This document shows positions 1 through 64,000 of a stretch of DNA of 64,000 nt, in pieces. The DNA is from Sulfolobales archaeon HS-7 (lineage in GTDB: Archaea; Thermoproteota; Thermoprotei_A; Sulfolobales; Sulfolobaceae). How positions within the stretch are numbered: position 1 is the stretch's first letter; every line of letters begins with the position of its first letter. Made by a program: the position numbers and the translations under genes. The notes below the pieces were generated by a model, which worked only from the letters and a program-made list of their open reading frames with translations, had not been told where the DNA came from and made no database searches. The stretch covers positions 320,001-384,000 of the forward strand of contig AP024596.1 in the NCBI GenBank assembly GCA_019704295.1, in the 5' to 3' direction.

Positions 1-53
1 TTCCCTTCGCTCTTTAAAAATAATATATAAATCTTACCCCCAAAGAAAGTCAT

Positions 54-281
54 ATGGAACTTGATCTTGAGGGATTACCACCATCTGTAAAACTGGTGTT
101 AAAGGTTTTGGAGGAAATGGGAGAGGCTAAATTCTCAGAATTAATGTATGAGACTAAGCTACCGCAGAGGACGCTCAGGGAGGCAATAAAGATCCTAAGG
201 GAGAGAGATATGATAGAGATAAGGCCTTGTCTAGAGGACATGAGAAAAAGAATTTACTGTATAAAGCTTAACGAGGGTTAG
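54..281 (+). CDS. Small winged helix-turn-helix (MarR-like) DNA-binding protein
   Basis: 75 aa; LPPSVKLVLKVL...FSELMYETKLPQRTLREAIKILRERDMIE...DMRKRIY is a typical archaeal wHTH; TATA-like TATATAAA ~25-30 nt upstream. Confidence 0.75.
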   Translation: MELDLEGLPPSVKLVLKVLEEMGEAKFSELMYETKLPQRTLREAIKILRERDMIEIRPCLEDMRKRIYCIKLNEG

Positions 282-1294
282 AATATAGGAATTACGTCCT
301 CCTCTTTTATATCAAAAACCTCCTCTCCGCTAATCCCGATTTCAGGAATAGCGGGCATCTTTATTCCGTAGTGAGCTAGAGAGGCCCCAACTCTGACGAC
401 TGCCTCCTTCCAAGCTCTCTCCTTCTCTTCAATTGTAGGTATTTCAAAACCGGCACCCCTAGCGATATTCTCCATTCTCTCGTTAACCTCATTAAACCAT
501 GGAGGGAGTTTCCAAAAGTCCTTAGGAGGCCTATAAGTTATTAGGGAAAGAAAGACGAATCCAGCTCTTATTTGCTTAGTAACTAACTTCTTTTCCTCAT
601 CCGTCATCTTAGGGGCTTTGTCCGTCATTATAAGGTGAGTGAAGGCATAGTGCCTGGTCTCATCAACAGCTGTATTCTTAAACGCCTCCTTGAAAGGTTG
701 TATTCTAGTGTCCTTTCCCATCGTTGTAAACACGGTAGTCGCAGCGGCCTCTCCCATCATAAATGAGGTGAACAACACATCTATTGTGTACTTCTTGTAG
801 GAATCGAGGTAGGCCTTCCAATACCTAGAACCGTTGTACCATGTCCACAAAACGTTTAACCTGGCTTTTGCCTCAAGTTCGTCCTGGGGTTTGAAATTAG
901 GAAATTCGGGGAAAACTGAGTTTATAGCGTATCCGCAAACTAGGTTGTGCCTGTTTTCATCCCAAGTAATGGTGGACACTAATGACCTCACCGCAGTAGG
1001 AAGGTGATTTTCAAAGGATTTAACTAGAGCGTATGCGAAAACCGGAGTCGCATTATCAAAGTTCGAGAGAAGTGCCCACCAATAGGCTATAGCTAACCTT
1101 TCCTTTCTGTCAAGACCTGACGCTATTTCCCTCACTTTATCCCAGTCTATCTTGTCTTCATCCCATTGCTCTGCCTTGGCCCTTCTATACAACTTCCAGG
1201 CCCTTTCGTTATCGAAATCCCATTTAGGAGGGTAAACGTTATTCTCTGGAAAAGGCGGTTCGTTTGAGAAGTCAAACGATGACATAAAGACCAC
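278..1294 (-). CDS. Ferritin-like di-metal carboxylate protein (R2-like/AurF-like oxygenase family)
   Basis: Two ExxH motifs (WDENRH, VDETRH) with intervening acidic ligands (NFDNA, MGEAA); start may be the ATG at 1285. Confidence 0.7.
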   Translation of the reverse strand: MVFMSSFDFSNEPPFPENNVYPPKWDFDNERAWKLYRRAKAEQWDEDKIDWDKVREIASGLDRKERLAIAYWWALLSNFDNATPVFAYALVKSFENHLPTAVRSLVSTITWDENRHNLVCGYAINSVFPEFPNFKPQDELEAKARLNVLWTWYNGSRYWKAYLDSYKKYTIDVLFTSFMMGEAAATTVFTTMGKDTRIQPFKEAFKNTAVDETRHYAFTHLIMTDKAPKMTDEEKKLVTKQIRAGFVFLSLITYRPPKDFWKLPPWFNEVNERMENIARGAGFEIPTIEEKERAWKEAVVRVGASLAHYGIKMPAIPEIGISGEEVFDIKEEDVIPIF

Positions 1295-1464
1295 GTGTAC
1301 TATATTGGTAGCCTGCTATTTAATCTTATTTGATATTTTCAACTTAATATCATTCTAGAGTATAAAGAATATTTTTGTAATTGAGATTATATTTCTGTGA
1401 GGGTAGTTAGTGATGTTCCAAAATTTCAAGTTCATAATTTATACTGGGAATTAGTATAGGTGTT

Positions 1465-2277
1465 ATGGAGTATAGGCCCCTCTGTAAGAAATGTGATAAA
1501 GTATCTGTGGTAGGTATGGGAACCTATTACGATCCCTTATGGATCGTTTTATCTAGATTTAACGTATTCAGAGGCGCGGAGGAGAAGGTAAAGGCAATTA
1601 AAGCGGGTATAGAACACGGGATAAACTTCATAGATACCGCAGAGTTATACGGTTCAGAGCACCTGGTTAGAGAGGCAATAAAGGAGTATAAAAGGGATCA
1701 ACTCTTCATAGCTACAAAGGTTTGGAGAAGTCATCTCAAAAGGGAACAGGTGTTAAAGGCGATTGATGGCAGTCTAAGGAGGTTGGGCCTAACTTACGTT
1801 GACCTATACCAGATTCACTTCCCTAGCTATACAGTCCCGATAGAGGAGACAATACATGCGATGGAGGACCTTGTCGATAAGGGTAAGGTACGTTACATCG
1901 GTATAAGCAACTTCTCTCTTGAAAAAATGAAAAAGGCCGTCGAATCATTTAGGAAGTACGAATTGGCATCGACCCAAATGAATTACAGTCTAGCTAACAG
2001 GGAGATCGAGAGGGATATAATCCCCTTTTGTAGAGAGAACGGAATAGGTGTAATAGCCTACTACCCACTAGGTCACGGGAAGTTAATACGGAACAGGGAG
2101 GTCAATGACGTTGCAAAGAGATTAGGGAAGACGCCAGCTCAGGTCGTCCTTAACTGGGTGATAAACAAAGGGGCTTTTCCCATACCCAGAGCGTCTAGGG
2201 AAAGTCACGTAATAGACAACGTGTTAAGCGCTGGTTGGGAACTTTCACCCGAGGATATAAGGCAGCTGGAGTCGTGA
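1465..2277 (+). CDS. Aldo/keto reductase
   Basis: GINFIDTAELYG, IATKV, YVDLYQIHFP, GISNF, TPAQVVLNW, PIPRAS motifs. Confidence 0.95.
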   Translation: MEYRPLCKKCDKVSVVGMGTYYDPLWIVLSRFNVFRGAEEKVKAIKAGIEHGINFIDTAELYGSEHLVREAIKEYKRDQLFIATKVWRSHLKREQVLKAIDGSLRRLGLTYVDLYQIHFPSYTVPIEETIHAMEDLVDKGKVRYIGISNFSLEKMKKAVESFRKYELASTQMNYSLANREIERDIIPFCRENGIGVIAYYPLGHGKLIRNREVNDVAKRLGKTPAQVVLNWVINKGAFPIPRASRESHVIDNVLSAGWELSPEDIRQLES

Positions 2278-2420
2278 TGAGTGTAATTCAGAGGTCTTTT
2301 GTGAACTCTAGTTCGCGAATAACATATAGCGAAGTAGACCGATGAATAAATTCTTACCTAGTAGAGACCGTGTATTCAAATTTTTATGAACCCAGAAACC
2401 CCTGTAATTTTCTCAATTGT

Positions 2421-5012
2421 CTATTTGAAGAAGCTATCCAGTGTTACTTGATTATCATCTATCCTCTTATTGCATATTTGAAGTAGATATTCTTTACTTG
2501 CTTTCTTCTCCTCATCGTCTGGACCGTGCACGGAGAGTATTTCGGCTATATTACATAATTCCTGTGGTGAAAATGTGAAAATTGTTGAGGTAATCTCTTT
2601 CTCGACTCCCTTCTTTCCCTCTTCTTCGAAACGTCTGAGTAAGTAATGATAAGCGTCTATAATTATCCTTTCTTTGTTTCCAAACCTGACCCTGTTCTTA
2701 AAGTTCAGTAACTCAATATCCGATTTCTCTTTACCAGAGGATCTCTTTATAATTCCTTCTTTCTCTAAGTACTCAACACTCAAATCTGGGAAACCCCTTG
2801 TAAGGTTAATTAGCTCGTCACTTGAAATAACTACTTTTATACCTTTACTATCCTTTCTAATATATATGTCAGATACCCTGGTGAAAAGGTAAAGTTTAGT
2901 CACCGAATCCATGGCAGAAATGTTTTTATTTGTCATAAAGTTGACAATTTTAACTGGAGCAACCTCATAGACCATCTCTATGACGCTATCAAATGGTTTC
3001 ACATCCTTTCTCTTCGCCAAAAGATTAGAGTACTGAGTCGCAACGCTAAGTGATGCCCCTATACCTGCTAGCATGATATCAGCCCCTTTATACCCCTTTT
3101 CAATAGCTCTCTTTATAGAGGTAGTAATCGCTCTCTCAATATCGCTTTTAAGGTCTTCGACGAAAGCTTGTCTGTCCTCCTTCCGCTTCCTCAATACCAT
3201 TACAACTGATGTCTGCATAGCTACCTTTCCACGACTTACGGAGGAGCTCTCTTGCTCTGTATGAACAGGTATCGTATTGGAAATCGTGAAACCGGATTCC
3301 ACTATAGCTTGAAGCACTGAGATCCAGAACTCTGGCCTTTTATGAGCATAGAACATTGCAATAATCCCATCGTCTTTAAGCACTCTTTTCATGAAGTTTA
3401 GAACGGTTTTAAATTTCATTTCAAAAAAATTCCTATTTCTCCCTGGTCCTACGCTCATCTCCTCCATTGATCTTTCTCTCCATAATGACGAAAAATGGAA
3501 ATTTTCCGGATACACGTCTTCAAGGACAGGTTTCATTAGTGCGTAGAAGAAATCCGAGATCTCGGCGTATTGCACGTCGTCATAGTAGGGGGGATCTGTC
3601 ACGATAAGGTCAATTGAACCATCTGAGATTGGTAGATCTTCTGCACTTTTCATCAAAAGAGTGTAATTTGGGTTATCTTTGACTCTCTCTTGTATGAATG
3701 CACATGCCTCAACAATATCACAAAACATAGACCAAAGCGAACCTGAGAAAAGGGAGAAAGGGTTGACTTCAACGACATTCCACGTCATTGCGGGTCTTCT
3801 GAATGCCATAGTGTCCCCTACAACGACGTAGGATGAATGCCAGTGGGTTAAGAACGAATTATGATCTCCATGTTTGCTCACTAAAAATGAGAGATATAGT
3901 CTAAGCATCGCTTCTTCTTTAGGTACTTGTTTTCTAATTTCCTCTATAAGCTCGGAAAGAACCTTTAGCTGACGTTTATTAAACATTTCTGCATAGTTAC
4001 GAAAACCATATCTTGATGCACTTACCACTTTATCCTGTATTACCTCTACGTTTATAGGAGATTCAGAAACTTGAGGGAGATTGGAATCTTCTGGTCTAGC
4101 TAAATGAAATTCCTTGTCCTCGGTCATTATGATCAAGAGTCTTGCCCTGTTAGGTTCTTTACTGATTTTACTTACTAATTCTTTCTCTGGAATTGAATAG
4201 TTGCACCTAGGGCACATTACTTCCTTGTTAGATGCTTTCGTAGGAGAAGCTTTAGTCTCACCTTCTTCAATTTCTACGATGTAATCGTCTCCTTTATATT
4301 CTATTGAGAGGTAAAGCTTCTCTTTCGACTTTACCTTCTTCAAATACCAACTAGATGTAATGGGAATTTTAGCTCCACAATTAGGACAGTCCGTCTCTCT
4401 AAACCATAAATACGCAGCCACTCTTTTACCATTAAAATCTGGGAACAGCTTTTCGTTCTTTTGTTTAACGCCTAAAATGATCTTGCATCCTAAGTCGACA
4501 AGCTTTCCTAACTTCGATTTATCCTCCTTTGTACAGACATCTTCCATGTCAACGGTAAATCCTCTTTTATACTTCTTAGAGATTCTTTCCCATTCCTTAA
4601 CATTTACTAGCTCCTCTCTTATATCAAGAGCCTTTAACAAGGCCCACGCCACAGGGTTATAGTCGTTTGCGATGACTTTTAGACCAAGTCTTAAGCCTTC
4701 AAATGGTATTGACCCTCCACCAGCGAATGGATCCAAGAGAGTAAGATTTTCAAATCTTTTTATAACATCCTTAGGAATAGGATTTTCTACTGTAGCTTCG
4801 TTTCCTTTTATCATTAGTCTGATAAACTCCTCATCATTGTCCAGAATCGAGCCTAAGATCATAGCCCTGGAAACTACTAAAGGTTTCCTCGCCCACCAAA
4901 AATTTAGTTCACTAATAGGATATCTCCCCCCTGTCTTTTCCCTTCTTGCTTCTTCATTTATCTTCTCTAGCTCAGGTAATCCCCTTTCTATTAGCTTTCC
5001 TCCTTCGGGCAC
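2421..5012 (-). CDS. DUF1156-containing adenine-specific DNA methyltransferase with Zn-ribbon
   Basis: WWARKPL (DUF1156), DPFAGGGSIP (motif I), CPNC/CPRC Zn-ribbon, TDPPYYD (motif IV). Confidence 0.92.
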   Translation of the reverse strand: MPEGGKLIERGLPELEKINEEARREKTGGRYPISELNFWWARKPLVVSRAMILGSILDNDEEFIRLMIKGNEATVENPIPKDVIKRFENLTLLDPFAGGGSIPFEGLRLGLKVIANDYNPVAWALLKALDIREELVNVKEWERISKKYKRGFTVDMEDVCTKEDKSKLGKLVDLGCKIILGVKQKNEKLFPDFNGKRVAAYLWFRETDCPNCGAKIPITSSWYLKKVKSKEKLYLSIEYKGDDYIVEIEEGETKASPTKASNKEVMCPRCNYSIPEKELVSKISKEPNRARLLIIMTEDKEFHLARPEDSNLPQVSESPINVEVIQDKVVSASRYGFRNYAEMFNKRQLKVLSELIEEIRKQVPKEEAMLRLYLSFLVSKHGDHNSFLTHWHSSYVVVGDTMAFRRPAMTWNVVEVNPFSLFSGSLWSMFCDIVEACAFIQERVKDNPNYTLLMKSAEDLPISDGSIDLIVTDPPYYDDVQYAEISDFFYALMKPVLEDVYPENFHFSSLWRERSMEEMSVGPGRNRNFFEMKFKTVLNFMKRVLKDDGIIAMFYAHKRPEFWISVLQAIVESGFTISNTIPVHTEQESSSVSRGKVAMQTSVVMVLRKRKEDRQAFVEDLKSDIERAITTSIKRAIEKGYKGADIMLAGIGASLSVATQYSNLLAKRKDVKPFDSVIEMVYEVAPVKIVNFMTNKNISAMDSVTKLYLFTRVSDIYIRKDSKGIKVVISSDELINLTRGFPDLSVEYLEKEGIIKRSSGKEKSDIELLNFKNRVRFGNKERIIIDAYHYLLRRFEEEGKKGVEKEITSTIFTFSPQELCNIAEILSVHGPDDEEKKASKEYLLQICNKRIDDNQVTLDSFFK

Positions 5013-5047
5013 AGTTAAAGATAAATCAAGAGAGATTATTATTATTT
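5013..5047. promoter_or_regulatory. 35-bp divergent intergenic region, probable overlapping bidirectional TATA promoters for methylase and DUF499 ATPase
   Basis: GTG start of methylase at 5012 (-) and ATG at 5048 (+); AT-rich TTAAAGATAAA on + and ATAAATAATAAT on - each lie ~25-30 nt from the respective start. Confidence 0.5.
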
Positions 5048-8000
5048 ATGGAAATGAAGGCAGTATGGGAAGCCAATAAACCCTCTCAGGACATACTCTC
5101 AAGCTCTCTTTCCGAAGATCAATTTGGAATAGAAATAAGTAATGTCGTACGTGGAAAAGCTCCAAAAGTCTACCTAGATCCCTTCGAGTTCTTTAGGAGG
5201 ACGTACTTTACCAAATCACTATCAAGGATACTTAAGGACGCGATACTCACAGTGACTAATGGCACCGGTACTCCTATTTACGCTGTTTTGACAAGTTTCG
5301 GGGGAGGGAAGACTCACATACTTATAGCTCTTTACCACTTCTTTAAGGCTAATAAAAAGCAGGAGCTATTGTCTATCTCCTCAATTTCGTCTTTACTTGA
5401 TGATATCAAAACAGGTAACGTGACAATGAATATCCCTGAGGTTAACGTGGTTGTCATTGACGGATTGAATTTAGAAAAAGATGATAACCTCTTTCAATAC
5501 CTATCCAGATCACTCAAATCGGACGTTGATCTTAGCGATCCTACTGAACAGAAAATGTCCTTTATGCTGGAAAAAGCTGCTCCCACAGTAATTTTGATAG
5601 ATGAGATCGGGGAATATATTAGGAAGCTCGACACCTATCAGAGAACGAACAAAATCCAGGAGGTTTTGCTCTTTTTCAGATTACTGACTTCGGCTATCAC
5701 AAGTAGAACAAGAACGTTTCTCCTAGTCACGTTGACCGATGAGACTTTACCTCCAGAGCTCAGGAGTTACATCAGTGATATCGCTAAAATCCTCTCGCGT
5801 TACGTTAACCCACTAGAACCTACAACCCGAGAGGAGGTAGTAGAGATCATCAAAGCAAGGCTTTTCGAGTACATCGATAAAAACAACGGTGATAAAGTTT
5901 CCTCGTTTTTCTCATCTTATTATACTAAGTTCAAAGACTACTATCCTGCAGAGGCGTCAGAATATTACTATAAAATGATAAAATACTATCCGTTTCATCC
6001 TACTTTAATAGATACATTGTATGGAAGGATATCAACAATTCCCGGCTTCCAAAAGACCCGACATACACTTAGGTTTCTAGCTTACGTTGTAAGGGAAGTG
6101 TGGAAAAAGAAGGAAAAAGATGCGTATTTAATAGGATTAGATTCGGTTGACCTGAGCAATTCGGATATTCTGAATAGTCTTTTAAACAACATAGGAAGAG
6201 ATGCGCTTTCAACTGTTGCAAAGTTCGACATCGAGTCTGACAAAGGGGGGAAAGCCAAAGGAATGGGCTTAGATCACTTGCTTACAGCTAGGGTGATCTT
6301 CATGGGATCTATCATAGGTACAGACCAACCCCTAGATAGGAACGCATTTAGAAAAAGCGACATCCTTTTAGGTCTGACTAACGTAATTCAAAAGGTTAAC
6401 CCAGGGTGGATTGACACAGTTCTAAAAGACCTTACAGACAAGCTCTGGTATATCTATACGGACAATGTAGATAGATATTGGTTTGCTACAACGCCCAACA
6501 TAAACAAGGCTATAGAGGATACGAAAGCTAATGTTAAGTCTGAACGGGTGGACAAAATAAGGGAATATCTGGAGGAGTTTCAGAGAGATTTCAAGAGAGA
6601 ATTTGAGGGATTCGAAGTCAGAGTAGACACTGATTTAGAGGACCTAGATGATCCGAAATTACGTTTAATCATTATAGACCCCTCCGTAGAGGGCTCCAGC
6701 CTAACGATAAGTTACGAGGGAGGTGACATAGAACCCCCTCAGAAATTGCTAAGTTATTTTAACGTGAGGTCTTATAAGAACACTGTAATATTTATTGTTC
6801 CTAGTAGAGTCTATTTCGAGAAAGCTCTAGATGAAGCGGCTACAATAGTTGCGTTAGAGAGATTAGAAAGTCTGGAGTCAATGAATCAGTACAGTAAGGA
6901 GTTGAAACAGAAGAAAGCGGATTACGACGCGAGATTAAGGTTCTCCCTAGTTAATGCCTTCAGTTTTATTTTTTACCCAGTTTCAAAGGAGGGCTGTAGA
7001 TTAGAAGGTGAAAAAATACAGCCCGACGTTTATACCAAGGACGTTTCCTTAACTTCAGAGAAATTAGCTAAAAAGGCGATGGAAACTTTAGAGAGCAAAA
7101 CTAAGGTCATAAGGAAGTCAGACGATGTAACTGATGAATATCTCAAATACATATTTAGTTTAAAATCTGAACGTATAGCTGTAAAGGAATTTCTGGATAA
7201 TCTGAAGAGAAGGTGCGACGCACCAATAATTCCCGATGGAACGACCCAAATTGACTTAATTAAGAGAGCGGTATCTAAAGGATACGTAAGTTATAAGTCT
7301 GCTGATGGGCTCCTTACTAACTTAAAGGAAATATCTAAGGAGATAGGGAAGAGAGACGGTATTAACGTAGATGTAATACAGCTCATTGCGGAAGGCTCCA
7401 AACTTGGATTGGAAATAGCTAAAAAAATGAAACAAAAATTCGATAACGAAGCTATTGAGGTTAAAGATGACGGGTTCCTAATAAACAATGAAGAAGTGAT
7501 CAATGAGGTTAAGACGTATTTGCCGCCTTTAATTGAAGAGATCGAGAAGAAAAAAATTCACCAAACTCCCGACGTTAACAAAATCGAAAGCCAATCCGTT
7601 TCCCCACAAGATATTTTCAAGCAGGAGAGAAGGGAGGAGATATCATTAGACGACTTAGACAATATAATAAGTGAAGGTTTCAAAGTCGAAATAAGAAACG
7701 TCGTAGTTACCATTAACAATTATCAAGATTTCTCTGGTTCAGTATCCAGTCTTGGTCTTATAATATCTGGTATTAAAGTACATGACCCTAAAATTAGCAT
7801 AAGTGTTACACAGACTTCCAGGGATTCGCAGCGTAAACTCTCCCTAGAGTTAAACACTGATTTAGAAAATTTTCAAAGAATAATTCAATTTTCAAGAGAT
7901 ATTGTAAATAACTCATTTAGAAACGGATTAGTTAACCTAAATTTTAGGCTTGGTATAGAATTGACAGAATATAAGATAAAACAAAATGATGATTTCATAA

Positions 8001-8074
8001 AAAATCTGAAAGGGCTGAAGCCGAAAGAACAGGAAGGAATTCACGTGAAACTAAATGTGATCGTAACGAAATGA
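5048..8074 (+). CDS. DUF499 family AAA+ ATPase (BrxC/PglY-related)
   Basis: Walker A TSFGGGKTH, Walker B ILIDE, YPFHP, GFQKTRHTLRFLA; start moved from 4946 to ATG 5048 to avoid overlap with the divergent methylase. Confidence 0.9.
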   Translation: MEMKAVWEANKPSQDILSSSLSEDQFGIEISNVVRGKAPKVYLDPFEFFRRTYFTKSLSRILKDAILTVTNGTGTPIYAVLTSFGGGKTHILIALYHFFKANKKQELLSISSISSLLDDIKTGNVTMNIPEVNVVVIDGLNLEKDDNLFQYLSRSLKSDVDLSDPTEQKMSFMLEKAAPTVILIDEIGEYIRKLDTYQRTNKIQEVLLFFRLLTSAITSRTRTFLLVTLTDETLPPELRSYISDIAKILSRYVNPLEPTTREEVVEIIKARLFEYIDKNNGDKVSSFFSSYYTKFKDYYPAEASEYYYKMIKYYPFHPTLIDTLYGRISTIPGFQKTRHTLRFLAYVVREVWKKKEKDAYLIGLDSVDLSNSDILNSLLNNIGRDALSTVAKFDIESDKGGKAKGMGLDHLLTARVIFMGSIIGTDQPLDRNAFRKSDILLGLTNVIQKVNPGWIDTVLKDLTDKLWYIYTDNVDRYWFATTPNINKAIEDTKANVKSERVDKIREYLEEFQRDFKREFEGFEVRVDTDLEDLDDPKLRLIIIDPSVEGSSLTISYEGGDIEPPQKLLSYFNVRSYKNTVIFIVPSRVYFEKALDEAATIVALERLESLESMNQYSKELKQKKADYDARLRFSLVNAFSFIFYPVSKEGCRLEGEKIQPDVYTKDVSLTSEKLAKKAMETLESKTKVIRKSDDVTDEYLKYIFSLKSERIAVKEFLDNLKRRCDAPIIPDGTTQIDLIKRAVSKGYVSYKSADGLLTNLKEISKEIGKRDGINVDVIQLIAEGSKLGLEIAKKMKQKFDNEAIEVKDDGFLINNEEVINEVKTYLPPLIEEIEKKKIHQTPDVNKIESQSVSPQDIFKQERREEISLDDLDNIISEGFKVEIRNVVVTINNYQDFSGSVSSLGLIISGIKVHDPKISISVTQTSRDSQRKLSLELNTDLENFQRIIQFSRDIVNNSFRNGLVNLNFRLGIELTEYKIKQNDDFIKNLKGLKPKEQEGIHVKLNVIVTK

Positions 8075-8199
8075 ACTCCTACTTTTTAAGGAAAATTACT
8101 AATTTATATATAACGTTAATAAAACTAAAATTCTCTCGGTCATAAGAGAAGGACCGTGAGCTAAAACGTTCTCTTATTACAGATCATTTCCTAACTACT

Positions 8200-8470
8200 A
8201 TAATCTATGAAAATGGTAAGGAGCCTTCCGCGGGGAAGACGCGCGCCACCAGCGCAAGGATTAGTAAGTCCATACAAAGGCTTAATCCTAAGAGGTTCAA
8301 GTTACTCAAGATAGGAACGTCAAGGACTATAACGTTGACGCAAGTGACGTTCTGGACTTGCCATTCTCATAGCTGTGTTAGAGGCCAAGTAGGTAAAGCC
8401 TCTATGAAGAATGCTCAGGATTACCTAGGGTGAGTCTCTCTTGATTATACATCCAGAGCGGAAGTTCAGC
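8200..8470 (+). mobile_element. Possible heavily decayed IS200/IS605-type remnant inside the defence island
   Basis: GC-richer non-coding patch in an AT-rich spacer; ends in CAGAGCGGAAGTTCAG, resembling Sulfolobales IS605 right ends; only short broken ORFs. Confidence 0.25.
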
Positions 8471-8542
8471 TCTTTAACCCTTGTGATGATAATATTTTCA
8501 TGCCCACTCTCTTATATATGCTGATCTCAACTAGGTGAGAAG

Positions 8543-8887
8543 ATGGCTCTTAAAGAGGTATATGACGTATTTGAAATCAGTGTAAACAAAAAGAATGTGT
8601 GTCTCTATTTCAAGGGGGAAAATGTTAAAGTAAAGTACTCGTGTTGTTCTAGGGATTACATGAAGTACATAAATATCCTAGAAGAGAGGAAAGTAATCCC
8701 TGAAGCAGAGTTTAGAAAAGTTGCTAGACTTTTCATCTTGATGAAAGTATTGCCTTACACCAAATCCAAATACAAAGCGGTCGACATAGTTAGATCATTA
8801 CCCGATATGGAGGTATCCTTCTGGTTTTCCAAGTTCTCAGCATTAGGAAATAGGGCAGTGTCTTCCTTCATGAAACTCTACCTCTGA
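8543..8887 (+). CDS. Small accessory protein of DUF499/DUF1156/SNF2 systems (DUF3780/DUF7680-like)
   Basis: 114 aa; C-terminal LPDMEVSFWFSKF...RAVSSFMKLY resembles the E-x3-W helix motif of the small gene in these clusters; GGTGA RBS upstream; genomic context. Confidence 0.6.
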   Translation: MALKEVYDVFEISVNKKNVCLYFKGENVKVKYSCCSRDYMKYINILEERKVIPEAEFRKVARLFILMKVLPYTKSKYKAVDIVRSLPDMEVSFWFSKFSALGNRAVSSFMKLYL

Positions 8888-8888
8888 T

Positions 8889-11800
8889 TTAAAAACTCTC
8901 ACTGGTAACGTGATTTGACTGTAGGTATTTCAGGAGATCCGTGTAGGGAATTTCCACCTTCCTCTGAGTTTTCATGTATTTTTGCTGATATAGGAACTCC
9001 CTGAGGGATGCAGCCGGGTTCTTGACCTCCCAGACTTTCTTGCTCGCCAGATCTGCTATGTATAAATAAAAGTGCTCCCTCATATCCCCCCCATAGCCGT
9101 GGAGTTTTGCCTTAGTAAACCTACCCCTATAAGTCCTATTATTGGGGTCCATCGCCATTAACTCAACGGGGGTTATATTGATCTTGCTCCAATTTCCTTG
9201 GACAGTCTTGACCTCAATGTATTTGACCTCGTCATTACATATACTTAAAAAGTCAAACCCTGCAGTGAAAACATCCCTCATGTCAATTACGTCACATCCC
9301 TTATTTTGCTCTAACCTATTCACGATCTCCTCTCCCTCTGAACCCTGATTTAAGAACTCCTTCATGGAGTTCACGTCCGCGTTTCCAGTTATGTCTGAGA
9401 ACCCTTCGGGTAACAGTCTAATCCCTGCTATGAGTTTTGAATCTGTATATATTTGGGCATAGTTGAAGAGGTCTGCTACGGTGCTTTTTCTACTAAATAG
9501 TTCATCTAAATTATCTGTCATTGAAGATCGTCTCTTTTCAATGTTAGCGATTTCCTGATCAATCACGTCAGTTACTTCCTGAAATATCTGATTCTTTCTA
9601 TATTCAATTTCTGTCTTAATCTGTTCCTCAACTTCCCTTATCTTTTTCTTAACTTCAGGTTCATCAGCTATAACTAGAAATTCCGATCCACACTCATCTA
9701 TGACAGCAGTAAGGGAATTGATGAATGAAGTCTCTACTCTCTTCACCTTTTTATTGACCTCATCGTATAATATTGCTATAAGCTTCTCCTTCTCAAGCTT
9801 CTTCTTGTAGAACATCCCTTCCGTGACTCTTCCGTTTACGGGAACCTCATCAGATTCACCCTTTACTTCAAAAAGTAGAAGCCAACCCATGAAACGCTTA
9901 TTTTCGGCAGTAAATGAAATAGGGTATGAAGATGGCTTCAAAAGGTCTATAAGAGCTCTAACCAGAGGATGAGTCGGGTATATATAGTTGCACTCCTTTA
10001 CCCTTTTACATTCATCAAAGCGAAAAGAAGCATTACTTACAATTAGATTTTCAGCATCTTTCACGCCTTTAGGAGGCCTTATGTCGTAAAGGAGTGGGTT
10101 TATCCTACTCCGAATTGGGGGGACTCCATAAGCTTTCAAGGTTTCTGTTACAAACATTTCCACTTCCTCCTCCGTCACTTCTTCCTTTTCATCGCATGAA
10201 GGGTCCAAATTACTAAAACTGTAAGACAAGTTATATTCGTTCCATTCCTTAGCTGTTCTTTCGGCTTTTCTTAACAGCGAGTCGATCTTTTTCTCTATCT
10301 CTTGATTCCTAAAGGTTTCGTCTGGGTTTTTTACAGTTGTTTCCCTTATAACCTTCTCTATGTCTTTGTCCGAAACTGCCACTCCAAGGTAATCGTAGAC
10401 TTTTCCTAATGTGTCCTTAATGATATCCAATTTGTTCATGAGTATTTCGAGAACATGAGAGTCTATGGTCTCCTCTGTGTAAACGTTATACGTCAACACC
10501 TTTTTCTTCTGTCCGTATCTGTGAACCCTTCCTATCCTCTGGTCAAGTCTGGTCGGATTCCAGGGAAGATCATAGTTTATTACTACGTTGGCCACTTGCA
10601 AATTCAGCCCTTCGGAGGCGACGTTAGTCGCAATTAAGACGTCCTTTCCCTCAATGAAATCTGTTTCAGCTCTCTTTCTCTCCTCAACTCCCATCTTTCC
10701 GTGTACGATGGACACTCTAAACTTGTCTTTCCATCTCTCATTCAGGTAAAATAGTGTGTCTCTAAACTCCGTAAAAACTATGACCTTATCTCCACGACTT
10801 ACGTGTTCCTCTATTACCTTTTCAACCTTTTCAAGCTTGGAGTCCTTGGCAATTCTACCTCCTTCGTCGATCAAGTCATCTAACCTGGATATCTCACGTG
10901 ACAGTTCTTCCTTGTTTCTACTCAAAGTGACTTCCTGGACTATACGTCTTTCGTCTATCCCTTTTTGGTGTTGATCGGAAGGATTTTGACCTTTATTAAC
11001 TATTTCTCCTAGCTTATTCCTTCTCTTCTTCAGGGTCTGCAAAAGGGAATTGAGGGAGGAGGAGGCCCTTTTTTGAATTACCATTGCTACTAAAGCATAA
11101 GCCTTAGACTTTCGTCTGTCGCTCTCTCTCATCGAGGCCATGTAGTAATCTCTTATATATTCATTAACTTTATCGAAGAAGTTCCTCTCTTGATCACTTA
11201 GAGTAACCTTTATGATCTTAGATTCTCTATCCGGTATAAGCCTATTATCATTGAAGTCTCTTACCTCTTCCCTCAACCTCCTGATCATAATTTCGTTTAA
11301 CACCACGTTTACGTTTGACTCAGTAACAAATGGATCGATCAATCGCAACCTATGAATGAAATCCTTGGTCTTTCCATGATGAGGGGTGGCGGTAAGTAGT
11401 ACTATGTTAAGAAATGGATCGCTAAGCAAAAGTCTTTCCGCCCCAGCGTACCTCTTTGTTCTACTGATTTTTTCCCTCTCTTCCCGTACTGTGAGATTAT
11501 GCGCCTCGTCTATTATTATCAGATCCCATTTCCCTTTCAACAAGGACTCTACTGCTTTTTTCTTGCCCAAGAGCCCCATGGAAAGGATAAAGTTTCCTGG
11601 ATGTTGATTAGGCGATAAGTCAGATGCCTCTTTAGTGCTTGATATTATTTTAAAGTCCAGATTAAACTTCTCCTTCATCTCTCTTTGCCACTGGAATAGA
11701 AGGGATTTTGGACAGATTACAAGGACGTTATTGGCTCTCTCCCTACTCTTTAGTTCTTTTATTAACATACCCATCATGATAGTCTTTCCAAGTCCGACAT

Positions 11801-11984
11801 CATCGGCAACTAGAAATCTTATAGGGTCGTGTCTGAGCATGTTTTGAACGGCGATCAACTGATGCGGAAGAGGATCGACCTTAGAAGGAACTGAAGTAGT
11901 GCAAGCCTCTTCGAAGGCAAAATGATGCAATCTTATTGCCTCAACTCTAAGGTAATTCAGAAGGGCCTCGCTTTCCCTATTCAT
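8889..11984 (-). CDS. SNF2-family helicase fused to C-terminal DUF3883 (NOV)-like PD-(D/E)XK nuclease
   Basis: PLPHQ, ADDVGLGKT, DEAH, LTATPH, ASEGLNLQ, PWNPTRLDQRIGRVHRYGQ; C-terminal GEE...GFDFLS...YIEVK. Confidence 0.92.
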   Translation of the reverse strand: MNRESEALLNYLRVEAIRLHHFAFEEACTTSVPSKVDPLPHQLIAVQNMLRHDPIRFLVADDVGLGKTIMMGMLIKELKSRERANNVLVICPKSLLFQWQREMKEKFNLDFKIISSTKEASDLSPNQHPGNFILSMGLLGKKKAVESLLKGKWDLIIIDEAHNLTVREEREKISRTKRYAGAERLLLSDPFLNIVLLTATPHHGKTKDFIHRLRLIDPFVTESNVNVVLNEIMIRRLREEVRDFNDNRLIPDRESKIIKVTLSDQERNFFDKVNEYIRDYYMASMRESDRRKSKAYALVAMVIQKRASSSLNSLLQTLKKRRNKLGEIVNKGQNPSDQHQKGIDERRIVQEVTLSRNKEELSREISRLDDLIDEGGRIAKDSKLEKVEKVIEEHVSRGDKVIVFTEFRDTLFYLNERWKDKFRVSIVHGKMGVEERKRAETDFIEGKDVLIATNVASEGLNLQVANVVINYDLPWNPTRLDQRIGRVHRYGQKKKVLTYNVYTEETIDSHVLEILMNKLDIIKDTLGKVYDYLGVAVSDKDIEKVIRETTVKNPDETFRNQEIEKKIDSLLRKAERTAKEWNEYNLSYSFSNLDPSCDEKEEVTEEEVEMFVTETLKAYGVPPIRSRINPLLYDIRPPKGVKDAENLIVSNASFRFDECKRVKECNYIYPTHPLVRALIDLLKPSSYPISFTAENKRFMGWLLLFEVKGESDEVPVNGRVTEGMFYKKKLEKEKLIAILYDEVNKKVKRVETSFINSLTAVIDECGSEFLVIADEPEVKKKIREVEEQIKTEIEYRKNQIFQEVTDVIDQEIANIEKRRSSMTDNLDELFSRKSTVADLFNYAQIYTDSKLIAGIRLLPEGFSDITGNADVNSMKEFLNQGSEGEEIVNRLEQNKGCDVIDMRDVFTAGFDFLSICNDEVKYIEVKTVQGNWSKINITPVELMAMDPNNRTYRGRFTKAKLHGYGGDMREHFYLYIADLASKKVWEVKNPAASLREFLYQQKYMKTQRKVEIPYTDLLKYLQSNHVTSESF

Positions 11985-12076
11985 AACAAGAGATTCATTT
12001 GAGGATTTTTATGGTTTTCTTACAGTTTTATTTCAGCTTTAAATACGAACAAAAGATCACAGATATCTGAAAAAGC

Positions 12077-12096
12077 TTTCCCTATTGTTAGGGAAA
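12077..12096. promoter_or_regulatory. Perfect 8-bp inverted repeat (TTTCCCTA-ttgt-TAGGGAAA) upstream of the helicase-nuclease gene; possible operator
   Basis: Read directly from sequence, ~95-110 nt upstream of the helicase start; function inferred. Confidence 0.3.
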
Positions 12097-12379
12097 AATG
12101 GGAAGATTTACGTTAGTGACGAAGCGGAATCCGTGTAATTCTGCTAACAGGGGAATTGGAATAACGTAATTCGGATTTTTTGTATATTCATGAACATATT
12201 TCACGTAAACCTTACAATAGTAAATAAAATACGAAGCTTTCAGAATTAAAAAAGACAAGGTTATATTAATGAAAGTAAAAAGTTGATCGTGCAGACCACC
12301 AATTTCTCTACTTGTAAGTCTCTTTTTTTACGCCTCTTACAGACGTAGCACACAAGGTAAAGCGGTTTTGAAAGTGATG

Positions 12380-12600
12380 AAAGGTGACAAGTTAGGAGAT
12401 ATGAGCAGGCAAATGAGGGTCGAGTCATTATCTAGAATAAGGTATCCTTATCGATGAGGAGTCCTATCTCAGGGGAGCTGATGCGCTTTCTCTATGACAT
12501 TATGAGAGCTGGAAAAGTCCTCCCACAGAAACGAAGGTTGTGTCTGACAAGGTAATTATACTAGATAGTGAAAGGGTAATCGCAGGGACTTTTATCGAGA
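12380..12600 (+). pseudogene. Decayed ABC-transporter ATP-binding subunit fragment
   Basis: Frameshifted fragments KLGDMSRQM (signature-like), LIDE..GADALS (Walker B/D-loop-like) and VSDKVIILDSERVIAG occur in the expected order. Confidence 0.4.
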
Positions 12601-12708
12601 TTTTCCTTTCCTCGGACTTAAGGACGGCAAACTCCGCTTACTTTATCGCCAACTCCTGAGGATAGGTCCTGACATTAGGGGTCGCTCTTTCCTTGTCATG
12701 ATATACCT

Positions 12709-12881
12709 ATACGGAGTAAGGTAATCAACGACCCTGCAAGGAGATTAGGGGAGCCGCCTGCTCAGGTTGCCATTAACTGTGCATTCAGTGAGAGTTCCCC
12801 CATACCTAAGGCGTCTAAGGAAGTCACTTCATAGATAACGCGTTAAGCGTGGATCGTGAACTTTCGCGTCACGACGTAAGG
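12709..12881 (+). pseudogene. Degenerate copy of the 3' end of the aldo/keto reductase gene (matches 2086-2262)
   Basis: Translates IRSKVINDPARRLGEPPAQVAINC...PIPKASKE versus IRNREVNDVAKRLGKTPAQVVLNW...PIPRASRE; collinear nucleotide similarity with indels. Confidence 0.8.
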
Positions 12882-12960
12882 TTACCGAATCATTATCGTG
12901 TTTCGTTAAACCGATTGTTACTAATATTTAATAGTTATCGGGACGAGTTGAATCTGTGTT

Positions 12961-13755
12961 ATGGAAACTGAGAACGTAATAAGAGATCTTGCACAAAGGT
13001 TCGTGAAGGAGGATCCGGCGAGGGCTATTGCAGAGGCAACGAGGACGAGGTATCTCTTTCTCGATTTTTTGGACTCGCTCAGAGGGAGGATCAAAGAACT
13101 TGATAAGTTAAGGTTTGAGATTCTCCTGGACGCTATAAAAGACGACGTAGAGTATCAGGACGTACTTGCTGAGGCGATCTCGTGGGAAATTAACCGAGTT
13201 GACGACAAAGACGCGTTAAATATTATAAACATAATTTCGCCTCTTCCATATCTTTTTCGAAGAGTTTGGTGTAATCTGGGAGAAAACTACTTTTCTAGAA
13301 GGGTCTACCTCATGGCACTAAAAATGAGTGCTTCACGATATCTGGGCTGGGGAGCAGGTAAGGGGTTCGTGAATTACGACAACGACGGTCTCCTGAAAAC
13401 TGTAGAAGTGGATAACGAATTTGCTGTAGGATTTGGGATTGGGACGGGTTTAAGTGTAGAGCTCCTGACCGATGAGAAATTAAGGAAAATACTCCAAATA
13501 AGAAATGAGACTTTGCATGTGACCTTCGCCTCGACTATAGTGTTGAGGGCTAACCACATCCCCTTTTCAACACTTATGAGTCTCATCTCACTTTCCAATT
13601 CGTACGAGAACTTCGGCAGAAGCTTTGGACTCCTCCTTTCTTTATACTACCCTCATCTTAAAAAGGACATAAAGGAAAAACTAGACATGTACTGCAGATT
13701 CAATAGTGGAAATCCCTTTTTGGAGGGATTTACTGACGTCCTGTTGAAGGATTAG
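12961..13755 (+). CDS. Hypothetical helical protein with Gly-patterned repeats
   Basis: 264 aa ATG ORF; LGWGAGKG, FAVGFGIGTG, FGRSFG motifs; overlaps the convergent acyl-CoA synthetase by 26 nt. Confidence 0.6.
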   Translation: METENVIRDLAQRFVKEDPARAIAEATRTRYLFLDFLDSLRGRIKELDKLRFEILLDAIKDDVEYQDVLAEAISWEINRVDDKDALNIINIISPLPYLFRRVWCNLGENYFSRRVYLMALKMSASRYLGWGAGKGFVNYDNDGLLKTVEVDNEFAVGFGIGTGLSVELLTDEKLRKILQIRNETLHVTFASTIVLRANHIPFSTLMSLISLSNSYENFGRSFGLLLSLYYPHLKKDIKEKLDMYCRFNSGNPFLEGFTDVLLKD

Positions 13756-15544
13756 CGGCCCTCTTTATTTCCTCCACAGAATCCGGATTCTCTAGAGAAG
13801 TGGAATCCCCTATTTCCTGACCCAAGTATATCCTTTTTATTAACCTCCTGAGGATCTTGGCATTTCTCGTCTTTGGAAGGGATCTCACGAAAATAACCTC
13901 CTTAGGGGCTAAGGGCTTTCCTATCTTGTCCTCCACGTATTTCCTGATCTCCTCCGGAGTGGAATTCCCCTTACTTACGACGAAGCAGATCGGTACCTCC
14001 CCTTTTACTGGATCTGGAACTCCTATACACGCAGATTCCACCACGTCCACATGGGTATTAACTATTGCCTCTATTTCCCCAGGTCCCAGCCTCTTCCCTG
14101 CCACCTTTATTACGTCGTCGCTCCTACCCGTTATGTAATAGAACTTACCGTCAAATATCGCCATATCTCCGTGGATCCATACGTCTCCCCTCCAATAAGT
14201 TTCAATGTATTTTTGGGGATTTCTCCAAAATCCGCGAGTCATCCCCGGCCAGGGTGCAAGTACGGACAGATAACCTTCCGAACCCCTAACAGGTCTTAAC
14301 TCCTCGTCTAGGACATCGACTTTCATTCCGGGAGAAGGGCCGTTAAATGACGCAGGGGCAATGTCCTTTACTACGTAACACCCCAAGATTCCTCCGGAAA
14401 TTTCCGTACCACCTGAGTAATTTATAAGGGGAGTATTGAGGTTATCCACTATATATCTCCAGGATGACTCGTCAAGTGGTTCCCCTGTTGAACCGACTAT
14501 CCTAGGAGGATTTTGCATACGAGGCTTACCTAAGGACTTCTGCATTCTAATAAGCGTTGGAGATAGACCCAATACTGATACCTTGTGGTAATCCACTACC
14601 TCCCAGAGATCTTTAGGAGTCCCGTCGAATAGGAAAATGGAGGAACCTAGGGTAATAGCGTTGAATATAACCCAAGGCCCCATCATCCATCCGAAATCCG
14701 ACATCCATGTTATCACATCACTTTCCTTTATGTCAAAGTGGAAATACCCATCTGCAGCTGCCTTAATGGGAAATCCCGCATGTACATGTACAGTCCCCTT
14801 TGGTTTTCCCGTCGTTCCTGATGTATATATTACCATAAGTACGTCCTCGGCACTGGTTTCCTCTATGTAATCTCCTCCCGTTTTGTAAACTTCAGAAAGC
14901 TGAGGATTTTCCTTATCTAGTCCTAACCTATCGTGAACTATAATCTTACCCGAAAAAGCCTCCCTTGCGTTATCTATCATTCTTATGATTTTCCCCTTTC
15001 TGATATTTCCGTCTGTGGAAAAGAGAAACTTGGCACCTACATCGTCAAGTCTTACCCTCATTAGCTCAGGTCCGAATCCCGAAAAAAGAGGTACTATAAC
15101 GCCCCCCGCCCTAGCTATACCGAAAACTACGGGGAGCAGATCCTTTGAGTAACTCATGTAAACGCCTACCCTATCTCCCTTCTCCAGCCCGTTCCTTTTC
15201 AACCAAGAAGCCACGGATTTAGCCTTACTCGCCATCTCGGAATAGGATATGGAACCCTTATTTCCCTCTTCGTCCTCCCAGCGCACGTACCCATTAGTGT
15301 CAGGAATGTTTCCGAGGTTGAACTTCCCCCCTATGAACCATTTAGCCCACTGTATCCCCTGTGAAGTATCTAGCACCTTTGAAAAGGGAGAAAACCAAGG
15401 GATCTTAATGCTTTTCGCGAACTCGCCCCAAAAAGCCTCTGTCAGTGAATAGGACAAAAAATCGTCTAGTGATTTGAGGTCGTGAGATTCCATAAAACGC
15501 TTTAGATTTGATTTTCTTACAACTTCCTCATCAGGCGTCCACAT
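13730..15544 (-). CDS. AMP-forming acyl-CoA (acetyl-CoA-like) synthetase
   Basis: YTSGTTGKPKG, SGGTE, GRSDDVIKVAGKR, PKTRNAK; start placed at ATG 15544, coupled to the upstream TGA. Confidence 0.92.
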   Translation of the reverse strand: MWTPDEEVVRKSNLKRFMESHDLKSLDDFLSYSLTEAFWGEFAKSIKIPWFSPFSKVLDTSQGIQWAKWFIGGKFNLGNIPDTNGYVRWEDEEGNKGSISYSEMASKAKSVASWLKRNGLEKGDRVGVYMSYSKDLLPVVFGIARAGGVIVPLFSGFGPELMRVRLDDVGAKFLFSTDGNIRKGKIIRMIDNAREAFSGKIIVHDRLGLDKENPQLSEVYKTGGDYIEETSAEDVLMVIYTSGTTGKPKGTVHVHAGFPIKAAADGYFHFDIKESDVITWMSDFGWMMGPWVIFNAITLGSSIFLFDGTPKDLWEVVDYHKVSVLGLSPTLIRMQKSLGKPRMQNPPRIVGSTGEPLDESSWRYIVDNLNTPLINYSGGTEISGGILGCYVVKDIAPASFNGPSPGMKVDVLDEELRPVRGSEGYLSVLAPWPGMTRGFWRNPQKYIETYWRGDVWIHGDMAIFDGKFYYITGRSDDVIKVAGKRLGPGEIEAIVNTHVDVVESACIGVPDPVKGEVPICFVVSKGNSTPEEIRKYVEDKIGKPLAPKEVIFVRSLPKTRNAKILRRLIKRIYLGQEIGDSTSLENPDSVEEIKRAANPSTGRQ

Positions 15545-15963
15545 CAGGCCTTTCCCACTACAAGAGGCCATTCCCACTTAATTACCTTGACTTTATCACC
15601 CTCCTTGGCGTCTCCTTCAACTCGGACAATTATTCCTCCCTTCGCGTTGAGGAATCTAATTATTCCTACCTTTATCGGCTTTTCCAGTTTGTTTCCGTAA
15701 CTGTCCTCCCTCACCTCAGTCAACAGGTCTAGATAAGGTTCTGTAAGCTCTACGTAATTTCCTTCCGTCATATCCTCAGGACAATAGTCCCGGGGGGGTA
15801 CGTATACCTTACCGCTACTGCACTTAATCCCGTAGAACTTCCCCTCCTTAATTCCTTCAATGAACTTCTTCCCCGCATTCCCTTCATCATATTCATACGC
15901 CTCTACCTCCATATTACCTTTCCAGAAGATCAAGTCCTCTATTCTTCCCTTCTTACTCCACAC
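15544..15963 (-). CDS. DUF35 Zn-ribbon/OB-fold protein
   Basis: KFIEGIKEGKFYGIKCSSGKVYVPPRDYCP; thiolase-associated context. Confidence 0.85.
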   Translation of the reverse strand: MWSKKGRIEDLIFWKGNMEVEAYEYDEGNAGKKFIEGIKEGKFYGIKCSSGKVYVPPRDYCPEDMTEGNYVELTEPYLDLLTEVREDSYGNKLEKPIKVGIIRFLNAKGGIIVRVEGDAKEGDKVKVIKWEWPLVVGKA

Positions 15964-15966
15964 TTT

Positions 15967-16422
15967 TCACACCTCCTTAAAACATTGAATATCCTCTATG
16001 CTTCCTACTCTCTTCTCATTCCACACGGCTTTAACTTTTGCCCCAATGATAGACATGTCCCTAACTTTATCATACGTGGTACAGATCCTATGAAACATTC
16101 CCGGAAACACGTAGTCTCTCTCCGAACCGTACAACTTTATAGTGCCTGAGATGATGGGTTCCTCTAATCTATCCCTTGTCCAGGAAACAAAGGATGCAAT
16201 TGCCGTGTGTACTATCCCCTCGTCCTTTAATTCGACCCATCCGTCCGTTGGCTTAAAGCATTCCTCGCAGTACATCTTAGGTGGGACATAGACCTTTTTG
16301 CACTTATTACACACCGTACCCAAAATCTTCTTCTCCTTAAGGCCATTTAAAAAGACGCTTTGCGCTTGGCCTGCGGAGTAAGAGTATTTAGCCTTTGGAA
16401 CGTATCTTATCATGTATTTCAC
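15967..16422 (-). CDS. DUF35 Zn-ribbon/OB-fold protein
   Basis: FLNGLKEKKILGTVCNKCKKVYVPPKMYCEEC. Confidence 0.88.
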   Translation of the reverse strand: MKYMIRYVPKAKYSYSAGQAQSVFLNGLKEKKILGTVCNKCKKVYVPPKMYCEECFKPTDGWVELKDEGIVHTAIASFVSWTRDRLEEPIISGTIKLYGSERDYVFPGMFHRICTTYDKVRDMSIIGAKVKAVWNEKRVGSIEDIQCFKEV

Positions 16423-17576
16423 CTCCTGAGAACCACAACAGTTGAGGCCTGCATGAGATCACCCCATGCCTGAGCTACTCCAGTGTAAACAGGTTTTTTC
16501 ACCTGCATCTTTCCAGCAGTTCCCTTGAGCTGCCAGTACAAACTAATTACCTTCATCAGCCCTGCGGCAGCAATTGGGTTTCCTACACCAAGTAAGCCTC
16601 CACCAGGAGAGCTCGGAAGGTCCCCATCTCTATTAAACACTCCCTCCTTTACCAACTGGGCAGCTTTGCCCTTTGGAGCTAATTGAAGAGCTTCCAGATG
16701 CATTAACTCCTTGTAATCGAATGGATCGTATGGTTCAGCCACGTCTATTTCCTTATTTGGTCTCTCAATTCCCGCCATTTTGTACGCCATCCTCCCCGCA
16801 ATCTCCAAATACCTGTTATAGGATAGATCTCTCCCAGTCCACTCAGTGTTGTCCAAAGTCCAGCCGACACCAGCCACCCACACAGGGGTGTCGGTATACC
16901 TCCTGGCAACGTCCTCCGACACCATAACTACAGCTGCCGCACCGTCACTCACCGGGGATACGTCAAGTCTATTTACGGGCCAAACTAGAACTTCGCTCTT
17001 TATCACGTCGTCTACTGTAATACGACCTCCGAGTTGGGCATAGGGATTATCTGCAGCATTTGCCTTATTCTTCACAGAAACTAAGGCAATGTCCTCCTTA
17101 GGAACTTTGTAAGCGTACATGTACCTATGCATTTCCATAGCGAAGATCCACAAAAGGTTCGGACCTATAGGTGTTTCCAATATGGGATCCCAGATGTATC
17201 TAAACACAGCCTGAGGATGAGGCCTTGCCTGACTCATCTTCTCCTCTGCTATTGCAAGAACCTTATCGCACATACCGCTTGCCACGTGGTAGTATCCTGA
17301 TATGGGCACCATAACTCCGGTTGCGCCTCCTATGAAGACTCTAGTCATTGGTTTATTCATCGCTGGGAAGAGGTACTCGCCCTTTTGATGTACACCATCA
17401 AACGCGTCCGGGGCACTTCCAATTACGACGCAATCTATGTCGTTATATCCTAGACCTGCTTCTTCCAGAGCCTTTATCGATGCTTCCTGTACCAATTCCT
17501 GCGGTGTCTTAAAGTGCCTTCTTGCAAACTTAGTCATTCCTGCTCCAATTATGGCTACTTTCCTCACTTTTCTCAC
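16419..17576 (-). CDS. Thiolase-domain protein (SCP-x/Ltp2-like)
   Basis: VAIIGAGMTKF, NPYAQ, SPVSDGAAAVV, EPYDPF, GGLLGVGNPIAAAG; start moved to GTG 17576 overlapping the upstream stop. Confidence 0.88.
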   Translation of the reverse strand: MRKVRKVAIIGAGMTKFARRHFKTPQELVQEASIKALEEAGLGYNDIDCVVIGSAPDAFDGVHQKGEYLFPAMNKPMTRVFIGGATGVMVPISGYYHVASGMCDKVLAIAEEKMSQARPHPQAVFRYIWDPILETPIGPNLLWIFAMEMHRYMYAYKVPKEDIALVSVKNKANAADNPYAQLGGRITVDDVIKSEVLVWPVNRLDVSPVSDGAAAVVMVSEDVARRYTDTPVWVAGVGWTLDNTEWTGRDLSYNRYLEIAGRMAYKMAGIERPNKEIDVAEPYDPFDYKELMHLEALQLAPKGKAAQLVKEGVFNRDGDLPSSPGGGLLGVGNPIAAAGLMKVISLYWQLKGTAGKMQVKKPVYTGVAQAWGDLMQASTVVVLRR

Positions 17577-18658
17577 CTCCACATGGATAAGACCATACCT
17601 GTATACGTTGGCACTCCTCTCCAACTACCAACTACCGCTGAGGAGTACCCCTTCCTAAGGTATTCCCTAGCCTCAAGAGCCAGGGTGAGACCTGCTGCCT
17701 CCAAAGGAACGCCTTCCGATAGAAGACCTCCGAACACGTTAGTAGGAGCCGAACCTCCCTCTCCTAACTGACCCTCCCTTAATAGGGCCAAGGGATCTGC
17801 CTTGAAGACGCCTAAGTGCTCTAGTAGTTTAAATGAATACCTATCGTCCACGAAATAGCCGTCAAATTTCCTCTTAGAAATTTGAGAATATGCTCCTCTC
17901 AAATAGCCAGCTTCGCCCAGCTCAGCGTAACCGGGATAGTTAGTTTCAGTAAACGTAGATGCTTCCACCCAAATGGGATCGTCCGTTAAACTCCTTGCGA
18001 TATCCTCTGAGGCTAAAACGACTACAACTGCACCATCTACGAAGTCCGCAATGTCTGGTCTCCTTAAGGGTTCCGCTACTTTCTCGTGAGATAAAATATC
18101 GCTTACGTTAAGGTTAGCCGCATAAGAAGCCCTGGGATTTCCAAATCCGTTCCTTTTCTCAATGGACACGATTTCGGCCATGTCCTCCTCTGTCATTCCG
18201 GTTCTCCTCTGATAAGCCTTGGCCTCGAGTGCGGCTAAAAAGTGAAAGTTGGGTGGGGCCGCAGGTCTAAGGAAAATCGGATCCATGGCGAATTCAACAA
18301 TATCTCCTATTGTGAGTATGTCGCTAGCCTTTGAGTGAGCCTCAACTGCCGTCACCTTAGAGATTCCGGACTTTATGTGCATTATGCCGTGAAGAATACC
18401 CTGTACTCCGTCTCCCGTCACGGTAAAGGTAGGTCTAAGATATCCTCCAATCTGATCCGGTGCGAACTCATCCGCTATGCTAATACCCTCCCAGAAGTCC
18501 TCTTGGGAAGAAATGAAGGTATCTACATCCTTCCTAGGATCTAGGTTAGCCTCGGCATAAGCGCGCGAAGCCGCCTCGAAGACCATCTCCCTGAACGAGA
18601 CCTCAGGAGTAGAAGGGCGAAATCCATACCATCCCATTCCTACTATTGCTACCTTCAA
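17573..18658 (-). CDS. Thiolase-domain protein (divergent partner subunit)
   Basis: MKVAIVGMG, NPRASY, DGAVVVVLASE, NVFGGLLSEGVPLEAAG. Confidence 0.85.
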   Translation of the reverse strand: MKVAIVGMGWYGFRPSTPEVSFREMVFEAASRAYAEANLDPRKDVDTFISSQEDFWEGISIADEFAPDQIGGYLRPTFTVTGDGVQGILHGIMHIKSGISKVTAVEAHSKASDILTIGDIVEFAMDPIFLRPAAPPNFHFLAALEAKAYQRRTGMTEEDMAEIVSIEKRNGFGNPRASYAANLNVSDILSHEKVAEPLRRPDIADFVDGAVVVVLASEDIARSLTDDPIWVEASTFTETNYPGYAELGEAGYLRGAYSQISKRKFDGYFVDDRYSFKLLEHLGVFKADPLALLREGQLGEGGSAPTNVFGGLLSEGVPLEAAGLTLALEAREYLRKGYSSAVVGSWRGVPTYTGMVLSMWR

Positions 18659-18799
18659 AGAATCACCGGACTTGTGTAAACCTATAGTTAAAAAAAATTA
18701 ACGTTATTTACAGATCGAGATCAATCATCATAAATCTAAAATGGCAGTTTCTATTGAATATCTCACAAGTTTTATATTCTATTAAAACGAGCATGAATA

Positions 18800-19246
18800 A
18801 TGCCACTTCACAAAAGATACATGAGGAAAATCGAGGTTAAAGTTAATGAACTCATGTCTGCACCTCCCGTTACTGTAGCTCTGGATTCATCTTTAGAAGA
18901 CGCAGTAAGGAAAATGATAGAGGGAAACGTAGGAAGCGTAATGGTAACAGACTCGGATAGAAGACTTAGGGGAATTATTACGGAGAAGGATGTGCTTATC
19001 GCCGTATCAAAAGGACTTTTGAAGAAAGAGGAGACTAAGGTAACCGACATAATGTCGCGTAACGTAATAGCAGTAACTCCCGATGACGTGATATCGGAAG
19101 TAATCGAGAAGATGAGAGCACATAACATACGACACATACCGGTTACCGATTACGAAGGAAGACCAGTCGGGATGATATCGATAAGGGACATTTTAGATTT
19201 TACCACTTCATACCTTAAAGTCCTTTTGTTACCCGAGGAAATTTGA
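18800..19246 (+). CDS. CBS-domain pair protein
   Basis: LMSAPPVTV...GIITEKD...IMSRNVIAV...IRHIPV...GMISIRD. Confidence 0.9.
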   Translation: MPLHKRYMRKIEVKVNELMSAPPVTVALDSSLEDAVRKMIEGNVGSVMVTDSDRRLRGIITEKDVLIAVSKGLLKKEETKVTDIMSRNVIAVTPDDVISEVIEKMRAHNIRHIPVTDYEGRPVGMISIRDILDFTTSYLKVLLLPEEI

Positions 19247-19705
19247 ACTTACACGTCATTACTGTATTTTTCGTAACGTAAACGGTATTAAAGAAATCGT
19301 CATTAGGATAAGTTGTTAGTGAGGTGTACCAAACATGTCCTCCCTGTCAAGCTCTGAGTAACCCCACAAAGTCGGTTGGATGTTTTACTCCTGATACTGC
19401 TTCCCTAAGTTTCAGGAGGTTTTCACGACATTAAATGAGAAGGAATTGAAGGCCTCCAAATCCCGTCGTTCTAACAATCGGTAGCGATAGTTAACGTAAA
19501 GTCTAAGAACTTCTAAACCTTGAAATCTCGCATTTTTATAAAAAGGAACTATACGTCCCGCCAGATGAGTTCGCCATACCTTGAACTTCAATCTCATAAT
19601 CAGAGCCGAGTTTCTCCTCAGTTGTAAATCGAGGAAATAGCATAGCGCGTCTAGTTAACGTAGTGCCGGAAATTCTGTCTAATTATCCATAACTTAAAGT
19701 TACCG

Positions 19706-21520
19706 TTAAGATAAACCTAATTCCTTTAATTTATCTTCTGAAGGTATTCCGTTCTTCCATCCCCTATACGCGTAATATACTGGAAGCATATCATCCAGTT
19801 TACACGTCCCACCTTTGTGCTTTCCTTCTGGAACTGGAACTTCCGTAAATTTCCTTGGAAGATAATCCCTTTTCGATCCGAATTTAATGTTATATATTCT
19901 CTCAGCATTGAAGATCCTCTCGCCGATCTTAAGTAGCTCGTCCTCTGTAACTTCCCATCCAACAACTGCGTTAAGGGCGTCCACGTAATCTTTCATTTCA
20001 AATGCCATATAAGAGAAGGCGCAAACTTGCAACGAGTCTAAAACTGCAACAAGGTCTTGCTTGAATTTTACTGCCTTAGAAATTGTCCGAACATCGTAGT
20101 CGTCTGGTAAAAGTGATCTAATTCCATTGAGTCCCTTGAATGAGTAAATCAGATCGGGATAAACCCATATATGACACGACGAACCGGTGTTTTCCGTAGC
20201 GTTAAGTAAACCCCACGCCGGTTCTACTCGGGGATCGGTATTTTGCATTGTTATTCCCATTACAGATGTGTCCAGTTCCGGTACGTTTATTTCCGTGAGG
20301 AAAGCGGATATTCCCTCCCCTAATATCCAATATTTTCCCTCCCTATTCGCAACCTTTTGAATTATCTCTATCATTCTATCACTATCCCCCCAACGGAGTC
20401 CGTAGGATTCCTCTACGTAACCTTTCTCTGTTGCGTCTGCCAAAGCTGCTAGGATATTCCCTACTTCAATGGGATCCATACCCCATTCGTAGGATAGGTA
20501 GTTCATATAAGCCACTGCCTCCACGTCGTCTACGTAACAGTTAGAACCCAAAGAGCTTATTTGGGCGTAGTCCGGCCCTTCCACCCTAAACTTGTACTTT
20601 TTATAAGTTGCGGTATCCCTTCTACACTGGACAGAACACGCAGTACAAGTTAGCCTTCCAACTAGAATAGTTTGAGACATTGTCTTTCCGCTTAAGTTTA
20701 ACGCATTTTCCATTGAAGTATAGGTGTAGTTCTTTACTGGTAGTGCTTCGTTTAAGAAGAGAGGCTCTACGGCCAAAGGAGTTCCGTAGATTGAGAAACT
20801 CCCTGTCTCGCGGTTAAGAAGAGGGGAATTTCTAATTTTAGTGGTTAATCTTGTGAGAACGTCCTTGAATTTCCCCTTATCTGCCACTTCGACAGGAACG
20901 CTATAGTCCCCTAAAATAGCTACCGCCTTAACTTTCATCTTACCTAGGACGTAACCTGCACCATGTCTCACCCCACTAGACCTCCCTGCGTCATTAACAA
21001 CATTTGCAAATCTAACTAACCTCTCTCCAGCGGGGCCTATTGATATAACCCTGACGTCACCGTGCCTTTGCCTCAAATATGCTAAAGTCTCAGACGCGCA
21101 TTTCCCCCATATCGGCGATGCGTCCTCTACACTTATTTTGCCTTTTTTAATAAAGAGATATATTGGCTTAGGTGAAATTCCCTTTAGGATTATTCCATCA
21201 ACGCCAGTCTTCTTAAGTGAAGTTCCAGCATATCCACCTGTATTCGCGTAGGCTATAGTGTTAGTAAGAGGTGAATGAAATACGAAAGTCAGTCGATTGG
21301 CCAAGGGAATACCAGTTCCCGTAAGAGGTCCTACGAGCATACCGAAAAAAGGTTCATTACTCCTGTTTCGATAATCTGAGAGTAATTTGGTGCCAAGTCC
21401 CCTACCGCCAAGGAAATTGTAAACGTCATCTAAATTAAGGTCAACGAGATCAACCTCACCTGAATTCAAGTTAACTTCTGCTATCTTACCAGTAAATCCC
21501 CCTTTGAAGGCATTATTCAT
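19706..21520 (-). CDS. aor: Aldehyde:ferredoxin oxidoreductase family (W/Mo-bis-pterin, 4Fe-4S)
   Basis: LGGRGLG, GPLTGT, IGPAGERLV, CTACSVQC, EGPDY, DSLQVC, ERIFNAER. Confidence 0.9.
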   Translation of the reverse strand: MNNAFKGGFTGKIAEVNLNSGEVDLVDLNLDDVYNFLGGRGLGTKLLSDYRNRSNEPFFGMLVGPLTGTGIPLANRLTFVFHSPLTNTIAYANTGGYAGTSLKKTGVDGIILKGISPKPIYLFIKKGKISVEDASPIWGKCASETLAYLRQRHGDVRVISIGPAGERLVRFANVVNDAGRSSGVRHGAGYVLGKMKVKAVAILGDYSVPVEVADKGKFKDVLTRLTTKIRNSPLLNRETGSFSIYGTPLAVEPLFLNEALPVKNYTYTSMENALNLSGKTMSQTILVGRLTCTACSVQCRRDTATYKKYKFRVEGPDYAQISSLGSNCYVDDVEAVAYMNYLSYEWGMDPIEVGNILAALADATEKGYVEESYGLRWGDSDRMIEIIQKVANREGKYWILGEGISAFLTEINVPELDTSVMGITMQNTDPRVEPAWGLLNATENTGSSCHIWVYPDLIYSFKGLNGIRSLLPDDYDVRTISKAVKFKQDLVAVLDSLQVCAFSYMAFEMKDYVDALNAVVGWEVTEDELLKIGERIFNAERIYNIKFGSKRDYLPRKFTEVPVPEGKHKGGTCKLDDMLPVYYAYRGWKNGIPSEDKLKELGLS

Positions 21521-21740
21521 AAGTATTGAAATATAGTAAACTACATAATAAACGCAATAGTTGTTAGTTTGTCGCAGTTTCTTATAATTACAAAATGAGG
21601 CAGGGAAACCCTTTATTTGCCACAGACTTTATACTGTACCGCAATTTCACTGACAACAATGATACTCTAAATCACTGTAATTGCGTATCTTCAATTACCG
21701 AAAACGTCTGGACGTTACTAAAATTTTGGAAGTACCAAAA

Positions 21741-22184
21741 TTATAACAATGCTCCAAGATCCCTTAGAACGGCTATTTCAAAGGAACCTCTTAAATTCAG
21801 GTAAACTTTCTCCTCGGGAGTTAAACTTCTCCTAATTTGCTTTTCAGCGAACTCGTTTAGAGCTTCGAGTAAGTTTGATGCCCTTAGCTCAGGGTTTTTA
21901 CTTACGACAAACATCTGATAAGCGGAGTTTACTAAATAAAACATTTCCTCATCCAAGTCCAACACTACATCGTTGAGAACGGTAAGGAACTCATCACCTA
22001 CTTTTACCATTTTAACCCTAACGAACGGTCTCCACGTCAGAATGTTCTCCTTAACGAAGTTCCAGGAGGGAGGTTCTTCTTTTAACTCCCCGTATGAGGG
22101 GACCCTGGCCACTTTGTACTTCTTCCCTTCTAATTCAATTTCCCCCAATATCCCCAATTCAAGTTTGCCAACCTTCATTGTCAT
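21741..22184 (-). CDS. Hypothetical protein, last gene of the Lut-like operon
   Basis: 147 aa; 4-nt overlap with the upstream LUD gene. Confidence 0.65.
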
Positions 22185-23311
22185 CCCTTGAAGTAAAGTG
22201 ATTTTATGTATTCAATGACTTTAGGTATGTTGATCTTCATAGGACAGACGTTAGCACATGCTCCAGAGTGACAACACAGCAACGCCTGCTCCTTATTACC
22301 ATAAACTACATAGGACCACATGGCGCCCATAGGACCTGAGTAGGGTGGAACACCCCATCCCGATCCCATCGCCTTATACGTTGGGCAGTGGTAATGACAT
22401 CTCCCGCATCGTATGCAGAGTAGAGCTTCTTGGAGAATAGGGTCATGGGACGCCTTGACCCTTCCGTTGTCCAATAGTATGAGGTGAAACTCCTTTGGAC
22501 CGTGAGCTGGACTAACCCTTTTTAGCTCTATATCGGCAGTTGAACTAGGACCAGACGTTACATTAACATAAGTTGGAGGATACAGCCCAGCATATGCTGA
22601 CTGGACAAGTGACTCTAACATAGCGTATTCAAGGTTGGGCAATATCTTTTCAACTCCAGTAATCGATATGTGTATTGGAGGAACTACGCTACTCATCCTT
22701 ATATTTCCCTCATTCTCCACTAAAACTATTGTACCTGTATCCGCAGCTACCGCGTTAGCCCCCGTTATACCTACCTCAGCACTAAGGAACTTCTCCCTTA
22801 AGAAATTCCTTACGAACTTAACTATTTCCTCGTGAGACTCCCCTGGGTCCTCACCTAATCTCTCCTTGATAAGCTCCCTGACCTTTTCCTTAGTCATGTG
22901 AATTGCAGGTCCTATTATATGAGAGGGGGGTTCCTCTGCAAGTTGAATCAGGAATTCGCCCAGATCCGTTTCCCATACTTCCTTTCCCTTTTCCAGAAGG
23001 AATTCCCTTAATCCTGCTTCATATGCTACCATGGATTTGCCCAAGATAATTCTTTTTCTATCACCAATGATCTTTAGAACTATCTCCCTAGCCTCCTCAG
23101 GGGTTGCAACGTAGTATCCGTATCCTCCCGTCCTCTTTACGGATTTTAACGTTTCCTCGACATAGGCCTCTATATTTCCCAGAACCTTTAGTTTACCTTC
23201 CCTCACTTTCCTGGCCATGTCCTCTATGTATTTGTGGGCTTCAAGTACGGAGTAAACCCTCGGAACGTTGTTCTGAATAGCTCTGTTTACTGCAATTTCC
23301 CAGTTACTCAA
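22181..23311 (-). CDS. lutB: Lactate utilisation LutB-like protein (LUD domain + Fe-S)
   Basis: [50 protein letters not shown]. Confidence 0.88.
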
Positions 23312-24188
23312 CGTTGACCACCTCCATGAAGTCCTTAACTTGAACGTGTGCCTTTAGATTTTCATAACAAAACGGACAGAAGACGAGCACATTAGGAGAC
23401 AGCTTCTTAAGACTTTCTGCTCGCATTTTGGCTATCGAATCGCTCACTTTATAGTTAACGGGGGCTATAGGCGAGCCGCAACACATTGAAGTATCCCTCC
23501 CCGTAATCATGGGATCCTCGATCAGATTGATTCCAGAAGATCTCACGATATTCCTTATCGCGTCTCTTAATCCCAAAAACCTAGAGTATAAACAAGAATC
23601 GTGTATGGTAAAAACCCCCGAAGCCTTAAATCCTCCTACCATTTCATAAAAACTCCTTATCTCAATGGCCGTATTATTCATCTCCTTCCCTCTTAAAAGT
23701 GCGTATTGTGTATGGGGATCCACTGTAATAACCCTTTTTACGTTGTACTTCTCAAAAATTGAAAACACTTTCTTAGATACCTCTTTGAACTCATCAATTA
23801 GCCCCATTTCAAGGAGTATGGCTCCGCTATACGGTTCGTCCTCATAAAGATATCCGAATTCTACTCCCGTCTTTCTTAGGATCGTTGCCATTTTCCTTAA
23901 TATTTGCCACGAACGTTCAACTTGGTCTTTTGAGGGAGTAATCACTTTAGATGCGAGACCCTTGAGTTTTTCTATCCCCTTTATCTTCGTTATAAGGGGT
24001 ATCAGCCTATCGTAACTGTGTCCTAGGAGAGCTAATTGATAAGCACAGCCAGTATATAGGATAGTTTCCCCTCCTCTCGGTATATCCTGAGCCCATCCAT
24101 AACATAGTTTTTTATCAACTGGAAATGGCATCAGGGATGTTGACATCTCATCGCTAACCAGTTTCATTGTATGTTTAACGGTATTCAT
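23304..24188 (-). CDS. Cysteine-rich (CCG) Fe-S binding protein, LutA-like
   Basis: YTGC, HDSC, CCGS, CPFC motifs; operon with lutB. Confidence 0.8.
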
Positions 24189-24314
24189 ATATTCTATTTG
24201 ACGCTTACATTTTAAAAGGGTAAATTAATAGGATTGAATCCTATCCGAAGAAGTTTATGAGGGATTTCCTTCATCCTCCAGGGGTTCTTTAATCCGCTAA
24301 AACGTCGGTCAAGT

Positions 24315-24820
24315 AAACTTACCCTCCCCTAACTGGGCTTATTACCTTCGACGGGGAAAACACTTAAGACTAGAGATCAGGATAGCGAGTCCATAGGGGT
24401 TTGCTCTAAAGAGGTCCAAATTGCCTAATATTAGGGACTTCAAGGGGGAGATTCTCATGTAGTGATCTATTCGATAAGTTGTAGTGAAATTCCTAACGTT
24501 TCTTTGAAGTCTACTTTTTCCCCCACGGAAGAATTCTTGCCTCTTGTAATTCAGCTCGTTGAATAACTTATCAGAAACGTGTGCTAGTCTCAGCAATTTC
24601 CTCTGTTATCAACCGTTTGGTAGAAGACGGACTACATTAGTACTCCTACTCTCGAACTCAACTCTGTATACACCCTTTGGTATTGTGGGTGTAGGAGTCA
24701 GCTCACGCTCCTCAATAAGTTGCCCAGGACGACGTGCCATGGGAAGTCGAGTTAAGTTAGTTAAAAGACTTTACCCTGCCTTAAAAAGGCGAGGCTTGTC
24801 GTTCGTGTATGACCCCCAAT
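24315..24820 (-). mobile_element. tnpB: Internally deleted IS200/IS605-family tnpB element (pseudogene)
   Basis: From ATG 24740: MARRPGQLIEERELTPTPTIPKGVYRVEFESRSTNVVRLLPNG**QRKLLRLAHVSDKLFNELNYKRQEFFRGGK, the Sulfolobales TnpB N-terminus with two in-frame stops; subterminal hairpin GCCTT-AAA-AAGGC at 24778-24790; degenerate right-end-like GCCCAGTTAGGGGAGGG near 24322-24340; boundaries approximate. Confidence 0.8.
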
Positions 24821-24944
24821 GATACTTATTTAAGTATAAAGCCGTTGTCAACAGTTTTAGATAAACCGTGAAGTTTATATAGTTTATATATAAAATATAT
24901 TTTATAAATATTGTTATTAGATGTCGATGACCTTTACCGAAAGG

Positions 24945-25115
24945 TGACAGGACACAAAATGTGCGGGTTTCCCCACATCCATGAGCAGGTGGGGGTTGGG
25001 ATTATCCTGCTAATGGGACGGAGAAGGATGAACCGGGCAACGCCCCGTGACCTCGGTGAAGTTCAAGGGCTGAGGATTGAGATGAAATACTATGAAATCC
25101 TGAAGTCCAAATCGC
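24945..25115 (+). mobile_element. 3'-terminal remnant of a second tnpB (IS605/IS607 family), covering the region that normally encodes the guide (omega/re) RNA
   Basis: KMCGFPHIH...VGIILLMGRRRMN...RDLGEVQGLRIEMKYYEIL resembles the C-terminal tail of Sulfolobales TnpB. Confidence 0.65.
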
Positions 25116-25159
25116 GCTCCGCGTCAGTTGATCCTGCGAGAAATACGACTTGGGTATCC

Positions 25160-26173
25160 TTAATCTTGACTCTTTTCGGGTCTTCTCCTTTTTTCTATAA
25201 CGTAACCTGCGAGCATTCTTATTCCATATTCTTTTGCCCTCTCTACTGCCTCATCTACTGCTGACACCGCTAAAAATAGCCTAATGGGGTTCTCGAATCC
25301 ATACACCTTAGATACTACGTTTGTCTTGATGTTAAACCAGTCCACGTCGTCACCCTCTGCAAACGATTTAACCTCTATAAGATATACTTTGCCGTTCTTC
25401 GCTAGTATGTCTATCTCGTATATCGTTCCCTTAGCTCCAAACTGTCCAGTAGCGTCCTTATACGTAAGTCTGTTAACGTAAGTGAGATCTATTCCCTCTT
25501 CCTCAACTAATTCCTTAAAGAAAAGTCGCATTACTTCCTCGTAGTCTTCTCCCCATCTCTCACCCATCGAATCCATTCTCTTTTTGATTCCATTAACGTC
25601 CTTCTGCACACCGTATATCGCCTCAGCCAACTTAGCTATCTGCTGTTCGGCCTTATTTTGAGCCTCGGCAAGTCCGGCAACTGTATCCTCTAACCTAGTT
25701 AACCTCTCCTCTGTTTTCTTTTGAGCCTCGGCCAACTCGTTGAGTTTCTCCTCTGTTTTCTTTTGAGCCTCGGCAAGTCCGGCAACTGTATCCTCTAACC
25801 TAGTTAACCTCTCCTCTGTTTTCTTTTGAGCCTCGGCAAGTCCGGCAACTGTATCCTCTAACCTAGTTAACCTCTCCTCTGTTTTCTTTTGAGCCTCGGC
25901 AAGTCCGGCAACTGTATCCTCTAACCTAGTTAACCTCTCCTCTGTTTTCTTTTGAGCCTCGGCCAACTGTCCTACTGTCCTTACCACTCCCTCTAGCAGT
26001 AACTTGGTTTCAGTATTTACCCTGATCTGTTCATCTAAGCTTCTCCTTATGTTACTAAGCTCTACCCCCCACTCTATCTCCTTTATCCCTATCGCGTCCC
26101 TAAACTCCTTTCTGAATTCAGGGTCCTCCTTTAGGAGTTTTATTAGGATGTTTTTAATTTCATTAGACGTCAA
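25160..26173 (-). CDS. Coiled-coil protein with C-terminal PD-(D/E)XK nuclease domain (DUF3782-like)
   Basis: LLKEDPEFRKE N-terminus, LAEAQKKTEERL heptad repeats, RWG..E...YEIDILAKNGKVYLIEVKS. Confidence 0.85.
   Translation of the reverse strand: MTSNEIKNILIKLLKEDPEFRKEFRDAIGIKEIEWGVELSNIRRSLDEQIRVNTETKLLLEGVVRTVGQLAEAQKKTEERLTRLEDTVAGLAEAQKKTEERLTRLEDTVAGLAEAQKKTEERLTRLEDTVAGLAEAQKKTEEKLNELAEAQKKTEERLTRLEDTVAGLAEAQNKAEQQIAKLAEAIYGVQKDVNGIKKRMDSMGERWGEDYEEVMRLFFKELVEEEGIDLTYVNRLTYKDATGQFGAKGTIYEIDILAKNGKVYLIEVKSFAEGDDVDWFNIKTNVVSKVYGFENPIRLFLAVSAVDEAVERAKEYGIRMLAGYVIEKRRRPEKSQD
25656..25963. repeat. Intragenic tandem repeat: four 63-bp units plus one 42-bp variant
   Basis: TTTTGAGCCTCGG recurs at ~25656, 25719, 25761, 25824, 25887, 25950; unit encodes LAEAQKKTEERLTRLEDTVAG. 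Confidence 0.95.
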
Positions 26174-26456
26174 TTATCTTCTGATATAACTCTTTCGTGA
26201 ACCAGCATATAAGAATTGCCAAAAATAAATTTAGAAACCTTTTGGGAATTTTCCAAACTTGCATGGTTAAATTTAACACTGGTCGTTCTTAACGGTCTAT
26301 CAAAAATTTAGTAATAAATTGGCTTGATAACATATCAAAACATTATGAATTCTGATCCCAATGTGAAACCGGAAAAAATCGTGTTAAGCGTACGTTTCGT
26401 GTTCTTACAAAAGATATATCGAAAACCTTTTATTCTATCTTAGTGTGCGTGACTAT

Positions 26457-27893
26457 ATGAGTTCTAATAACACAGCAATGAAGACATTATTGATCCTTTC
26501 GCTGATGCTAATCCTGATCAATTACGTGGAAACGATGGTTGTTCCAGCATTGCCGAAAATACAGCAGGATTTCGCTACCACAGCCACTACAGTGGGTTGG
26601 GTCACCTCAGCGTATTTAATAGTGGGAGCTATCGCGTCACCAATTTTCGGAAAATTAGCTGACAGGTATGGCAAAAAGAAAATGTATGTGACCGCGGTTA
26701 TGTTTTACATAATAGCAGTGGGATTGGCCGGTATTTCCCCATCGATAGGCTTCCTCATCGGAGCGAGAGCAATTCAGGGTCTTGGGTACGCTGTTTTCCC
26801 CATAGCTATAGCAATTATTACCGACGTTTTTCCGAAGGAGAGAGTAGCCTTCGCGCAGGGTATACTTAGCGGAACGTTAGCAATAGGACCTGCCTTAGGG
26901 TTACTGATAGGTTCCTATGTCGTCCAGGATCTGGGATGGCCTTATGCCTTTCACACAGCCTTCATACTCTCTTTAATAATATTTGTAATTTCCCTAAAGT
27001 ATTTAGAGGAAACTAACGTAAGGACGATGGAGAGAGTAGATTATCAGGGAGCTTTATTAATAGGTATAAGCATGGCATCTGTTCTCATTTACCTAACTGA
27101 TGGTCCTAGCTATGGCTGGGTTACTCTTCAGCAGTTAAGCTTGCTTGTAATATTTGCTATAACGCTTGCTATATTCATAAGGCTAGAACAGAGGAAAGTA
27201 GAGCCTCTCATGAAATTAAGTCTATTCAAAATAAGGAATGTAATGGTTGCTAACGTAGCTGGGATAATCTCAGGAATATCGATGTTCCTTATGTTCATAG
27301 CCATAACATATTACTCCCAGCTACCCAGACCCTTTGGACTAGGACTTTCAATAATTCAAGCGGGTTTACTTATGAGCCCAGTTGCAATAGTTATGGCAGT
27401 CATAGGACCTTTTGTTGGAAGAATGGTCAGTAAAATTGGACCTAAGTTGCCTCTGATCGTGGGTTCTGGTATAGGAATGATAGGGTTTTCGACCTTCATA
27501 TTTAACAGATCCACGCCAACTGCAATAGTGGAGGATACAATACTTTCTGCGGCTGGACTTATCTTCATTATAGTTCCTTTGGTTAACATGATCGCCGTTT
27601 CACTTCCTCCTGAGTCGAGGGGTGTAGGTATAGGAATGAACACGTTAATAAGGACATTGGGAAGTTCGATAGGACCCGTCATAAGTACGACGCTTATGGA
27701 TACGTTTCAAACGAGTTATGTAATGCTTTTTAATAACCAGATAATTCCGGTGGGCGACTTTCCATCTTCAACAGCGTTTGACATAATATTCGCGATCGGA
27801 ACTTTTTCTATGCTATTAACGCTCATTATTTCTCTTTGGACCAAGAACTATAGAGCTGAGGTGAAAGGGGAAACGGTTGCGATAGGCGGATAA
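26457..27893 (+). CDS. MFS transporter (DHA2/EmrB-like, 14 TMS)
   Basis: GKLADRYGKK motif A, RAIQGLG, GPALGLLIG; start placed at ATG 26457. Confidence 0.92.
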   Translation: MSSNNTAMKTLLILSLMLILINYVETMVVPALPKIQQDFATTATTVGWVTSAYLIVGAIASPIFGKLADRYGKKKMYVTAVMFYIIAVGLAGISPSIGFLIGARAIQGLGYAVFPIAIAIITDVFPKERVAFAQGILSGTLAIGPALGLLIGSYVVQDLGWPYAFHTAFILSLIIFVISLKYLEETNVRTMERVDYQGALLIGISMASVLIYLTDGPSYGWVTLQQLSLLVIFAITLAIFIRLEQRKVEPLMKLSLFKIRNVMVANVAGIISGISMFLMFIAITYYSQLPRPFGLGLSIIQAGLLMSPVAIVMAVIGPFVGRMVSKIGPKLPLIVGSGIGMIGFSTFIFNRSTPTAIVEDTILSAAGLIFIIVPLVNMIAVSLPPESRGVGIGMNTLIRTLGSSIGPVISTTLMDTFQTSYVMLFNNQIIPVGDFPSSTAFDIIFAIGTFSMLLTLIISLWTKNYRAEVKGETVAIGG

Positions 27894-27967
27894 TTCCATT
27901 TTCAAGACAATACTTCCCTGAGGTGTAGCAAAAGGGTCTAACTGAGCGGATTATTGAACTTAGATGG

Positions 27968-28897
27968 TTAGTTTTCCCTTTTCAAGACATCGGCGATTAT
28001 CTTAACACCTTTCTCGACGTAGGAGGTGTCCTTTATGCCCAGGGAAATTCTAAAGCCATCATTTAATCCAAAAACAGTGCCAGGTAGAACCAATACTCCC
28101 CTTTCCTTAAGCTTGTACGGTACATCAGAGTCGGCCATAACATAGGCGTAAGGTAGGTGTTCCGTGTGAATAAGGTTAATTCCGTATTTTCTCATAATCC
28201 TTTCATTATTCTCGACTATTTCAAATGCCCTCCTCTTGACTTTCTCAATATTCGTGAAGAAGGTTGAGGCTATCACCTCAACGAACCCTATAGGAGGGGG
28301 AGCTATTAGTTCCTGGACTTTCTCGATTCTCTTAATTATCTCGGGTTCAGCTATAACCCATCCGGCCTTTCTGTCCTTAAAGTTACATATCTTGGTAGTT
28401 GAGCCGATTCGGATTACGTTTTTCAATGGGAACGGCTTATATTCTCCAACGAAGGGAGCAAACGTCTCGTCAACTACTACAAAGCAGTTTAGTTTCGAGC
28501 AATTTTCAGAGAGTTCCTCTAAACTTTCAACAGAATACCCAAGAGGGTTATTAGGGGAACTAAGAGCAATGTTATAACTCAGGTTCTCTGGGTTATCCCC
28601 TTTCCCCCTTATTATATTTGCTCCAACAAGTTCGAGCTGGGCTACTATGGGATCGTATTCAGGAACTGGGACAAAAACCTTACTGCCCTTATCGAAAACT
28701 GCCAGAAAAGATAGGAATAACCCCTCCTGCGCACCGTGAGTTACGACGATTTCGTCTCCTTCTATTTTTAAAAACTCGTAAAGGGGAGTCTTCACTTCTT
28801 CTAACTCCTGGTAGTCCATGGGTTCAATCCCGCTACCTCCTAAGTTTATATCGCAATTGTTTTTCAACCACTCAAAATGAGGAATGTCCCTGATCAT
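27968..28897 (-). CDS. PLP-dependent aminotransferase class I/II
   Basis: THGAQEGL, SPNNPLG, VDETF, GSTTK...RKAGW, GFRISLG. Confidence 0.85.
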   Translation of the reverse strand: MIRDIPHFEWLKNNCDINLGGSGIEPMDYQELEEVKTPLYEFLKIEGDEIVVTHGAQEGLFLSFLAVFDKGSKVFVPVPEYDPIVAQLELVGANIIRGKGDNPENLSYNIALSSPNNPLGYSVESLEELSENCSKLNCFVVVDETFAPFVGEYKPFPLKNVIRIGSTTKICNFKDRKAGWVIAEPEIIKRIEKVQELIAPPPIGFVEVIASTFFTNIEKVKRRAFEIVENNERIMRKYGINLIHTEHLPYAYVMADSDVPYKLKERGVLVLPGTVFGLNDGFRISLGIKDTSYVEKGVKIIADVLKREN

Positions 28898-28949
28898 GTT
28901 TCTATCTATGCTAACTCTAGTTTAAAGGTTTAAATGAGGGAGGTACTAT

Positions 28950-30824
28950 ATGAACCAAAAATTAGCAAAGTCAAGCAGTTCATATTTAAGAGAAGCTATA
29001 TCACAACCAGTAGAGTGGAGGATATGGAATGACGAGGCTTTTGCCGAGGCTAAGAACTTAAACAGGCCGATTCTCGTTGACGTTGGTGCGTCGTGGTGTC
29101 ACTGGTGTCACGTAATGGACAGAGAGACCTACGATAACGAGGACATAGCTAGAATTATTAATGAAAACTTCATCCCAATAAAGGTCGACAGGGACGAGAT
29201 GCCGGACATCGATAGGAAGTTACAAAAGGCGGTGTATGAGATAACTGGCCAAAGTGGCTGGCCTCTGACAGTCTTCATGACGCCTGAGGGTCTGGTTTTC
29301 TTCGGTGGTACTTATTTTCCTCCAGAGGATAAGTTAGGCATTCCAGGAATGAAAAGAGTTCTAACCTCTGTTATTTCGTATTGGAAGGATACCAAAGGGA
29401 ATGTTGAAGGAGTGAAATTCAATCAGTTAAAAAATACCGAAGGTACAGAAATCGATCCTCAGCTAACTACAGAAAGTATTCTCACTTACTTCGATTGGGA
29501 TTTTGGGGGAATTGAAGGGGGAATGAAGTTTCCTCATCCACCTGTCGATTCACTTCTTCTTGCAGAAGCCTACTGGAACAATGACGACTTGGCAAAGAAG
29601 GCCGTTTACCTCACATTAAAAAATATGTATATGGGCGGATTAATGGATCAGGTAGGCGGAGGATTTCACAGATATACTGTAGATAGAGAATGGTGGGTTC
29701 CTCATTTCGAAAAGCTCCTTATAGATAACGCGGAAATTCTGATCACTTACGTTAACGCCTATACTTACTTTCGTGATGAGCAGTTCTTAGATGCAATAAA
29801 TATGAGTATTAGCTTCTTGGACTCTATAAGAGATGACGATGGTCTTGCTTCTAGTGTTGATGCGGACAGTGAGGGAGTTGAGGGCAAATATTATACCTGG
29901 ACCGTTAACGAGGTAAAGGAGATCTTCCCGGAAAATCCTGAAAGAGTAATAAGGCTCTTCTCAATGGATATACCGGGTGGGGAAGTAGAGGGAAGAAAGG
30001 TATTGAAAAGAAAGTATGATAACGAGGAAATCTCTAAGAGGTTCGGAGTAAACCCAACGGTTTTTCTAACGGAAACTAGGAGAAGGATGTTAGCAGAGAG
30101 AATGAAAAGGATCCCTCCAATGATTGATAAAAACAAGTACTCATATCCCAACTTTAGGGCCGTAGAGGCATACCTGTGGGCTGGAGAGCTCCTAGACGTT
30201 AATACAACGTGGGCTCAACAGTTACTCAAAAGAGTAAATAAAATAACGCGGAGGATTAACAGTGGTGGAGAACCGTTATTTGAGGACTTTGCTGCAGCAG
30301 CCTCCTGCATGATAAAGGCGTACGAAATTACTAGTGATGAAGGCCTTTTGGATAAGGCAATTAGCTACGTTGATGAGATTAAGGAAGTAGAATTCCCTCC
30401 AATTGAGGAACAGCCAAGTTTTTCCCCTACAGTCTTGTTAGGCATGATAATTCTAAAGATAAATTCAATAAGACCTGGTACTTTCTCCGAGTCGTTATTA
30501 AATAGAATAACTGGAATGAAAGCTGGAGATCCATTATTCAGTTCTGGTTTAGCCCTTCTAAGGGAGCTGAAAAGGAGAGGGGTTGCGCATATAGTTATAA
30601 CAGGAGATGATGAGAACTCTAGGAAACTACTTAGGAGGGCTGTTTCACTTTACTATCCGTTGAAGGTTGTTGAAAGAGTTAAAGGAGAAAAACATGACAA
30701 CCCGGTTATTAATTCAATGCTAACAAAAACTAAGGGAAATGGGACAGCCTTTGTATGTGTAGGTCATAAATGTTCACCTCCCGTAAGTGACCCTACTCTA
30801 CTTATAGTTAGACCTGAGAGTTAG
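28950..30824 (+). CDS. Thioredoxin-domain DUF255 protein (YyaL/SPATA20 family)
   Basis: WCHWCHVM, KVDRDEMPD, GWPLTVF, GGGFHRYTVD, PHFEK, DADSEGVEG, C-terminal C..C.PP. Confidence 0.92.
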   Translation: MNQKLAKSSSSYLREAISQPVEWRIWNDEAFAEAKNLNRPILVDVGASWCHWCHVMDRETYDNEDIARIINENFIPIKVDRDEMPDIDRKLQKAVYEITGQSGWPLTVFMTPEGLVFFGGTYFPPEDKLGIPGMKRVLTSVISYWKDTKGNVEGVKFNQLKNTEGTEIDPQLTTESILTYFDWDFGGIEGGMKFPHPPVDSLLLAEAYWNNDDLAKKAVYLTLKNMYMGGLMDQVGGGFHRYTVDREWWVPHFEKLLIDNAEILITYVNAYTYFRDEQFLDAINMSISFLDSIRDDDGLASSVDADSEGVEGKYYTWTVNEVKEIFPENPERVIRLFSMDIPGGEVEGRKVLKRKYDNEEISKRFGVNPTVFLTETRRRMLAERMKRIPPMIDKNKYSYPNFRAVEAYLWAGELLDVNTTWAQQLLKRVNKITRRINSGGEPLFEDFAAAASCMIKAYEITSDEGLLDKAISYVDEIKEVEFPPIEEQPSFSPTVLLGMIILKINSIRPGTFSESLLNRITGMKAGDPLFSSGLALLRELKRRGVAHIVITGDDENSRKLLRRAVSLYYPLKVVERVKGEKHDNPVINSMLTKTKGNGTAFVCVGHKCSPPVSDPTLLIVRPES

Positions 30825-30828
30825 TAAG

Positions 30829-33801
30829 TTAGGACATTATTTGTTTTACAACAATGGTCTCAAGTTCTACTCTCTTTTCGTTTAACTTGTCTAGAAGAGC
30901 ACTTTTGAATATCTTCTCGTCTATAGGTTCATCTGTTAAACCTTTTATGCCCTCATAGAGCTTTTCAACGAAGGGTGCGAATTGTGTCGATCTTAGTATG
31001 CTTGAGACCAGTTCGGCATATTCCTTTATAATTACTATTTGATTAGCCTGTTCTTTGTGAGAGCTCATAATCTGTCTAAGATTTTTACCCATTTCCCTAC
31101 TCATTTCATCCACCATTTCTGAGATTACTGGTTCTATTATCTTTTCGTAATCGTCAAGACCACTGGATACAAAACTAGCCGTTTCAGCAATAACGTTTAC
31201 TTTAGACGTGATCGCCTTAGTAATAATGTCAGTTACTATTTTCCTTATCTCCGCTTCTTCCTCTTTCGGAACGGTAAATTTATTTGTAACTTCAAAAACC
31301 TGTATACCTTGCCTTCTACCCAAGTATTCCGTAAGTGTTATGGCATTTATCCCTAGATTCTTGAATTTAATTGCGGCAAATGGACACATAGTTACTATCG
31401 TTTTATAGTTCTCACCTATCGCCTTAGCTATCTTATCTGCTCTTTTTCCCATGCTTTTTTCAAGTTGAGCCCCTGAACATCCCTCTATCTTCTTAACCCT
31501 AAAGCCCTTTTCCCTAAGTCTTCTGACTACTTCGTCAGCATATCCCCTTGCAAAACACGCTAAGTGGAGATTAATCTCCTCGTCTCCCCTAATATCCATC
31601 GATTTAAGCATTAAAACCTCCAGAGGTGTGGTTTGATAATTAACTGGTACTCCAGACATCTTTGAGTAATCCACATACGCTTCCGATAACATCTTATAAT
31701 CTTCTGGAGATATGGTGACAATTTCTTCCGAGTCGATCATCATTTTAGCATTCTGTTTTATTTTGTTGATTACTTCTCCTCCGTTTCCGCTTATGAAGTC
31801 AATGAATCCCGTATCGTACTGAGTGCCTACAATCCTCACTTTAAGTCCAAGTTTCTTAATAACTGCTAAAGACGACATTACTACCCCGCTGTTCTCTAAA
31901 CCTGTTCTTCCGATCCATAGTATTAGCGGAGAGTTTTCATCAATAATATCCTTATATTCCGGAGGGACAAGGTCTATGTTAACAGGAGACTCCTTCGGCA
32001 TTTTCTTAGCGACTAAACTGTTGAGCCTAACAAGTAATGACGAAATTGGAATTCTTGCTGGACATACGCCATCACAAAGTCCGCATTTATGACATCCGGA
32101 AAGTTCTGCTATAGCCGAGTCTGGTATATCAACTCCACCAGAGAGGTGATAATCCGATATTGCGCCCTTAACGAAGTCGAACATACCTTTTGGGGCATAG
32201 GGCATTTGAGGTATTAACCTATATTGTGGACAAACTGTAACACACATTGCGCAGTCGATGCACTTCATTGCGTAATCCGCGAAGATATCCATGTATTTCT
32301 TAGCATTTTTGAACCCTTCATCAGGGCCGCCCCTGCTTACAGCTTTTACCAATCCAACTGCAAACTTAAACGTTAATGCCTCCTTTTGCTTTTGAACTAT
32401 ATCGTTTACTGCCTTCGCCCTAATCTTTGTGTCGAAAACTTTCCCAGGATTAAATAGCTCCTCTGGATCGTTTTCTTCCTTATATTTTCGGATTTCCTCG
32501 TACCTGTCAACACCCTTTTCCTGAAAAGTTTTCCCCATGGCGTTAAGCCTGTTACGTGCGTATTGATGGACGAAAATCCCGACTGAAAGCATGGAACCAC
32601 CGGCTTTAATCATTTCCTCCATCATGAAGGTGTTCTTCGCCAACTCGTAGAGGATCTTCTTATCCTCGGGCGGTAACTCCGACTGCACAAAGGCGTTTAC
32701 CAATAAAACCTCCCTTCTTTCAAGGTCAATGTCGAGATCAAAGCCGTTGTCTATATCTCCAAGTTTACCAAGATTCTTCTCCATGCTCTGCACGAAATCT
32801 CTCAATTTAGTGTAACTTAATAGTCCGTGCTGATGTATCAAAAGCCCTTTACTTCTCAACGCTGCAACTACACCGTGATTAAATGACCACCATCCTGTCC
32901 ACTCTCCCTCGAAAATCCTTCCCTCTAGATTATTTGCAATTCTCTTTATCTTCGGCTCTACTAACATTGACCTTTGTGCAGGATACAATATTACCATATT
33001 CCACACGTTCGGTTCTAATGGTGCCTTAAAGTTCCTATATACATAAGATGATATAGACGGTCCTCTAACTTGAACGTGCCACGCTGGAATTGCCTCTCTA
33101 TAAAACTCCATTATTGCATCGTATGCTTTCGTGAAAGAATCAAAGGCTATCGTCATAGCTTCTGTTGCTGAGAAAGGCCTTAATTTTAAACCGATTTCAG
33201 TAATTAAACCAGTTGTACCCTCCGCCCCGCACACTCTTGCCAAACCGTTTCCTGATAAAGTTATGTACTCCCCCTTGGGATTGACCATCTTTACGTAATT
33301 AACGTTATCACAAATGAATCCGTACTCATATGAACCTATTCCGAGGACGTCTCCCGCAACTCCCCCACCTACTGAGGAATCATAGGAGGATGGAAAAGTA
33401 CGCAACTGCATTCCTTTTTGTTGAGCGTAAAGGTCAACTAACTTCCATGTAGCTCCAGGACCTACTACAGCATCCTTTAATTCCGGGTTTACTACTACCT
33501 TGTCCATCTTTGAAAAGTCCACTGTTATTCCTCCGTCGGTGGGAATAGCATTACCATATCTATTCGAACCTCTCCCATAGGGAGTTATTGGGACTTTATA
33601 TTTAGTAGCAATCTTAACCAGATCAATCACGTCCTCCACAGTTTCGGGATAAACGACGTAATCAGGAATTATTTTTATCTTGATCCCACTCCACACTAAC
33701 TGAGGGACGAAGCCTAAATCTGCTGAGTGAGCGTACCTTTCCACTATAGACTCCGAGAAATTGTCCCCAAACCTATCAGAAAGCTCTGTCCTTATAGACA
33801 T
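30829..33801 (-). CDS. FAD-linked oxidase fused to 4Fe-4S and CCG domains (GlcD/GlcF-like fusion)
   Basis: PDYVVYP, GAEGTTGLIT, DPEELFNPGK, CIDCAMCVTVCP, CHKCGLCDGVCP. Confidence 0.88.
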   Translation of the reverse strand: MSIRTELSDRFGDNFSESIVERYAHSADLGFVPQLVWSGIKIKIIPDYVVYPETVEDVIDLVKIATKYKVPITPYGRGSNRYGNAIPTDGGITVDFSKMDKVVVNPELKDAVVGPGATWKLVDLYAQQKGMQLRTFPSSYDSSVGGGVAGDVLGIGSYEYGFICDNVNYVKMVNPKGEYITLSGNGLARVCGAEGTTGLITEIGLKLRPFSATEAMTIAFDSFTKAYDAIMEFYREAIPAWHVQVRGPSISSYVYRNFKAPLEPNVWNMVILYPAQRSMLVEPKIKRIANNLEGRIFEGEWTGWWSFNHGVVAALRSKGLLIHQHGLLSYTKLRDFVQSMEKNLGKLGDIDNGFDLDIDLERREVLLVNAFVQSELPPEDKKILYELAKNTFMMEEMIKAGGSMLSVGIFVHQYARNRLNAMGKTFQEKGVDRYEEIRKYKEENDPEELFNPGKVFDTKIRAKAVNDIVQKQKEALTFKFAVGLVKAVSRGGPDEGFKNAKKYMDIFADYAMKCIDCAMCVTVCPQYRLIPQMPYAPKGMFDFVKGAISDYHLSGGVDIPDSAIAELSGCHKCGLCDGVCPARIPISSLLVRLNSLVAKKMPKESPVNIDLVPPEYKDIIDENSPLILWIGRTGLENSGVVMSSLAVIKKLGLKVRIVGTQYDTGFIDFISGNGGEVINKIKQNAKMMIDSEEIVTISPEDYKMLSEAYVDYSKMSGVPVNYQTTPLEVLMLKSMDIRGDEEINLHLACFARGYADEVVRRLREKGFRVKKIEGCSGAQLEKSMGKRADKIAKAIGENYKTIVTMCPFAAIKFKNLGINAITLTEYLGRRQGIQVFEVTNKFTVPKEEEAEIRKIVTDIITKAITSKVNVIAETASFVSSGLDDYEKIIEPVISEMVDEMSREMGKNLRQIMSSHKEQANQIVIIKEYAELVSSILRSTQFAPFVEKLYEGIKGLTDEPIDEKIFKSALLDKLNEKRVELETIVVKQIMS

Positions 33802-34123
33802 TATAGGTTCCTTATCTATTTTCTCACTTTTATATTTTTATGTATAATGTTCTTAAATAATAACTACGTATGTGATCGTGAGTATTACGTTTACCCAATA
33901 GTTGTAACTAGATGTACTCCTACAACACTTACCAGAGTTTTTCAGGCACTACATCACTAGATGAGAAGCAATAAAAGATTTTCAATTCTGACAAGCTAAT
34001 CCAAAACAGGTGTTAACGCTAGCAAAGGTCAGGGGAGTCCTACCTTTCTATAGAGAATTACATATTCCCGCAAACGGGATCTTTCTCTCCGTTAACTGCT
34101 TAATAGTTAAAGAAGCAGAGAAC

Positions 34124-34921
34124 TTAAATGACTCTCACTTTGAAGCTGAATTCCCTTCTCTCCTCCGGCTTGAGAATAGTTAATCCTATCCCGTTATGGA
34201 ACGCATCAGGTATTCCCGACATGGGTTCTATGGCCACTGCACCATTAACTCCAGTATAAATCTGAACGTAGGGCATCTCCTGTCTTTCTAAGATTACTGT
34301 TAAATGCGAAGACGTAAGTTTGACTTCTCCTTGGATCAAGAAACAGTCGTCAAAGTTTCCATTCCCATCTAGATTCACATCAACTGTTTGTCCCGTAGGT
34401 ATATTATTCTGAGAAAGATATTTTTTCCCCTTTGCAATTACCTTCCAATCTTCATTCACCACAAAGTAAGGATGCGCACCGACAGTAAGGGGGGCGTTTT
34501 TCATTCCTATATTCCTGATCTCGTAAGAAACTTGAACATCAGATGAGGCAAATCTGTACTCAATTTTGGAGAGTAGAAGTGAAGGGTAGCCGGGATTCTC
34601 TAGTACAGTGCGTAATCTTACCGTATTTTCAGTTATCCTTTCAAATTCCCATTTCACGTCCTTCCCAAACCCGTGGATTGCATTTCCCTCCCTATTTTTA
34701 GAAAGTTCATAAACAACCCCCTCGAATTCGTAGCTTCCCCCTTTTATCCTATTAGCAAAGGGTAAAAGGTTAGCCATTCCACCGTGAGTCTGATCGTCTA
34801 CATTCCCTGGAAGTAGAACGTTCTTGTTCTCATATTCAAGTCGTGATAGATATGCGCCTAGTTTATGAATTTCTGCGTACCACTTGCCGTAGTTTAACCT
34901 TAGATCCGGCTCTTTTTGCAC
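34124..34921 (-). CDS. Aldose 1-epimerase family protein
   Basis: PFANRI, AIHGF, GAHPYF, DDCF, QIYTG, AIEPMS. Confidence 0.9.
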   Translation of the reverse strand: MQKEPDLRLNYGKWYAEIHKLGAYLSRLEYENKNVLLPGNVDDQTHGGMANLLPFANRIKGGSYEFEGVVYELSKNREGNAIHGFGKDVKWEFERITENTVRLRTVLENPGYPSLLLSKIEYRFASSDVQVSYEIRNIGMKNAPLTVGAHPYFVVNEDWKVIAKGKKYLSQNNIPTGQTVDVNLDGNGNFDDCFLIQGEVKLTSSHLTVILERQEMPYVQIYTGVNGAVAIEPMSGIPDAFHNGIGLTILKPEERREFSFKVRVI

Positions 34922-37119
34922 GACTCAACCACCTTCATTACATACTCAGGAGTAATGGGAACTTCTACGTCCTTTATTACGCAGTCCAAGTAATCCTCCA
35001 GGGCATTTACTATAGCAGCGGGGGGAACTGTCGCTCCTCCTTCAGCAACGCCCTTAGTTCCCAGAGGAGTATAAGGAGATGGGGAGGTTAAGTGTTCAAT
35101 TTCGAAGTTGACGGATTCGACTGCAGACGGGATAGCGTAGTCCCCAAAGTTAGTTGCAAGTGGGATACCGTCGTCATTATACCTTATCATCTCTAACGTA
35201 GCTGCGCCAATACCCATCATTGTCCCCCCCATCAGTTGACCATCCACGATCATGGGGTTAATCATCCTACCAGCATCGCTGACTATTCTGTATCTCTTAA
35301 TCGAAATCCTGTAGTCTTCTAGGAGCTCAATTACGGCTAGATGAGCGTTAACCCCGTAAGTTGTAGAGAAGTTCACCCTCCTTAAATCGTCCACTACGTT
35401 GACGTTCTGGGAGTTTATGGTATGAGAGACCTCAAGGGGAAAGAAGTATCCAGGTCTGTTATAAGCAATGTTTGCAAGTTCCTTTACGCTAATTCTCCTT
35501 TCTCCGTTTACCTTTACCCAGCCATTTTCTAGCGAAAGGGTTTTCCTCTCTACGTTAAGAACCTTTGAGGCAAGATCGAGTAGTTTATCTCTCATTTTCA
35601 GTGATGCTTCATAGACGGCTGAGATCCCGACTACTGCGAACCGGCTCCCATAAAATCCCGTACCTGGAGGTCCGTCTGTATCTCCTAGCTTTATCGTAAT
35701 ATCCTCAACTCCTAAGACACTTGATACCACCTGGTAAATTGAGGTTTCATGTCCAGTGCCCACGGAGTTGGAACTCATGTAGACTACGACGTCCCCTCCA
35801 CTATCTATTTTTATGTAAACCCCCTCATAATATGGCGTACGAGGTTTATCTACAACCAAGGTTTGGAAAGCTAAGGAAGAGCCAGGCTCAAGAGCAAACG
35901 CTATGCCTTTTCCCCTTTCATTTACATTATCGCTCAGCAATTTGAGCGCCCTGCTATAATCTCCGCTGTCGTAAATTGCTCCCGTGATCGTTGTAAAGGG
36001 CAATTCCCTTATGAAGTTCTTCAATCTGATCTCCTCCTGAGAAATTCCCAGAGTTCTCGCGAGAGAACTCACTAGGTTTTCCAAAACCAAAACTGCAGGA
36101 GGAATTCCCAGTCCCCTATAAGGACCTGTAGGTGGTTTATTTGTGAGTACTCCCTTCACCATAAAGGTAAGTCCCTTTACATTATACGCTCCAGTAAGAT
36201 GATATATTTGCCTCAAAATGGGTAGAGGCTGGTAAGTGTGCATGTATGCCCCGAAATCCTCCAGGAGTTCAACCTCCAGACCGGTAATCCTTTGTCCCTC
36301 GTAGTATATTCTGGCCCTGTACTTCCTATCAGGTCCGTGAACAGCGGCACTTATGTGTTCAGTTCTCGTCTCTACGTATTTAACAGGTCTTCTCGTTAAG
36401 AAGGATGCTACGGCAGCCATTGCTAAGGGTCTGAGGTATATTTTTCCCCCGAATCCTCCGCCAGAATCCGGTACTATTATCCTTATTTTGCTCCGCGGAA
36501 TATTCAAAATAATACTTAATGCGGTCCTGAATACCTGAGGCAGCTGTGTGTTTGCGTATAACGTTAGTTTTTCATTATCGTAGTTCGCCAGTACGGCATT
36601 TGGTTCTATTGGTGCAGGAGAGTTCCTGTTATACCTAAAGGTTTTTTCTATGAAATCTCCTTCAGGCTTTTCCCCATATGTGAAAACGTCATTGTAAATT
36701 AGATTTGGAACGCCCTCATGGATTGGTTCAGAGGAGATTGACTTCTCGGGCTCAATCAAGGGAGGTAGTGGATCCCACTCTACATCGACGGATTCGGTGA
36801 TGTCCTCCAAGTCGTACCTGTCTCTTGCAAGGACTAAGGCAACTGGCTCCCCCACGTAATTGGCTACCTCTTTTGGTAAAACGTATTCCCTTGGCGCCCC
36901 TCTGAAAAAGAAGTTCGGGAATGGGAGGAAGTTCTTGACATCGTCGAAAGTCAGAATTCTTCGATCCCCTTTCGTTATCAACTTGAACTTAGCCCTAGGG
37001 AAGGGAGACCTAACCACACCTAGGTAAAGAGTACCAGGAATATGTATATCATCTACAAAATTACCACGACCTGTAAGGAATCTAACATCCTCAACCCTTC
37101 TGATCGGCTTTCCGATCAA
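34900..37119 (-). CDS. Xanthine dehydrogenase-family molybdopterin-binding large subunit
   Basis: RVEDVRFLTGRGNFVDD, GGGFGGK, GPYRGLG, NPMIVDGQ, GTKGVAEGG. Confidence 0.92.
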   Translation of the reverse strand: MIGKPIRRVEDVRFLTGRGNFVDDIHIPGTLYLGVVRSPFPRAKFKLITKGDRRILTFDDVKNFLPFPNFFFRGAPREYVLPKEVANYVGEPVALVLARDRYDLEDITESVDVEWDPLPPLIEPEKSISSEPIHEGVPNLIYNDVFTYGEKPEGDFIEKTFRYNRNSPAPIEPNAVLANYDNEKLTLYANTQLPQVFRTALSIILNIPRSKIRIIVPDSGGGFGGKIYLRPLAMAAVASFLTRRPVKYVETRTEHISAAVHGPDRKYRARIYYEGQRITGLEVELLEDFGAYMHTYQPLPILRQIYHLTGAYNVKGLTFMVKGVLTNKPPTGPYRGLGIPPAVLVLENLVSSLARTLGISQEEIRLKNFIRELPFTTITGAIYDSGDYSRALKLLSDNVNERGKGIAFALEPGSSLAFQTLVVDKPRTPYYEGVYIKIDSGGDVVVYMSSNSVGTGHETSIYQVVSSVLGVEDITIKLGDTDGPPGTGFYGSRFAVVGISAVYEASLKMRDKLLDLASKVLNVERKTLSLENGWVKVNGERRISVKELANIAYNRPGYFFPLEVSHTINSQNVNVVDDLRRVNFSTTYGVNAHLAVIELLEDYRISIKRYRIVSDAGRMINPMIVDGQLMGGTMMGIGAATLEMIRYNDDGIPLATNFGDYAIPSAVESVNFEIEHLTSPSPYTPLGTKGVAEGGATVPPAAIVNALEDYLDCVIKDVEVPITPEYVMKVVESCKKSRI

Positions 37120-38294
37120 ATTCTTAACCCCAATTTCCTGTAAATGGTTCTGGCGACAGTAAGTTTTTGAATATCATTAGTTCCTTCATAAGTCATTAAT
37201 ATCTGAGCGTCCCTGAGATATCTTTCCGCACCTCCTTTCGAAACGCCGTATCCTCCCATTACGTTTTCCGCCCTTTGTGCAACCCTATTAGCGACGTCTG
37301 TAGCAACGTATTTGGCAATGGACGCCGCTGGTATTCCGTCATCCATATTTCCCTTCATTATCAGGTTTGCAGCCCAATAGGTGAGGAGTCTGGCGTAAGC
37401 GACCTCCGCTATGGATTCGGCAACCTTTTCTTGAATGAGCTGAAACTCTGCGATCTTTCTGTCAAACGCTGTTCTCGACATGGAGTAAGTGATCATCTTT
37501 TCCAGAGCTGCCTGAGCTAATCCAACGCCTTGAGCTGCTACAACAACTCTGGAATAATCGAAAGCCTCCAAGGTGTGTTTGAATCCCATTCCCTCCTCCC
37601 CAATCATGTTCTCCTCGGGAACTTCTGCATCCTCAAACGAAAGCTCTGCGGTATTTGATGCCCTTAAACCTACAGTGTCAATCCTGCTGATTATCTTTAC
37701 CTGCTCCTTTTCAACGATAAAGAGTGAAATTCCCTTCCATCTCTTCCCCTCCTCAGGTGGGGAGGTCCTCGCTGAAACCACAATGTAATCCGCTATTCCA
37801 CCATTACTTATGAATATCTTCCTTCCGTTTATTACGTATTCATTACCCACTTTCTTCGCGTAAGTTTTTATTCCGGCCACATCAGAACCCGCTCCAGGCT
37901 CCGTGTTGGCGAACGCGCCTATCTTTTGACCTTTTGCAACAGGAGGGACATATTTTTCCGCTATTCTTCCTGAACCATAGGTCTGAACAGCGTGTATGTA
38001 AAGCCAGTTTATGAATAAATGGGTTGAGAATGATGTCCATACTCTGCTGAGCTCCTCTGAGGCAATCGCTTGGGAGAGGAGGTCACCCCCCTGCCCTCCG
38101 AGTTCTGGTTTTGCGTTAAGACCATAAAGCCCCAATTTCACTACCTTAGCCTTTAGCTCAGCGGGTATTTCCCCCTTTAACTCTCCTTCCTCCACATATT
38201 TCGTAACCTCACTTTCACAAAAGTCCTTTATTGTACTCCTCAGGATCTCATGTTCTTCCGAAATGTCTACTTTAAAATCTCTAAAGGGAATCAT
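37116..38294 (-). CDS. Acyl-CoA dehydrogenase
   Basis: FANTEPGAGSD, NGRKIFISNG, RTAFDRKI, YEGTNDIQ. Confidence 0.95.
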   Translation of the reverse strand: MIPFRDFKVDISEEHEILRSTIKDFCESEVTKYVEEGELKGEIPAELKAKVVKLGLYGLNAKPELGGQGGDLLSQAIASEELSRVWTSFSTHLFINWLYIHAVQTYGSGRIAEKYVPPVAKGQKIGAFANTEPGAGSDVAGIKTYAKKVGNEYVINGRKIFISNGGIADYIVVSARTSPPEEGKRWKGISLFIVEKEQVKIISRIDTVGLRASNTAELSFEDAEVPEENMIGEEGMGFKHTLEAFDYSRVVVAAQGVGLAQAALEKMITYSMSRTAFDRKIAEFQLIQEKVAESIAEVAYARLLTYWAANLIMKGNMDDGIPAASIAKYVATDVANRVAQRAENVMGGYGVSKGGAERYLRDAQILMTYEGTNDIQKLTVARTIYRKLGLRI

Positions 38295-38849
38295 AAACTA
38301 GAGTACGTAATAGCAAGTATTAATGCTTAGTTAAGCTCCGTTATCTTAATGGGAACCATTAAGGAAGAACTGTGCAAATAGTCTCCTAGACTTAAATCAT
38401 AATAACTAAGGACATTCTTCAGTCAAAATCAGAGTAAGAGCTAACGAGATAGCCTAGCGGAGCTTTATGTTGCACCCCATTCTCAGATAATATAAACTAT
38501 TATTACCAGTTGTTTTAGTTTCCCTCGGCAATACTTAATTTTCGGCGTTATCAGGAAAGTTTTTAGATTGATATCTCTTTGAGTGAAAAAGCATTGCGAG
38601 TTTCCCTATAATTATTGAAATACTTCTATGAGGTACCATTAATTTTATGAAAATATTTAAGATACGTTAAAGTAGAAAAACTACAGTTATTATAATTATT
38701 TATATGTTATTACAATAATTTATAATTAGTCACATCGTTGACGGTTAAGACAATATGCTTAATTTTCGTAAAATTTAGAATATTGCCGATATTCTTCTTG
38801 TCAAAGCCCTTCACTATATTCTTTAAATCAGGCTGTGATAAGTACAAAT

Positions 38850-40088
38850 ATGGAAGTTTCCATAGAGAGGGAATTCGAAAGGAATTTTCAAGCAAAGTTC
38901 ATAACGCTTCCAGGAGAACTTGAGAAAGCTTCAAGCGCCCCTTACCTCGTATCACCTGTAATATCGAGAATGGGGAAAAAGGCTATAGGGCTAATTAAGG
39001 CTGAATGTGATGAGGACGTCTTGAATGTAATAAGATTATGCAATAGGTATAGAATTCCGCTAGTTGCTAGAGGTAACGGGACATCAACTATAGGACAGGT
39101 GATCCCGTTGAGGGAGTCAATCGTCATAGACGTTAATCAACTTAACAAAGAAATTTCTGCTAATGATACCTCAATTCGGCTATCACCTGGAGTTAGGGTT
39201 AAGGATGCGTTAAATTACCTTAGAAAAAGGGGAAAGGAACTAAGGGTATATCCGAGTAGCTTCTACATTTCTACTATAGGAGGATACGTGGCGGGAGGGG
39301 ATGTGGGAATAGGTTCGTATCAATACGGTTATTACTTCGATAACCACGGAGTACTTCGAGCTACAGTAGCTGGAGTTAACGGTAAGGAAGAACTCTCTGG
39401 AAGTAAAGTATTAGGGATTGCACAGGCTGCCGGGGCGAACGGGATCGTATTAAGCGTTGACCTGCCAATTATTGACGTTGAAGAATGGCGAGATCAGATA
39501 CTAAGTTTTGATTCCCTGCATGATGTCGTCAACTTTCTCAAAAACGCTGAGAACTTCAGGGAGAAAATAAGGAGAATAACAATTGAGGATTTCGCTACTC
39601 TGTCCATTGTATCAGGTGGAAGAGTTAATGAACTTAAAGAGTGGAATGTAATAGTCGCTTCTGTTTTGGACTTTGGAAGGGAAGTTGAACTCAAGTTCCT
39701 GGACGAATTAGCATTTGCCGCAATTTATGTCACCCTAAGTAGACTTACTAAGTTTACCCAATATTTTTACGAGGTTAGACTTTTAAACCTCCCCAGCTTT
39801 CTCTCCGTAGTAAGCCAGGTAAAAAAGGCACTAGGTAATAGCGTCTTAATTCACGGCGACGTCATGACGCTTAGGAAGGAGACAGTAGTTTACACCGTAT
39901 TTGTATCGGAAAGGAACAACTTCCCATTAATTGACGAGATCATGAGGAAGGAGGGGATTCCCTTTGAGATTCACTCAGTCGAGGTTAATGATAGGGTAGA
40001 TGAACCTTGGAGACTTGAGCTGATGAAATCTCTAAAGAAGGAATTAGATCCTCACGACATATTTAATCCAGGGAAGTTGAGAATATGA
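38850..40088 (+). CDS. FAD-binding oxidoreductase (VAO/GlcD-like)
   Basis: PLVARGNGTS, STIGGYVAGG, DPHDIFNPGK; ATG 38850 lies ~25 nt after TTTAAA. Confidence 0.85.
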   Translation: MEVSIEREFERNFQAKFITLPGELEKASSAPYLVSPVISRMGKKAIGLIKAECDEDVLNVIRLCNRYRIPLVARGNGTSTIGQVIPLRESIVIDVNQLNKEISANDTSIRLSPGVRVKDALNYLRKRGKELRVYPSSFYISTIGGYVAGGDVGIGSYQYGYYFDNHGVLRATVAGVNGKEELSGSKVLGIAQAAGANGIVLSVDLPIIDVEEWRDQILSFDSLHDVVNFLKNAENFREKIRRITIEDFATLSIVSGGRVNELKEWNVIVASVLDFGREVELKFLDELAFAAIYVTLSRLTKFTQYFYEVRLLNLPSFLSVVSQVKKALGNSVLIHGDVMTLRKETVVYTVFVSERNNFPLIDEIMRKEGIPFEIHSVEVNDRVDEPWRLELMKSLKKELDPHDIFNPGKLRI

Positions 40089-40966
40089 TCCTTCGTTCCA
40101 TGATGAACGTAATAGAATTGCTAGAGTCCTCCGAACCTATAGACGCTCTGAAAAAGGAGATTCCAGGATTACAGGTAATGGAAAAGGGGGAGGTCTCATT
40201 TATTAAATACAAGTACGGTGATGGTAAGCCCATTGAAATATTGGGTAGACTAGGTGCGGTCCAAATGAAGGGTGAATACGGTTTAGTTTCTGATGCTGAC
40301 GGGGCGATCGTGGCATTAACTGTTCTGCTCGAACTACTTAACCTTAAGAGAAAGGGGATCTCGATACCAGGTTCTGTTGTCATATCTACGAGTATATCAC
40401 TAGATGCCGGACTAATTGAACATAAGCCCTTTAAGTTCATGGTACCAAAAATAGGGTTAGAGGACGCGTTACCTATAGAGGTAGAAAGGGACGCTGAGCT
40501 AGTGATATCAGTCGATTCAACGAAGGGAAACAACCTAGTGAAATTCGACGATTTCGCATTGACTCACGTTGTATTTGGCGGGTATTTGTTAAGACTTAGG
40601 GATGAAGTCATAGAGCTATACAAAAGGGTAACTGGGCACGAAATATATATGCTAGCCCTCACTACTGGGGATCTCACACCAATGGAGTTTAAGGTAAATC
40701 ACGTAAGCACTCTTGTGACACCATGGTTATATACGAACTCACCCCTCATTGGTTTGGCTACAGTATCTAAACAGGTTATTCCAGGTTACGTCACAGGTGT
40801 TCAGGACTTTCTCATGCTGGAAAGGTCGGCTCGCTTCTGTCTAGAAATGATAAAGTATGTGGGAAAAGGAGGTAAGGTATATTATGAGGAGGAATTATCT
40901 GAATTACTCAGCAAGTTAGGGGATAACGAATTGGCGAAACTGAGGAGGGAACGTGGAATACCTTGA
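40085..40966 (+). CDS. DUF1177 family protein
   Basis: ILGRLGA...GLVSDADGAIVAL, SVDSTKGN motifs recalled for DUF1177; 4-nt overlap with the upstream gene. Confidence 0.75.
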   Translation: MILRSMMNVIELLESSEPIDALKKEIPGLQVMEKGEVSFIKYKYGDGKPIEILGRLGAVQMKGEYGLVSDADGAIVALTVLLELLNLKRKGISIPGSVVISTSISLDAGLIEHKPFKFMVPKIGLEDALPIEVERDAELVISVDSTKGNNLVKFDDFALTHVVFGGYLLRLRDEVIELYKRVTGHEIYMLALTTGDLTPMEFKVNHVSTLVTPWLYTNSPLIGLATVSKQVIPGYVTGVQDFLMLERSARFCLEMIKYVGKGGKVYYEEELSELLSKLGDNELAKLRRERGIP

Positions 40967-42119
40967 CATACTTAAGGATCTAATTGAAATACCTACGTAT
41001 AATCCACCTGGAGTTAACTACTGGAAAATCTCAAACTACCTTCTCTCTCGCCTTAAAGAGGCCGGTTTTGACGTAAGTCTAATGGAGATTCCTGAGACAG
41101 AACTCAATTCCAAATACGTCTATTCCCCTCTTCATAAGGGAAATCCTAGGTATGTAGTATTAGCAAGAAGGGGAGAAGGTAAACCTGTTCTACATTTTAA
41201 CGCGCATTACGACACTGTTCCTGCAGGTGATGGGTGGGAACATGACCCATTTTCAGCTACCGTGATTGACGGGAAGTGCTTCGGAAGAGGTACAGCTGAC
41301 GTGAAAGGAGGAATCTCAGCCATCTTAGAGACAGTTAAGACGGAATTTTCAGGCACACTTGAGGTATCATTCGTTCCTGATGAGGAAAGTGGAGGACTCG
41401 GCACTTCCTACTTAATGGAGAAGATACCTCCTCCAGATTTTGCGATTTTAGCAGAGCCCAGCTTTCCCAACCTTTTCATAGGACATAAGGGAATTCTCAG
41501 AGGAACGATAACCGTTCTGGGTCAACAAGCTCACTGTAGTAGACCGTGGTTAGGTCTTAACGCATTTACCGAGGGAAGTAAGTTCGCACTTCTTTTTCTA
41601 CAGAAATATGAGAAAATCCTAAGAACAAAGACTACTGCGTATGAAACTGAGGTGGAAAAGGATAAATATCCTTCAATTAACATTGGAGGCATTACCAGTA
41701 GTTCACCTGGTAACGACGGGGTAGTTCCCTCAAAGTTTGAATTTTCTTTTGTGAGGATGACGCTACCTGAGGAGTCCGAACCTAAGGAGGAAATAGTTAA
41801 AATCGGGGATGAAATTGGGAAGGAATTACACCTAAACTATCGCTTAACTTTCAAGTCTTATTCACCAGGAATGGTCGAAATTTCCCCATTCACGAACCTG
41901 GCTTACGAATGTGCTAAGAAAGTGATTAATGACAATATTAGGGAATTAGTAGCGCCGTTAAGATATGATGGTTACTTCTACAGGGCTAAGGGAACGCATA
42001 CAGTTAACTTTGGTCCAGGAAGACTTGAGAACGCTCATGCAGTTAACGAATATGTTTCGCTGAGGGAGATCGAATTATCAATCCTTGTTTACCAATGCAT
42101 AATGAAGAAGATCTTGTAA
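40953..42119 (+). CDS. M20 family metallopeptidase/deacylase (ArgE/DapE-like)
   Basis: HFNAHYDTVP, GRGTADVKGG, DEESGG, AEP, AHAVNEYV. Confidence 0.9.
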   Translation: MEYLDILKDLIEIPTYNPPGVNYWKISNYLLSRLKEAGFDVSLMEIPETELNSKYVYSPLHKGNPRYVVLARRGEGKPVLHFNAHYDTVPAGDGWEHDPFSATVIDGKCFGRGTADVKGGISAILETVKTEFSGTLEVSFVPDEESGGLGTSYLMEKIPPPDFAILAEPSFPNLFIGHKGILRGTITVLGQQAHCSRPWLGLNAFTEGSKFALLFLQKYEKILRTKTTAYETEVEKDKYPSINIGGITSSSPGNDGVVPSKFEFSFVRMTLPEESEPKEEIVKIGDEIGKELHLNYRLTFKSYSPGMVEISPFTNLAYECAKKVINDNIRELVAPLRYDGYFYRAKGTHTVNFGPGRLENAHAVNEYVSLREIELSILVYQCIMKKIL

Positions 42120-42265
42120 CGGGAGACGTTATCTTAATAACCCTCATAGATGAACTTTCTGTCACACCCTCCTAAGAGAGATCTTAGACATAACGATAAT
42201 AGCAATAAAAAGACGTTTTCAGCTCGGTTAACCCTTTATTTTAGTTTGTCCTTAACAATTCATTC

Positions 42266-42652
42266 ATGAATAGGGATATTGGTAAGTCTGCAGAAAGGGA
42301 ACTGGTTCATCTGCTGTCATCAATGGGGTTCAGGGCAGTGCGAATACCCACTTCAAATTCCTCTATGAATCCCCTTCCCGATGTTTTCGCCGTAAGGGGT
42401 GAACTTCTTTTAGCTTTTGAGGTGAAAAGCACATGGGAGAAAAAGCTTAAGATAAGAGAGATTCAAGTGGAAAAGGTCAGGGATTTCCTTTCACTTTTCC
42501 CTATGAGAGGGAGAGGAATAGTAGCAGTTAAATTCAAATCCATACATAAATGGAAGGGAATGCTAGTAGATGATTTAAATGAGGAAATAACTCTGATGAA
42601 TTCAAGAGACCTTATAGAACTCTTATCGGAGGAGGAACTACTCGTTCATTAA
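42266..42652 (+). CDS. hje: Holliday junction endonuclease Hje
   Basis: [14 protein letters not shown]...[15 protein letters not shown]...EVKSTW closely matches recalled Sulfolobus Hje. Confidence 0.88.
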
Positions 42653-43954
42653 TTTGTACGCTAATTCAACGTATTTATCTGGATTCATTATATCGTAAGG
42701 ATCTATTACTCTCTTTATTTGCATCATTATCTCTAGGACATCCCTCCCATTATGTTTAAGCACCTGCTCCTTTAGCAGATTAGCCTTCTGATAACCTATC
42801 CCGTGTTCTCCAGAAACCGAACCACCCATGTCAATAGCTATCCTCCCCACCTCTTCGAACAGCTTTTCCGGTTCCTTAACGGTATCAGCTATTATATTGG
42901 GATGTAAATTCCCATCACCTATGTGAGCAATTAAGGGCATTCTTACGTTCTCCCTCCTCTCAATTTCCTTTAATTTGATAATAGCGTCGGTCAATCTAGA
43001 TATTGGAACGACTATGTCCTCAACAATTATATTTGGACTTTCGGCCTTGAGGGCTAGAACAGCCTTGGCTCTAACCGAGTAAAGTTCGTCAGCTTCTTCT
43101 CCCTCCGCTATCTTAAGCTCAAGAGTCCTTCCCTGCAGGATATCTAGCATGTCCTTTACTGCGTCTTTACCCACTACAATTAACAATGCACCACCGTCGC
43201 TCTCCTTTAGATCCGCGTTCAAATGCTTATTTAATAGGCGGATAATGTCTCCGTCAATGTACTCCGCCAAATCAGGTAGGATTTTCCGCCTCCTCATCTC
43301 CGTTATAACAAATGCTGTATCCTCAAAGCTCCTCATGTAAGCTAATATGGTCTCGGTCGGTTCTCTGGGCTTGGGGATAAGTCTTAGCCAGATTTCAGTA
43401 ATAACTCCTAGCGTACCCTCAGAACCTACAAAGAGATGTACTAGATCGTACCCACCTCTATTCTTCCTCAGGGGTTCTCCGACTTTCACTACGTGACCGT
43501 TCGGGAGCACCACCTTAACTGCTAACACCCATTCCCTGAATGACCCATATTTTACCCCCCTCATTCCTCCAGATGAATTAGCTGTTGCTCCCCCCACAGT
43601 ACATAGGAAGAAACTAGCTGGGTCTGGAGGTAGGAAAAAACCCTTCGACTCCACCTCCTTAAATACCTTTTCTAGATTAACACCAGGTTGTACCCTCACG
43701 TACCAGTCTATGTCGTTGATCTCAAGGATTTTATTCATGTACTTCATGTCGATTAAAATACAACCGTCACATTTCAAATGACCTGAGAGACTTGTCCCTG
43801 CACCCCATGAAATAACTGGAATTCTTCTCTCCCTTGCGTAATTTACTATCTTAACTACTTCCTCTTCGTTCTTTGGATAATAAATGATAGAAGGTCTTAA
43901 CTTAATTCCTGTGAAGTCCTCTCTCTCCTCGACGTTATGCTCTATCTCATCCAA
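42638..43954 (-). CDS. FAD-linked 2-hydroxyacid dehydrogenase (GlcD/D-lactate/D-2-hydroxyglutarate dehydrogenase family)
   Basis: [45 protein letters not shown]. Confidence 0.9.
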
Positions 43955-43964
43955 AATATCTATT

Positions 43965-45251
43965 TCACATCGCCTCTAAAAAGACCTGCTTGAGGTCGGC
44001 TTGCTTAATGTCCTTAGGACATAAGGAAAGCAACCTCTGTTGGGCTAAAGTACCGTCAACCAGAGGTTGCAAATCATCGTTTGAGAAGTCCAGTTCCTTG
44101 AGTGTTGTAGGCATACCCAAGTCTTGGAGGAGCTTAACGTAATACTCAAATATGTTGTCTGCAAGCTCCTTAACGTTCCCTGTGTAATTAAGCTCCAAAA
44201 GATCTGCTACTAACGCAAACTTCTCGTGGGCGTATGGTGTCAGGTACTTTAGGGCATAAGCTCCAGGTATAGCGGTGCTTACGCCATGAGGAACTATCGG
44301 ATAGCCGAACTCGTAGTCCTGAGGATACCACTTCCTTATCATCCCCGCTATGGGATATGCCATGGCGTGAGGTAGATGTACTCCAGCATGACCGAAACCC
44401 AGTCCAGCTATGGACGCACCGAGCATCATGTAATACCTGGCCTCAACGTCACTCGGATTAGCATAAGCCCTTCTTAAGTACTTATGAACCCACTGAATTG
44501 CGGCCGAAGCGAAGAGATCTCCTACAGGAGTAGAACCCGCATATACGGGTCTTTCCCCTGGATTCTTGTAAGCTGGTCTGGAGGTATAAGGCTTAGCAGT
44601 CAAGGACTCTATGGCGTGATTTAGAACGTCTAGTCCTGTTGAAGCTGTAACGCCAGGGGGAAGAGTTAAGGTAGTAAGGGGATCTACTAGGGCAACTGAG
44701 GGCTTCAAATATGGATTGCTAATCCCTGTCTTCACCCTCTTTGACTTAACGTCTAGTACGGCTACATTCGTCGCCTCACTTCCGGTACCAGCAGTGGTTG
44801 GTATTGCAATCAGCGGTCTTAAAGGTCCTGGAGGGTAACTTCCTTTTCCGATAGGCTTGTTTATGTACTCAAATATGTCCGCGGGGTAAGTATATAGCAA
44901 GTTGAGTATTTTTGCCGTATCTATAGTCGAGCCTCCTCCTAACGCAACGAATCCGTCAAATTGCTTATCCTTTATCTGCTTGTATGCTTTCACGATCTCC
45001 TCGTCATCTGGTTCGACGTGAACCTCATCAAGAAGTGTTACCTTTATTCCTTCGGCCTCAACGCTACTTACAACATCCTGAGTAAGTTTGGTTTCCTTAA
45101 GGGTTTTTCCAACTACTAGAAGGACGCTTTTCATCCCGAGGCGTTTTGCCTCGAATCCTACCTCGCCGCTAACACCTAGCCCGAATTTTATTTGTGGTAT
45201 GTTAATAGAAAAAACCGCGTCATTTAGAGGAGTTTTCACTAGATAGCTCAT
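43965..45251 (-). CDS. Hydroxyacid-oxoacid transhydrogenase (Fe-ADH family, HOT/ADHFE1-like)
   Basis: [33 protein letters not shown] insertion, [18 protein letters not shown]. Confidence 0.88.
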
Positions 45252-46063
45252 TAATCTATCGCCTTTCCCTTCGGATACTTATCCCAAAGCTTTGGATCGT
45301 GAGATATGACGAGTTTGGCCTTCCTTGACTTTTCAATTAACTTCAACTTCCTTATATAGGAGTGCCACTCATCGGCATCTCCCAAGAGCCAACCTTTTGC
45401 CTCAATCTCATGTTCCTCCGGTAAGTGGATGTAATCTCCAGTGAAGACGTATGTGCTCCCTGAATTGGTCTCCGCTATCATTACCTGGTGGCCTGGTGTA
45501 TGCCCTCCAGTAAACTCAAGCGTTATGCCGTCCATAAGTTCGAATTTCTTATCATCGATCGGGTGCCACGAGGCTCCCATTAGGGGAACGAGATCCGCCT
45601 GATCATAAGCTCCTCCCTTGCCCTGCCAAATCATAGAAAGGGCATACTCGAGTTCCCTCTTCTGTACTACAATTGGAACTTTATAATCCTTGAAAATTGC
45701 AGCCTGCCCTATATGGTCTAAATGAAGGTGAGAAATTACAATGAAGCTAATGTCTCCAGGGACTAGTCCAATATTAGCTAACTGCCTCTCAATGAAGTTG
45801 TCATCGTTGAATTTGGTTATCGGAAAGGCCTCCATTAATCCTGGGGCGTGGGTCTTCATGGCTAAAGGTGAGATCCCTGTATCAAATAAAACAACGCCGT
45901 CCTTATGCATCACTACAGCGGCAGTTACGGGAATTTCAACCCACGTTCTCTTAACATTCTTATTGGAGTTCGTTAGAGCACCTCCAGCAGCTCCCGGTAA
46001 GAACCAACCTAGATCTCCGCCCAACCACCCCAAATCCAATAGGTAGATTTTTTCCGCTTTCAT
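45251..46063 (-). CDS. Metallo-beta-lactamase-fold lactonase (AttM/AiiA family)
   Basis: SHLHLDHIG (HxHxDH), GHTPGHQ, GDY, SHD. Confidence 0.88.
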   Translation of the reverse strand: MKAEKIYLLDLGWLGGDLGWFLPGAAGGALTNSNKNVKRTWVEIPVTAAVVMHKDGVVLFDTGISPLAMKTHAPGLMEAFPITKFNDDNFIERQLANIGLVPGDISFIVISHLHLDHIGQAAIFKDYKVPIVVQKRELEYALSMIWQGKGGAYDQADLVPLMGASWHPIDDKKFELMDGITLEFTGGHTPGHQVMIAETNSGSTYVFTGDYIHLPEEHEIEAKGWLLGDADEWHSYIRKLKLIEKSRKAKLVISHDPKLWDKYPKGKAID

Positions 46064-46332
46064 TTGGGATAAAGTATTGTATTTTTATATAAAACTTTTT
46101 TCAACCTTTTTTCCGTGGTTAAATATTGTGATGAGACTGTATTGAGACCTCCTGTAGGTCCTTTGAATTTTTAGACTTACGAATAGTAACTACTGCATAG
46201 AGAACCTTTATCCCCTAATTAATCGGCAGATATAAAAATCTCCTTAATAATATCCCACTACCTCTATAAATCCTTAAAATGTAATCCTCAACTCAGTTCA
46301 AACTCTTATTCCTAAAATGCGTGTACTGTCCA

Positions 46333-48282
46333 ATGAGATTTCCAAAAGGGAATGGAATTCCGATAGGGGCATTAGGAACTGGTAAGATCGACTTCTTCGA
46401 AGACCTTACAGCAGGAAACATTACTATCGTTAACAACTGGTCGTCACCAATAAGGCAGTTAAGGGGATTTCACATTTACGATATGTCAACAGGCAAGTTC
46501 CTACAACTCGATCCCTATAGATATTCCGAACATAAAAGAGAAGTAAGAACAGCTAAATTAGTTAATGTAGATGCGGTGTTTCCAGAGGTAAAATATAAGT
46601 TCACTGAACCTGAACTCACTGTAAGGATTTTTTCCCCTCTGATACAAGGAGACTTGAAGAACTCCTCAATACCTGGAGTGGTTTTCGAGTTCTCGGGGAA
46701 GGGGGAGATTGCCCTATCCTTTCCAAACATCGTGGGAAGCAGGAGATGGGGAAGAAGGAACACATTGATATCAGGGAAATTAAGCGGTGTGTTTTTCGAG
46801 AACGAGAGGTCGGTGAATTCAGATCCCGCCTACGGGAACGCCTTCTTGGGATGTAACGGATGTAGAGGGTTCACGGGATACAGAAACTGGATCCCATCAG
46901 AAATGGAGGGAATGATTGAGGACCTTTCAGTATTTGACAAGACAAGGGATCTGACGTCACCGGAAATTTACAGAATAGAGAAGTACGCTAGAGAGGAAAT
47001 CTCCGGTATCGTATGGAAGAAAATTAACGGTACCGAGAGGTTTTACCTTACCTGGTTCTTCAATGGTAGACCCCATAATTACCCTTACGGTCACTATTAC
47101 GAGAACTTCTTCTCTAACTCACTAGAAGTAGCGGAGTACCTGGACGAAAACCACCTTGACGTAAGGCTTCCTAGTGTTGAAGGTTGGCTAAACGACGCTT
47201 ACAGGAACTCCTCTTATGTACTAACCTACAGCTGGCTTACAAAGGACGGAAGGTTCGCGGTATATGAGGATCCAGAGATTTCGCTTTTGATGAACACTAT
47301 AGGTTCTATGACGTGGGATTCCCTTTCATTTCTGCTTCTGGACCTTTACCCGGAACTCGTTGAAAAGATGGATGAGTACATGGTTAACTTCACGAGGCAT
47401 GGGGAAGCACCTCACGACCTCGGGGAAGAGAGCATAGAGGATCCTATTTACGGGGCGTCATTCCCTTACTCATGGAATGATCTAGGTCCAACCTTAATTC
47501 TCATGCTTTATAGAGACTACCTTCACACCAAGAGAAAGGATTTCCTGAAGAGGGTATACCCTAAGATGAGGGAGATCCTAGACTGGTTGATCGCTAAGGA
47601 TCGGGATGGCGACGGAGTTCCTGACTCAAACGGAGGCTTTGATAACTCATATGATGGGACTTACATGTATGGCGCGTCTTCTTACATCGCCTCTTTGTTC
47701 GGATGCGCGCTAAAGGCAACCATTTCCGCAAGTAACGAGATGGGAGACGATAGCTCCAAATATGAGGAATTTCTGGAAAGGACAAGAAATACCTTAAATA
47801 CACTTTGGAACGGAAAGTACTTTGTCGCTTGGAGAGATGAGAACGGGGTGCATAATACTAGTCTAAATTCTCAGATCCTTGGGGAGTTCTGGTGTAAAGT
47901 ACTTGGACTAGGTTACGTTACTGATAGAGAGAAAGTTCTGAAAGCCCTCCATTCCATATATGAGTTAAATTACAAGGCTTCGGAATACTGTACTGTGAAT
48001 TCCGTAGCGGAGGATGGAGAAATAGATATGTCAACGGATCAAATGAAGTCCTGCTGGCCTAGAATTAATTTCACTCTTGCCTCTCACATGATCTTTGAGG
48101 GGATGACCGAGGAGGGGCTTAATTTGGCCAAGAGGGAGTGGGAAACTATTTCCACGAGGTATCCGTGGAATCAGCCCTCAAAGATAGACGCCTTTAATGG
48201 GGAGAGGTTCGGACTTCCTTATTATATTGGAAGTAGTGTAGTGTATTTGGTCACAAAAGCGATCTTACAAAGGTTCAAGTAA
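46333..48282 (+). CDS. GH116 glycoside hydrolase (beta-glucosidase/xylosidase-like)
   Basis: GIPIGALGTG, APHDLG, DRDGDGVPD, DNSYD, SQILG; start placed at ATG 46333. Confidence 0.88.
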   Translation: MRFPKGNGIPIGALGTGKIDFFEDLTAGNITIVNNWSSPIRQLRGFHIYDMSTGKFLQLDPYRYSEHKREVRTAKLVNVDAVFPEVKYKFTEPELTVRIFSPLIQGDLKNSSIPGVVFEFSGKGEIALSFPNIVGSRRWGRRNTLISGKLSGVFFENERSVNSDPAYGNAFLGCNGCRGFTGYRNWIPSEMEGMIEDLSVFDKTRDLTSPEIYRIEKYAREEISGIVWKKINGTERFYLTWFFNGRPHNYPYGHYYENFFSNSLEVAEYLDENHLDVRLPSVEGWLNDAYRNSSYVLTYSWLTKDGRFAVYEDPEISLLMNTIGSMTWDSLSFLLLDLYPELVEKMDEYMVNFTRHGEAPHDLGEESIEDPIYGASFPYSWNDLGPTLILMLYRDYLHTKRKDFLKRVYPKMREILDWLIAKDRDGDGVPDSNGGFDNSYDGTYMYGASSYIASLFGCALKATISASNEMGDDSSKYEEFLERTRNTLNTLWNGKYFVAWRDENGVHNTSLNSQILGEFWCKVLGLGYVTDREKVLKALHSIYELNYKASEYCTVNSVAEDGEIDMSTDQMKSCWPRINFTLASHMIFEGMTEEGLNLAKREWETISTRYPWNQPSKIDAFNGERFGLPYYIGSSVVYLVTKAILQRFK

Positions 48283-48710
48283 ATCAAGCCCCCATTAACT
48301 ATCCTTTCTTATTAAACCTTATTCGTATTTCCTTTATTAGATTTTTTATCTGCTTCAATAATAGTTTTTGCTTCTAATTTTATAACCAAATTATAATTGA
48401 AAATCCTTAATTGCTTTACACTGGGCAATTCAGGTTTCCATTTCGAATTGTAATTATTGCAAACAGTGATTAAATAAAGGAAATTATTAAGTGCGAATCC
48501 CTACTTGGTCTATATGATGGAACTCAATTAAATTCGTTTTATTTTTCTAAATAAACTGAATTCGCGATGAACGAGTGAACGGCCCTTTACACTAAGTATT
48601 GATTAATCTAATCAAATTCATAAAAGTTAGAAAATAATTATCATTGTTATAGTATTATTGCGGTTGTTACGCTCATCATGGTTTATAACTATAGCAGAGA
48701 AAATCTACAT

Positions 48711-49559
48711 ATGGAACTGAGAAGTGACGAATTGAAAGACATAAAGGATGCAATAAGTAAGCTTGCGGAGGCTCAGTTAAAGTCGGAGGAAGAGATCAGG
48801 AAATTAGGAACCAGTATGAGTAAGTTGGAGGAAACTGTGGTCAAGCTTGCGGAGGCGCAGAGGAGGACAGAGGAGAGGCTTAACGAACTTGCTGAGGTGC
48901 AGAAGCGTAGTGAGGAGAGACTTACTAAGTTGGAGGAAACTGTGGTCAAGCTTGCGGAGGCGCAGAGGAGGACAGAGGAGAGGCTTAACGAACTTGCTGA
49001 GGTGCAGAAGCGTAGTGAGGAGAGACTTACTAAGTTGGAGGAAACTGTGGTCAAGCTTGCGGAGGCGCAGAGGAGGACAGAGGAGAGCTTGGATGAATTA
49101 GCCCGTGTAGTAGCAAACCTATCAACTAAGGTGGAAAGTCTTAACAAAACCGTTAGTAGCATAGGGCAAAGATGGGGCGTAGATTACGAGGAACTCATTA
49201 GAGCCTTCTTTCAGGACTTCGCTAAAAGAGAGGGGCTAGATTTCACATACTTAGATAAGTTCACTTACAAGGATGAAGAGGGTAAATACGGTAAAAAGGG
49301 TAAAGTATATGAAATGGATATACTCGCCAAAAATGACAAGCTCTACCTTATCGAGATTAAATCGTTCGTAGAGGAAGACGACATTGAATGGTTCGATACA
49401 AAAAGCGACATTATAATAAAAGTCCTTAATGCAAGAAATCCCGTAAAGTTAATTCTGGGAGTAAATGTCACTGATGATGCAGTTAAAGCCGCTGAGGGCT
49501 TAGGCATAAAGTTAGTTTATGGGAACGTAATAGAGGTAAAAAGAAAGGAGAAGAAATAG
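48711..49559 (+). CDS. Coiled-coil protein with C-terminal PD-(D/E)XK nuclease domain (paralog of 25160-26173)
   Basis: LAEAQRRTEERL repeats; RWG..YEE...YEMDILAKNDKLYLIEIKS; ATG 48711 has TTTATAA ~28 nt upstream. Confidence 0.85.
   Translation: MELRSDELKDIKDAISKLAEAQLKSEEEIRKLGTSMSKLEETVVKLAEAQRRTEERLNELAEVQKRSEERLTKLEETVVKLAEAQRRTEERLNELAEVQKRSEERLTKLEETVVKLAEAQRRTEESLDELARVVANLSTKVESLNKTVSSIGQRWGVDYEELIRAFFQDFAKREGLDFTYLDKFTYKDEEGKYGKKGKVYEMDILAKNDKLYLIEIKSFVEEDDIEWFDTKSDIIIKVLNARNPVKLILGVNVTDDAVKAAEGLGIKLVYGNVIEVKRKEKK
48821..49087. repeat. Intragenic perfect tandem repeat, 105-bp unit, ~2.5 copies
   Basis: TAAGTTGGAGGAAACTGTGG at 48821, 48926, 49031; 35-aa (5-heptad) unit. Confidence 0.95.
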
Positions 49560-50159
49560 GTAGAAGAATACTTCTAGGATCTATGGAAGGCCTCATTAGA
49601 TTTTTATGAAACTGTCTTTGGGGTAGGAAGACCTTAGTGTATCAATATTAAACAAGTAAGAGTTCTAATATACTAAATATACTAAATATGGTATAGAATC
49701 CTTAAATGGGTGATAATTCCTGAATTGGTTACGAAACTACTCTTCTCAACGATTTTGAGAGAGACTTTGAGATAAACTCCTTATTTTTTGGGGGTACTCC
49801 TTATACTTTCGGTTTTACGAAGTCTCTTTTCAGGGCTGCTAAGGGGTCGCTGAAATTAAAGGCACCATCGCTTTTTACTGTGAACACAAAGTCCCTTACA
49901 AATGGCGAAATACTGTGAACGGGAGTCGAAGTTAACATCTCTAGCATTTTACCTGATATTACGGACAATTATTGACTGTTGAGATGTTCCGCATTACGTT
50001 ACAACTAACAATCATTGTTAGGCTTAACAGTTCAGTGAAATTCCTTTTCTCATTTAGAGCACTAACCTGGTCCTAAACTTGAATGGGATATTTTATTGGG
50101 ATCATTCCTTAACTAAATCAATATAAATAAGGATTAATACTACTGCACTAAATAGGTAC

Positions 50160-50480
50160 ATGATGAGTAAAGAAAAAATAGTTAAGATACTAATGGTAGC
50201 GGAAGAAGAGGACATTACGGTAACGCTTCCCACGTTAAGGAGACTTATGAGACTTATGAAAATAGAGGAGAATGTTTTAGACGAACTAATTGATGAGGGG
50301 AAAGTGAGGTTTGAAGAAATTCCTGCGATCGGAGAGAATGAAGCTAGGTTCGGTAAACTTCCAGTAGTTAGACTCGTCGGGAAAGTTAACCAGGAGATCT
50401 CTGAGGATGAAAGGAGTGCCATAGAGCTCGTTTTAAGGACAAAGACAAAAGATGCCGAGAAATACCTGGGAATATTATAA
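50160..50480 (+). CDS. Hypothetical protein
   Basis: 106 aa ORF with protein-like composition; TATAAATA upstream. Confidence 0.6.
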   Translation: MMSKEKIVKILMVAEEEDITVTLPTLRRLMRLMKIEENVLDELIDEGKVRFEEIPAIGENEARFGKLPVVRLVGKVNQEISEDERSAIELVLRTKTKDAEKYLGIL

Positions 50481-50569
50481 TCGTCCTTTCCAGAGTCTGA
50501 TGCTAATAGAGTTTTCGAATAGTTTTGTTAAAAAAGCAGACTTAATTTTCCTCAAAGAGATTTAGAATT

Positions 50570-51616
50570 ATGGGAAAATTGGAAACATTACGAAAACTCA
50601 TGGCAGAGAAGTCGATAGATTACCTTATACTGGCTCCAGGAAGCAATTCGTTTTACTTAACGGGCTTTAAAGAGGAACAAATGGAGAGACCTCTCCTCCT
50701 CATCGTCTCCCATGACGATATCTCCTTCCTTGCCCCGAAAATTTATAAAGAACAGATAGAGGCTTTAGGGTACTCAGGAAAGTTTTTCTCAGACGGAGAG
50801 GACCCTTATCGTGAATTAAACCTTAAGGGTAGGGTAGCAATAGATGACGAACTTAGAACGTCCTTTACTCTGGACGTACTAAAGAGGTATGACGTTAAGC
50901 CGGAAAAAGCCTCAGAAATCATGCTTGAGATAAGGAAGGTAAAGAATGAAGAAGAGATAAGGGTGATGGAAGAAGGGGTGAGGATAGCAGAGAAATCCTT
51001 TGAGGAGCTAATAAACTACATCAAGGAGGGTGTTACGGAGAGAGAATTATCAAGAAGGCTACAGGACATTGTGATAGATAATGGAGCTGAGGGGACGTCG
51101 TTTGAGCCCATCATAACTTTTGGTTCAAGGACTTCAATGCCCCATCTTAGATCTGGGGATAAGATGCTTCGAAAAGGAGAGAACTTGGTTATCGATTACG
51201 GAGTTAAGTATAAAGGCTACTCTACCGACACAACTCGAACTCTGTTCTTTGGGAAGTCTTCAGAGGAATTCAGAAAGGTTTATGAAGCTGTTCTAGAGGC
51301 TCAAACAGAAGGAGAAAAAGTGGAACAGGGGGTTAAGGCGTCTGACGTTGATGCTCGAACGAGAAAAGTAATAGAGAAAAAAGGATATGGTGAATTTTTC
51401 ATACATAGAACAGGTCACGGAATAGGAATAGACGTTCACGAAGGGCCTTACATATCACCCGACAGCCAGGAGATCTTAGTTAACGGCGAGTGCTTTACCA
51501 TCGAACCGGGAATATACCTTCCGGGAAAGTTCGGTGTGAGGATAGAGGACATGGTTCACCTCAGCGGTAGGGCTATTGTTTTTAATTTGCTTGACAAAGA
51601 ATTGTGGGAGATATAG
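50570..51616 (+). CDS. Xaa-Pro peptidase (M24 family)
   Basis: SMPH, DYG...GYSTDTTRT, HRTGHGIGIDVHEGP, TIEPGIY, GVRIED. Confidence 0.93.
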   Translation: MGKLETLRKLMAEKSIDYLILAPGSNSFYLTGFKEEQMERPLLLIVSHDDISFLAPKIYKEQIEALGYSGKFFSDGEDPYRELNLKGRVAIDDELRTSFTLDVLKRYDVKPEKASEIMLEIRKVKNEEEIRVMEEGVRIAEKSFEELINYIKEGVTERELSRRLQDIVIDNGAEGTSFEPIITFGSRTSMPHLRSGDKMLRKGENLVIDYGVKYKGYSTDTTRTLFFGKSSEEFRKVYEAVLEAQTEGEKVEQGVKASDVDARTRKVIEKKGYGEFFIHRTGHGIGIDVHEGPYISPDSQEILVNGECFTIEPGIYLPGKFGVRIEDMVHLSGRAIVFNLLDKELWEI

Positions 51617-52927
51617 ATGTATTCCGTTATGATTAATTCCCAATCACCTCCAGTGAGGTTTCGCTTGACTTATCAGGAATTACTTGAGAAGTACGGCGAA
51701 CTTTCAATTCCAGTGAGGATTTCAGAACTAGAACCTGAAGATTATCAAGTAGCTGTAGGAGGAGTTCCGAGAATGATGTTACAACTCATAAGTAAACCAG
51801 TTTTCAGTAAAACCAGATGGGTTGCCTTAGGGCCCGGGTACCCCTCCGAAATAGATATGACGGACTTCATGTTTTACCCTGTTTCACCAGAACCGCATAC
51901 CTTGAAGCTCTACACTAGGTTTAAGGAGGGACTGTATAACGAGAGTCACGGGATATCAAGTTACGTGATTTCTGCCGAGGATTACCTGGCTTACATGAAT
52001 TACAATTTCCTTTCTGCGAACACTATGCTGAGGTTCAGGGACGATACTGACATTTACTTTGTTAACGACTTTCAACAACTCCTTATAGGAAATATAATTG
52101 GACCTGCAGCACCAGTAGTTCTCTGGTACCACATTCCCATAGTCCCTGAAAAACTTGACCAGAAGATGAGAGAGTTCCTTCTCAGATCCCTAGAGGGATT
52201 CGATCAGGTTATTGTTAGTACAAAAAGGGATCTGGAGGGACTAGTGAGAACGGGAAGGAAAATAAACGTAACGCAGATTTATCCCTACATAGATCCATCA
52301 TCTTTAGTTAGGCCTACCAAATCCGAGTTGCAGGAGACTAACGATAAATACGGAATAAAGGACGATGACAAAGTCGTCGTAGTTGTTGGAAGAATGGATC
52401 CAATAAAGAGTCAGGATGTTGCAATAAAGGCAATAAATAACGTCGACGCAAAACTCGTTGTCGTCGGTAACGGAAGTTTCACTAGTAGCTCCCTCGGACA
52501 TGATAAGGCGAGTGTTTGGGCAAACCACTTAAAAGGACTAGTGAAGGAACTTCACCTAGAGAATAAGGTCATTTTTACAGGATATGCAAGCGAATCCAGA
52601 CTTTCCGCCCTTTATCAGCGAGCAGATGTTGTTGTACTTCCATCAAATTTGGAGGGCTTTGGACTAGTCGTCTGCGAGGGATGGAGTTTCGAGAAACCTG
52701 TAGTAGTGAGCAGAGGAGCTGGTGCATCAGAGTTGGTCATTGAAGGGGGTAATGGGTACACTTTTACTCCGGGAGATTGGAAAGAGCTAGCGGAAAAAAT
52801 TAAGCTAGCCCTCACCAACGAAAAAACCGGAGTCTTAGGAAAGGAAACCGCGAAACAGTGCTACGTTGATACTGCTCTTAACTCTTTAAAAAAGGTGTTC
52901 GATAACGCGATATCAATGTATATTTAA
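51617..52927 (+). CDS. GT-B glycosyltransferase, family 4 (TreT-like features)
   Basis: [37 protein letters not shown]. Confidence 0.85.
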
Positions 52928-53110
52928 AAGAGATAATTCTAGAACTCAAAAATTTTTACGGGGTTACGTAAACATAGGAACTCGTTATCATAAAGCTCTT
53001 TCAAAATTAATGAAAATTTTTCGTTCAAAAATCTCGTCTCTTGAAGATATATCTTGATAAAAACCACAATTTCAAAATGTTTTTTAACTTATAACTCCTG
53101 ATTCTTATAA

Positions 53111-54025
53111 ATGTCAATTGTTTCGGATAGGCAGGCATTACAAGACCTTAAGACCCTATTTTTATATTTCATCATAATGGGAATTATATCTATTGTATCA
53201 GCATTTCTTGGTATTGCCTCAATAGTGAATTTCATAATAGTATTTTTTGTGATCAGGAACACATACCTTAGGACCTTCCAGTCGTTTGCGCAACTCGGAA
53301 GGAATACACAATATGTGAATTACGGTTACTATGGACTTCTGGGAGGATATGGTTTGGGATTTATTGGAGGGATATTTTCGCTTATTGCAGCTGCATTAGT
53401 TTTTGTTAGTCCGTTTGCAGTATATGCTGTAGGTCTTGTGGGCACAATATTTAGTACTTTAGGAATACTTGGTGTGATCGTAGGATTTATACTAGTAGGA
53501 ATAACAATATATTACTGTACACAGCCATATGGAGAGGATCTGTTGAAATTCTCAGGTATAATAATCGCCATTCCTTTTCTGTGGTTTATCGGTTCAATAA
53601 TTGGGTATATCTCCGTTGACGGAGTTATTAACAGATTAGGTCAATACGGGGGTTACCAGCAATTTCCTCCACAGATGGGACAGGTCCCTCCTCCGACCCC
53701 TCAATATCCTCAACAGCCAGTGATTCAGCCTTCATCGCTAAACGCTGTGTATCAAACTGGACAGGGAAGGATCGACTCAGCGGGTAATGCGTATTTTTCA
53801 CTATATTCCACCGTAGGGAACATATCAATTACTAACGTCATCATTGATGAAACAGGAACTAGCGTAATTCCAAATACGATTTATCCAATGACGTTAGGTG
53901 TAGGACCTAACAACGTTACTGCAAAATTCGGAAACATACCTAATTATCAAATGGGGAAAAGTTATCAGTGTACGGTTTCATTGAGTAACGGTATGCAGAT
54001 AAAAGTAATCCTCATAAGTAGCTAA
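53111..54025 (+). CDS. DUF973 family membrane protein
   Basis: Several TM helices, Pro/Gln-rich linker, C-terminal beta domain (VYQTGQG...AYFSLYS...LSNG). Confidence 0.75.
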   Translation: MSIVSDRQALQDLKTLFLYFIIMGIISIVSAFLGIASIVNFIIVFFVIRNTYLRTFQSFAQLGRNTQYVNYGYYGLLGGYGLGFIGGIFSLIAAALVFVSPFAVYAVGLVGTIFSTLGILGVIVGFILVGITIYYCTQPYGEDLLKFSGIIIAIPFLWFIGSIIGYISVDGVINRLGQYGGYQQFPPQMGQVPPPTPQYPQQPVIQPSSLNAVYQTGQGRIDSAGNAYFSLYSTVGNISITNVIIDETGTSVIPNTIYPMTLGVGPNNVTAKFGNIPNYQMGKSYQCTVSLSNGMQIKVILISS

Positions 54026-54034
54026 AAGCCTTTA

Positions 54035-55510
54035 TTAACTTTTTATTAAATTTGAACAAAGATTTTCTATTGAATTAGATGAAGGTCTAAGTTCGGCAAC
54101 TGGATTGATTAGGGAAGAAATTACTTCCCAGATTATTCCCTTTTCTCTACTAATTGTCCAATACGTCTCGTTCACGAGCCTTTGGGCCTCATCTATCAAA
54201 TGTTGTGGATCGTCTTGTTTGCTCAAGATCTTTTCATAGATTTCGCTCAATTGCTCGTTGAGTAACTTTCCCGTAAGTAATGTATAACCTGTTGCACCAA
54301 GGGAATACATATCCGCAGATGCAGCTATTCCTTTCTTTTCTAAAGTCGCTTTCACCTGTTCTAACGATACATAAGCTGGGGTGAAGAAGTCTATAGTTTC
54401 TCCGATTTTCCTTATTGAAGTCCAGTCCCCTAGTGCTACATCAGTCTTTCTCAAGTTTGTAAGTACTTCCTCTACTGTGTCCCCTAGGTAGGTTGAGAAT
54501 AGAATATTTTGAGGTTTTACATCGCCGTGAACGTAGCCGGCTGAATGGAGCTTAGTTAATTCCGAAGCAGTTCTGCAAATTATCATAAGAACGCCCTCTT
54601 CCCATTCCTTACTCTCGTAAAACCTCTTTTCTATAAACTGATATGCATCACCCCCCTCCATGTAATATGCGATCAGTACTCTATCTATACCGTAATTTTT
54701 AAGGACCTTGTCCCTTATCTTCCCTACGTAAACTAGAGGAATTGTCCCTGGAGTTCTTGCCTTCGAAACCTTCTCTACTTCGCTTTTCGCTGAATAAGTT
54801 ATAGGGATTTTCAAGAAATATTTCTTACCTTTTTTCTCCGCCACGTATGAGTAAAAATCCTTCCCCTGTTGAATAAGCGAGATTACAGTATAGTCCATTA
54901 TTCGCTTGCCAAGAAGCGAATCAGGAGTAAGAGCCATTGTTTCATTATAACCGCGTTGTATATTTACTAAGCTTTGACCTGAGACTGATGAATAGAATGC
55001 TGACGATAGAGTAGAGGAAAGCGCACCCACCGTTACAATGTAAGGCAAAATACCGTCATTAAGGTTAAGCTCAAACGTGATCGCCGAAAGGGAAAGGAGA
55101 CCCAACCCCACTACAGCTAAGAACATTGAGAGAATTTCATTCCCGGGAAGGGGAAAATTATAATTTAATGTGTAAAAAGTGGTAAATACAAGTATTGCGA
55201 TCAGAACTCCCTCAAAGATAATGGATACAAACGGAATGTCTTCCCTGAGTTGCGAGAAAATAAATAATCCAACGTCCGAGTAAAGAATGACATAACCCGC
55301 GATTAGAAGATTTCTAAAAGTAGGTCTTGTCACAGTCGTAAGGAAAATACCAACGATAGCGTAAATGAAAAAAGAGAAAAAAACTAAATCAATATCAGCT
55401 TGCTGAATTCCGTCAACTATATTGAGGGGGGAAGTATAGAATACGAATAAGAATAAAATTACACAGGAGACGAGATTAGTTATCCTTACCCAGGAATACA
55501 AGAAATACAC
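54035..55510 (-). CDS. Membrane-anchored Hanks-type Ser/Thr protein kinase
   Basis: N-terminal TM helices; FLKIP, YMEGG, YVHGDVKPQN, TPAY, DMYSLG; true N-terminus may lie upstream across a frameshift. Confidence 0.85.
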   Translation of the reverse strand: MYFLYSWVRITNLVSCVILFLFVFYTSPLNIVDGIQQADIDLVFFSFFIYAIVGIFLTTVTRPTFRNLLIAGYVILYSDVGLFIFSQLREDIPFVSIIFEGVLIAILVFTTFYTLNYNFPLPGNEILSMFLAVVGLGLLSLSAITFELNLNDGILPYIVTVGALSSTLSSAFYSSVSGQSLVNIQRGYNETMALTPDSLLGKRIMDYTVISLIQQGKDFYSYVAEKKGKKYFLKIPITYSAKSEVEKVSKARTPGTIPLVYVGKIRDKVLKNYGIDRVLIAYYMEGGDAYQFIEKRFYESKEWEEGVLMIICRTASELTKLHSAGYVHGDVKPQNILFSTYLGDTVEEVLTNLRKTDVALGDWTSIRKIGETIDFFTPAYVSLEQVKATLEKKGIAASADMYSLGATGYTLLTGKLLNEQLSEIYEKILSKQDDPQHLIDEAQRLVNETYWTISREKGIIWEVISSLINPVAELRPSSNSIENLCSNLIKS

Positions 55511-55512
55511 AC

Positions 55513-55683
55513 CTATGCAGATAGGAAGAGGAGTAGTACCAGGATCAGAAACGATACGAATAGCGTTATTGGTATGAAGGTGGCGAATTCTAATCTATTA
55601 GCCGCCCTTAACCCAAGTCCTGCACCAACTAAGATTATAAGGACAACGGTAAATGGTATAGCCTCACTGGGAATCGGTATCAT
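55513..55683 (-). CDS. 56-aa hydrophobic ORF not in the supplied track; small membrane protein or frameshifted N-terminus of the kinase
   Basis: MIPIPSEAIPFTVVLIILVGAGLGLRAANRLEFATFIPITLFVSFLILVLLLFLSA*; starts 4 nt after the vWA stop with GGAG upstream. Confidence 0.6.
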   Translation of the reverse strand: MIPIPSEAIPFTVVLIILVGAGLGLRAANRLEFATFIPITLFVSFLILVLLLFLSA

Positions 55684-55687
55684 CTTC

Positions 55688-56743
55688 CTACTCCTTTCTC
55701 ATCGTCTGAGTAATTTGGGAAAGGTCCGTTTTAGGATCTCCGGTAAGCCTCTGAGTCGTCTGTATTAGATCATACCGCATCGTCATTTGAGCTGTCGCCT
55801 TTAACTGTTCCAGCGTCTGTGACGATGCTTTACCCTGTTCCAATTCTCTTGAATACTTTCTAAGTAAATCGTAAAACTGGATCTCTGCTGCCAATTGTTG
55901 ATTTACAACCGGAATGTCCCCCCTCCCTATATTATAGGGAAGATTGATAACACCATGAGCGTTATTTACTGCTGGATCCTCAAAGACTAGCTGAAAGAGG
56001 CCACGAGCTTCTTGAGTTCCAGGCGGTACTTTTAGAAATCCTATTATCTGAATGAAGTCGCTTACAATGGGGAACTTTATCGGTAAATCGACATTAATTG
56101 GTATGAACTCCTTTGGTGAAATAACTTCTAAATTAATCGCGTAAGCTTGGGACGATTGAGATGCAAAGAGTCGTGGAAGCTCCTGTGGATTCTCCACATG
56201 ATGAAATATTCCCTTCGTTGAATCAGCTATTCTCTTTAATATTACCTCATTGTAATCCCTTCCTATTCCGATCGTTATCGCCTGAATATTAGGAGGTAAA
56301 AGCGAATCATAGTTATCTGGATATTTCTTATCGGTCGGCTGCCCATCTGTTAACACGATCAATTTAGTTGGGTAATTTCCAACTTCTCTGCTTACGACCT
56401 TTAGAGCGGTATGAAGTTTTGTCTCGGGTTCGGGAGCAAGTGGAGGCAGTTGTACGGGAACCCCTGACGGTCCCTCATAAAGCTTTACGACTTTTCCCGC
56501 GAACTTGTATACTGCAACGACATTTCCAGGGGGGAGCTGTGATATTATTGAGGAGGCAGTCATAAGAGCCGTTTGGAGCTTGTAACCAGCCATCGAGTTA
56601 CTAACGTCGATCAGTATTATGACCTTAGTGTTTTTGATCACCTCTCCTCTTTCTGGAACTATTGCAATTCTAACTCCTACGGGAGTTTCGACTTTCTTAA
56701 CAACCACTGTGTGCGTTAAGTCCAATCTCCCCAATATTGTCAT
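55688..56743 (-). CDS. vWA-domain protein (ArnB/vWA2-like)
   Basis: MIDAS DVSNSM, LTDGQPTD, IGIGRDYNEVILKRIAD; C-terminal helical region with LEQLKATAQMTMRYDL. Confidence 0.85.
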   Translation of the reverse strand: MTILGRLDLTHTVVVKKVETPVGVRIAIVPERGEVIKNTKVIILIDVSNSMAGYKLQTALMTASSIISQLPPGNVVAVYKFAGKVVKLYEGPSGVPVQLPPLAPEPETKLHTALKVVSREVGNYPTKLIVLTDGQPTDKKYPDNYDSLLPPNIQAITIGIGRDYNEVILKRIADSTKGIFHHVENPQELPRLFASQSSQAYAINLEVISPKEFIPINVDLPIKFPIVSDFIQIIGFLKVPPGTQEARGLFQLVFEDPAVNNAHGVINLPYNIGRGDIPVVNQQLAAEIQFYDLLRKYSRELEQGKASSQTLEQLKATAQMTMRYDLIQTTQRLTGDPKTDLSQITQTMRKE

Positions 56744-56953
56744 TGAATATTCACTGTGGTTTAATTGTTATTGATCAACAAAAAGCTTTTTCCCAGTGAA
56801 ATTTTTTCCTGTAAACCAGAGTAGTATATATTACGACACTTTCCCAAATTTTAGGAATTCTCTAGCGTTTTTAGTAAAGCAATTGAGACTTCCAACTCCA
56901 GATAGGACGTTTTAAAAGGGATTTACGTTATTTGCGAAAATTCAGGAAAGCAG

Positions 56954-57256
56954 TTAGAAGCCCTCCTTAAGACAGTATTCCGTTCTCTCTATTAAGGTGA
57001 GGAGTTCTTCAGTGGGAAGTGTTGGTAGAAAGATATCCCAGACTTCATCAGGCAACGCAGGTTGCGTAATAATTGCCCTTATAATTTGCTTGCACATCCC
57101 GTCAAAATCGTCTACAGTTAATTGGTTTTCATCCATGTAGTTACTTACATAACCCTTAAGCATAGTCATGGCCAGAAGGGGCTTTCCTATTCTAGCTGCG
57201 TTATATATTTCCTCCATAAGAGATAATCGGGAGTGTAAGGAAAAGAATTTTTCCAA
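56954..57256 (-). CDS. Hypothetical protein
   Basis: 100 aa ORF, no recognised motif. Confidence 0.5.
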   Translation of the reverse strand: MEKFFSLHSRLSLMEEIYNAARIGKPLLAMTMLKGYVSNYMDENQLTVDDFDGMCKQIIRAIITQPALPDEVWDIFLPTLPTEELLTLIERTEYCLKEGF

Positions 57257-57540
57257 AAAGTGTCCGTTGCCCTCATGGATCGGCTTTCAGTGTCTTTACT
57301 ATGCCAGATAGCCTCACAGGTACTAAGGTTGTTCCCTCGAGCATGTGAGACATTATCCTTATGCCATTAGATGAGGTAATGGCGTACAACGTAGCTTAGA
57401 AGTGGGTAAGACGCTTTCCCTTTATTAGGTATCGTTAACATATTACTTCAGACTGATAAACAAATATGGGGGGCATCCGTAAACATTAGAATTTCTTATC
57501 GCGTTAACAATTCTTAAGATAAATCACGCGATAAAGAGGA

Positions 57541-58434
57541 TTATGCCAATGTATGATTCCGATTAAAGACTCTGATCAGTAGTCTCTGAAACATTGGTAC
57601 TTCTTCTCTTGATATTACTTTCCCTTTCCCTACAGAGAGTTTTGCGACTTCCTTAGGATCTACGTTAAATAACTTCGTCACCCCTATTCCATCTATGTAA
57701 AAGGCGTAGGGAGGTTCTATTTTATTAATTAACTCTATGACGAAATCTACATCTTTGCATAAGAGGTAGGTCGACTCAGCGTCACTCTCCTCAATGAAGG
57801 TTACTCCATCATCAAATACATAATGTTTGATTTCTTTTGCCTCATCAAACGTGACGTGTACTGTAAACACCTTTTCGTAAGATAATATTAACGATAGCGG
57901 TCCAAGTTTTCTCAGTTTGGCAATTTCCCCACTTACGTCTTCTTTCTTCAATATTCTCTCGCCAGTGAAAGTTCGTTCAGGTTTTTTGTAAAGCCTCATG
58001 ATTACTTTAGTGATCACGCCGATACGTCCCTTACTTCCAGCAATATATCTGGAGAGAAGAAGTTTACCGTTGGGGAGAACGCTTCTCGCGCTGATCAGGT
58101 TCTGAAAAGGCGTTCCATACTTAGTTGATAGAGTTGAAGGTTCATTAAGGGCTACTAGCCCCCCTATCGTACCAGAGTAAAGAGCTGGGAGTAGAAGGTT
58201 TTTCTCCGAGGCCGACTTTCTTATGTCATCTACTAACGTTCCTGAAAAGGCCTCAACCCTGTCTTCAAATATTTCGAACTTGCTTAACTTCGTAGTGTAT
58301 ATTTCGACGTCAACGTCCTTGAATTTCGAGTGTCTACCTGTGCCTAGAATAGCTACCTTCTCCCCTTTCTCCCCAGCCTCCACTAGCACCTTTGCTATCT
58401 CTTTCTCATCAGTAACAGCTATCTTTGATACCAC
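57541..58434 (-). CDS. FAD-binding protein (GlcE-like subunit)
   Basis: ILGTGRH, GTIGGLVA, GSKGRIGVIT. Confidence 0.7.
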   Translation of the reverse strand: MVSKIAVTDEKEIAKVLVEAGEKGEKVAILGTGRHSKFKDVDVEIYTTKLSKFEIFEDRVEAFSGTLVDDIRKSASEKNLLLPALYSGTIGGLVALNEPSTLSTKYGTPFQNLISARSVLPNGKLLLSRYIAGSKGRIGVITKVIMRLYKKPERTFTGERILKKEDVSGEIAKLRKLGPLSLILSYEKVFTVHVTFDEAKEIKHYVFDDGVTFIEESDAESTYLLCKDVDFVIELINKIEPPYAFYIDGIGVTKLFNVDPKEVAKLSVGKGKVISREEVPMFQRLLIRVFNRNHTLA

Positions 58435-58702
58435 ACTTTATTTTTAGTTCAAAATTACTTATAAACAAGAACTCTTTATAGAGAAGACAGTTCATTGATT
58501 TTATCACTCTCCTCTCTAGTTTATACGCGAATGCCCAATTAATATTTGAAGGATTATATAATTTAAATATTAGTTAATATGTATAAAAACTCTAAATATT
58601 TCGTAATATAATCCTTACATTCAAATACGCTTACCTAGTTGATTAGAGAAGATATTATGAAATGAGGATAGTAATTAGATTAATCAATCATTAAGAAGCA
58701 TA

Positions 58703-59665
58703 CTATATCTGAACTTTACTATCTACGAAGAGGTACTTGCGTAGTCTCGTCTCTGGTATCCTCGTTAAATATTCTCTCATTTGCGATATGAGATCATCTC
58801 TCATTCCCTCATCCACCATTTCTCCTCCGTAGACTATACCCCCTATAACTGCATAGTAACCGAAAAACATCTTCAAATTAAGGCCTTCTAATAATTTTCT
58901 TGTAATCTGTGACCTCATGACACCCCCGACAATTGACACTCTATCAACTGTCCTCCTTAATCGCAAAATAACTGCTTTTATATATTCCGCGTTTTCATAA
59001 ATTACCTTCAGCGCTATCCTATCGCCATTTTGTGCTAGTTTATCAATAACTGGGGCAAAGCTTGCTATTTTCCTCTTGTCCTTTTCCTTCGTCAGGAAGG
59101 TCACTGCTTCCCTGAAAGGTAAACCCGAAAACCTCTCCAGCGCGTAAGGAATTTCACTGTCCTCCTCTAATCCATCAATTACGCGGGTGGCGTAAATGAT
59201 AGCCCTCTTTGAAATATTTATTGCCGAGCCTTCATCACCGAAAATCCATCCCCATCCCCCTATCCTTTTTAAATTTCCGTTAAGTTGAATAAACCCCACG
59301 CTTCCCGTTCCAGGGGCGAAAACTCCACCGTCGTAATTCAGATTGCTCATCCTATAACATCCTACACCGTCGTTCACTACCAAGGAGTTAGTTATAATTC
59401 CCTTTGCTAATTCCGTTCCAATTCTGGTAAATTCCTCTGAATCCCCTATTCCAGCTAATGCGAAAACCCCCCTTTCGATATCTGAAATTTTTGCTGAACT
59501 CCATGATAGGGCCTCGTTTATAGCCTCCATTACGTTACTTCTAGCGTTACTAATACCGACTTCGGTAAAGTTTCCAGAGCCTCCTAATCCCACCCCTAGG
59601 ATCTCTCCACTACGATAAATTACGGCTACGGTTTTAGTAGCTCCACCATCAACTGCAAGTAACAT
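58703..59665 (-). CDS. BadF/BadG/BcrA/BcrD-family sugar kinase (N-acetylglucosamine kinase-like)
   Basis: VDGGATKT, VNDG, GTGS, GGWGWIFGDEGS, VGGV. Confidence 0.85.
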   Translation of the reverse strand: MLLAVDGGATKTVAVIYRSGEILGVGLGGSGNFTEVGISNARSNVMEAINEALSWSSAKISDIERGVFALAGIGDSEEFTRIGTELAKGIITNSLVVNDGVGCYRMSNLNYDGGVFAPGTGSVGFIQLNGNLKRIGGWGWIFGDEGSAINISKRAIIYATRVIDGLEEDSEIPYALERFSGLPFREAVTFLTKEKDKRKIASFAPVIDKLAQNGDRIALKVIYENAEYIKAVILRLRRTVDRVSIVGGVMRSQITRKLLEGLNLKMFFGYYAVIGGIVYGGEMVDEGMRDDLISQMREYLTRIPETRLRKYLFVDSKVQI

Positions 59666-59721
59666 AAGGCTGTTATCCTCCAGAAGAAAATATTATTTTT
59701 CTATCGTCAAGGATATGGGTA

Positions 59722-60618
59722 ATGATAGAGAAAATAGTAACAACCGAACCAGCATCAACGGAAATAGTAATTTACCTTGACGGCAAGGAGAGATTAAAAG
59801 GTATTCCTGACAAATGTCACTTCCCTGGATTAGAAAGCATACCTAAAGTTGTGAAGAATTCCATAGATATTCCTCAAAACCTCCCATCAAGAGAGATTGA
59901 TATGATAGTAACAAATGCTGTGAAAAGAGGGATATCTCCATACGTAGTGGATTTTTCGTTGATAGCCCAAATCGACCCTGATCTTATCGTAGGTCAGTCG
60001 CTATGTTCGGCCTGTGCCCACTCTCTTGACTCTCCTCTAAAAGGAGTAGAAATATTCATGCCAGGAAAATTAAAGGTCTCGCTAGTATATTCACATTCCC
60101 CCACTACATATTTCGGAGTAGCAAAGAGTATTTTCAAGTTATCGAAAATTTTAGGGAGAGAGGAGAAAGGGGAAATCATTCAAGAGGAATTTAGTAAAAT
60201 GTTGGGAGAGATAAAGGGATTGGGAAAAGGATTGAAAATCGCTTTTATAGAGTGGCTTGACCCGATTTATTTTGCAGGACTATGGGTATCCGATCTAATT
60301 TTAAGGAGTGGTGCAAGGCCAATTATTGACGGCTTCGGAAGGATTGGAAAGTATGATGAATTGCTAGAATTTAATCCAGATATTTTGGTAATAGCGCCAT
60401 GCGCATTCAGTGTAGAGCGGACAATGAGGGAGATCAAGGTTTTGACTCAAAGGAACAAATGGGGTGAAATTCGCGCCGTCAGTAAAGGCGAGGTATATGT
60501 ATTCGACGGAACAATATCTTCCAACCCCACTCACGATTTAATAAAGTTGGGCAAATTTTTGTTAAACGTACTCAGCGGACAAAAGGTTGATAATAGCGTA
60601 GCTCAGATACTGGAGTAG
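59722..60618 (+). CDS. BtuF/Fe-siderophore-type substrate-binding-fold protein
   Basis: IVTTEPASTEIV, PDLIVGQSLCSACA, EWLDP, NPDILVIAPC, AVSKGEVY. Confidence 0.75.
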   Translation: MIEKIVTTEPASTEIVIYLDGKERLKGIPDKCHFPGLESIPKVVKNSIDIPQNLPSREIDMIVTNAVKRGISPYVVDFSLIAQIDPDLIVGQSLCSACAHSLDSPLKGVEIFMPGKLKVSLVYSHSPTTYFGVAKSIFKLSKILGREEKGEIIQEEFSKMLGEIKGLGKGLKIAFIEWLDPIYFAGLWVSDLILRSGARPIIDGFGRIGKYDELLEFNPDILVIAPCAFSVERTMREIKVLTQRNKWGEIRAVSKGEVYVFDGTISSNPTHDLIKLGKFLLNVLSGQKVDNSVAQILE

Positions 60619-60712
60619 AGCTAGCGAACCTGCTTTGGGTAAATACAGTTTCTTTACGAAGAAACCTGCAAATCTTATAAAGTTTATATTTCAGCGAGTA
60701 TTCTTTACATAG

Positions 60713-61120
60713 ATGCACTCAAGTGTCAGTCTGCTAACATCATTCCTGATATTATTATTGTCATTCGTAATCGTGTTAATAATAATATCGATGCCAGTGT
60801 ACTTTGCCTCTAAGATGATCTCCAAGAGAAGTTCGTTAACAAGGGCAATAATAGCAAGTATTGGAGGATTGACAATTTATTTCATATTAAGGGTGATAAC
60901 TTCACCTCTACCTTTCGTATTCAGCTTCGTTTTGGCCTTCCTCGGATTACTCTTCATATTCAAGATTACTTTTGAGACTTCTTGGATAGGCGCACTTGGA
61001 ATAGCTTTCTTATCACTTGTATTCGTTATAATTGTTACGACCGCTGTTATTTTCATATTAATTTCCTTGGGTCTCATCGCGCCTCACTTAGCACGATTAA
61101 TTCCATTTTTCCCTCTTTAG
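60713..61120 (+). CDS. Small integral membrane protein
   Basis: 135 aa, about four hydrophobic helices. Confidence 0.7.
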   Translation: MHSSVSLLTSFLILLLSFVIVLIIISMPVYFASKMISKRSSLTRAIIASIGGLTIYFILRVITSPLPFVFSFVLAFLGLLFIFKITFETSWIGALGIAFLSLVFVIIVTTAVIFILISLGLIAPHLARLIPFFPL

Positions 61121-61325
61121 TAATTAATGTTAGGCAGTGCTAATCCTTTATCTCTCTCACGGATTAAACTGGTTACTTAAGGTAAGCTCTGGTATTTAAT
61201 TATATAACCTGTAACCCCTCTTATCATTCTGTATAATTTGTATAAACTGTATATTCTCAGGCTTCTTGATATGGATTCGATAAAAGAAAAAAGATATAAG
61301 TAAAAATCTCTCCATTAGAAAGTGT

Positions 61326-62219
61326 ATGATAATTGTAGGCGTTGATGCGGGAGGAACTAAAACTATAGCAGGAGCTTATACATGCGAAGGTGAGAAAATT
61401 GGCGAGGGTCTAGCGGGACCAGGGAACTATCACAACGTAGGAATTGAAAAAGCAATAGGAAACGTGAGGACGGCGGTCATGGCTTCAACGGGAGGAAAAA
61501 TCCCCGATTTCCTAGGAATAGGGATGGCAGGATTAGACACTAAAAAGGACTTTGACTTAGTCAGACCTTTGGTAAAGACCCTAGCAAAAAACGTAATCAT
61601 CGAACACGACGGATTTGCGGATCTGTTCGGAGAAACGGGAGGGAAAGCGGGGGTACTAACTATAGCAGGTACGGGAAGCGTTGTTGTTGGTCTAGACAAC
61701 CAGGGAAATAAATTTAGGATAAGTGATTGGGGGTGGTTACTAGGTGATGAAGGCTCGGCCTATTATATAGGAAGGGAAGCCTTAAGGGAAACAGCAGCTA
61801 TGCTCGATGGGAGAAAGTCCAGATCTATTCTCGCCGACTACGTACTTGAAAAGACAGGTGCAGGGGATATAGAAGAACTTGTAAGTTGGGCCTACACCGG
61901 GCCACCGAGTATTGACGAGATTGCATCCCTTAGTGCTGCTGTTGACAGAGCTGCAAACGAGGGCGATGAAGACGCAATAGGTATATTAAACCAGGCGGCA
62001 AGCAGTTTAGCTAGCTCTGCGGTAAATCTAGCTAAGAGGTTGCAGGTTAGGGAAATATTTGTGAAAGGAGGTGTATTCTCTTCAACTGTATATATGAGGT
62101 TCTTTTCATCCTACGTTGAAGCTAGGGGAATTTCAATAAGAAGGACATCTAAGGTAATGTATAAAGGAGGACTCATCATGGCTTCTATGAAAGCTGGTTG
62201 TAACATTAGTTTAGAGTGA
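61326..62219 (+). CDS. ATP-dependent broad-specificity hexokinase (Sulfolobus StHK-like)
   Basis: MIIVGVDAGGTKT, GPGNYHNVG, HDG, IAGTGS, GWLLGDEGSAY, KGG; closely resembles recalled S. tokodaii hexokinase. Confidence 0.88.
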   Translation: MIIVGVDAGGTKTIAGAYTCEGEKIGEGLAGPGNYHNVGIEKAIGNVRTAVMASTGGKIPDFLGIGMAGLDTKKDFDLVRPLVKTLAKNVIIEHDGFADLFGETGGKAGVLTIAGTGSVVVGLDNQGNKFRISDWGWLLGDEGSAYYIGREALRETAAMLDGRKSRSILADYVLEKTGAGDIEELVSWAYTGPPSIDEIASLSAAVDRAANEGDEDAIGILNQAASSLASSAVNLAKRLQVREIFVKGGVFSSTVYMRFFSSYVEARGISIRRTSKVMYKGGLIMASMKAGCNISLE

Positions 62220-63629
62220 AAGGGCTATTCCCTCAGACCTCGAGTCCGCAACACTAATGTATACATTATCTTTCCTTTTCATCGCTTGAACCACACCTAC
62301 GGCTCCGGAAAAGTACTCAACCTGAGTTGCTGGTATATTCAACCTTTTTTCCGCTACTACCTTACCGTTATAATAGACGAACCTGGGAGCATTAACAGCC
62401 TCATCAATCTCCATAGAGTAATCAACATAATACTCTAATACCTGAGAGTGAACTTGAGGACGCAAGTGTCCAGCTGCACAACCTATAACTAATTCCTCTT
62501 TTCCATTTTCCGCATACATGATCGAGAGGGTGTGCAGAGGTCGCTTTCTAGGCTCTAACTTGTTTTTCCCTGAAGTGAATCCAGCTCCCCTATTTTGGAA
62601 TATTATATCATTTACCATAATGCCACTACCGAAGGGTTCGAACAAGCTTTGAATAAAACCTATGTTATTCTCACCATCGCCAACGGCAAAGAACGTAGTA
62701 TCCTTTCCCTTCTCGTTATAAATTCCCTCTCTCTCTACATTTTTCCTTAAGTAGTCTTCAGAGAGTAGAAACGCGGGGAATTCAGAAAATCTGAGATCAG
62801 CAACGTAAGAATCCCTATCTGAATATGCGGATATCGCAATTTTGACGTGGTTATTAATTCTGTTTAGGTCGTTATAGGGAAGTTTATTTATGCCTGTCAT
62901 CTCTATCATTTTCAGCATTTCCAGCGTCGTTATTCCCTGCGAATTGGGTGGAAGTTCATATACTTCCCAGTCCTTATACTGTGAAGTTATTGGTTTGACA
63001 ATCTCACCCGTGTATTCGGAAAAGTCACTTAGTTCAAATGATCCGCCAAGCCTGTTTAACTCCTCTACTAAATTCTGGGCGATTTCACCCTCATAAAAGT
63101 CTCGAGGGTCTTTAGCTATTCTTTTTAGCATTAGTCCCAGTGATGGAAGTCTAACCACGTCACCAAATCTCTTCTTCCCGAACTTTCTCTTTAATTCCTC
63201 AGATACGTCCCTTGCGTTAATTATCGCACTGTTTAGTGTTCTTGAAACGGGAAAACCGTTAACTGCAAGCGATATCGCGGGCTTAAGTATCTGTTCTAAC
63301 GATAGGGTACAGTAGTTGTCATAAATGTAACTCCACATATCCACTAACCCTGGAATAGTTATCGAATTAACTCCCTTTTCCGTAACCTCCCTAGCGGCCT
63401 TTGGAGACCATCCAGATCCGTTGTACGCTATGAAATCTCCACCTGACTTAGCTAGCATGAAACCATCTCCCCCAATACCACTGGTCGATGGCAAAACAAC
63501 ACCTAGAACTGCGCTAACTGCTATAGCCGCATCGAAGGCGTTACCCCCCATTTCCAGTATCTTTATTCCAGCAAGTGTAGCTAGAGGACTTTGCGACGTC
63601 ACTGTTTTTTTACCTATTGAAACCGGCAT
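62211..63629 (-). CDS. ggt: Gamma-glutamyltransferase family protein
   Basis: GGNAFDAAIA, SGIGGDGF, PPNSQG, DTT nucleophile, FGSG, NRGAGF, PRKRPLHTL. Confidence 0.9.
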   Translation of the reverse strand: MPVSIGKKTVTSQSPLATLAGIKILEMGGNAFDAAIAVSAVLGVVLPSTSGIGGDGFMLAKSGGDFIAYNGSGWSPKAAREVTEKGVNSITIPGLVDMWSYIYDNYCTLSLEQILKPAISLAVNGFPVSRTLNSAIINARDVSEELKRKFGKKRFGDVVRLPSLGLMLKRIAKDPRDFYEGEIAQNLVEELNRLGGSFELSDFSEYTGEIVKPITSQYKDWEVYELPPNSQGITTLEMLKMIEMTGINKLPYNDLNRINNHVKIAISAYSDRDSYVADLRFSEFPAFLLSEDYLRKNVEREGIYNEKGKDTTFFAVGDGENNIGFIQSLFEPFGSGIMVNDIIFQNRGAGFTSGKNKLEPRKRPLHTLSIMYAENGKEELVIGCAAGHLRPQVHSQVLEYYVDYSMEIDEAVNAPRFVYYNGKVVAEKRLNIPATQVEYFSGAVGVVQAMKRKDNVYISVADSRSEGIALSL

Positions 63630-63691
63630 GGTTAACCTTACATCTGCCCTTTAATTAATATATCTTCGGAATCCACTAAATTTTGTAAAAA

Positions 63692-64000
63692 TTAAGTAAA
63701 TCTCCACGTCGTTCTCTCCTTACCATCAAGGATGGCTATCCCTATATTGTTCAATATTTTCCTTATTTCGTCTGACAATTCGTATTCCTTTCTCTTACGC
63801 AATAAATTACGTATTTCCACGATAGAATCGATCAACTTGATCATGTCTTCATTCCCCCCCTTCAGATCAGCGTCAAGAACACCAAAGACATCGTTGAATT
63901 TAGATAGAATGTTATAGGCTAGAAGAGCTGAGGAAAAGTCCTCAGTCTTTTTAATACTAGAGAATATCACGGACACTACCTCATGTATGTATGAAACGGC
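63692..64000 (-). CDS. cysS: Cysteinyl-tRNA synthetase, C-terminal part (gene continues beyond window)
   Basis: R..LRKRKEYELSDEIRKIL...GI.ILD....TTWR anticodon-binding motif; frame open to the window edge. Confidence 0.88.
   Translation of the reverse strand, partial: AVSYIHEVVSVIFSSIKKTEDFSSALLAYNILSKFNDVFGVLDADLKGGNEDMIKLIDSIVEIRNLLRKRKEYELSDEIRKILNNIGIAILDGKERTTWRFT

What the first reader, a model, noticed from the sequence alone, without database searches (positions are those of the whole stretch)
2421..11984. Four-gene restriction-like defence system in a Sulfolobales archaeon (DUF1156 MTase, DUF499 ATPase, small protein, SNF2-nuclease)
Seen: intact catalytic motifs in an N6-adenine-type methylase, a BrxC/PglY-like ATPase and an SNF2 helicase with a C-terminal PD-(D/E)XK nuclease, plus a 114-aa gene. 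Known: bacteria carry a 'restriction-like' anti-phage system of DUF499, DUF3780, DUF1156 and a helicase-nuclease. Inference: this is a thermoacidophilic archaeal variant with a C-terminal DUF3883-type nuclease. It would methylate self DNA and attack unmethylated viral or plasmid DNA. I know of no experimental characterisation in Sulfolobales; it is the best candidate for an undescribed system here.
Basis: partly seen in the sequence, partly recalled or inferred. Interest (0 to 1): 0.85.

Follow-up and report, generated by a model that had tools for sequence, protein, structure and literature searches.

The report
Archaeal Hma defence locus, four genes
This is an intact but rearranged copy of a known anti-virus gene set (Hma, also called a BREX-related system), and its small fourth gene belongs to a conserved partner family that the papers I could search do not describe.

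Summary
The four ORFs exist as described and all catalytic motifs are intact. The locus is not an undescribed system. It is an Hma system (PADLOC 2021), also called a Type-1 DUF499-centred BREX-related system (NAR 2026). It has HmaB (a DUF1156 N6-adenine methylase), HmaC (a DUF499 AAA+ ATPase) and HmaA (an SNF2 helicase with a NOV_C/DUF3883 PD-(D/E)XK nuclease). Hma is already annotated in Saccharolobus islandicus, and a bacterial HmaA has been tested against phage T4.

The new part is the 114-aa gene. It is a short, divergent member of a basic small-protein family that sits directly after hmaC in 28 of 37 loci examined in this archaeal order. Seven more loci carry a different small gene in the same slot. 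The family is distantly related to Pfam DUF7680 (hhalign 94%), which follows DUF499 on bacterial plasmids. HmaA here lacks the usual N-terminal Tudor domain.

I infer, by analogy with MANTIS MtsA/MtsB, that the small protein helps HmaC load or activate the methylase.

In this copy hmaA is inverted and a mini-transposon separates hmaC from the small gene. The 10.4-kb island lies between two copies of a reductase gene's 3' end. Earlier scan notes on other genomes had seen a similar small helper gene.

The parts
2421..5012 (-). hmaB: DUF1156-type N6-adenine DNA methyltransferase, 863 aa, GTG start. Motif I FAGGGS is at 4710-4727 and motif IV DPPY at 3585-3596. A Zn-finger-bearing target-recognition insert lies between them (CPNC 4377-4388, CPRC 4203-4214).
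   Evidence: Pfam DUF1156 1.3e-13 and N6_N4_Mtase 3.7e-8. PADLOC HmaB 7e-69. NCBIfam DUF1156_antiphage 6e-61. Motif positions.
5013..5047 (.). 35-bp A/T-rich divergent intergenic region between hmaB and hmaC. It is presumed to hold back-to-back archaeal promoters for leaderless transcripts (inference from sequence only).
   Evidence: Sequence read.
5048..8074 (+). hmaC: DUF499 ORC/Cdc6-like AAA+ ATPase, 1008 aa from ATG 5048. Walker A GGGKT is at 5300-5314 and Walker B LIDEIG at 5594-5611. It has no HEPN N-terminal domain.
   Evidence: PADLOC HmaC 3e-81 and DUF499 5.5e-36. NCBIfam DUF499_antiphage 7e-45. The nearest homologue is 54% identical and the next is 36%.
8226..8412 (+). Copy of a dispersed repeat of about 185 bp, inserted between hmaC and the small gene. 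The repeat has at least 24 copies in this genome at 69-80% identity. An earlier scan note calls it a gene-less IS110 mini-element.
8543..8887 (+). Small basic accessory gene, 114 aa, pI 9.5. It is a short, divergent member of the family that follows hmaC in archaeal Hma loci and a distant relative of Pfam DUF7680. A TATA-like TTATATAT lies at 8512-8519 and GGTGAG at 8534-8539.
   Evidence: blastp to the positional equivalents in G131 and G009. Leave-one-out profile score of 24.1 bits, per-sequence E 3.6e-9. Alignment A2. hhalign A3 vs DUF7680 at 94.4%. AF2 pLDDT 76.
8889..11984 (-). hmaA: SNF2 helicase with Helicase_C and a C-terminal NOV_C/DUF3883 PD-(D/E)XK nuclease, 1031 aa. It has no N-terminal Tudor domain. 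It is convergent with the small gene, with the two stop codons 1 bp apart. The nuclease D is at 9249-9260, E-V-K at 9207-9218 and the extra E at 9162-9173.
   Evidence: Pfam SNF2-rel_dom 1.3e-22, Helicase_C 3.9e-30 and NOV_C 2.6e-6 (27.8 bits against a 22.1 cut-off). The PADLOC HmaA match (7e-109) starts at profile position 79. Alignment of the nuclease block.
2086..2277 (+). 3' end of the intact aldo/keto reductase gene (1465-2277). This is the left copy of the direct repeat that brackets the island.
   Evidence: Pfam Aldo_ket_red 2e-67. Repeat D1. blastn.
12709..12865 (+). Decayed direct copy of the reductase 3' end. It is 73% identical in nucleotides over 161 nt (E 4e-21), and a frameshift is visible at the protein level. 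It marks the right edge of the 10.4-kb island, whose GC is 39.2% against 42-44% in the flanks.

Best explanation
The locus is a horizontally acquired Hma (Type-1 BREX-related) restriction-like defence system in its archaeal four-gene form.

Shown here:
- The three Hma proteins are intact, with all catalytic motifs.
- A conserved small basic protein is encoded directly after the DUF499 ATPase gene in most related archaeal loci.
- That family is distantly related to DUF7680, which holds the same place next to DUF499 on bacterial plasmids.
- HmaA lacks the Tudor domain found in loci that have no small gene.

Inferred, by analogy with the biochemically defined sister system MANTIS and with the tested Halomonas HmaA:
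- HmaC, an ORC/Cdc6-like AAA+ ATPase, works with the small protein to load and activate the HmaB methylase on short asymmetric sites. HmaB hemimethylates adenines on host DNA.
- The same recognition complex on unmodified invader DNA recruits or activates HmaA.
- HmaA translocates on DNA with its SNF2 motor and nicks or cuts with its PD-(D/E)XK domain.

In this genome the cassette has been rearranged. hmaA is inverted, and a mini-IS separates hmaC from the small gene. The genes must therefore be transcribed from at least three promoters.
For: - PADLOC, Pfam and NCBIfam assign the three large proteins to HmaA, HmaB and HmaC. The motifs are intact.
- In 201 genomes of the order, DUF499, DUF1156-methylase and NOV_C hits co-localise in many genomes.
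- The small-gene profile hits 30 genomes, and nearly all of those hits lie directly downstream of the DUF499 gene.
- Of 37 loci examined (the window plus 36 fetched), 35 have a small ORF in the hmaC-hmaA slot. 28 belong to this family and 7 to a second basic family.
- The two loci without a small gene have HmaA with 50-90 extra N-terminal residues.
- The family consists of stand-alone proteins only: 98 clusters among 1.84 billion representatives.
- hhalign against DUF7680 gives 94.4% probability, E 9e-8. DUF7680 genes directly follow DUF499 on Rhodococcus, Nostoc and Picosynechococcus plasmids.
- In MANTIS, MtsA plus MtsB are required for MtsC methylation, and its authors suggest other proteins fill the MtsB role in related systems (bioRxiv 10.64898/2026.09.23.753747).
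- The nuclease of Halomonas HmaA is needed for T4 defence (PMC11232893).
- The island signature is described.
Against: - Nothing about this locus has been tested experimentally.
- The window's small ORF is the shortest and most divergent member: 114 aa against a median of 141, about 15 N-terminal residues missing, and low AF2 confidence in its first half. It is cut off from hmaC by a repeat insertion, so it could be decaying.
- The Pfam DUF7680 model does not detect any archaeal member.
- Homology to DUF3780/MtsB could not be tested.
- In Halomonas, HmaA alone protected E. coli, so the system logic of Hma is unproven.
- The opposite-strand layout is atypical. Published curated Hma sets require all genes on one strand.
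Confidence: 0.8

Rival explanations
1. It is an archaeal variant of the MANTIS/Gao_RL system (Type-2 BR: DUF499, DUF3780, DUF1156, PLD-helicase).
For: It has the same ATPase and methylase families, and a small gene sits directly after the DUF499 gene, as MtsB does. A Rhodococcus plasmid has DUF499-DUF7680-DUF1156-PLD/SNF2, so DUF7680-type small proteins can serve PLD-type systems as well.
Against: The helicase has no PLD/HKD domain and carries a C-terminal NOV_C nuclease. The PADLOC PLD_Helicase and NCBIfam phospholipD_antiphage models match only the helicase core. DUF3780 was not detected in the ORF, in 26 family members or in 201+301 genomes, although that model rang nowhere, including the controls.
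Confidence: 0.07
2. The cassette is a rearranged remnant that no longer works as a system. hmaA may still act alone, as Halomonas HmaA does, and the small ORF is a decaying relic.
For: hmaA is inverted relative to all 36 related loci fetched. A mini-IS sits between hmaC and the small gene. The small ORF is truncated and divergent. HmaA alone defended E. coli against T4 (PMC11232893).
Against: All three large ORFs are full length, with every catalytic motif and no frameshift. The small ORF is open and keeps the family's C-terminal motif and a TATA-like box 27 nt upstream. A nuclease without its methylase partner would be a hazard, so both being intact suggests continued selection.
Confidence: 0.15
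3. The 114-aa ORF is unrelated cargo or a chance ORF, and the system has three genes.
For: A word-based search of 5.8 billion proteins found no homologue. There were no Pfam, PADLOC or NCBIfam hits. 62.7% of Hma loci carry unrelated embedded genes (bioRxiv 2024.01.29.577857).
Against: The profile built without it scores it at 24 bits, per-sequence E 3.6e-9. blastp hits the positional equivalents in two other genomes. The shared FW[FY]SK...SF.KLY motif is present. The position after hmaC is conserved.
Confidence: 0.08
4. The locus serves a housekeeping epigenetic or chromatin role rather than defence.
For: Hma genes in S. islandicus are cell-cycle regulated (PMC12216602). SNF2 and ORC/Cdc6-like proteins have chromatin roles.
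Against: The cassette is patchy among relatives, present in 9 of 27 family genomes sampled. It sits in a low-GC island bracketed by a target duplication. It carries a nuclease. The family has shown anti-phage activity.
Confidence: 0.03

Closest known systems
Hma system (HmaA/HmaB/HmaC; Payne et al. 2021, PMC8565338), also called the Type-1 DUF499-centred BREX-related system (PMC12839542)
   Same: The three core families and domain contents match: an SNF2 helicase with Helicase_C and a C-terminal NOV_C PD-(D/E)XK nuclease, a DUF1156 N6-adenine methylase with a nested TRD and Zn finger, and a DUF499 AAA+ ATPase.
   Different: HmaA lacks the N-terminal Tudor domain. A conserved DUF7680-like small gene follows hmaC. 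The genes lie on both strands (B-, C+, small+, A-) instead of forming one operon. The proteins are only about 25-37% identical to the nearest genome relatives.
MANTIS / Gao_RL (MtsA-D), also called the Type-2 BR system (bioRxiv 10.64898/2026.09.23.753747)
   Same: A DUF499 ATPase and a group-alpha DUF1156 methylase (motif I FxGxG, motif IV DPPY), a small basic co-factor gene directly after the ATPase gene, and a helicase-nuclease effector. It is the only relative with a worked-out mechanism.
   Different: The MANTIS effector has an N-terminal PLD/HKD nuclease, and its small protein is DUF3780. Here the nuclease is a C-terminal PD-(D/E)XK and the small protein is DUF7680-like. Homology between the two small families was not tested.
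Hma of Saccharolobus islandicus REY15A (PMC12216602)
   Same: It is from the same archaeal family. By locus tags the order is methylase (RS03035), ATPase (RS03030), an unnamed gene, then helicase (RS03020). This fits the B-C-small-A layout seen in five Sulfolobaceae loci (L042-L045, L061).
   Different: In that Sulfolobaceae type, the helicases I examined lack the D/E-x-K nuclease motif and are followed by a metallo-beta-lactamase/RMMBL nuclease gene. The window has an intact NOV_C nuclease and no such gene. I could not confirm that these loci include REY15A itself.
Archaeal COG1743 -> DUF499 -> SWI2/SNF2-nuclease -> EVE systems (Bell et al. 2020, PMC7641849)
   Same: The same core genes, plus a small stand-alone accessory protein proposed to read DNA modification.
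   Different: The small protein here gives no EVE/PUA hit in Pfam. Its confident model, a beta-sheet plus a four-helix bundle, found no EVE, YTH or ASCH structure.
Type-3 BREX / DISARM
   Same: The helicase scores well against the BrxHI/BrxHII (3e-94 and 5e-88) and DrmD (1.5e-86) models, and the methylase scores weakly against PglXI.
   Different: The island contains no PglZ, BrxA/B/F, DrmA, DrmB or DrmC genes. Its only ORFs of 60 aa or more outside the frames of these genes are the four described.

Membership tests
Hma / Type-1 BR system | HmaA: an SNF2-family helicase with Helicase_C and a C-terminal NOV_C (DUF3883) PD-(D/E)XK nuclease | tested here: met
   Pfam SNF2-rel_dom, Helicase_C and NOV_C are all above their cut-offs. 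PADLOC HmaA 7e-109. The D...E-V-K...E residues align with relatives.
Hma / Type-1 BR system | HmaB: a DUF1156 N6-adenine methyltransferase with a nested TRD | tested here: met
   Pfam DUF1156 and N6_N4_Mtase. PADLOC HmaB 7e-69. FAGGGS and DPPY are separated by a 370-aa insert with a 4-Cys finger.
Hma / Type-1 BR system | HmaC: a DUF499 AAA+ ATPase | tested here: met
   PADLOC HmaC 3e-81. NCBIfam DUF499_antiphage 7e-45. Walker A and B motifs are present. The Pfam DUF499 model itself gave no hit at E<=0.01, but homologues carry PF04465.
Hma / Type-1 BR system | The three genes are adjacent, with at most a few embedded genes | tested here: met
   All lie within 9.6 kb, with one small gene and one mini-IS between them.
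Hma / Type-1 BR system | All hma genes on one strand (a criterion of the curated set in bioRxiv 2024.01.29.577857) | tested here: not met
   hmaB is on -, hmaC on + and hmaA on -. This is a curation filter rather than a definition of the family.
Hma / Type-1 BR system | N-terminal Tudor domain on the helicase (PMC12839542) | tested here: not met
   The HmaA profile match starts at position 79. The frame is open for only 8 codons upstream. GLGKT is at aa 64, against 116-155 in loci without the small gene.
Hma / Type-1 BR system | Protection against viruses or plasmids, with self-methylation | not testable with these tools
   No sequencing runs were listed for this DNA.
MANTIS / Gao_RL / Type-2 BR | Helicase with an N-terminal PLD/HKD nuclease (MtsD) | tested here: not met
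   No PLDc hit. The PLD_Helicase and phospholipD_antiphage models match the helicase core only.
MANTIS / Gao_RL / Type-2 BR | A DUF3780 protein (MtsB) | tested here: inconclusive
   PF12635 gave no hit in the ORF or in family members at E<=1, and none in 201 and 301 genomes. The model rang nowhere, including the controls. No DUF3780 sequence or structure was available for a profile or fold comparison.
Pfam DUF7680 (PF24728) | A match to the family model above its gathering score | tested here: not met
   No Pfam hit for any of the 14 small proteins of this family that I scanned. The PF24728 search of 201 genomes found none of them.
Pfam DUF7680 (PF24728) | Remote homology and the same genomic position, directly after a DUF499 gene | tested here: met
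   hhalign A3 vs three DUF7680 proteins gives 94.4% probability, E 9.3e-8, over 67 columns. Single-sequence comparisons give 81-87%. Positions are shown.
BREX (any type) / DISARM | PglZ, or DrmA/DrmB/DrmC, in the locus | tested here: not met
   The island holds only the four genes, and the PADLOC scan shows no such proteins among them.

The most novel reading that the evidence does not exclude
The DUF7680-like small protein is an obligate fourth subunit of Tudor-less Hma systems. It would be the functional counterpart of MANTIS MtsB: it works with the DUF499 ATPase to load or activate the methylase and to license the helicase-nuclease. DUF499 systems in both archaea and bacteria would then share a two-protein loader, whose small, fast-evolving half has been overlooked or counted as embedded cargo.
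Probability: 0.4. Interest if true: 0.6.

Novelty: new variant of a known kind. Interest (0 to 1): 0.45.

Why it matters
The system itself is catalogued, so its presence in a Sulfolobaceae genome is ordinary. The useful result concerns the small gene next to the DUF499 ATPase, which published Hma and Type-1 BR descriptions list as absent or treat as embedded cargo.

- It is a conserved partner: present in 28 of 37 loci, with a second family filling the same slot in 7 more.
- It is related to the uncharacterised Pfam family DUF7680.
- It goes with loss of the helicase's Tudor domain.

The MANTIS study showed that an equivalent small protein is essential for methylation, and asked which proteins play that role in related systems. 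This family is a concrete candidate. A genetically tractable Sulfolobales host would allow a direct test. It would also improve automatic annotation of archaeal Hma loci, where the small gene is currently called hypothetical.

Tried and rejected
- The first related-loci run on genome contigs, with HmaC, found nothing. A broad small-protein alignment was too variable to use as a query. The narrower one returned only three named loci.
- No sequencing run was listed for the locus, so there is no evidence either way on expression.
- No tRNA or Rfam family was found in the window or in the 8000-8600 gap.
- ESM Atlas look-ups of the window ORF and of a canonical member gave only chance-level neighbours.
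- The PDB sequence search with the family profile gave only E~0.6 rows, for YTH and haemoglobin.
- No EVE/PUA hit turned up for the small proteins in the Pfam scans.
- DUF3780 (PF12635) was sought in 201 order genomes, 301 phylum genomes and five plasmid records and never found. The controls were silent too, so this shows little.
- No remnant of the missing N-terminus of the small gene lies upstream of 8543.
- No gene remnant from related loci lies in the 11985-12960 or 8075-8542 gaps.
- The island has no near-identical match in the plasmid collection.
- No close relative of the genome is held (the nearest reductase orthologue is 55-58% identical), so an empty integration site could not be shown.
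- The second small family (A6) shows no significant similarity to the first or to DUF7680.


Full report
**Observation**

The region holds four intact ORFs: 2421-5012(-) 863 aa, 4946-8074(+), 8543-8887(+) 114 aa, and 8889-11984(-) 1031 aa.
- In the methylase, FAGGGS and DPPY are separated by a long insert with a CPNC...CPRC finger.
- In the ATPase, GGGKT and LIDEIG are present.
- In the helicase, GLGKT, DEAH, TATP and QRIGRVHRYGQ are present. Its C-terminal nuclease has GFDF...IEVK...TPVE.

The ATPase gene most likely starts at ATG 5048. That start is 35 bp from the divergent GTG of the methylase gene.

**Identity**

PADLOC models assign the three large proteins to HmaB (7e-69), HmaC (3e-81) and HmaA (7e-109). 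Pfam gives DUF1156, N6_N4_Mtase, SNF2-rel_dom, Helicase_C and NOV_C, all above their cut-offs. NCBIfam gives the anti-phage DUF1156 and DUF499 families below their equivalog cut-offs.

Hma (helicase, methylase, ATPase) was named in 2021 from 1,638 loci in 26 phyla (PMC8565338). Its HmaA is an SNF2 helicase with a NOV_C/DUF3883 PD-(D/E)XK nuclease. Halomonas HmaA protects E. coli against T4, and the protection depends on helicase motif VI and on the nuclease E of the EXK motif (PMC11232893).

A 2026 comparative study renames the group 'Type-1 DUF499-centred BREX-related system' and counts 2,446 taxa, 203 of them archaeal. It separates this group from Type-2, which has a PLD/HKD helicase plus DUF3780, and from Type-3, which has PglZ (PMC12839542). 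The feature it took for a novel twist, the C-terminal DUF3883 nuclease, is the hallmark of the already named Type-1/Hma.

Hma is also annotated in Saccharolobus islandicus REY15A, where its genes are cell-cycle regulated (PMC12216602).

**The fourth gene**

The 114-aa ORF had no hit in Pfam, PADLOC or NCBIfam. A word-based search of 5.8 billion proteins found no homologue. I nearly dismissed it as cargo, because 62.7% of Hma loci carry embedded genes (bioRxiv 2024.01.29.577857).

When I fetched Hma loci from genomes of the same order, blastp linked the ORF to small ORFs in the equivalent position in two genomes: 33% identity over 64 aa and 43% over 67 aa. A profile of six such proteins then hit 30 of 201 genomes, almost always directly downstream of the DUF499 gene.

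Across 37 loci (the window plus 36 fetched):
- 28 carry a member of this family between hmaC and hmaA, usually abutting or overlapping both.
- 7 carry a different basic, Cys-containing small protein in the same slot.
- 2 have none.

Those two loci have HmaA proteins with long N-terminal extensions (GxGKT at residue 116 or 155, against 47-99 elsewhere). This fits the Tudor domain described for Type-1 helicases. The window's HmaA has no such domain.

A profile built without the window ORF still scores it at 24.1 bits, per-sequence E 3.6e-9. It shares the family motif E..FW[FY]SK...R.V.SF.KLY.

The family has these properties:
- It is small: 98 clusters among 1.84 billion representatives, all stand-alone proteins and almost all of 55-207 aa.
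- Every named member is a 'hypothetical protein' of Thermoproteota.
- It is strongly basic, with a median pI of 9.8.
- A canonical member folds with high confidence (pLDDT 94) into a five-stranded beta region plus a four-helix bundle. That fold has no convincing match in the PDB.
- The window's version is shorter and folds less confidently in its first half.

**Link to bacteria**

On Rhodococcus, Nostoc and Picosynechococcus plasmids, the gene directly after DUF499 is a 142-160 aa 'hypothetical protein' that matches Pfam DUF7680 (E 5e-29 to 5e-48 for the two I scanned). Profile-profile comparison of the archaeal family with these proteins gives 94.4% probability, E 9e-8, over the C-terminal helices. 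The conserved E..[FY]W[FY][SA]K and A.R.L motifs line up.

The Pfam model itself misses the archaeal proteins. No paper in the library mentions DUF7680.

**Mechanism**

The only relative with a worked-out mechanism is MANTIS. In MANTIS:
- The DUF499 ATPase MtsA and the small dimeric, positively charged MtsB are both needed to load and activate the methylase MtsC.
- MtsC hemimethylates asymmetric 6-bp sites.
- The MtsABC complex on unmodified DNA triggers the dimeric helicase-nuclease MtsD.

The authors state that the MtsB role may be filled by other proteins in related systems. I infer the same logic here, with the small protein as the MtsB-like co-factor and HmaA as the effector. This is inference from homology and gene position. 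Nothing has been tested in this organism.

**Peculiarities of this copy**

- Strand layout. hmaA lies on the opposite strand to hmaC and the small gene, with stop codons 1 bp apart. None of the 36 related loci fetched shows this; three have only hmaB divergent.
- Repeat insertion. A 468-bp gap between hmaC and the small gene contains a repeat of about 185 bp that has at least 24 diverged copies in the genome. An earlier scan note identified this family as gene-less IS110 mini-elements.
- Promoter signals. A TATA-like box 27 nt upstream of the small gene's ATG, and A/T-rich boxes before hmaA and in the 35-bp hmaB/hmaC spacer, suggest separate promoters. This is sequence reading only.
- Integration signature. 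The whole 10.4-kb block (GC 39.2% against 42-44% in the flanks) lies between the 3' end of an intact aldo/keto reductase gene and a decayed direct copy of that 3' end (73% over 161 nt, E 4e-21). This is the signature of integration into the gene's end. No integrase remains.
- Divergence. The window's Hma proteins are only about 25-37% identical to the nearest genome relatives. The nearest metagenomic HmaC is 54% identical.

**Taxonomy**

The genome's family includes 'Sulfolobaceae archaeon RB850M'. 'Sulfolobales archaeon' is therefore supported.

**Verdict**

This is a real, intact member of a known defence family. It is not an undescribed system. The moderately novel parts are the conserved DUF7680-like small partner, which goes with a Tudor-less helicase, and the unusual rearrangement.

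Earlier notes of this scan on other genomes had already remarked on a 'small helper-like protein' in hot-spring archaeal Hma cassettes (e1-2390199). I extended this by defining the family, its distribution, its fold and its link to DUF7680.

Noticed in passing
window 8226-8412: A copy of a dispersed repeat of about 185 bp, with at least 24 copies in this genome at 69-80% identity. It sits between hmaC and the small gene.
   Followed up: partly
window 2086-2277 and 12709-12865: A direct repeat of the aldo/keto reductase 3' end brackets the defence island. The right copy is decayed (73% nucleotide identity, with a frameshift). No integrase is left.
   Followed up: yes
window 12961-13755: A 264-aa ORF just right of the island has no Pfam hit and no homologue in 20 related genomes. 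It may be further accessory DNA.
   Followed up: partly
L036 2445-3734, L041 1799-3100, L042-L049, L059, L061, L069, L070: A metallo-beta-lactamase/RMMBL (RNase J/CPSF-like) nuclease gene follows hmaA in 14 of 37 related loci. These include all five Sulfolobaceae loci whose HmaA has lost the D/E-x-K motif. It may be a replacement effector. The window lacks it.
   Followed up: partly
L062-L067, L071 (e.g. L062 6582-7022): A second, unrelated basic small-protein family (146-184 aa, with conserved Cys residues) fills the hmaC-hmaA slot in loci whose HmaC is about 1,250 aa. hhalign gives no significant similarity to the first family or to DUF7680.
   Followed up: partly
L043 1488-11029 and L044 1759-7575: Two Sulfolobaceae Hma loci carry two extra DUF1156 methylase paralogues upstream of the system's own hmaB. 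They are full length in L043 and fragmented in L044.
   Followed up: no
L075 (Rhodococcus pNSL1) 6950-16466: A bacterial plasmid has DUF499-DUF7680-DUF1156-PLD/SNF2. This is a MANTIS-like architecture, but with DUF7680 where the literature places DUF3780.
   Followed up: partly
G131 contig 1, 64223-64519: A second, weaker hit of the small-protein profile (E 2e-6) lies far from that genome's Hma locus. Its context was not examined.
   Followed up: no
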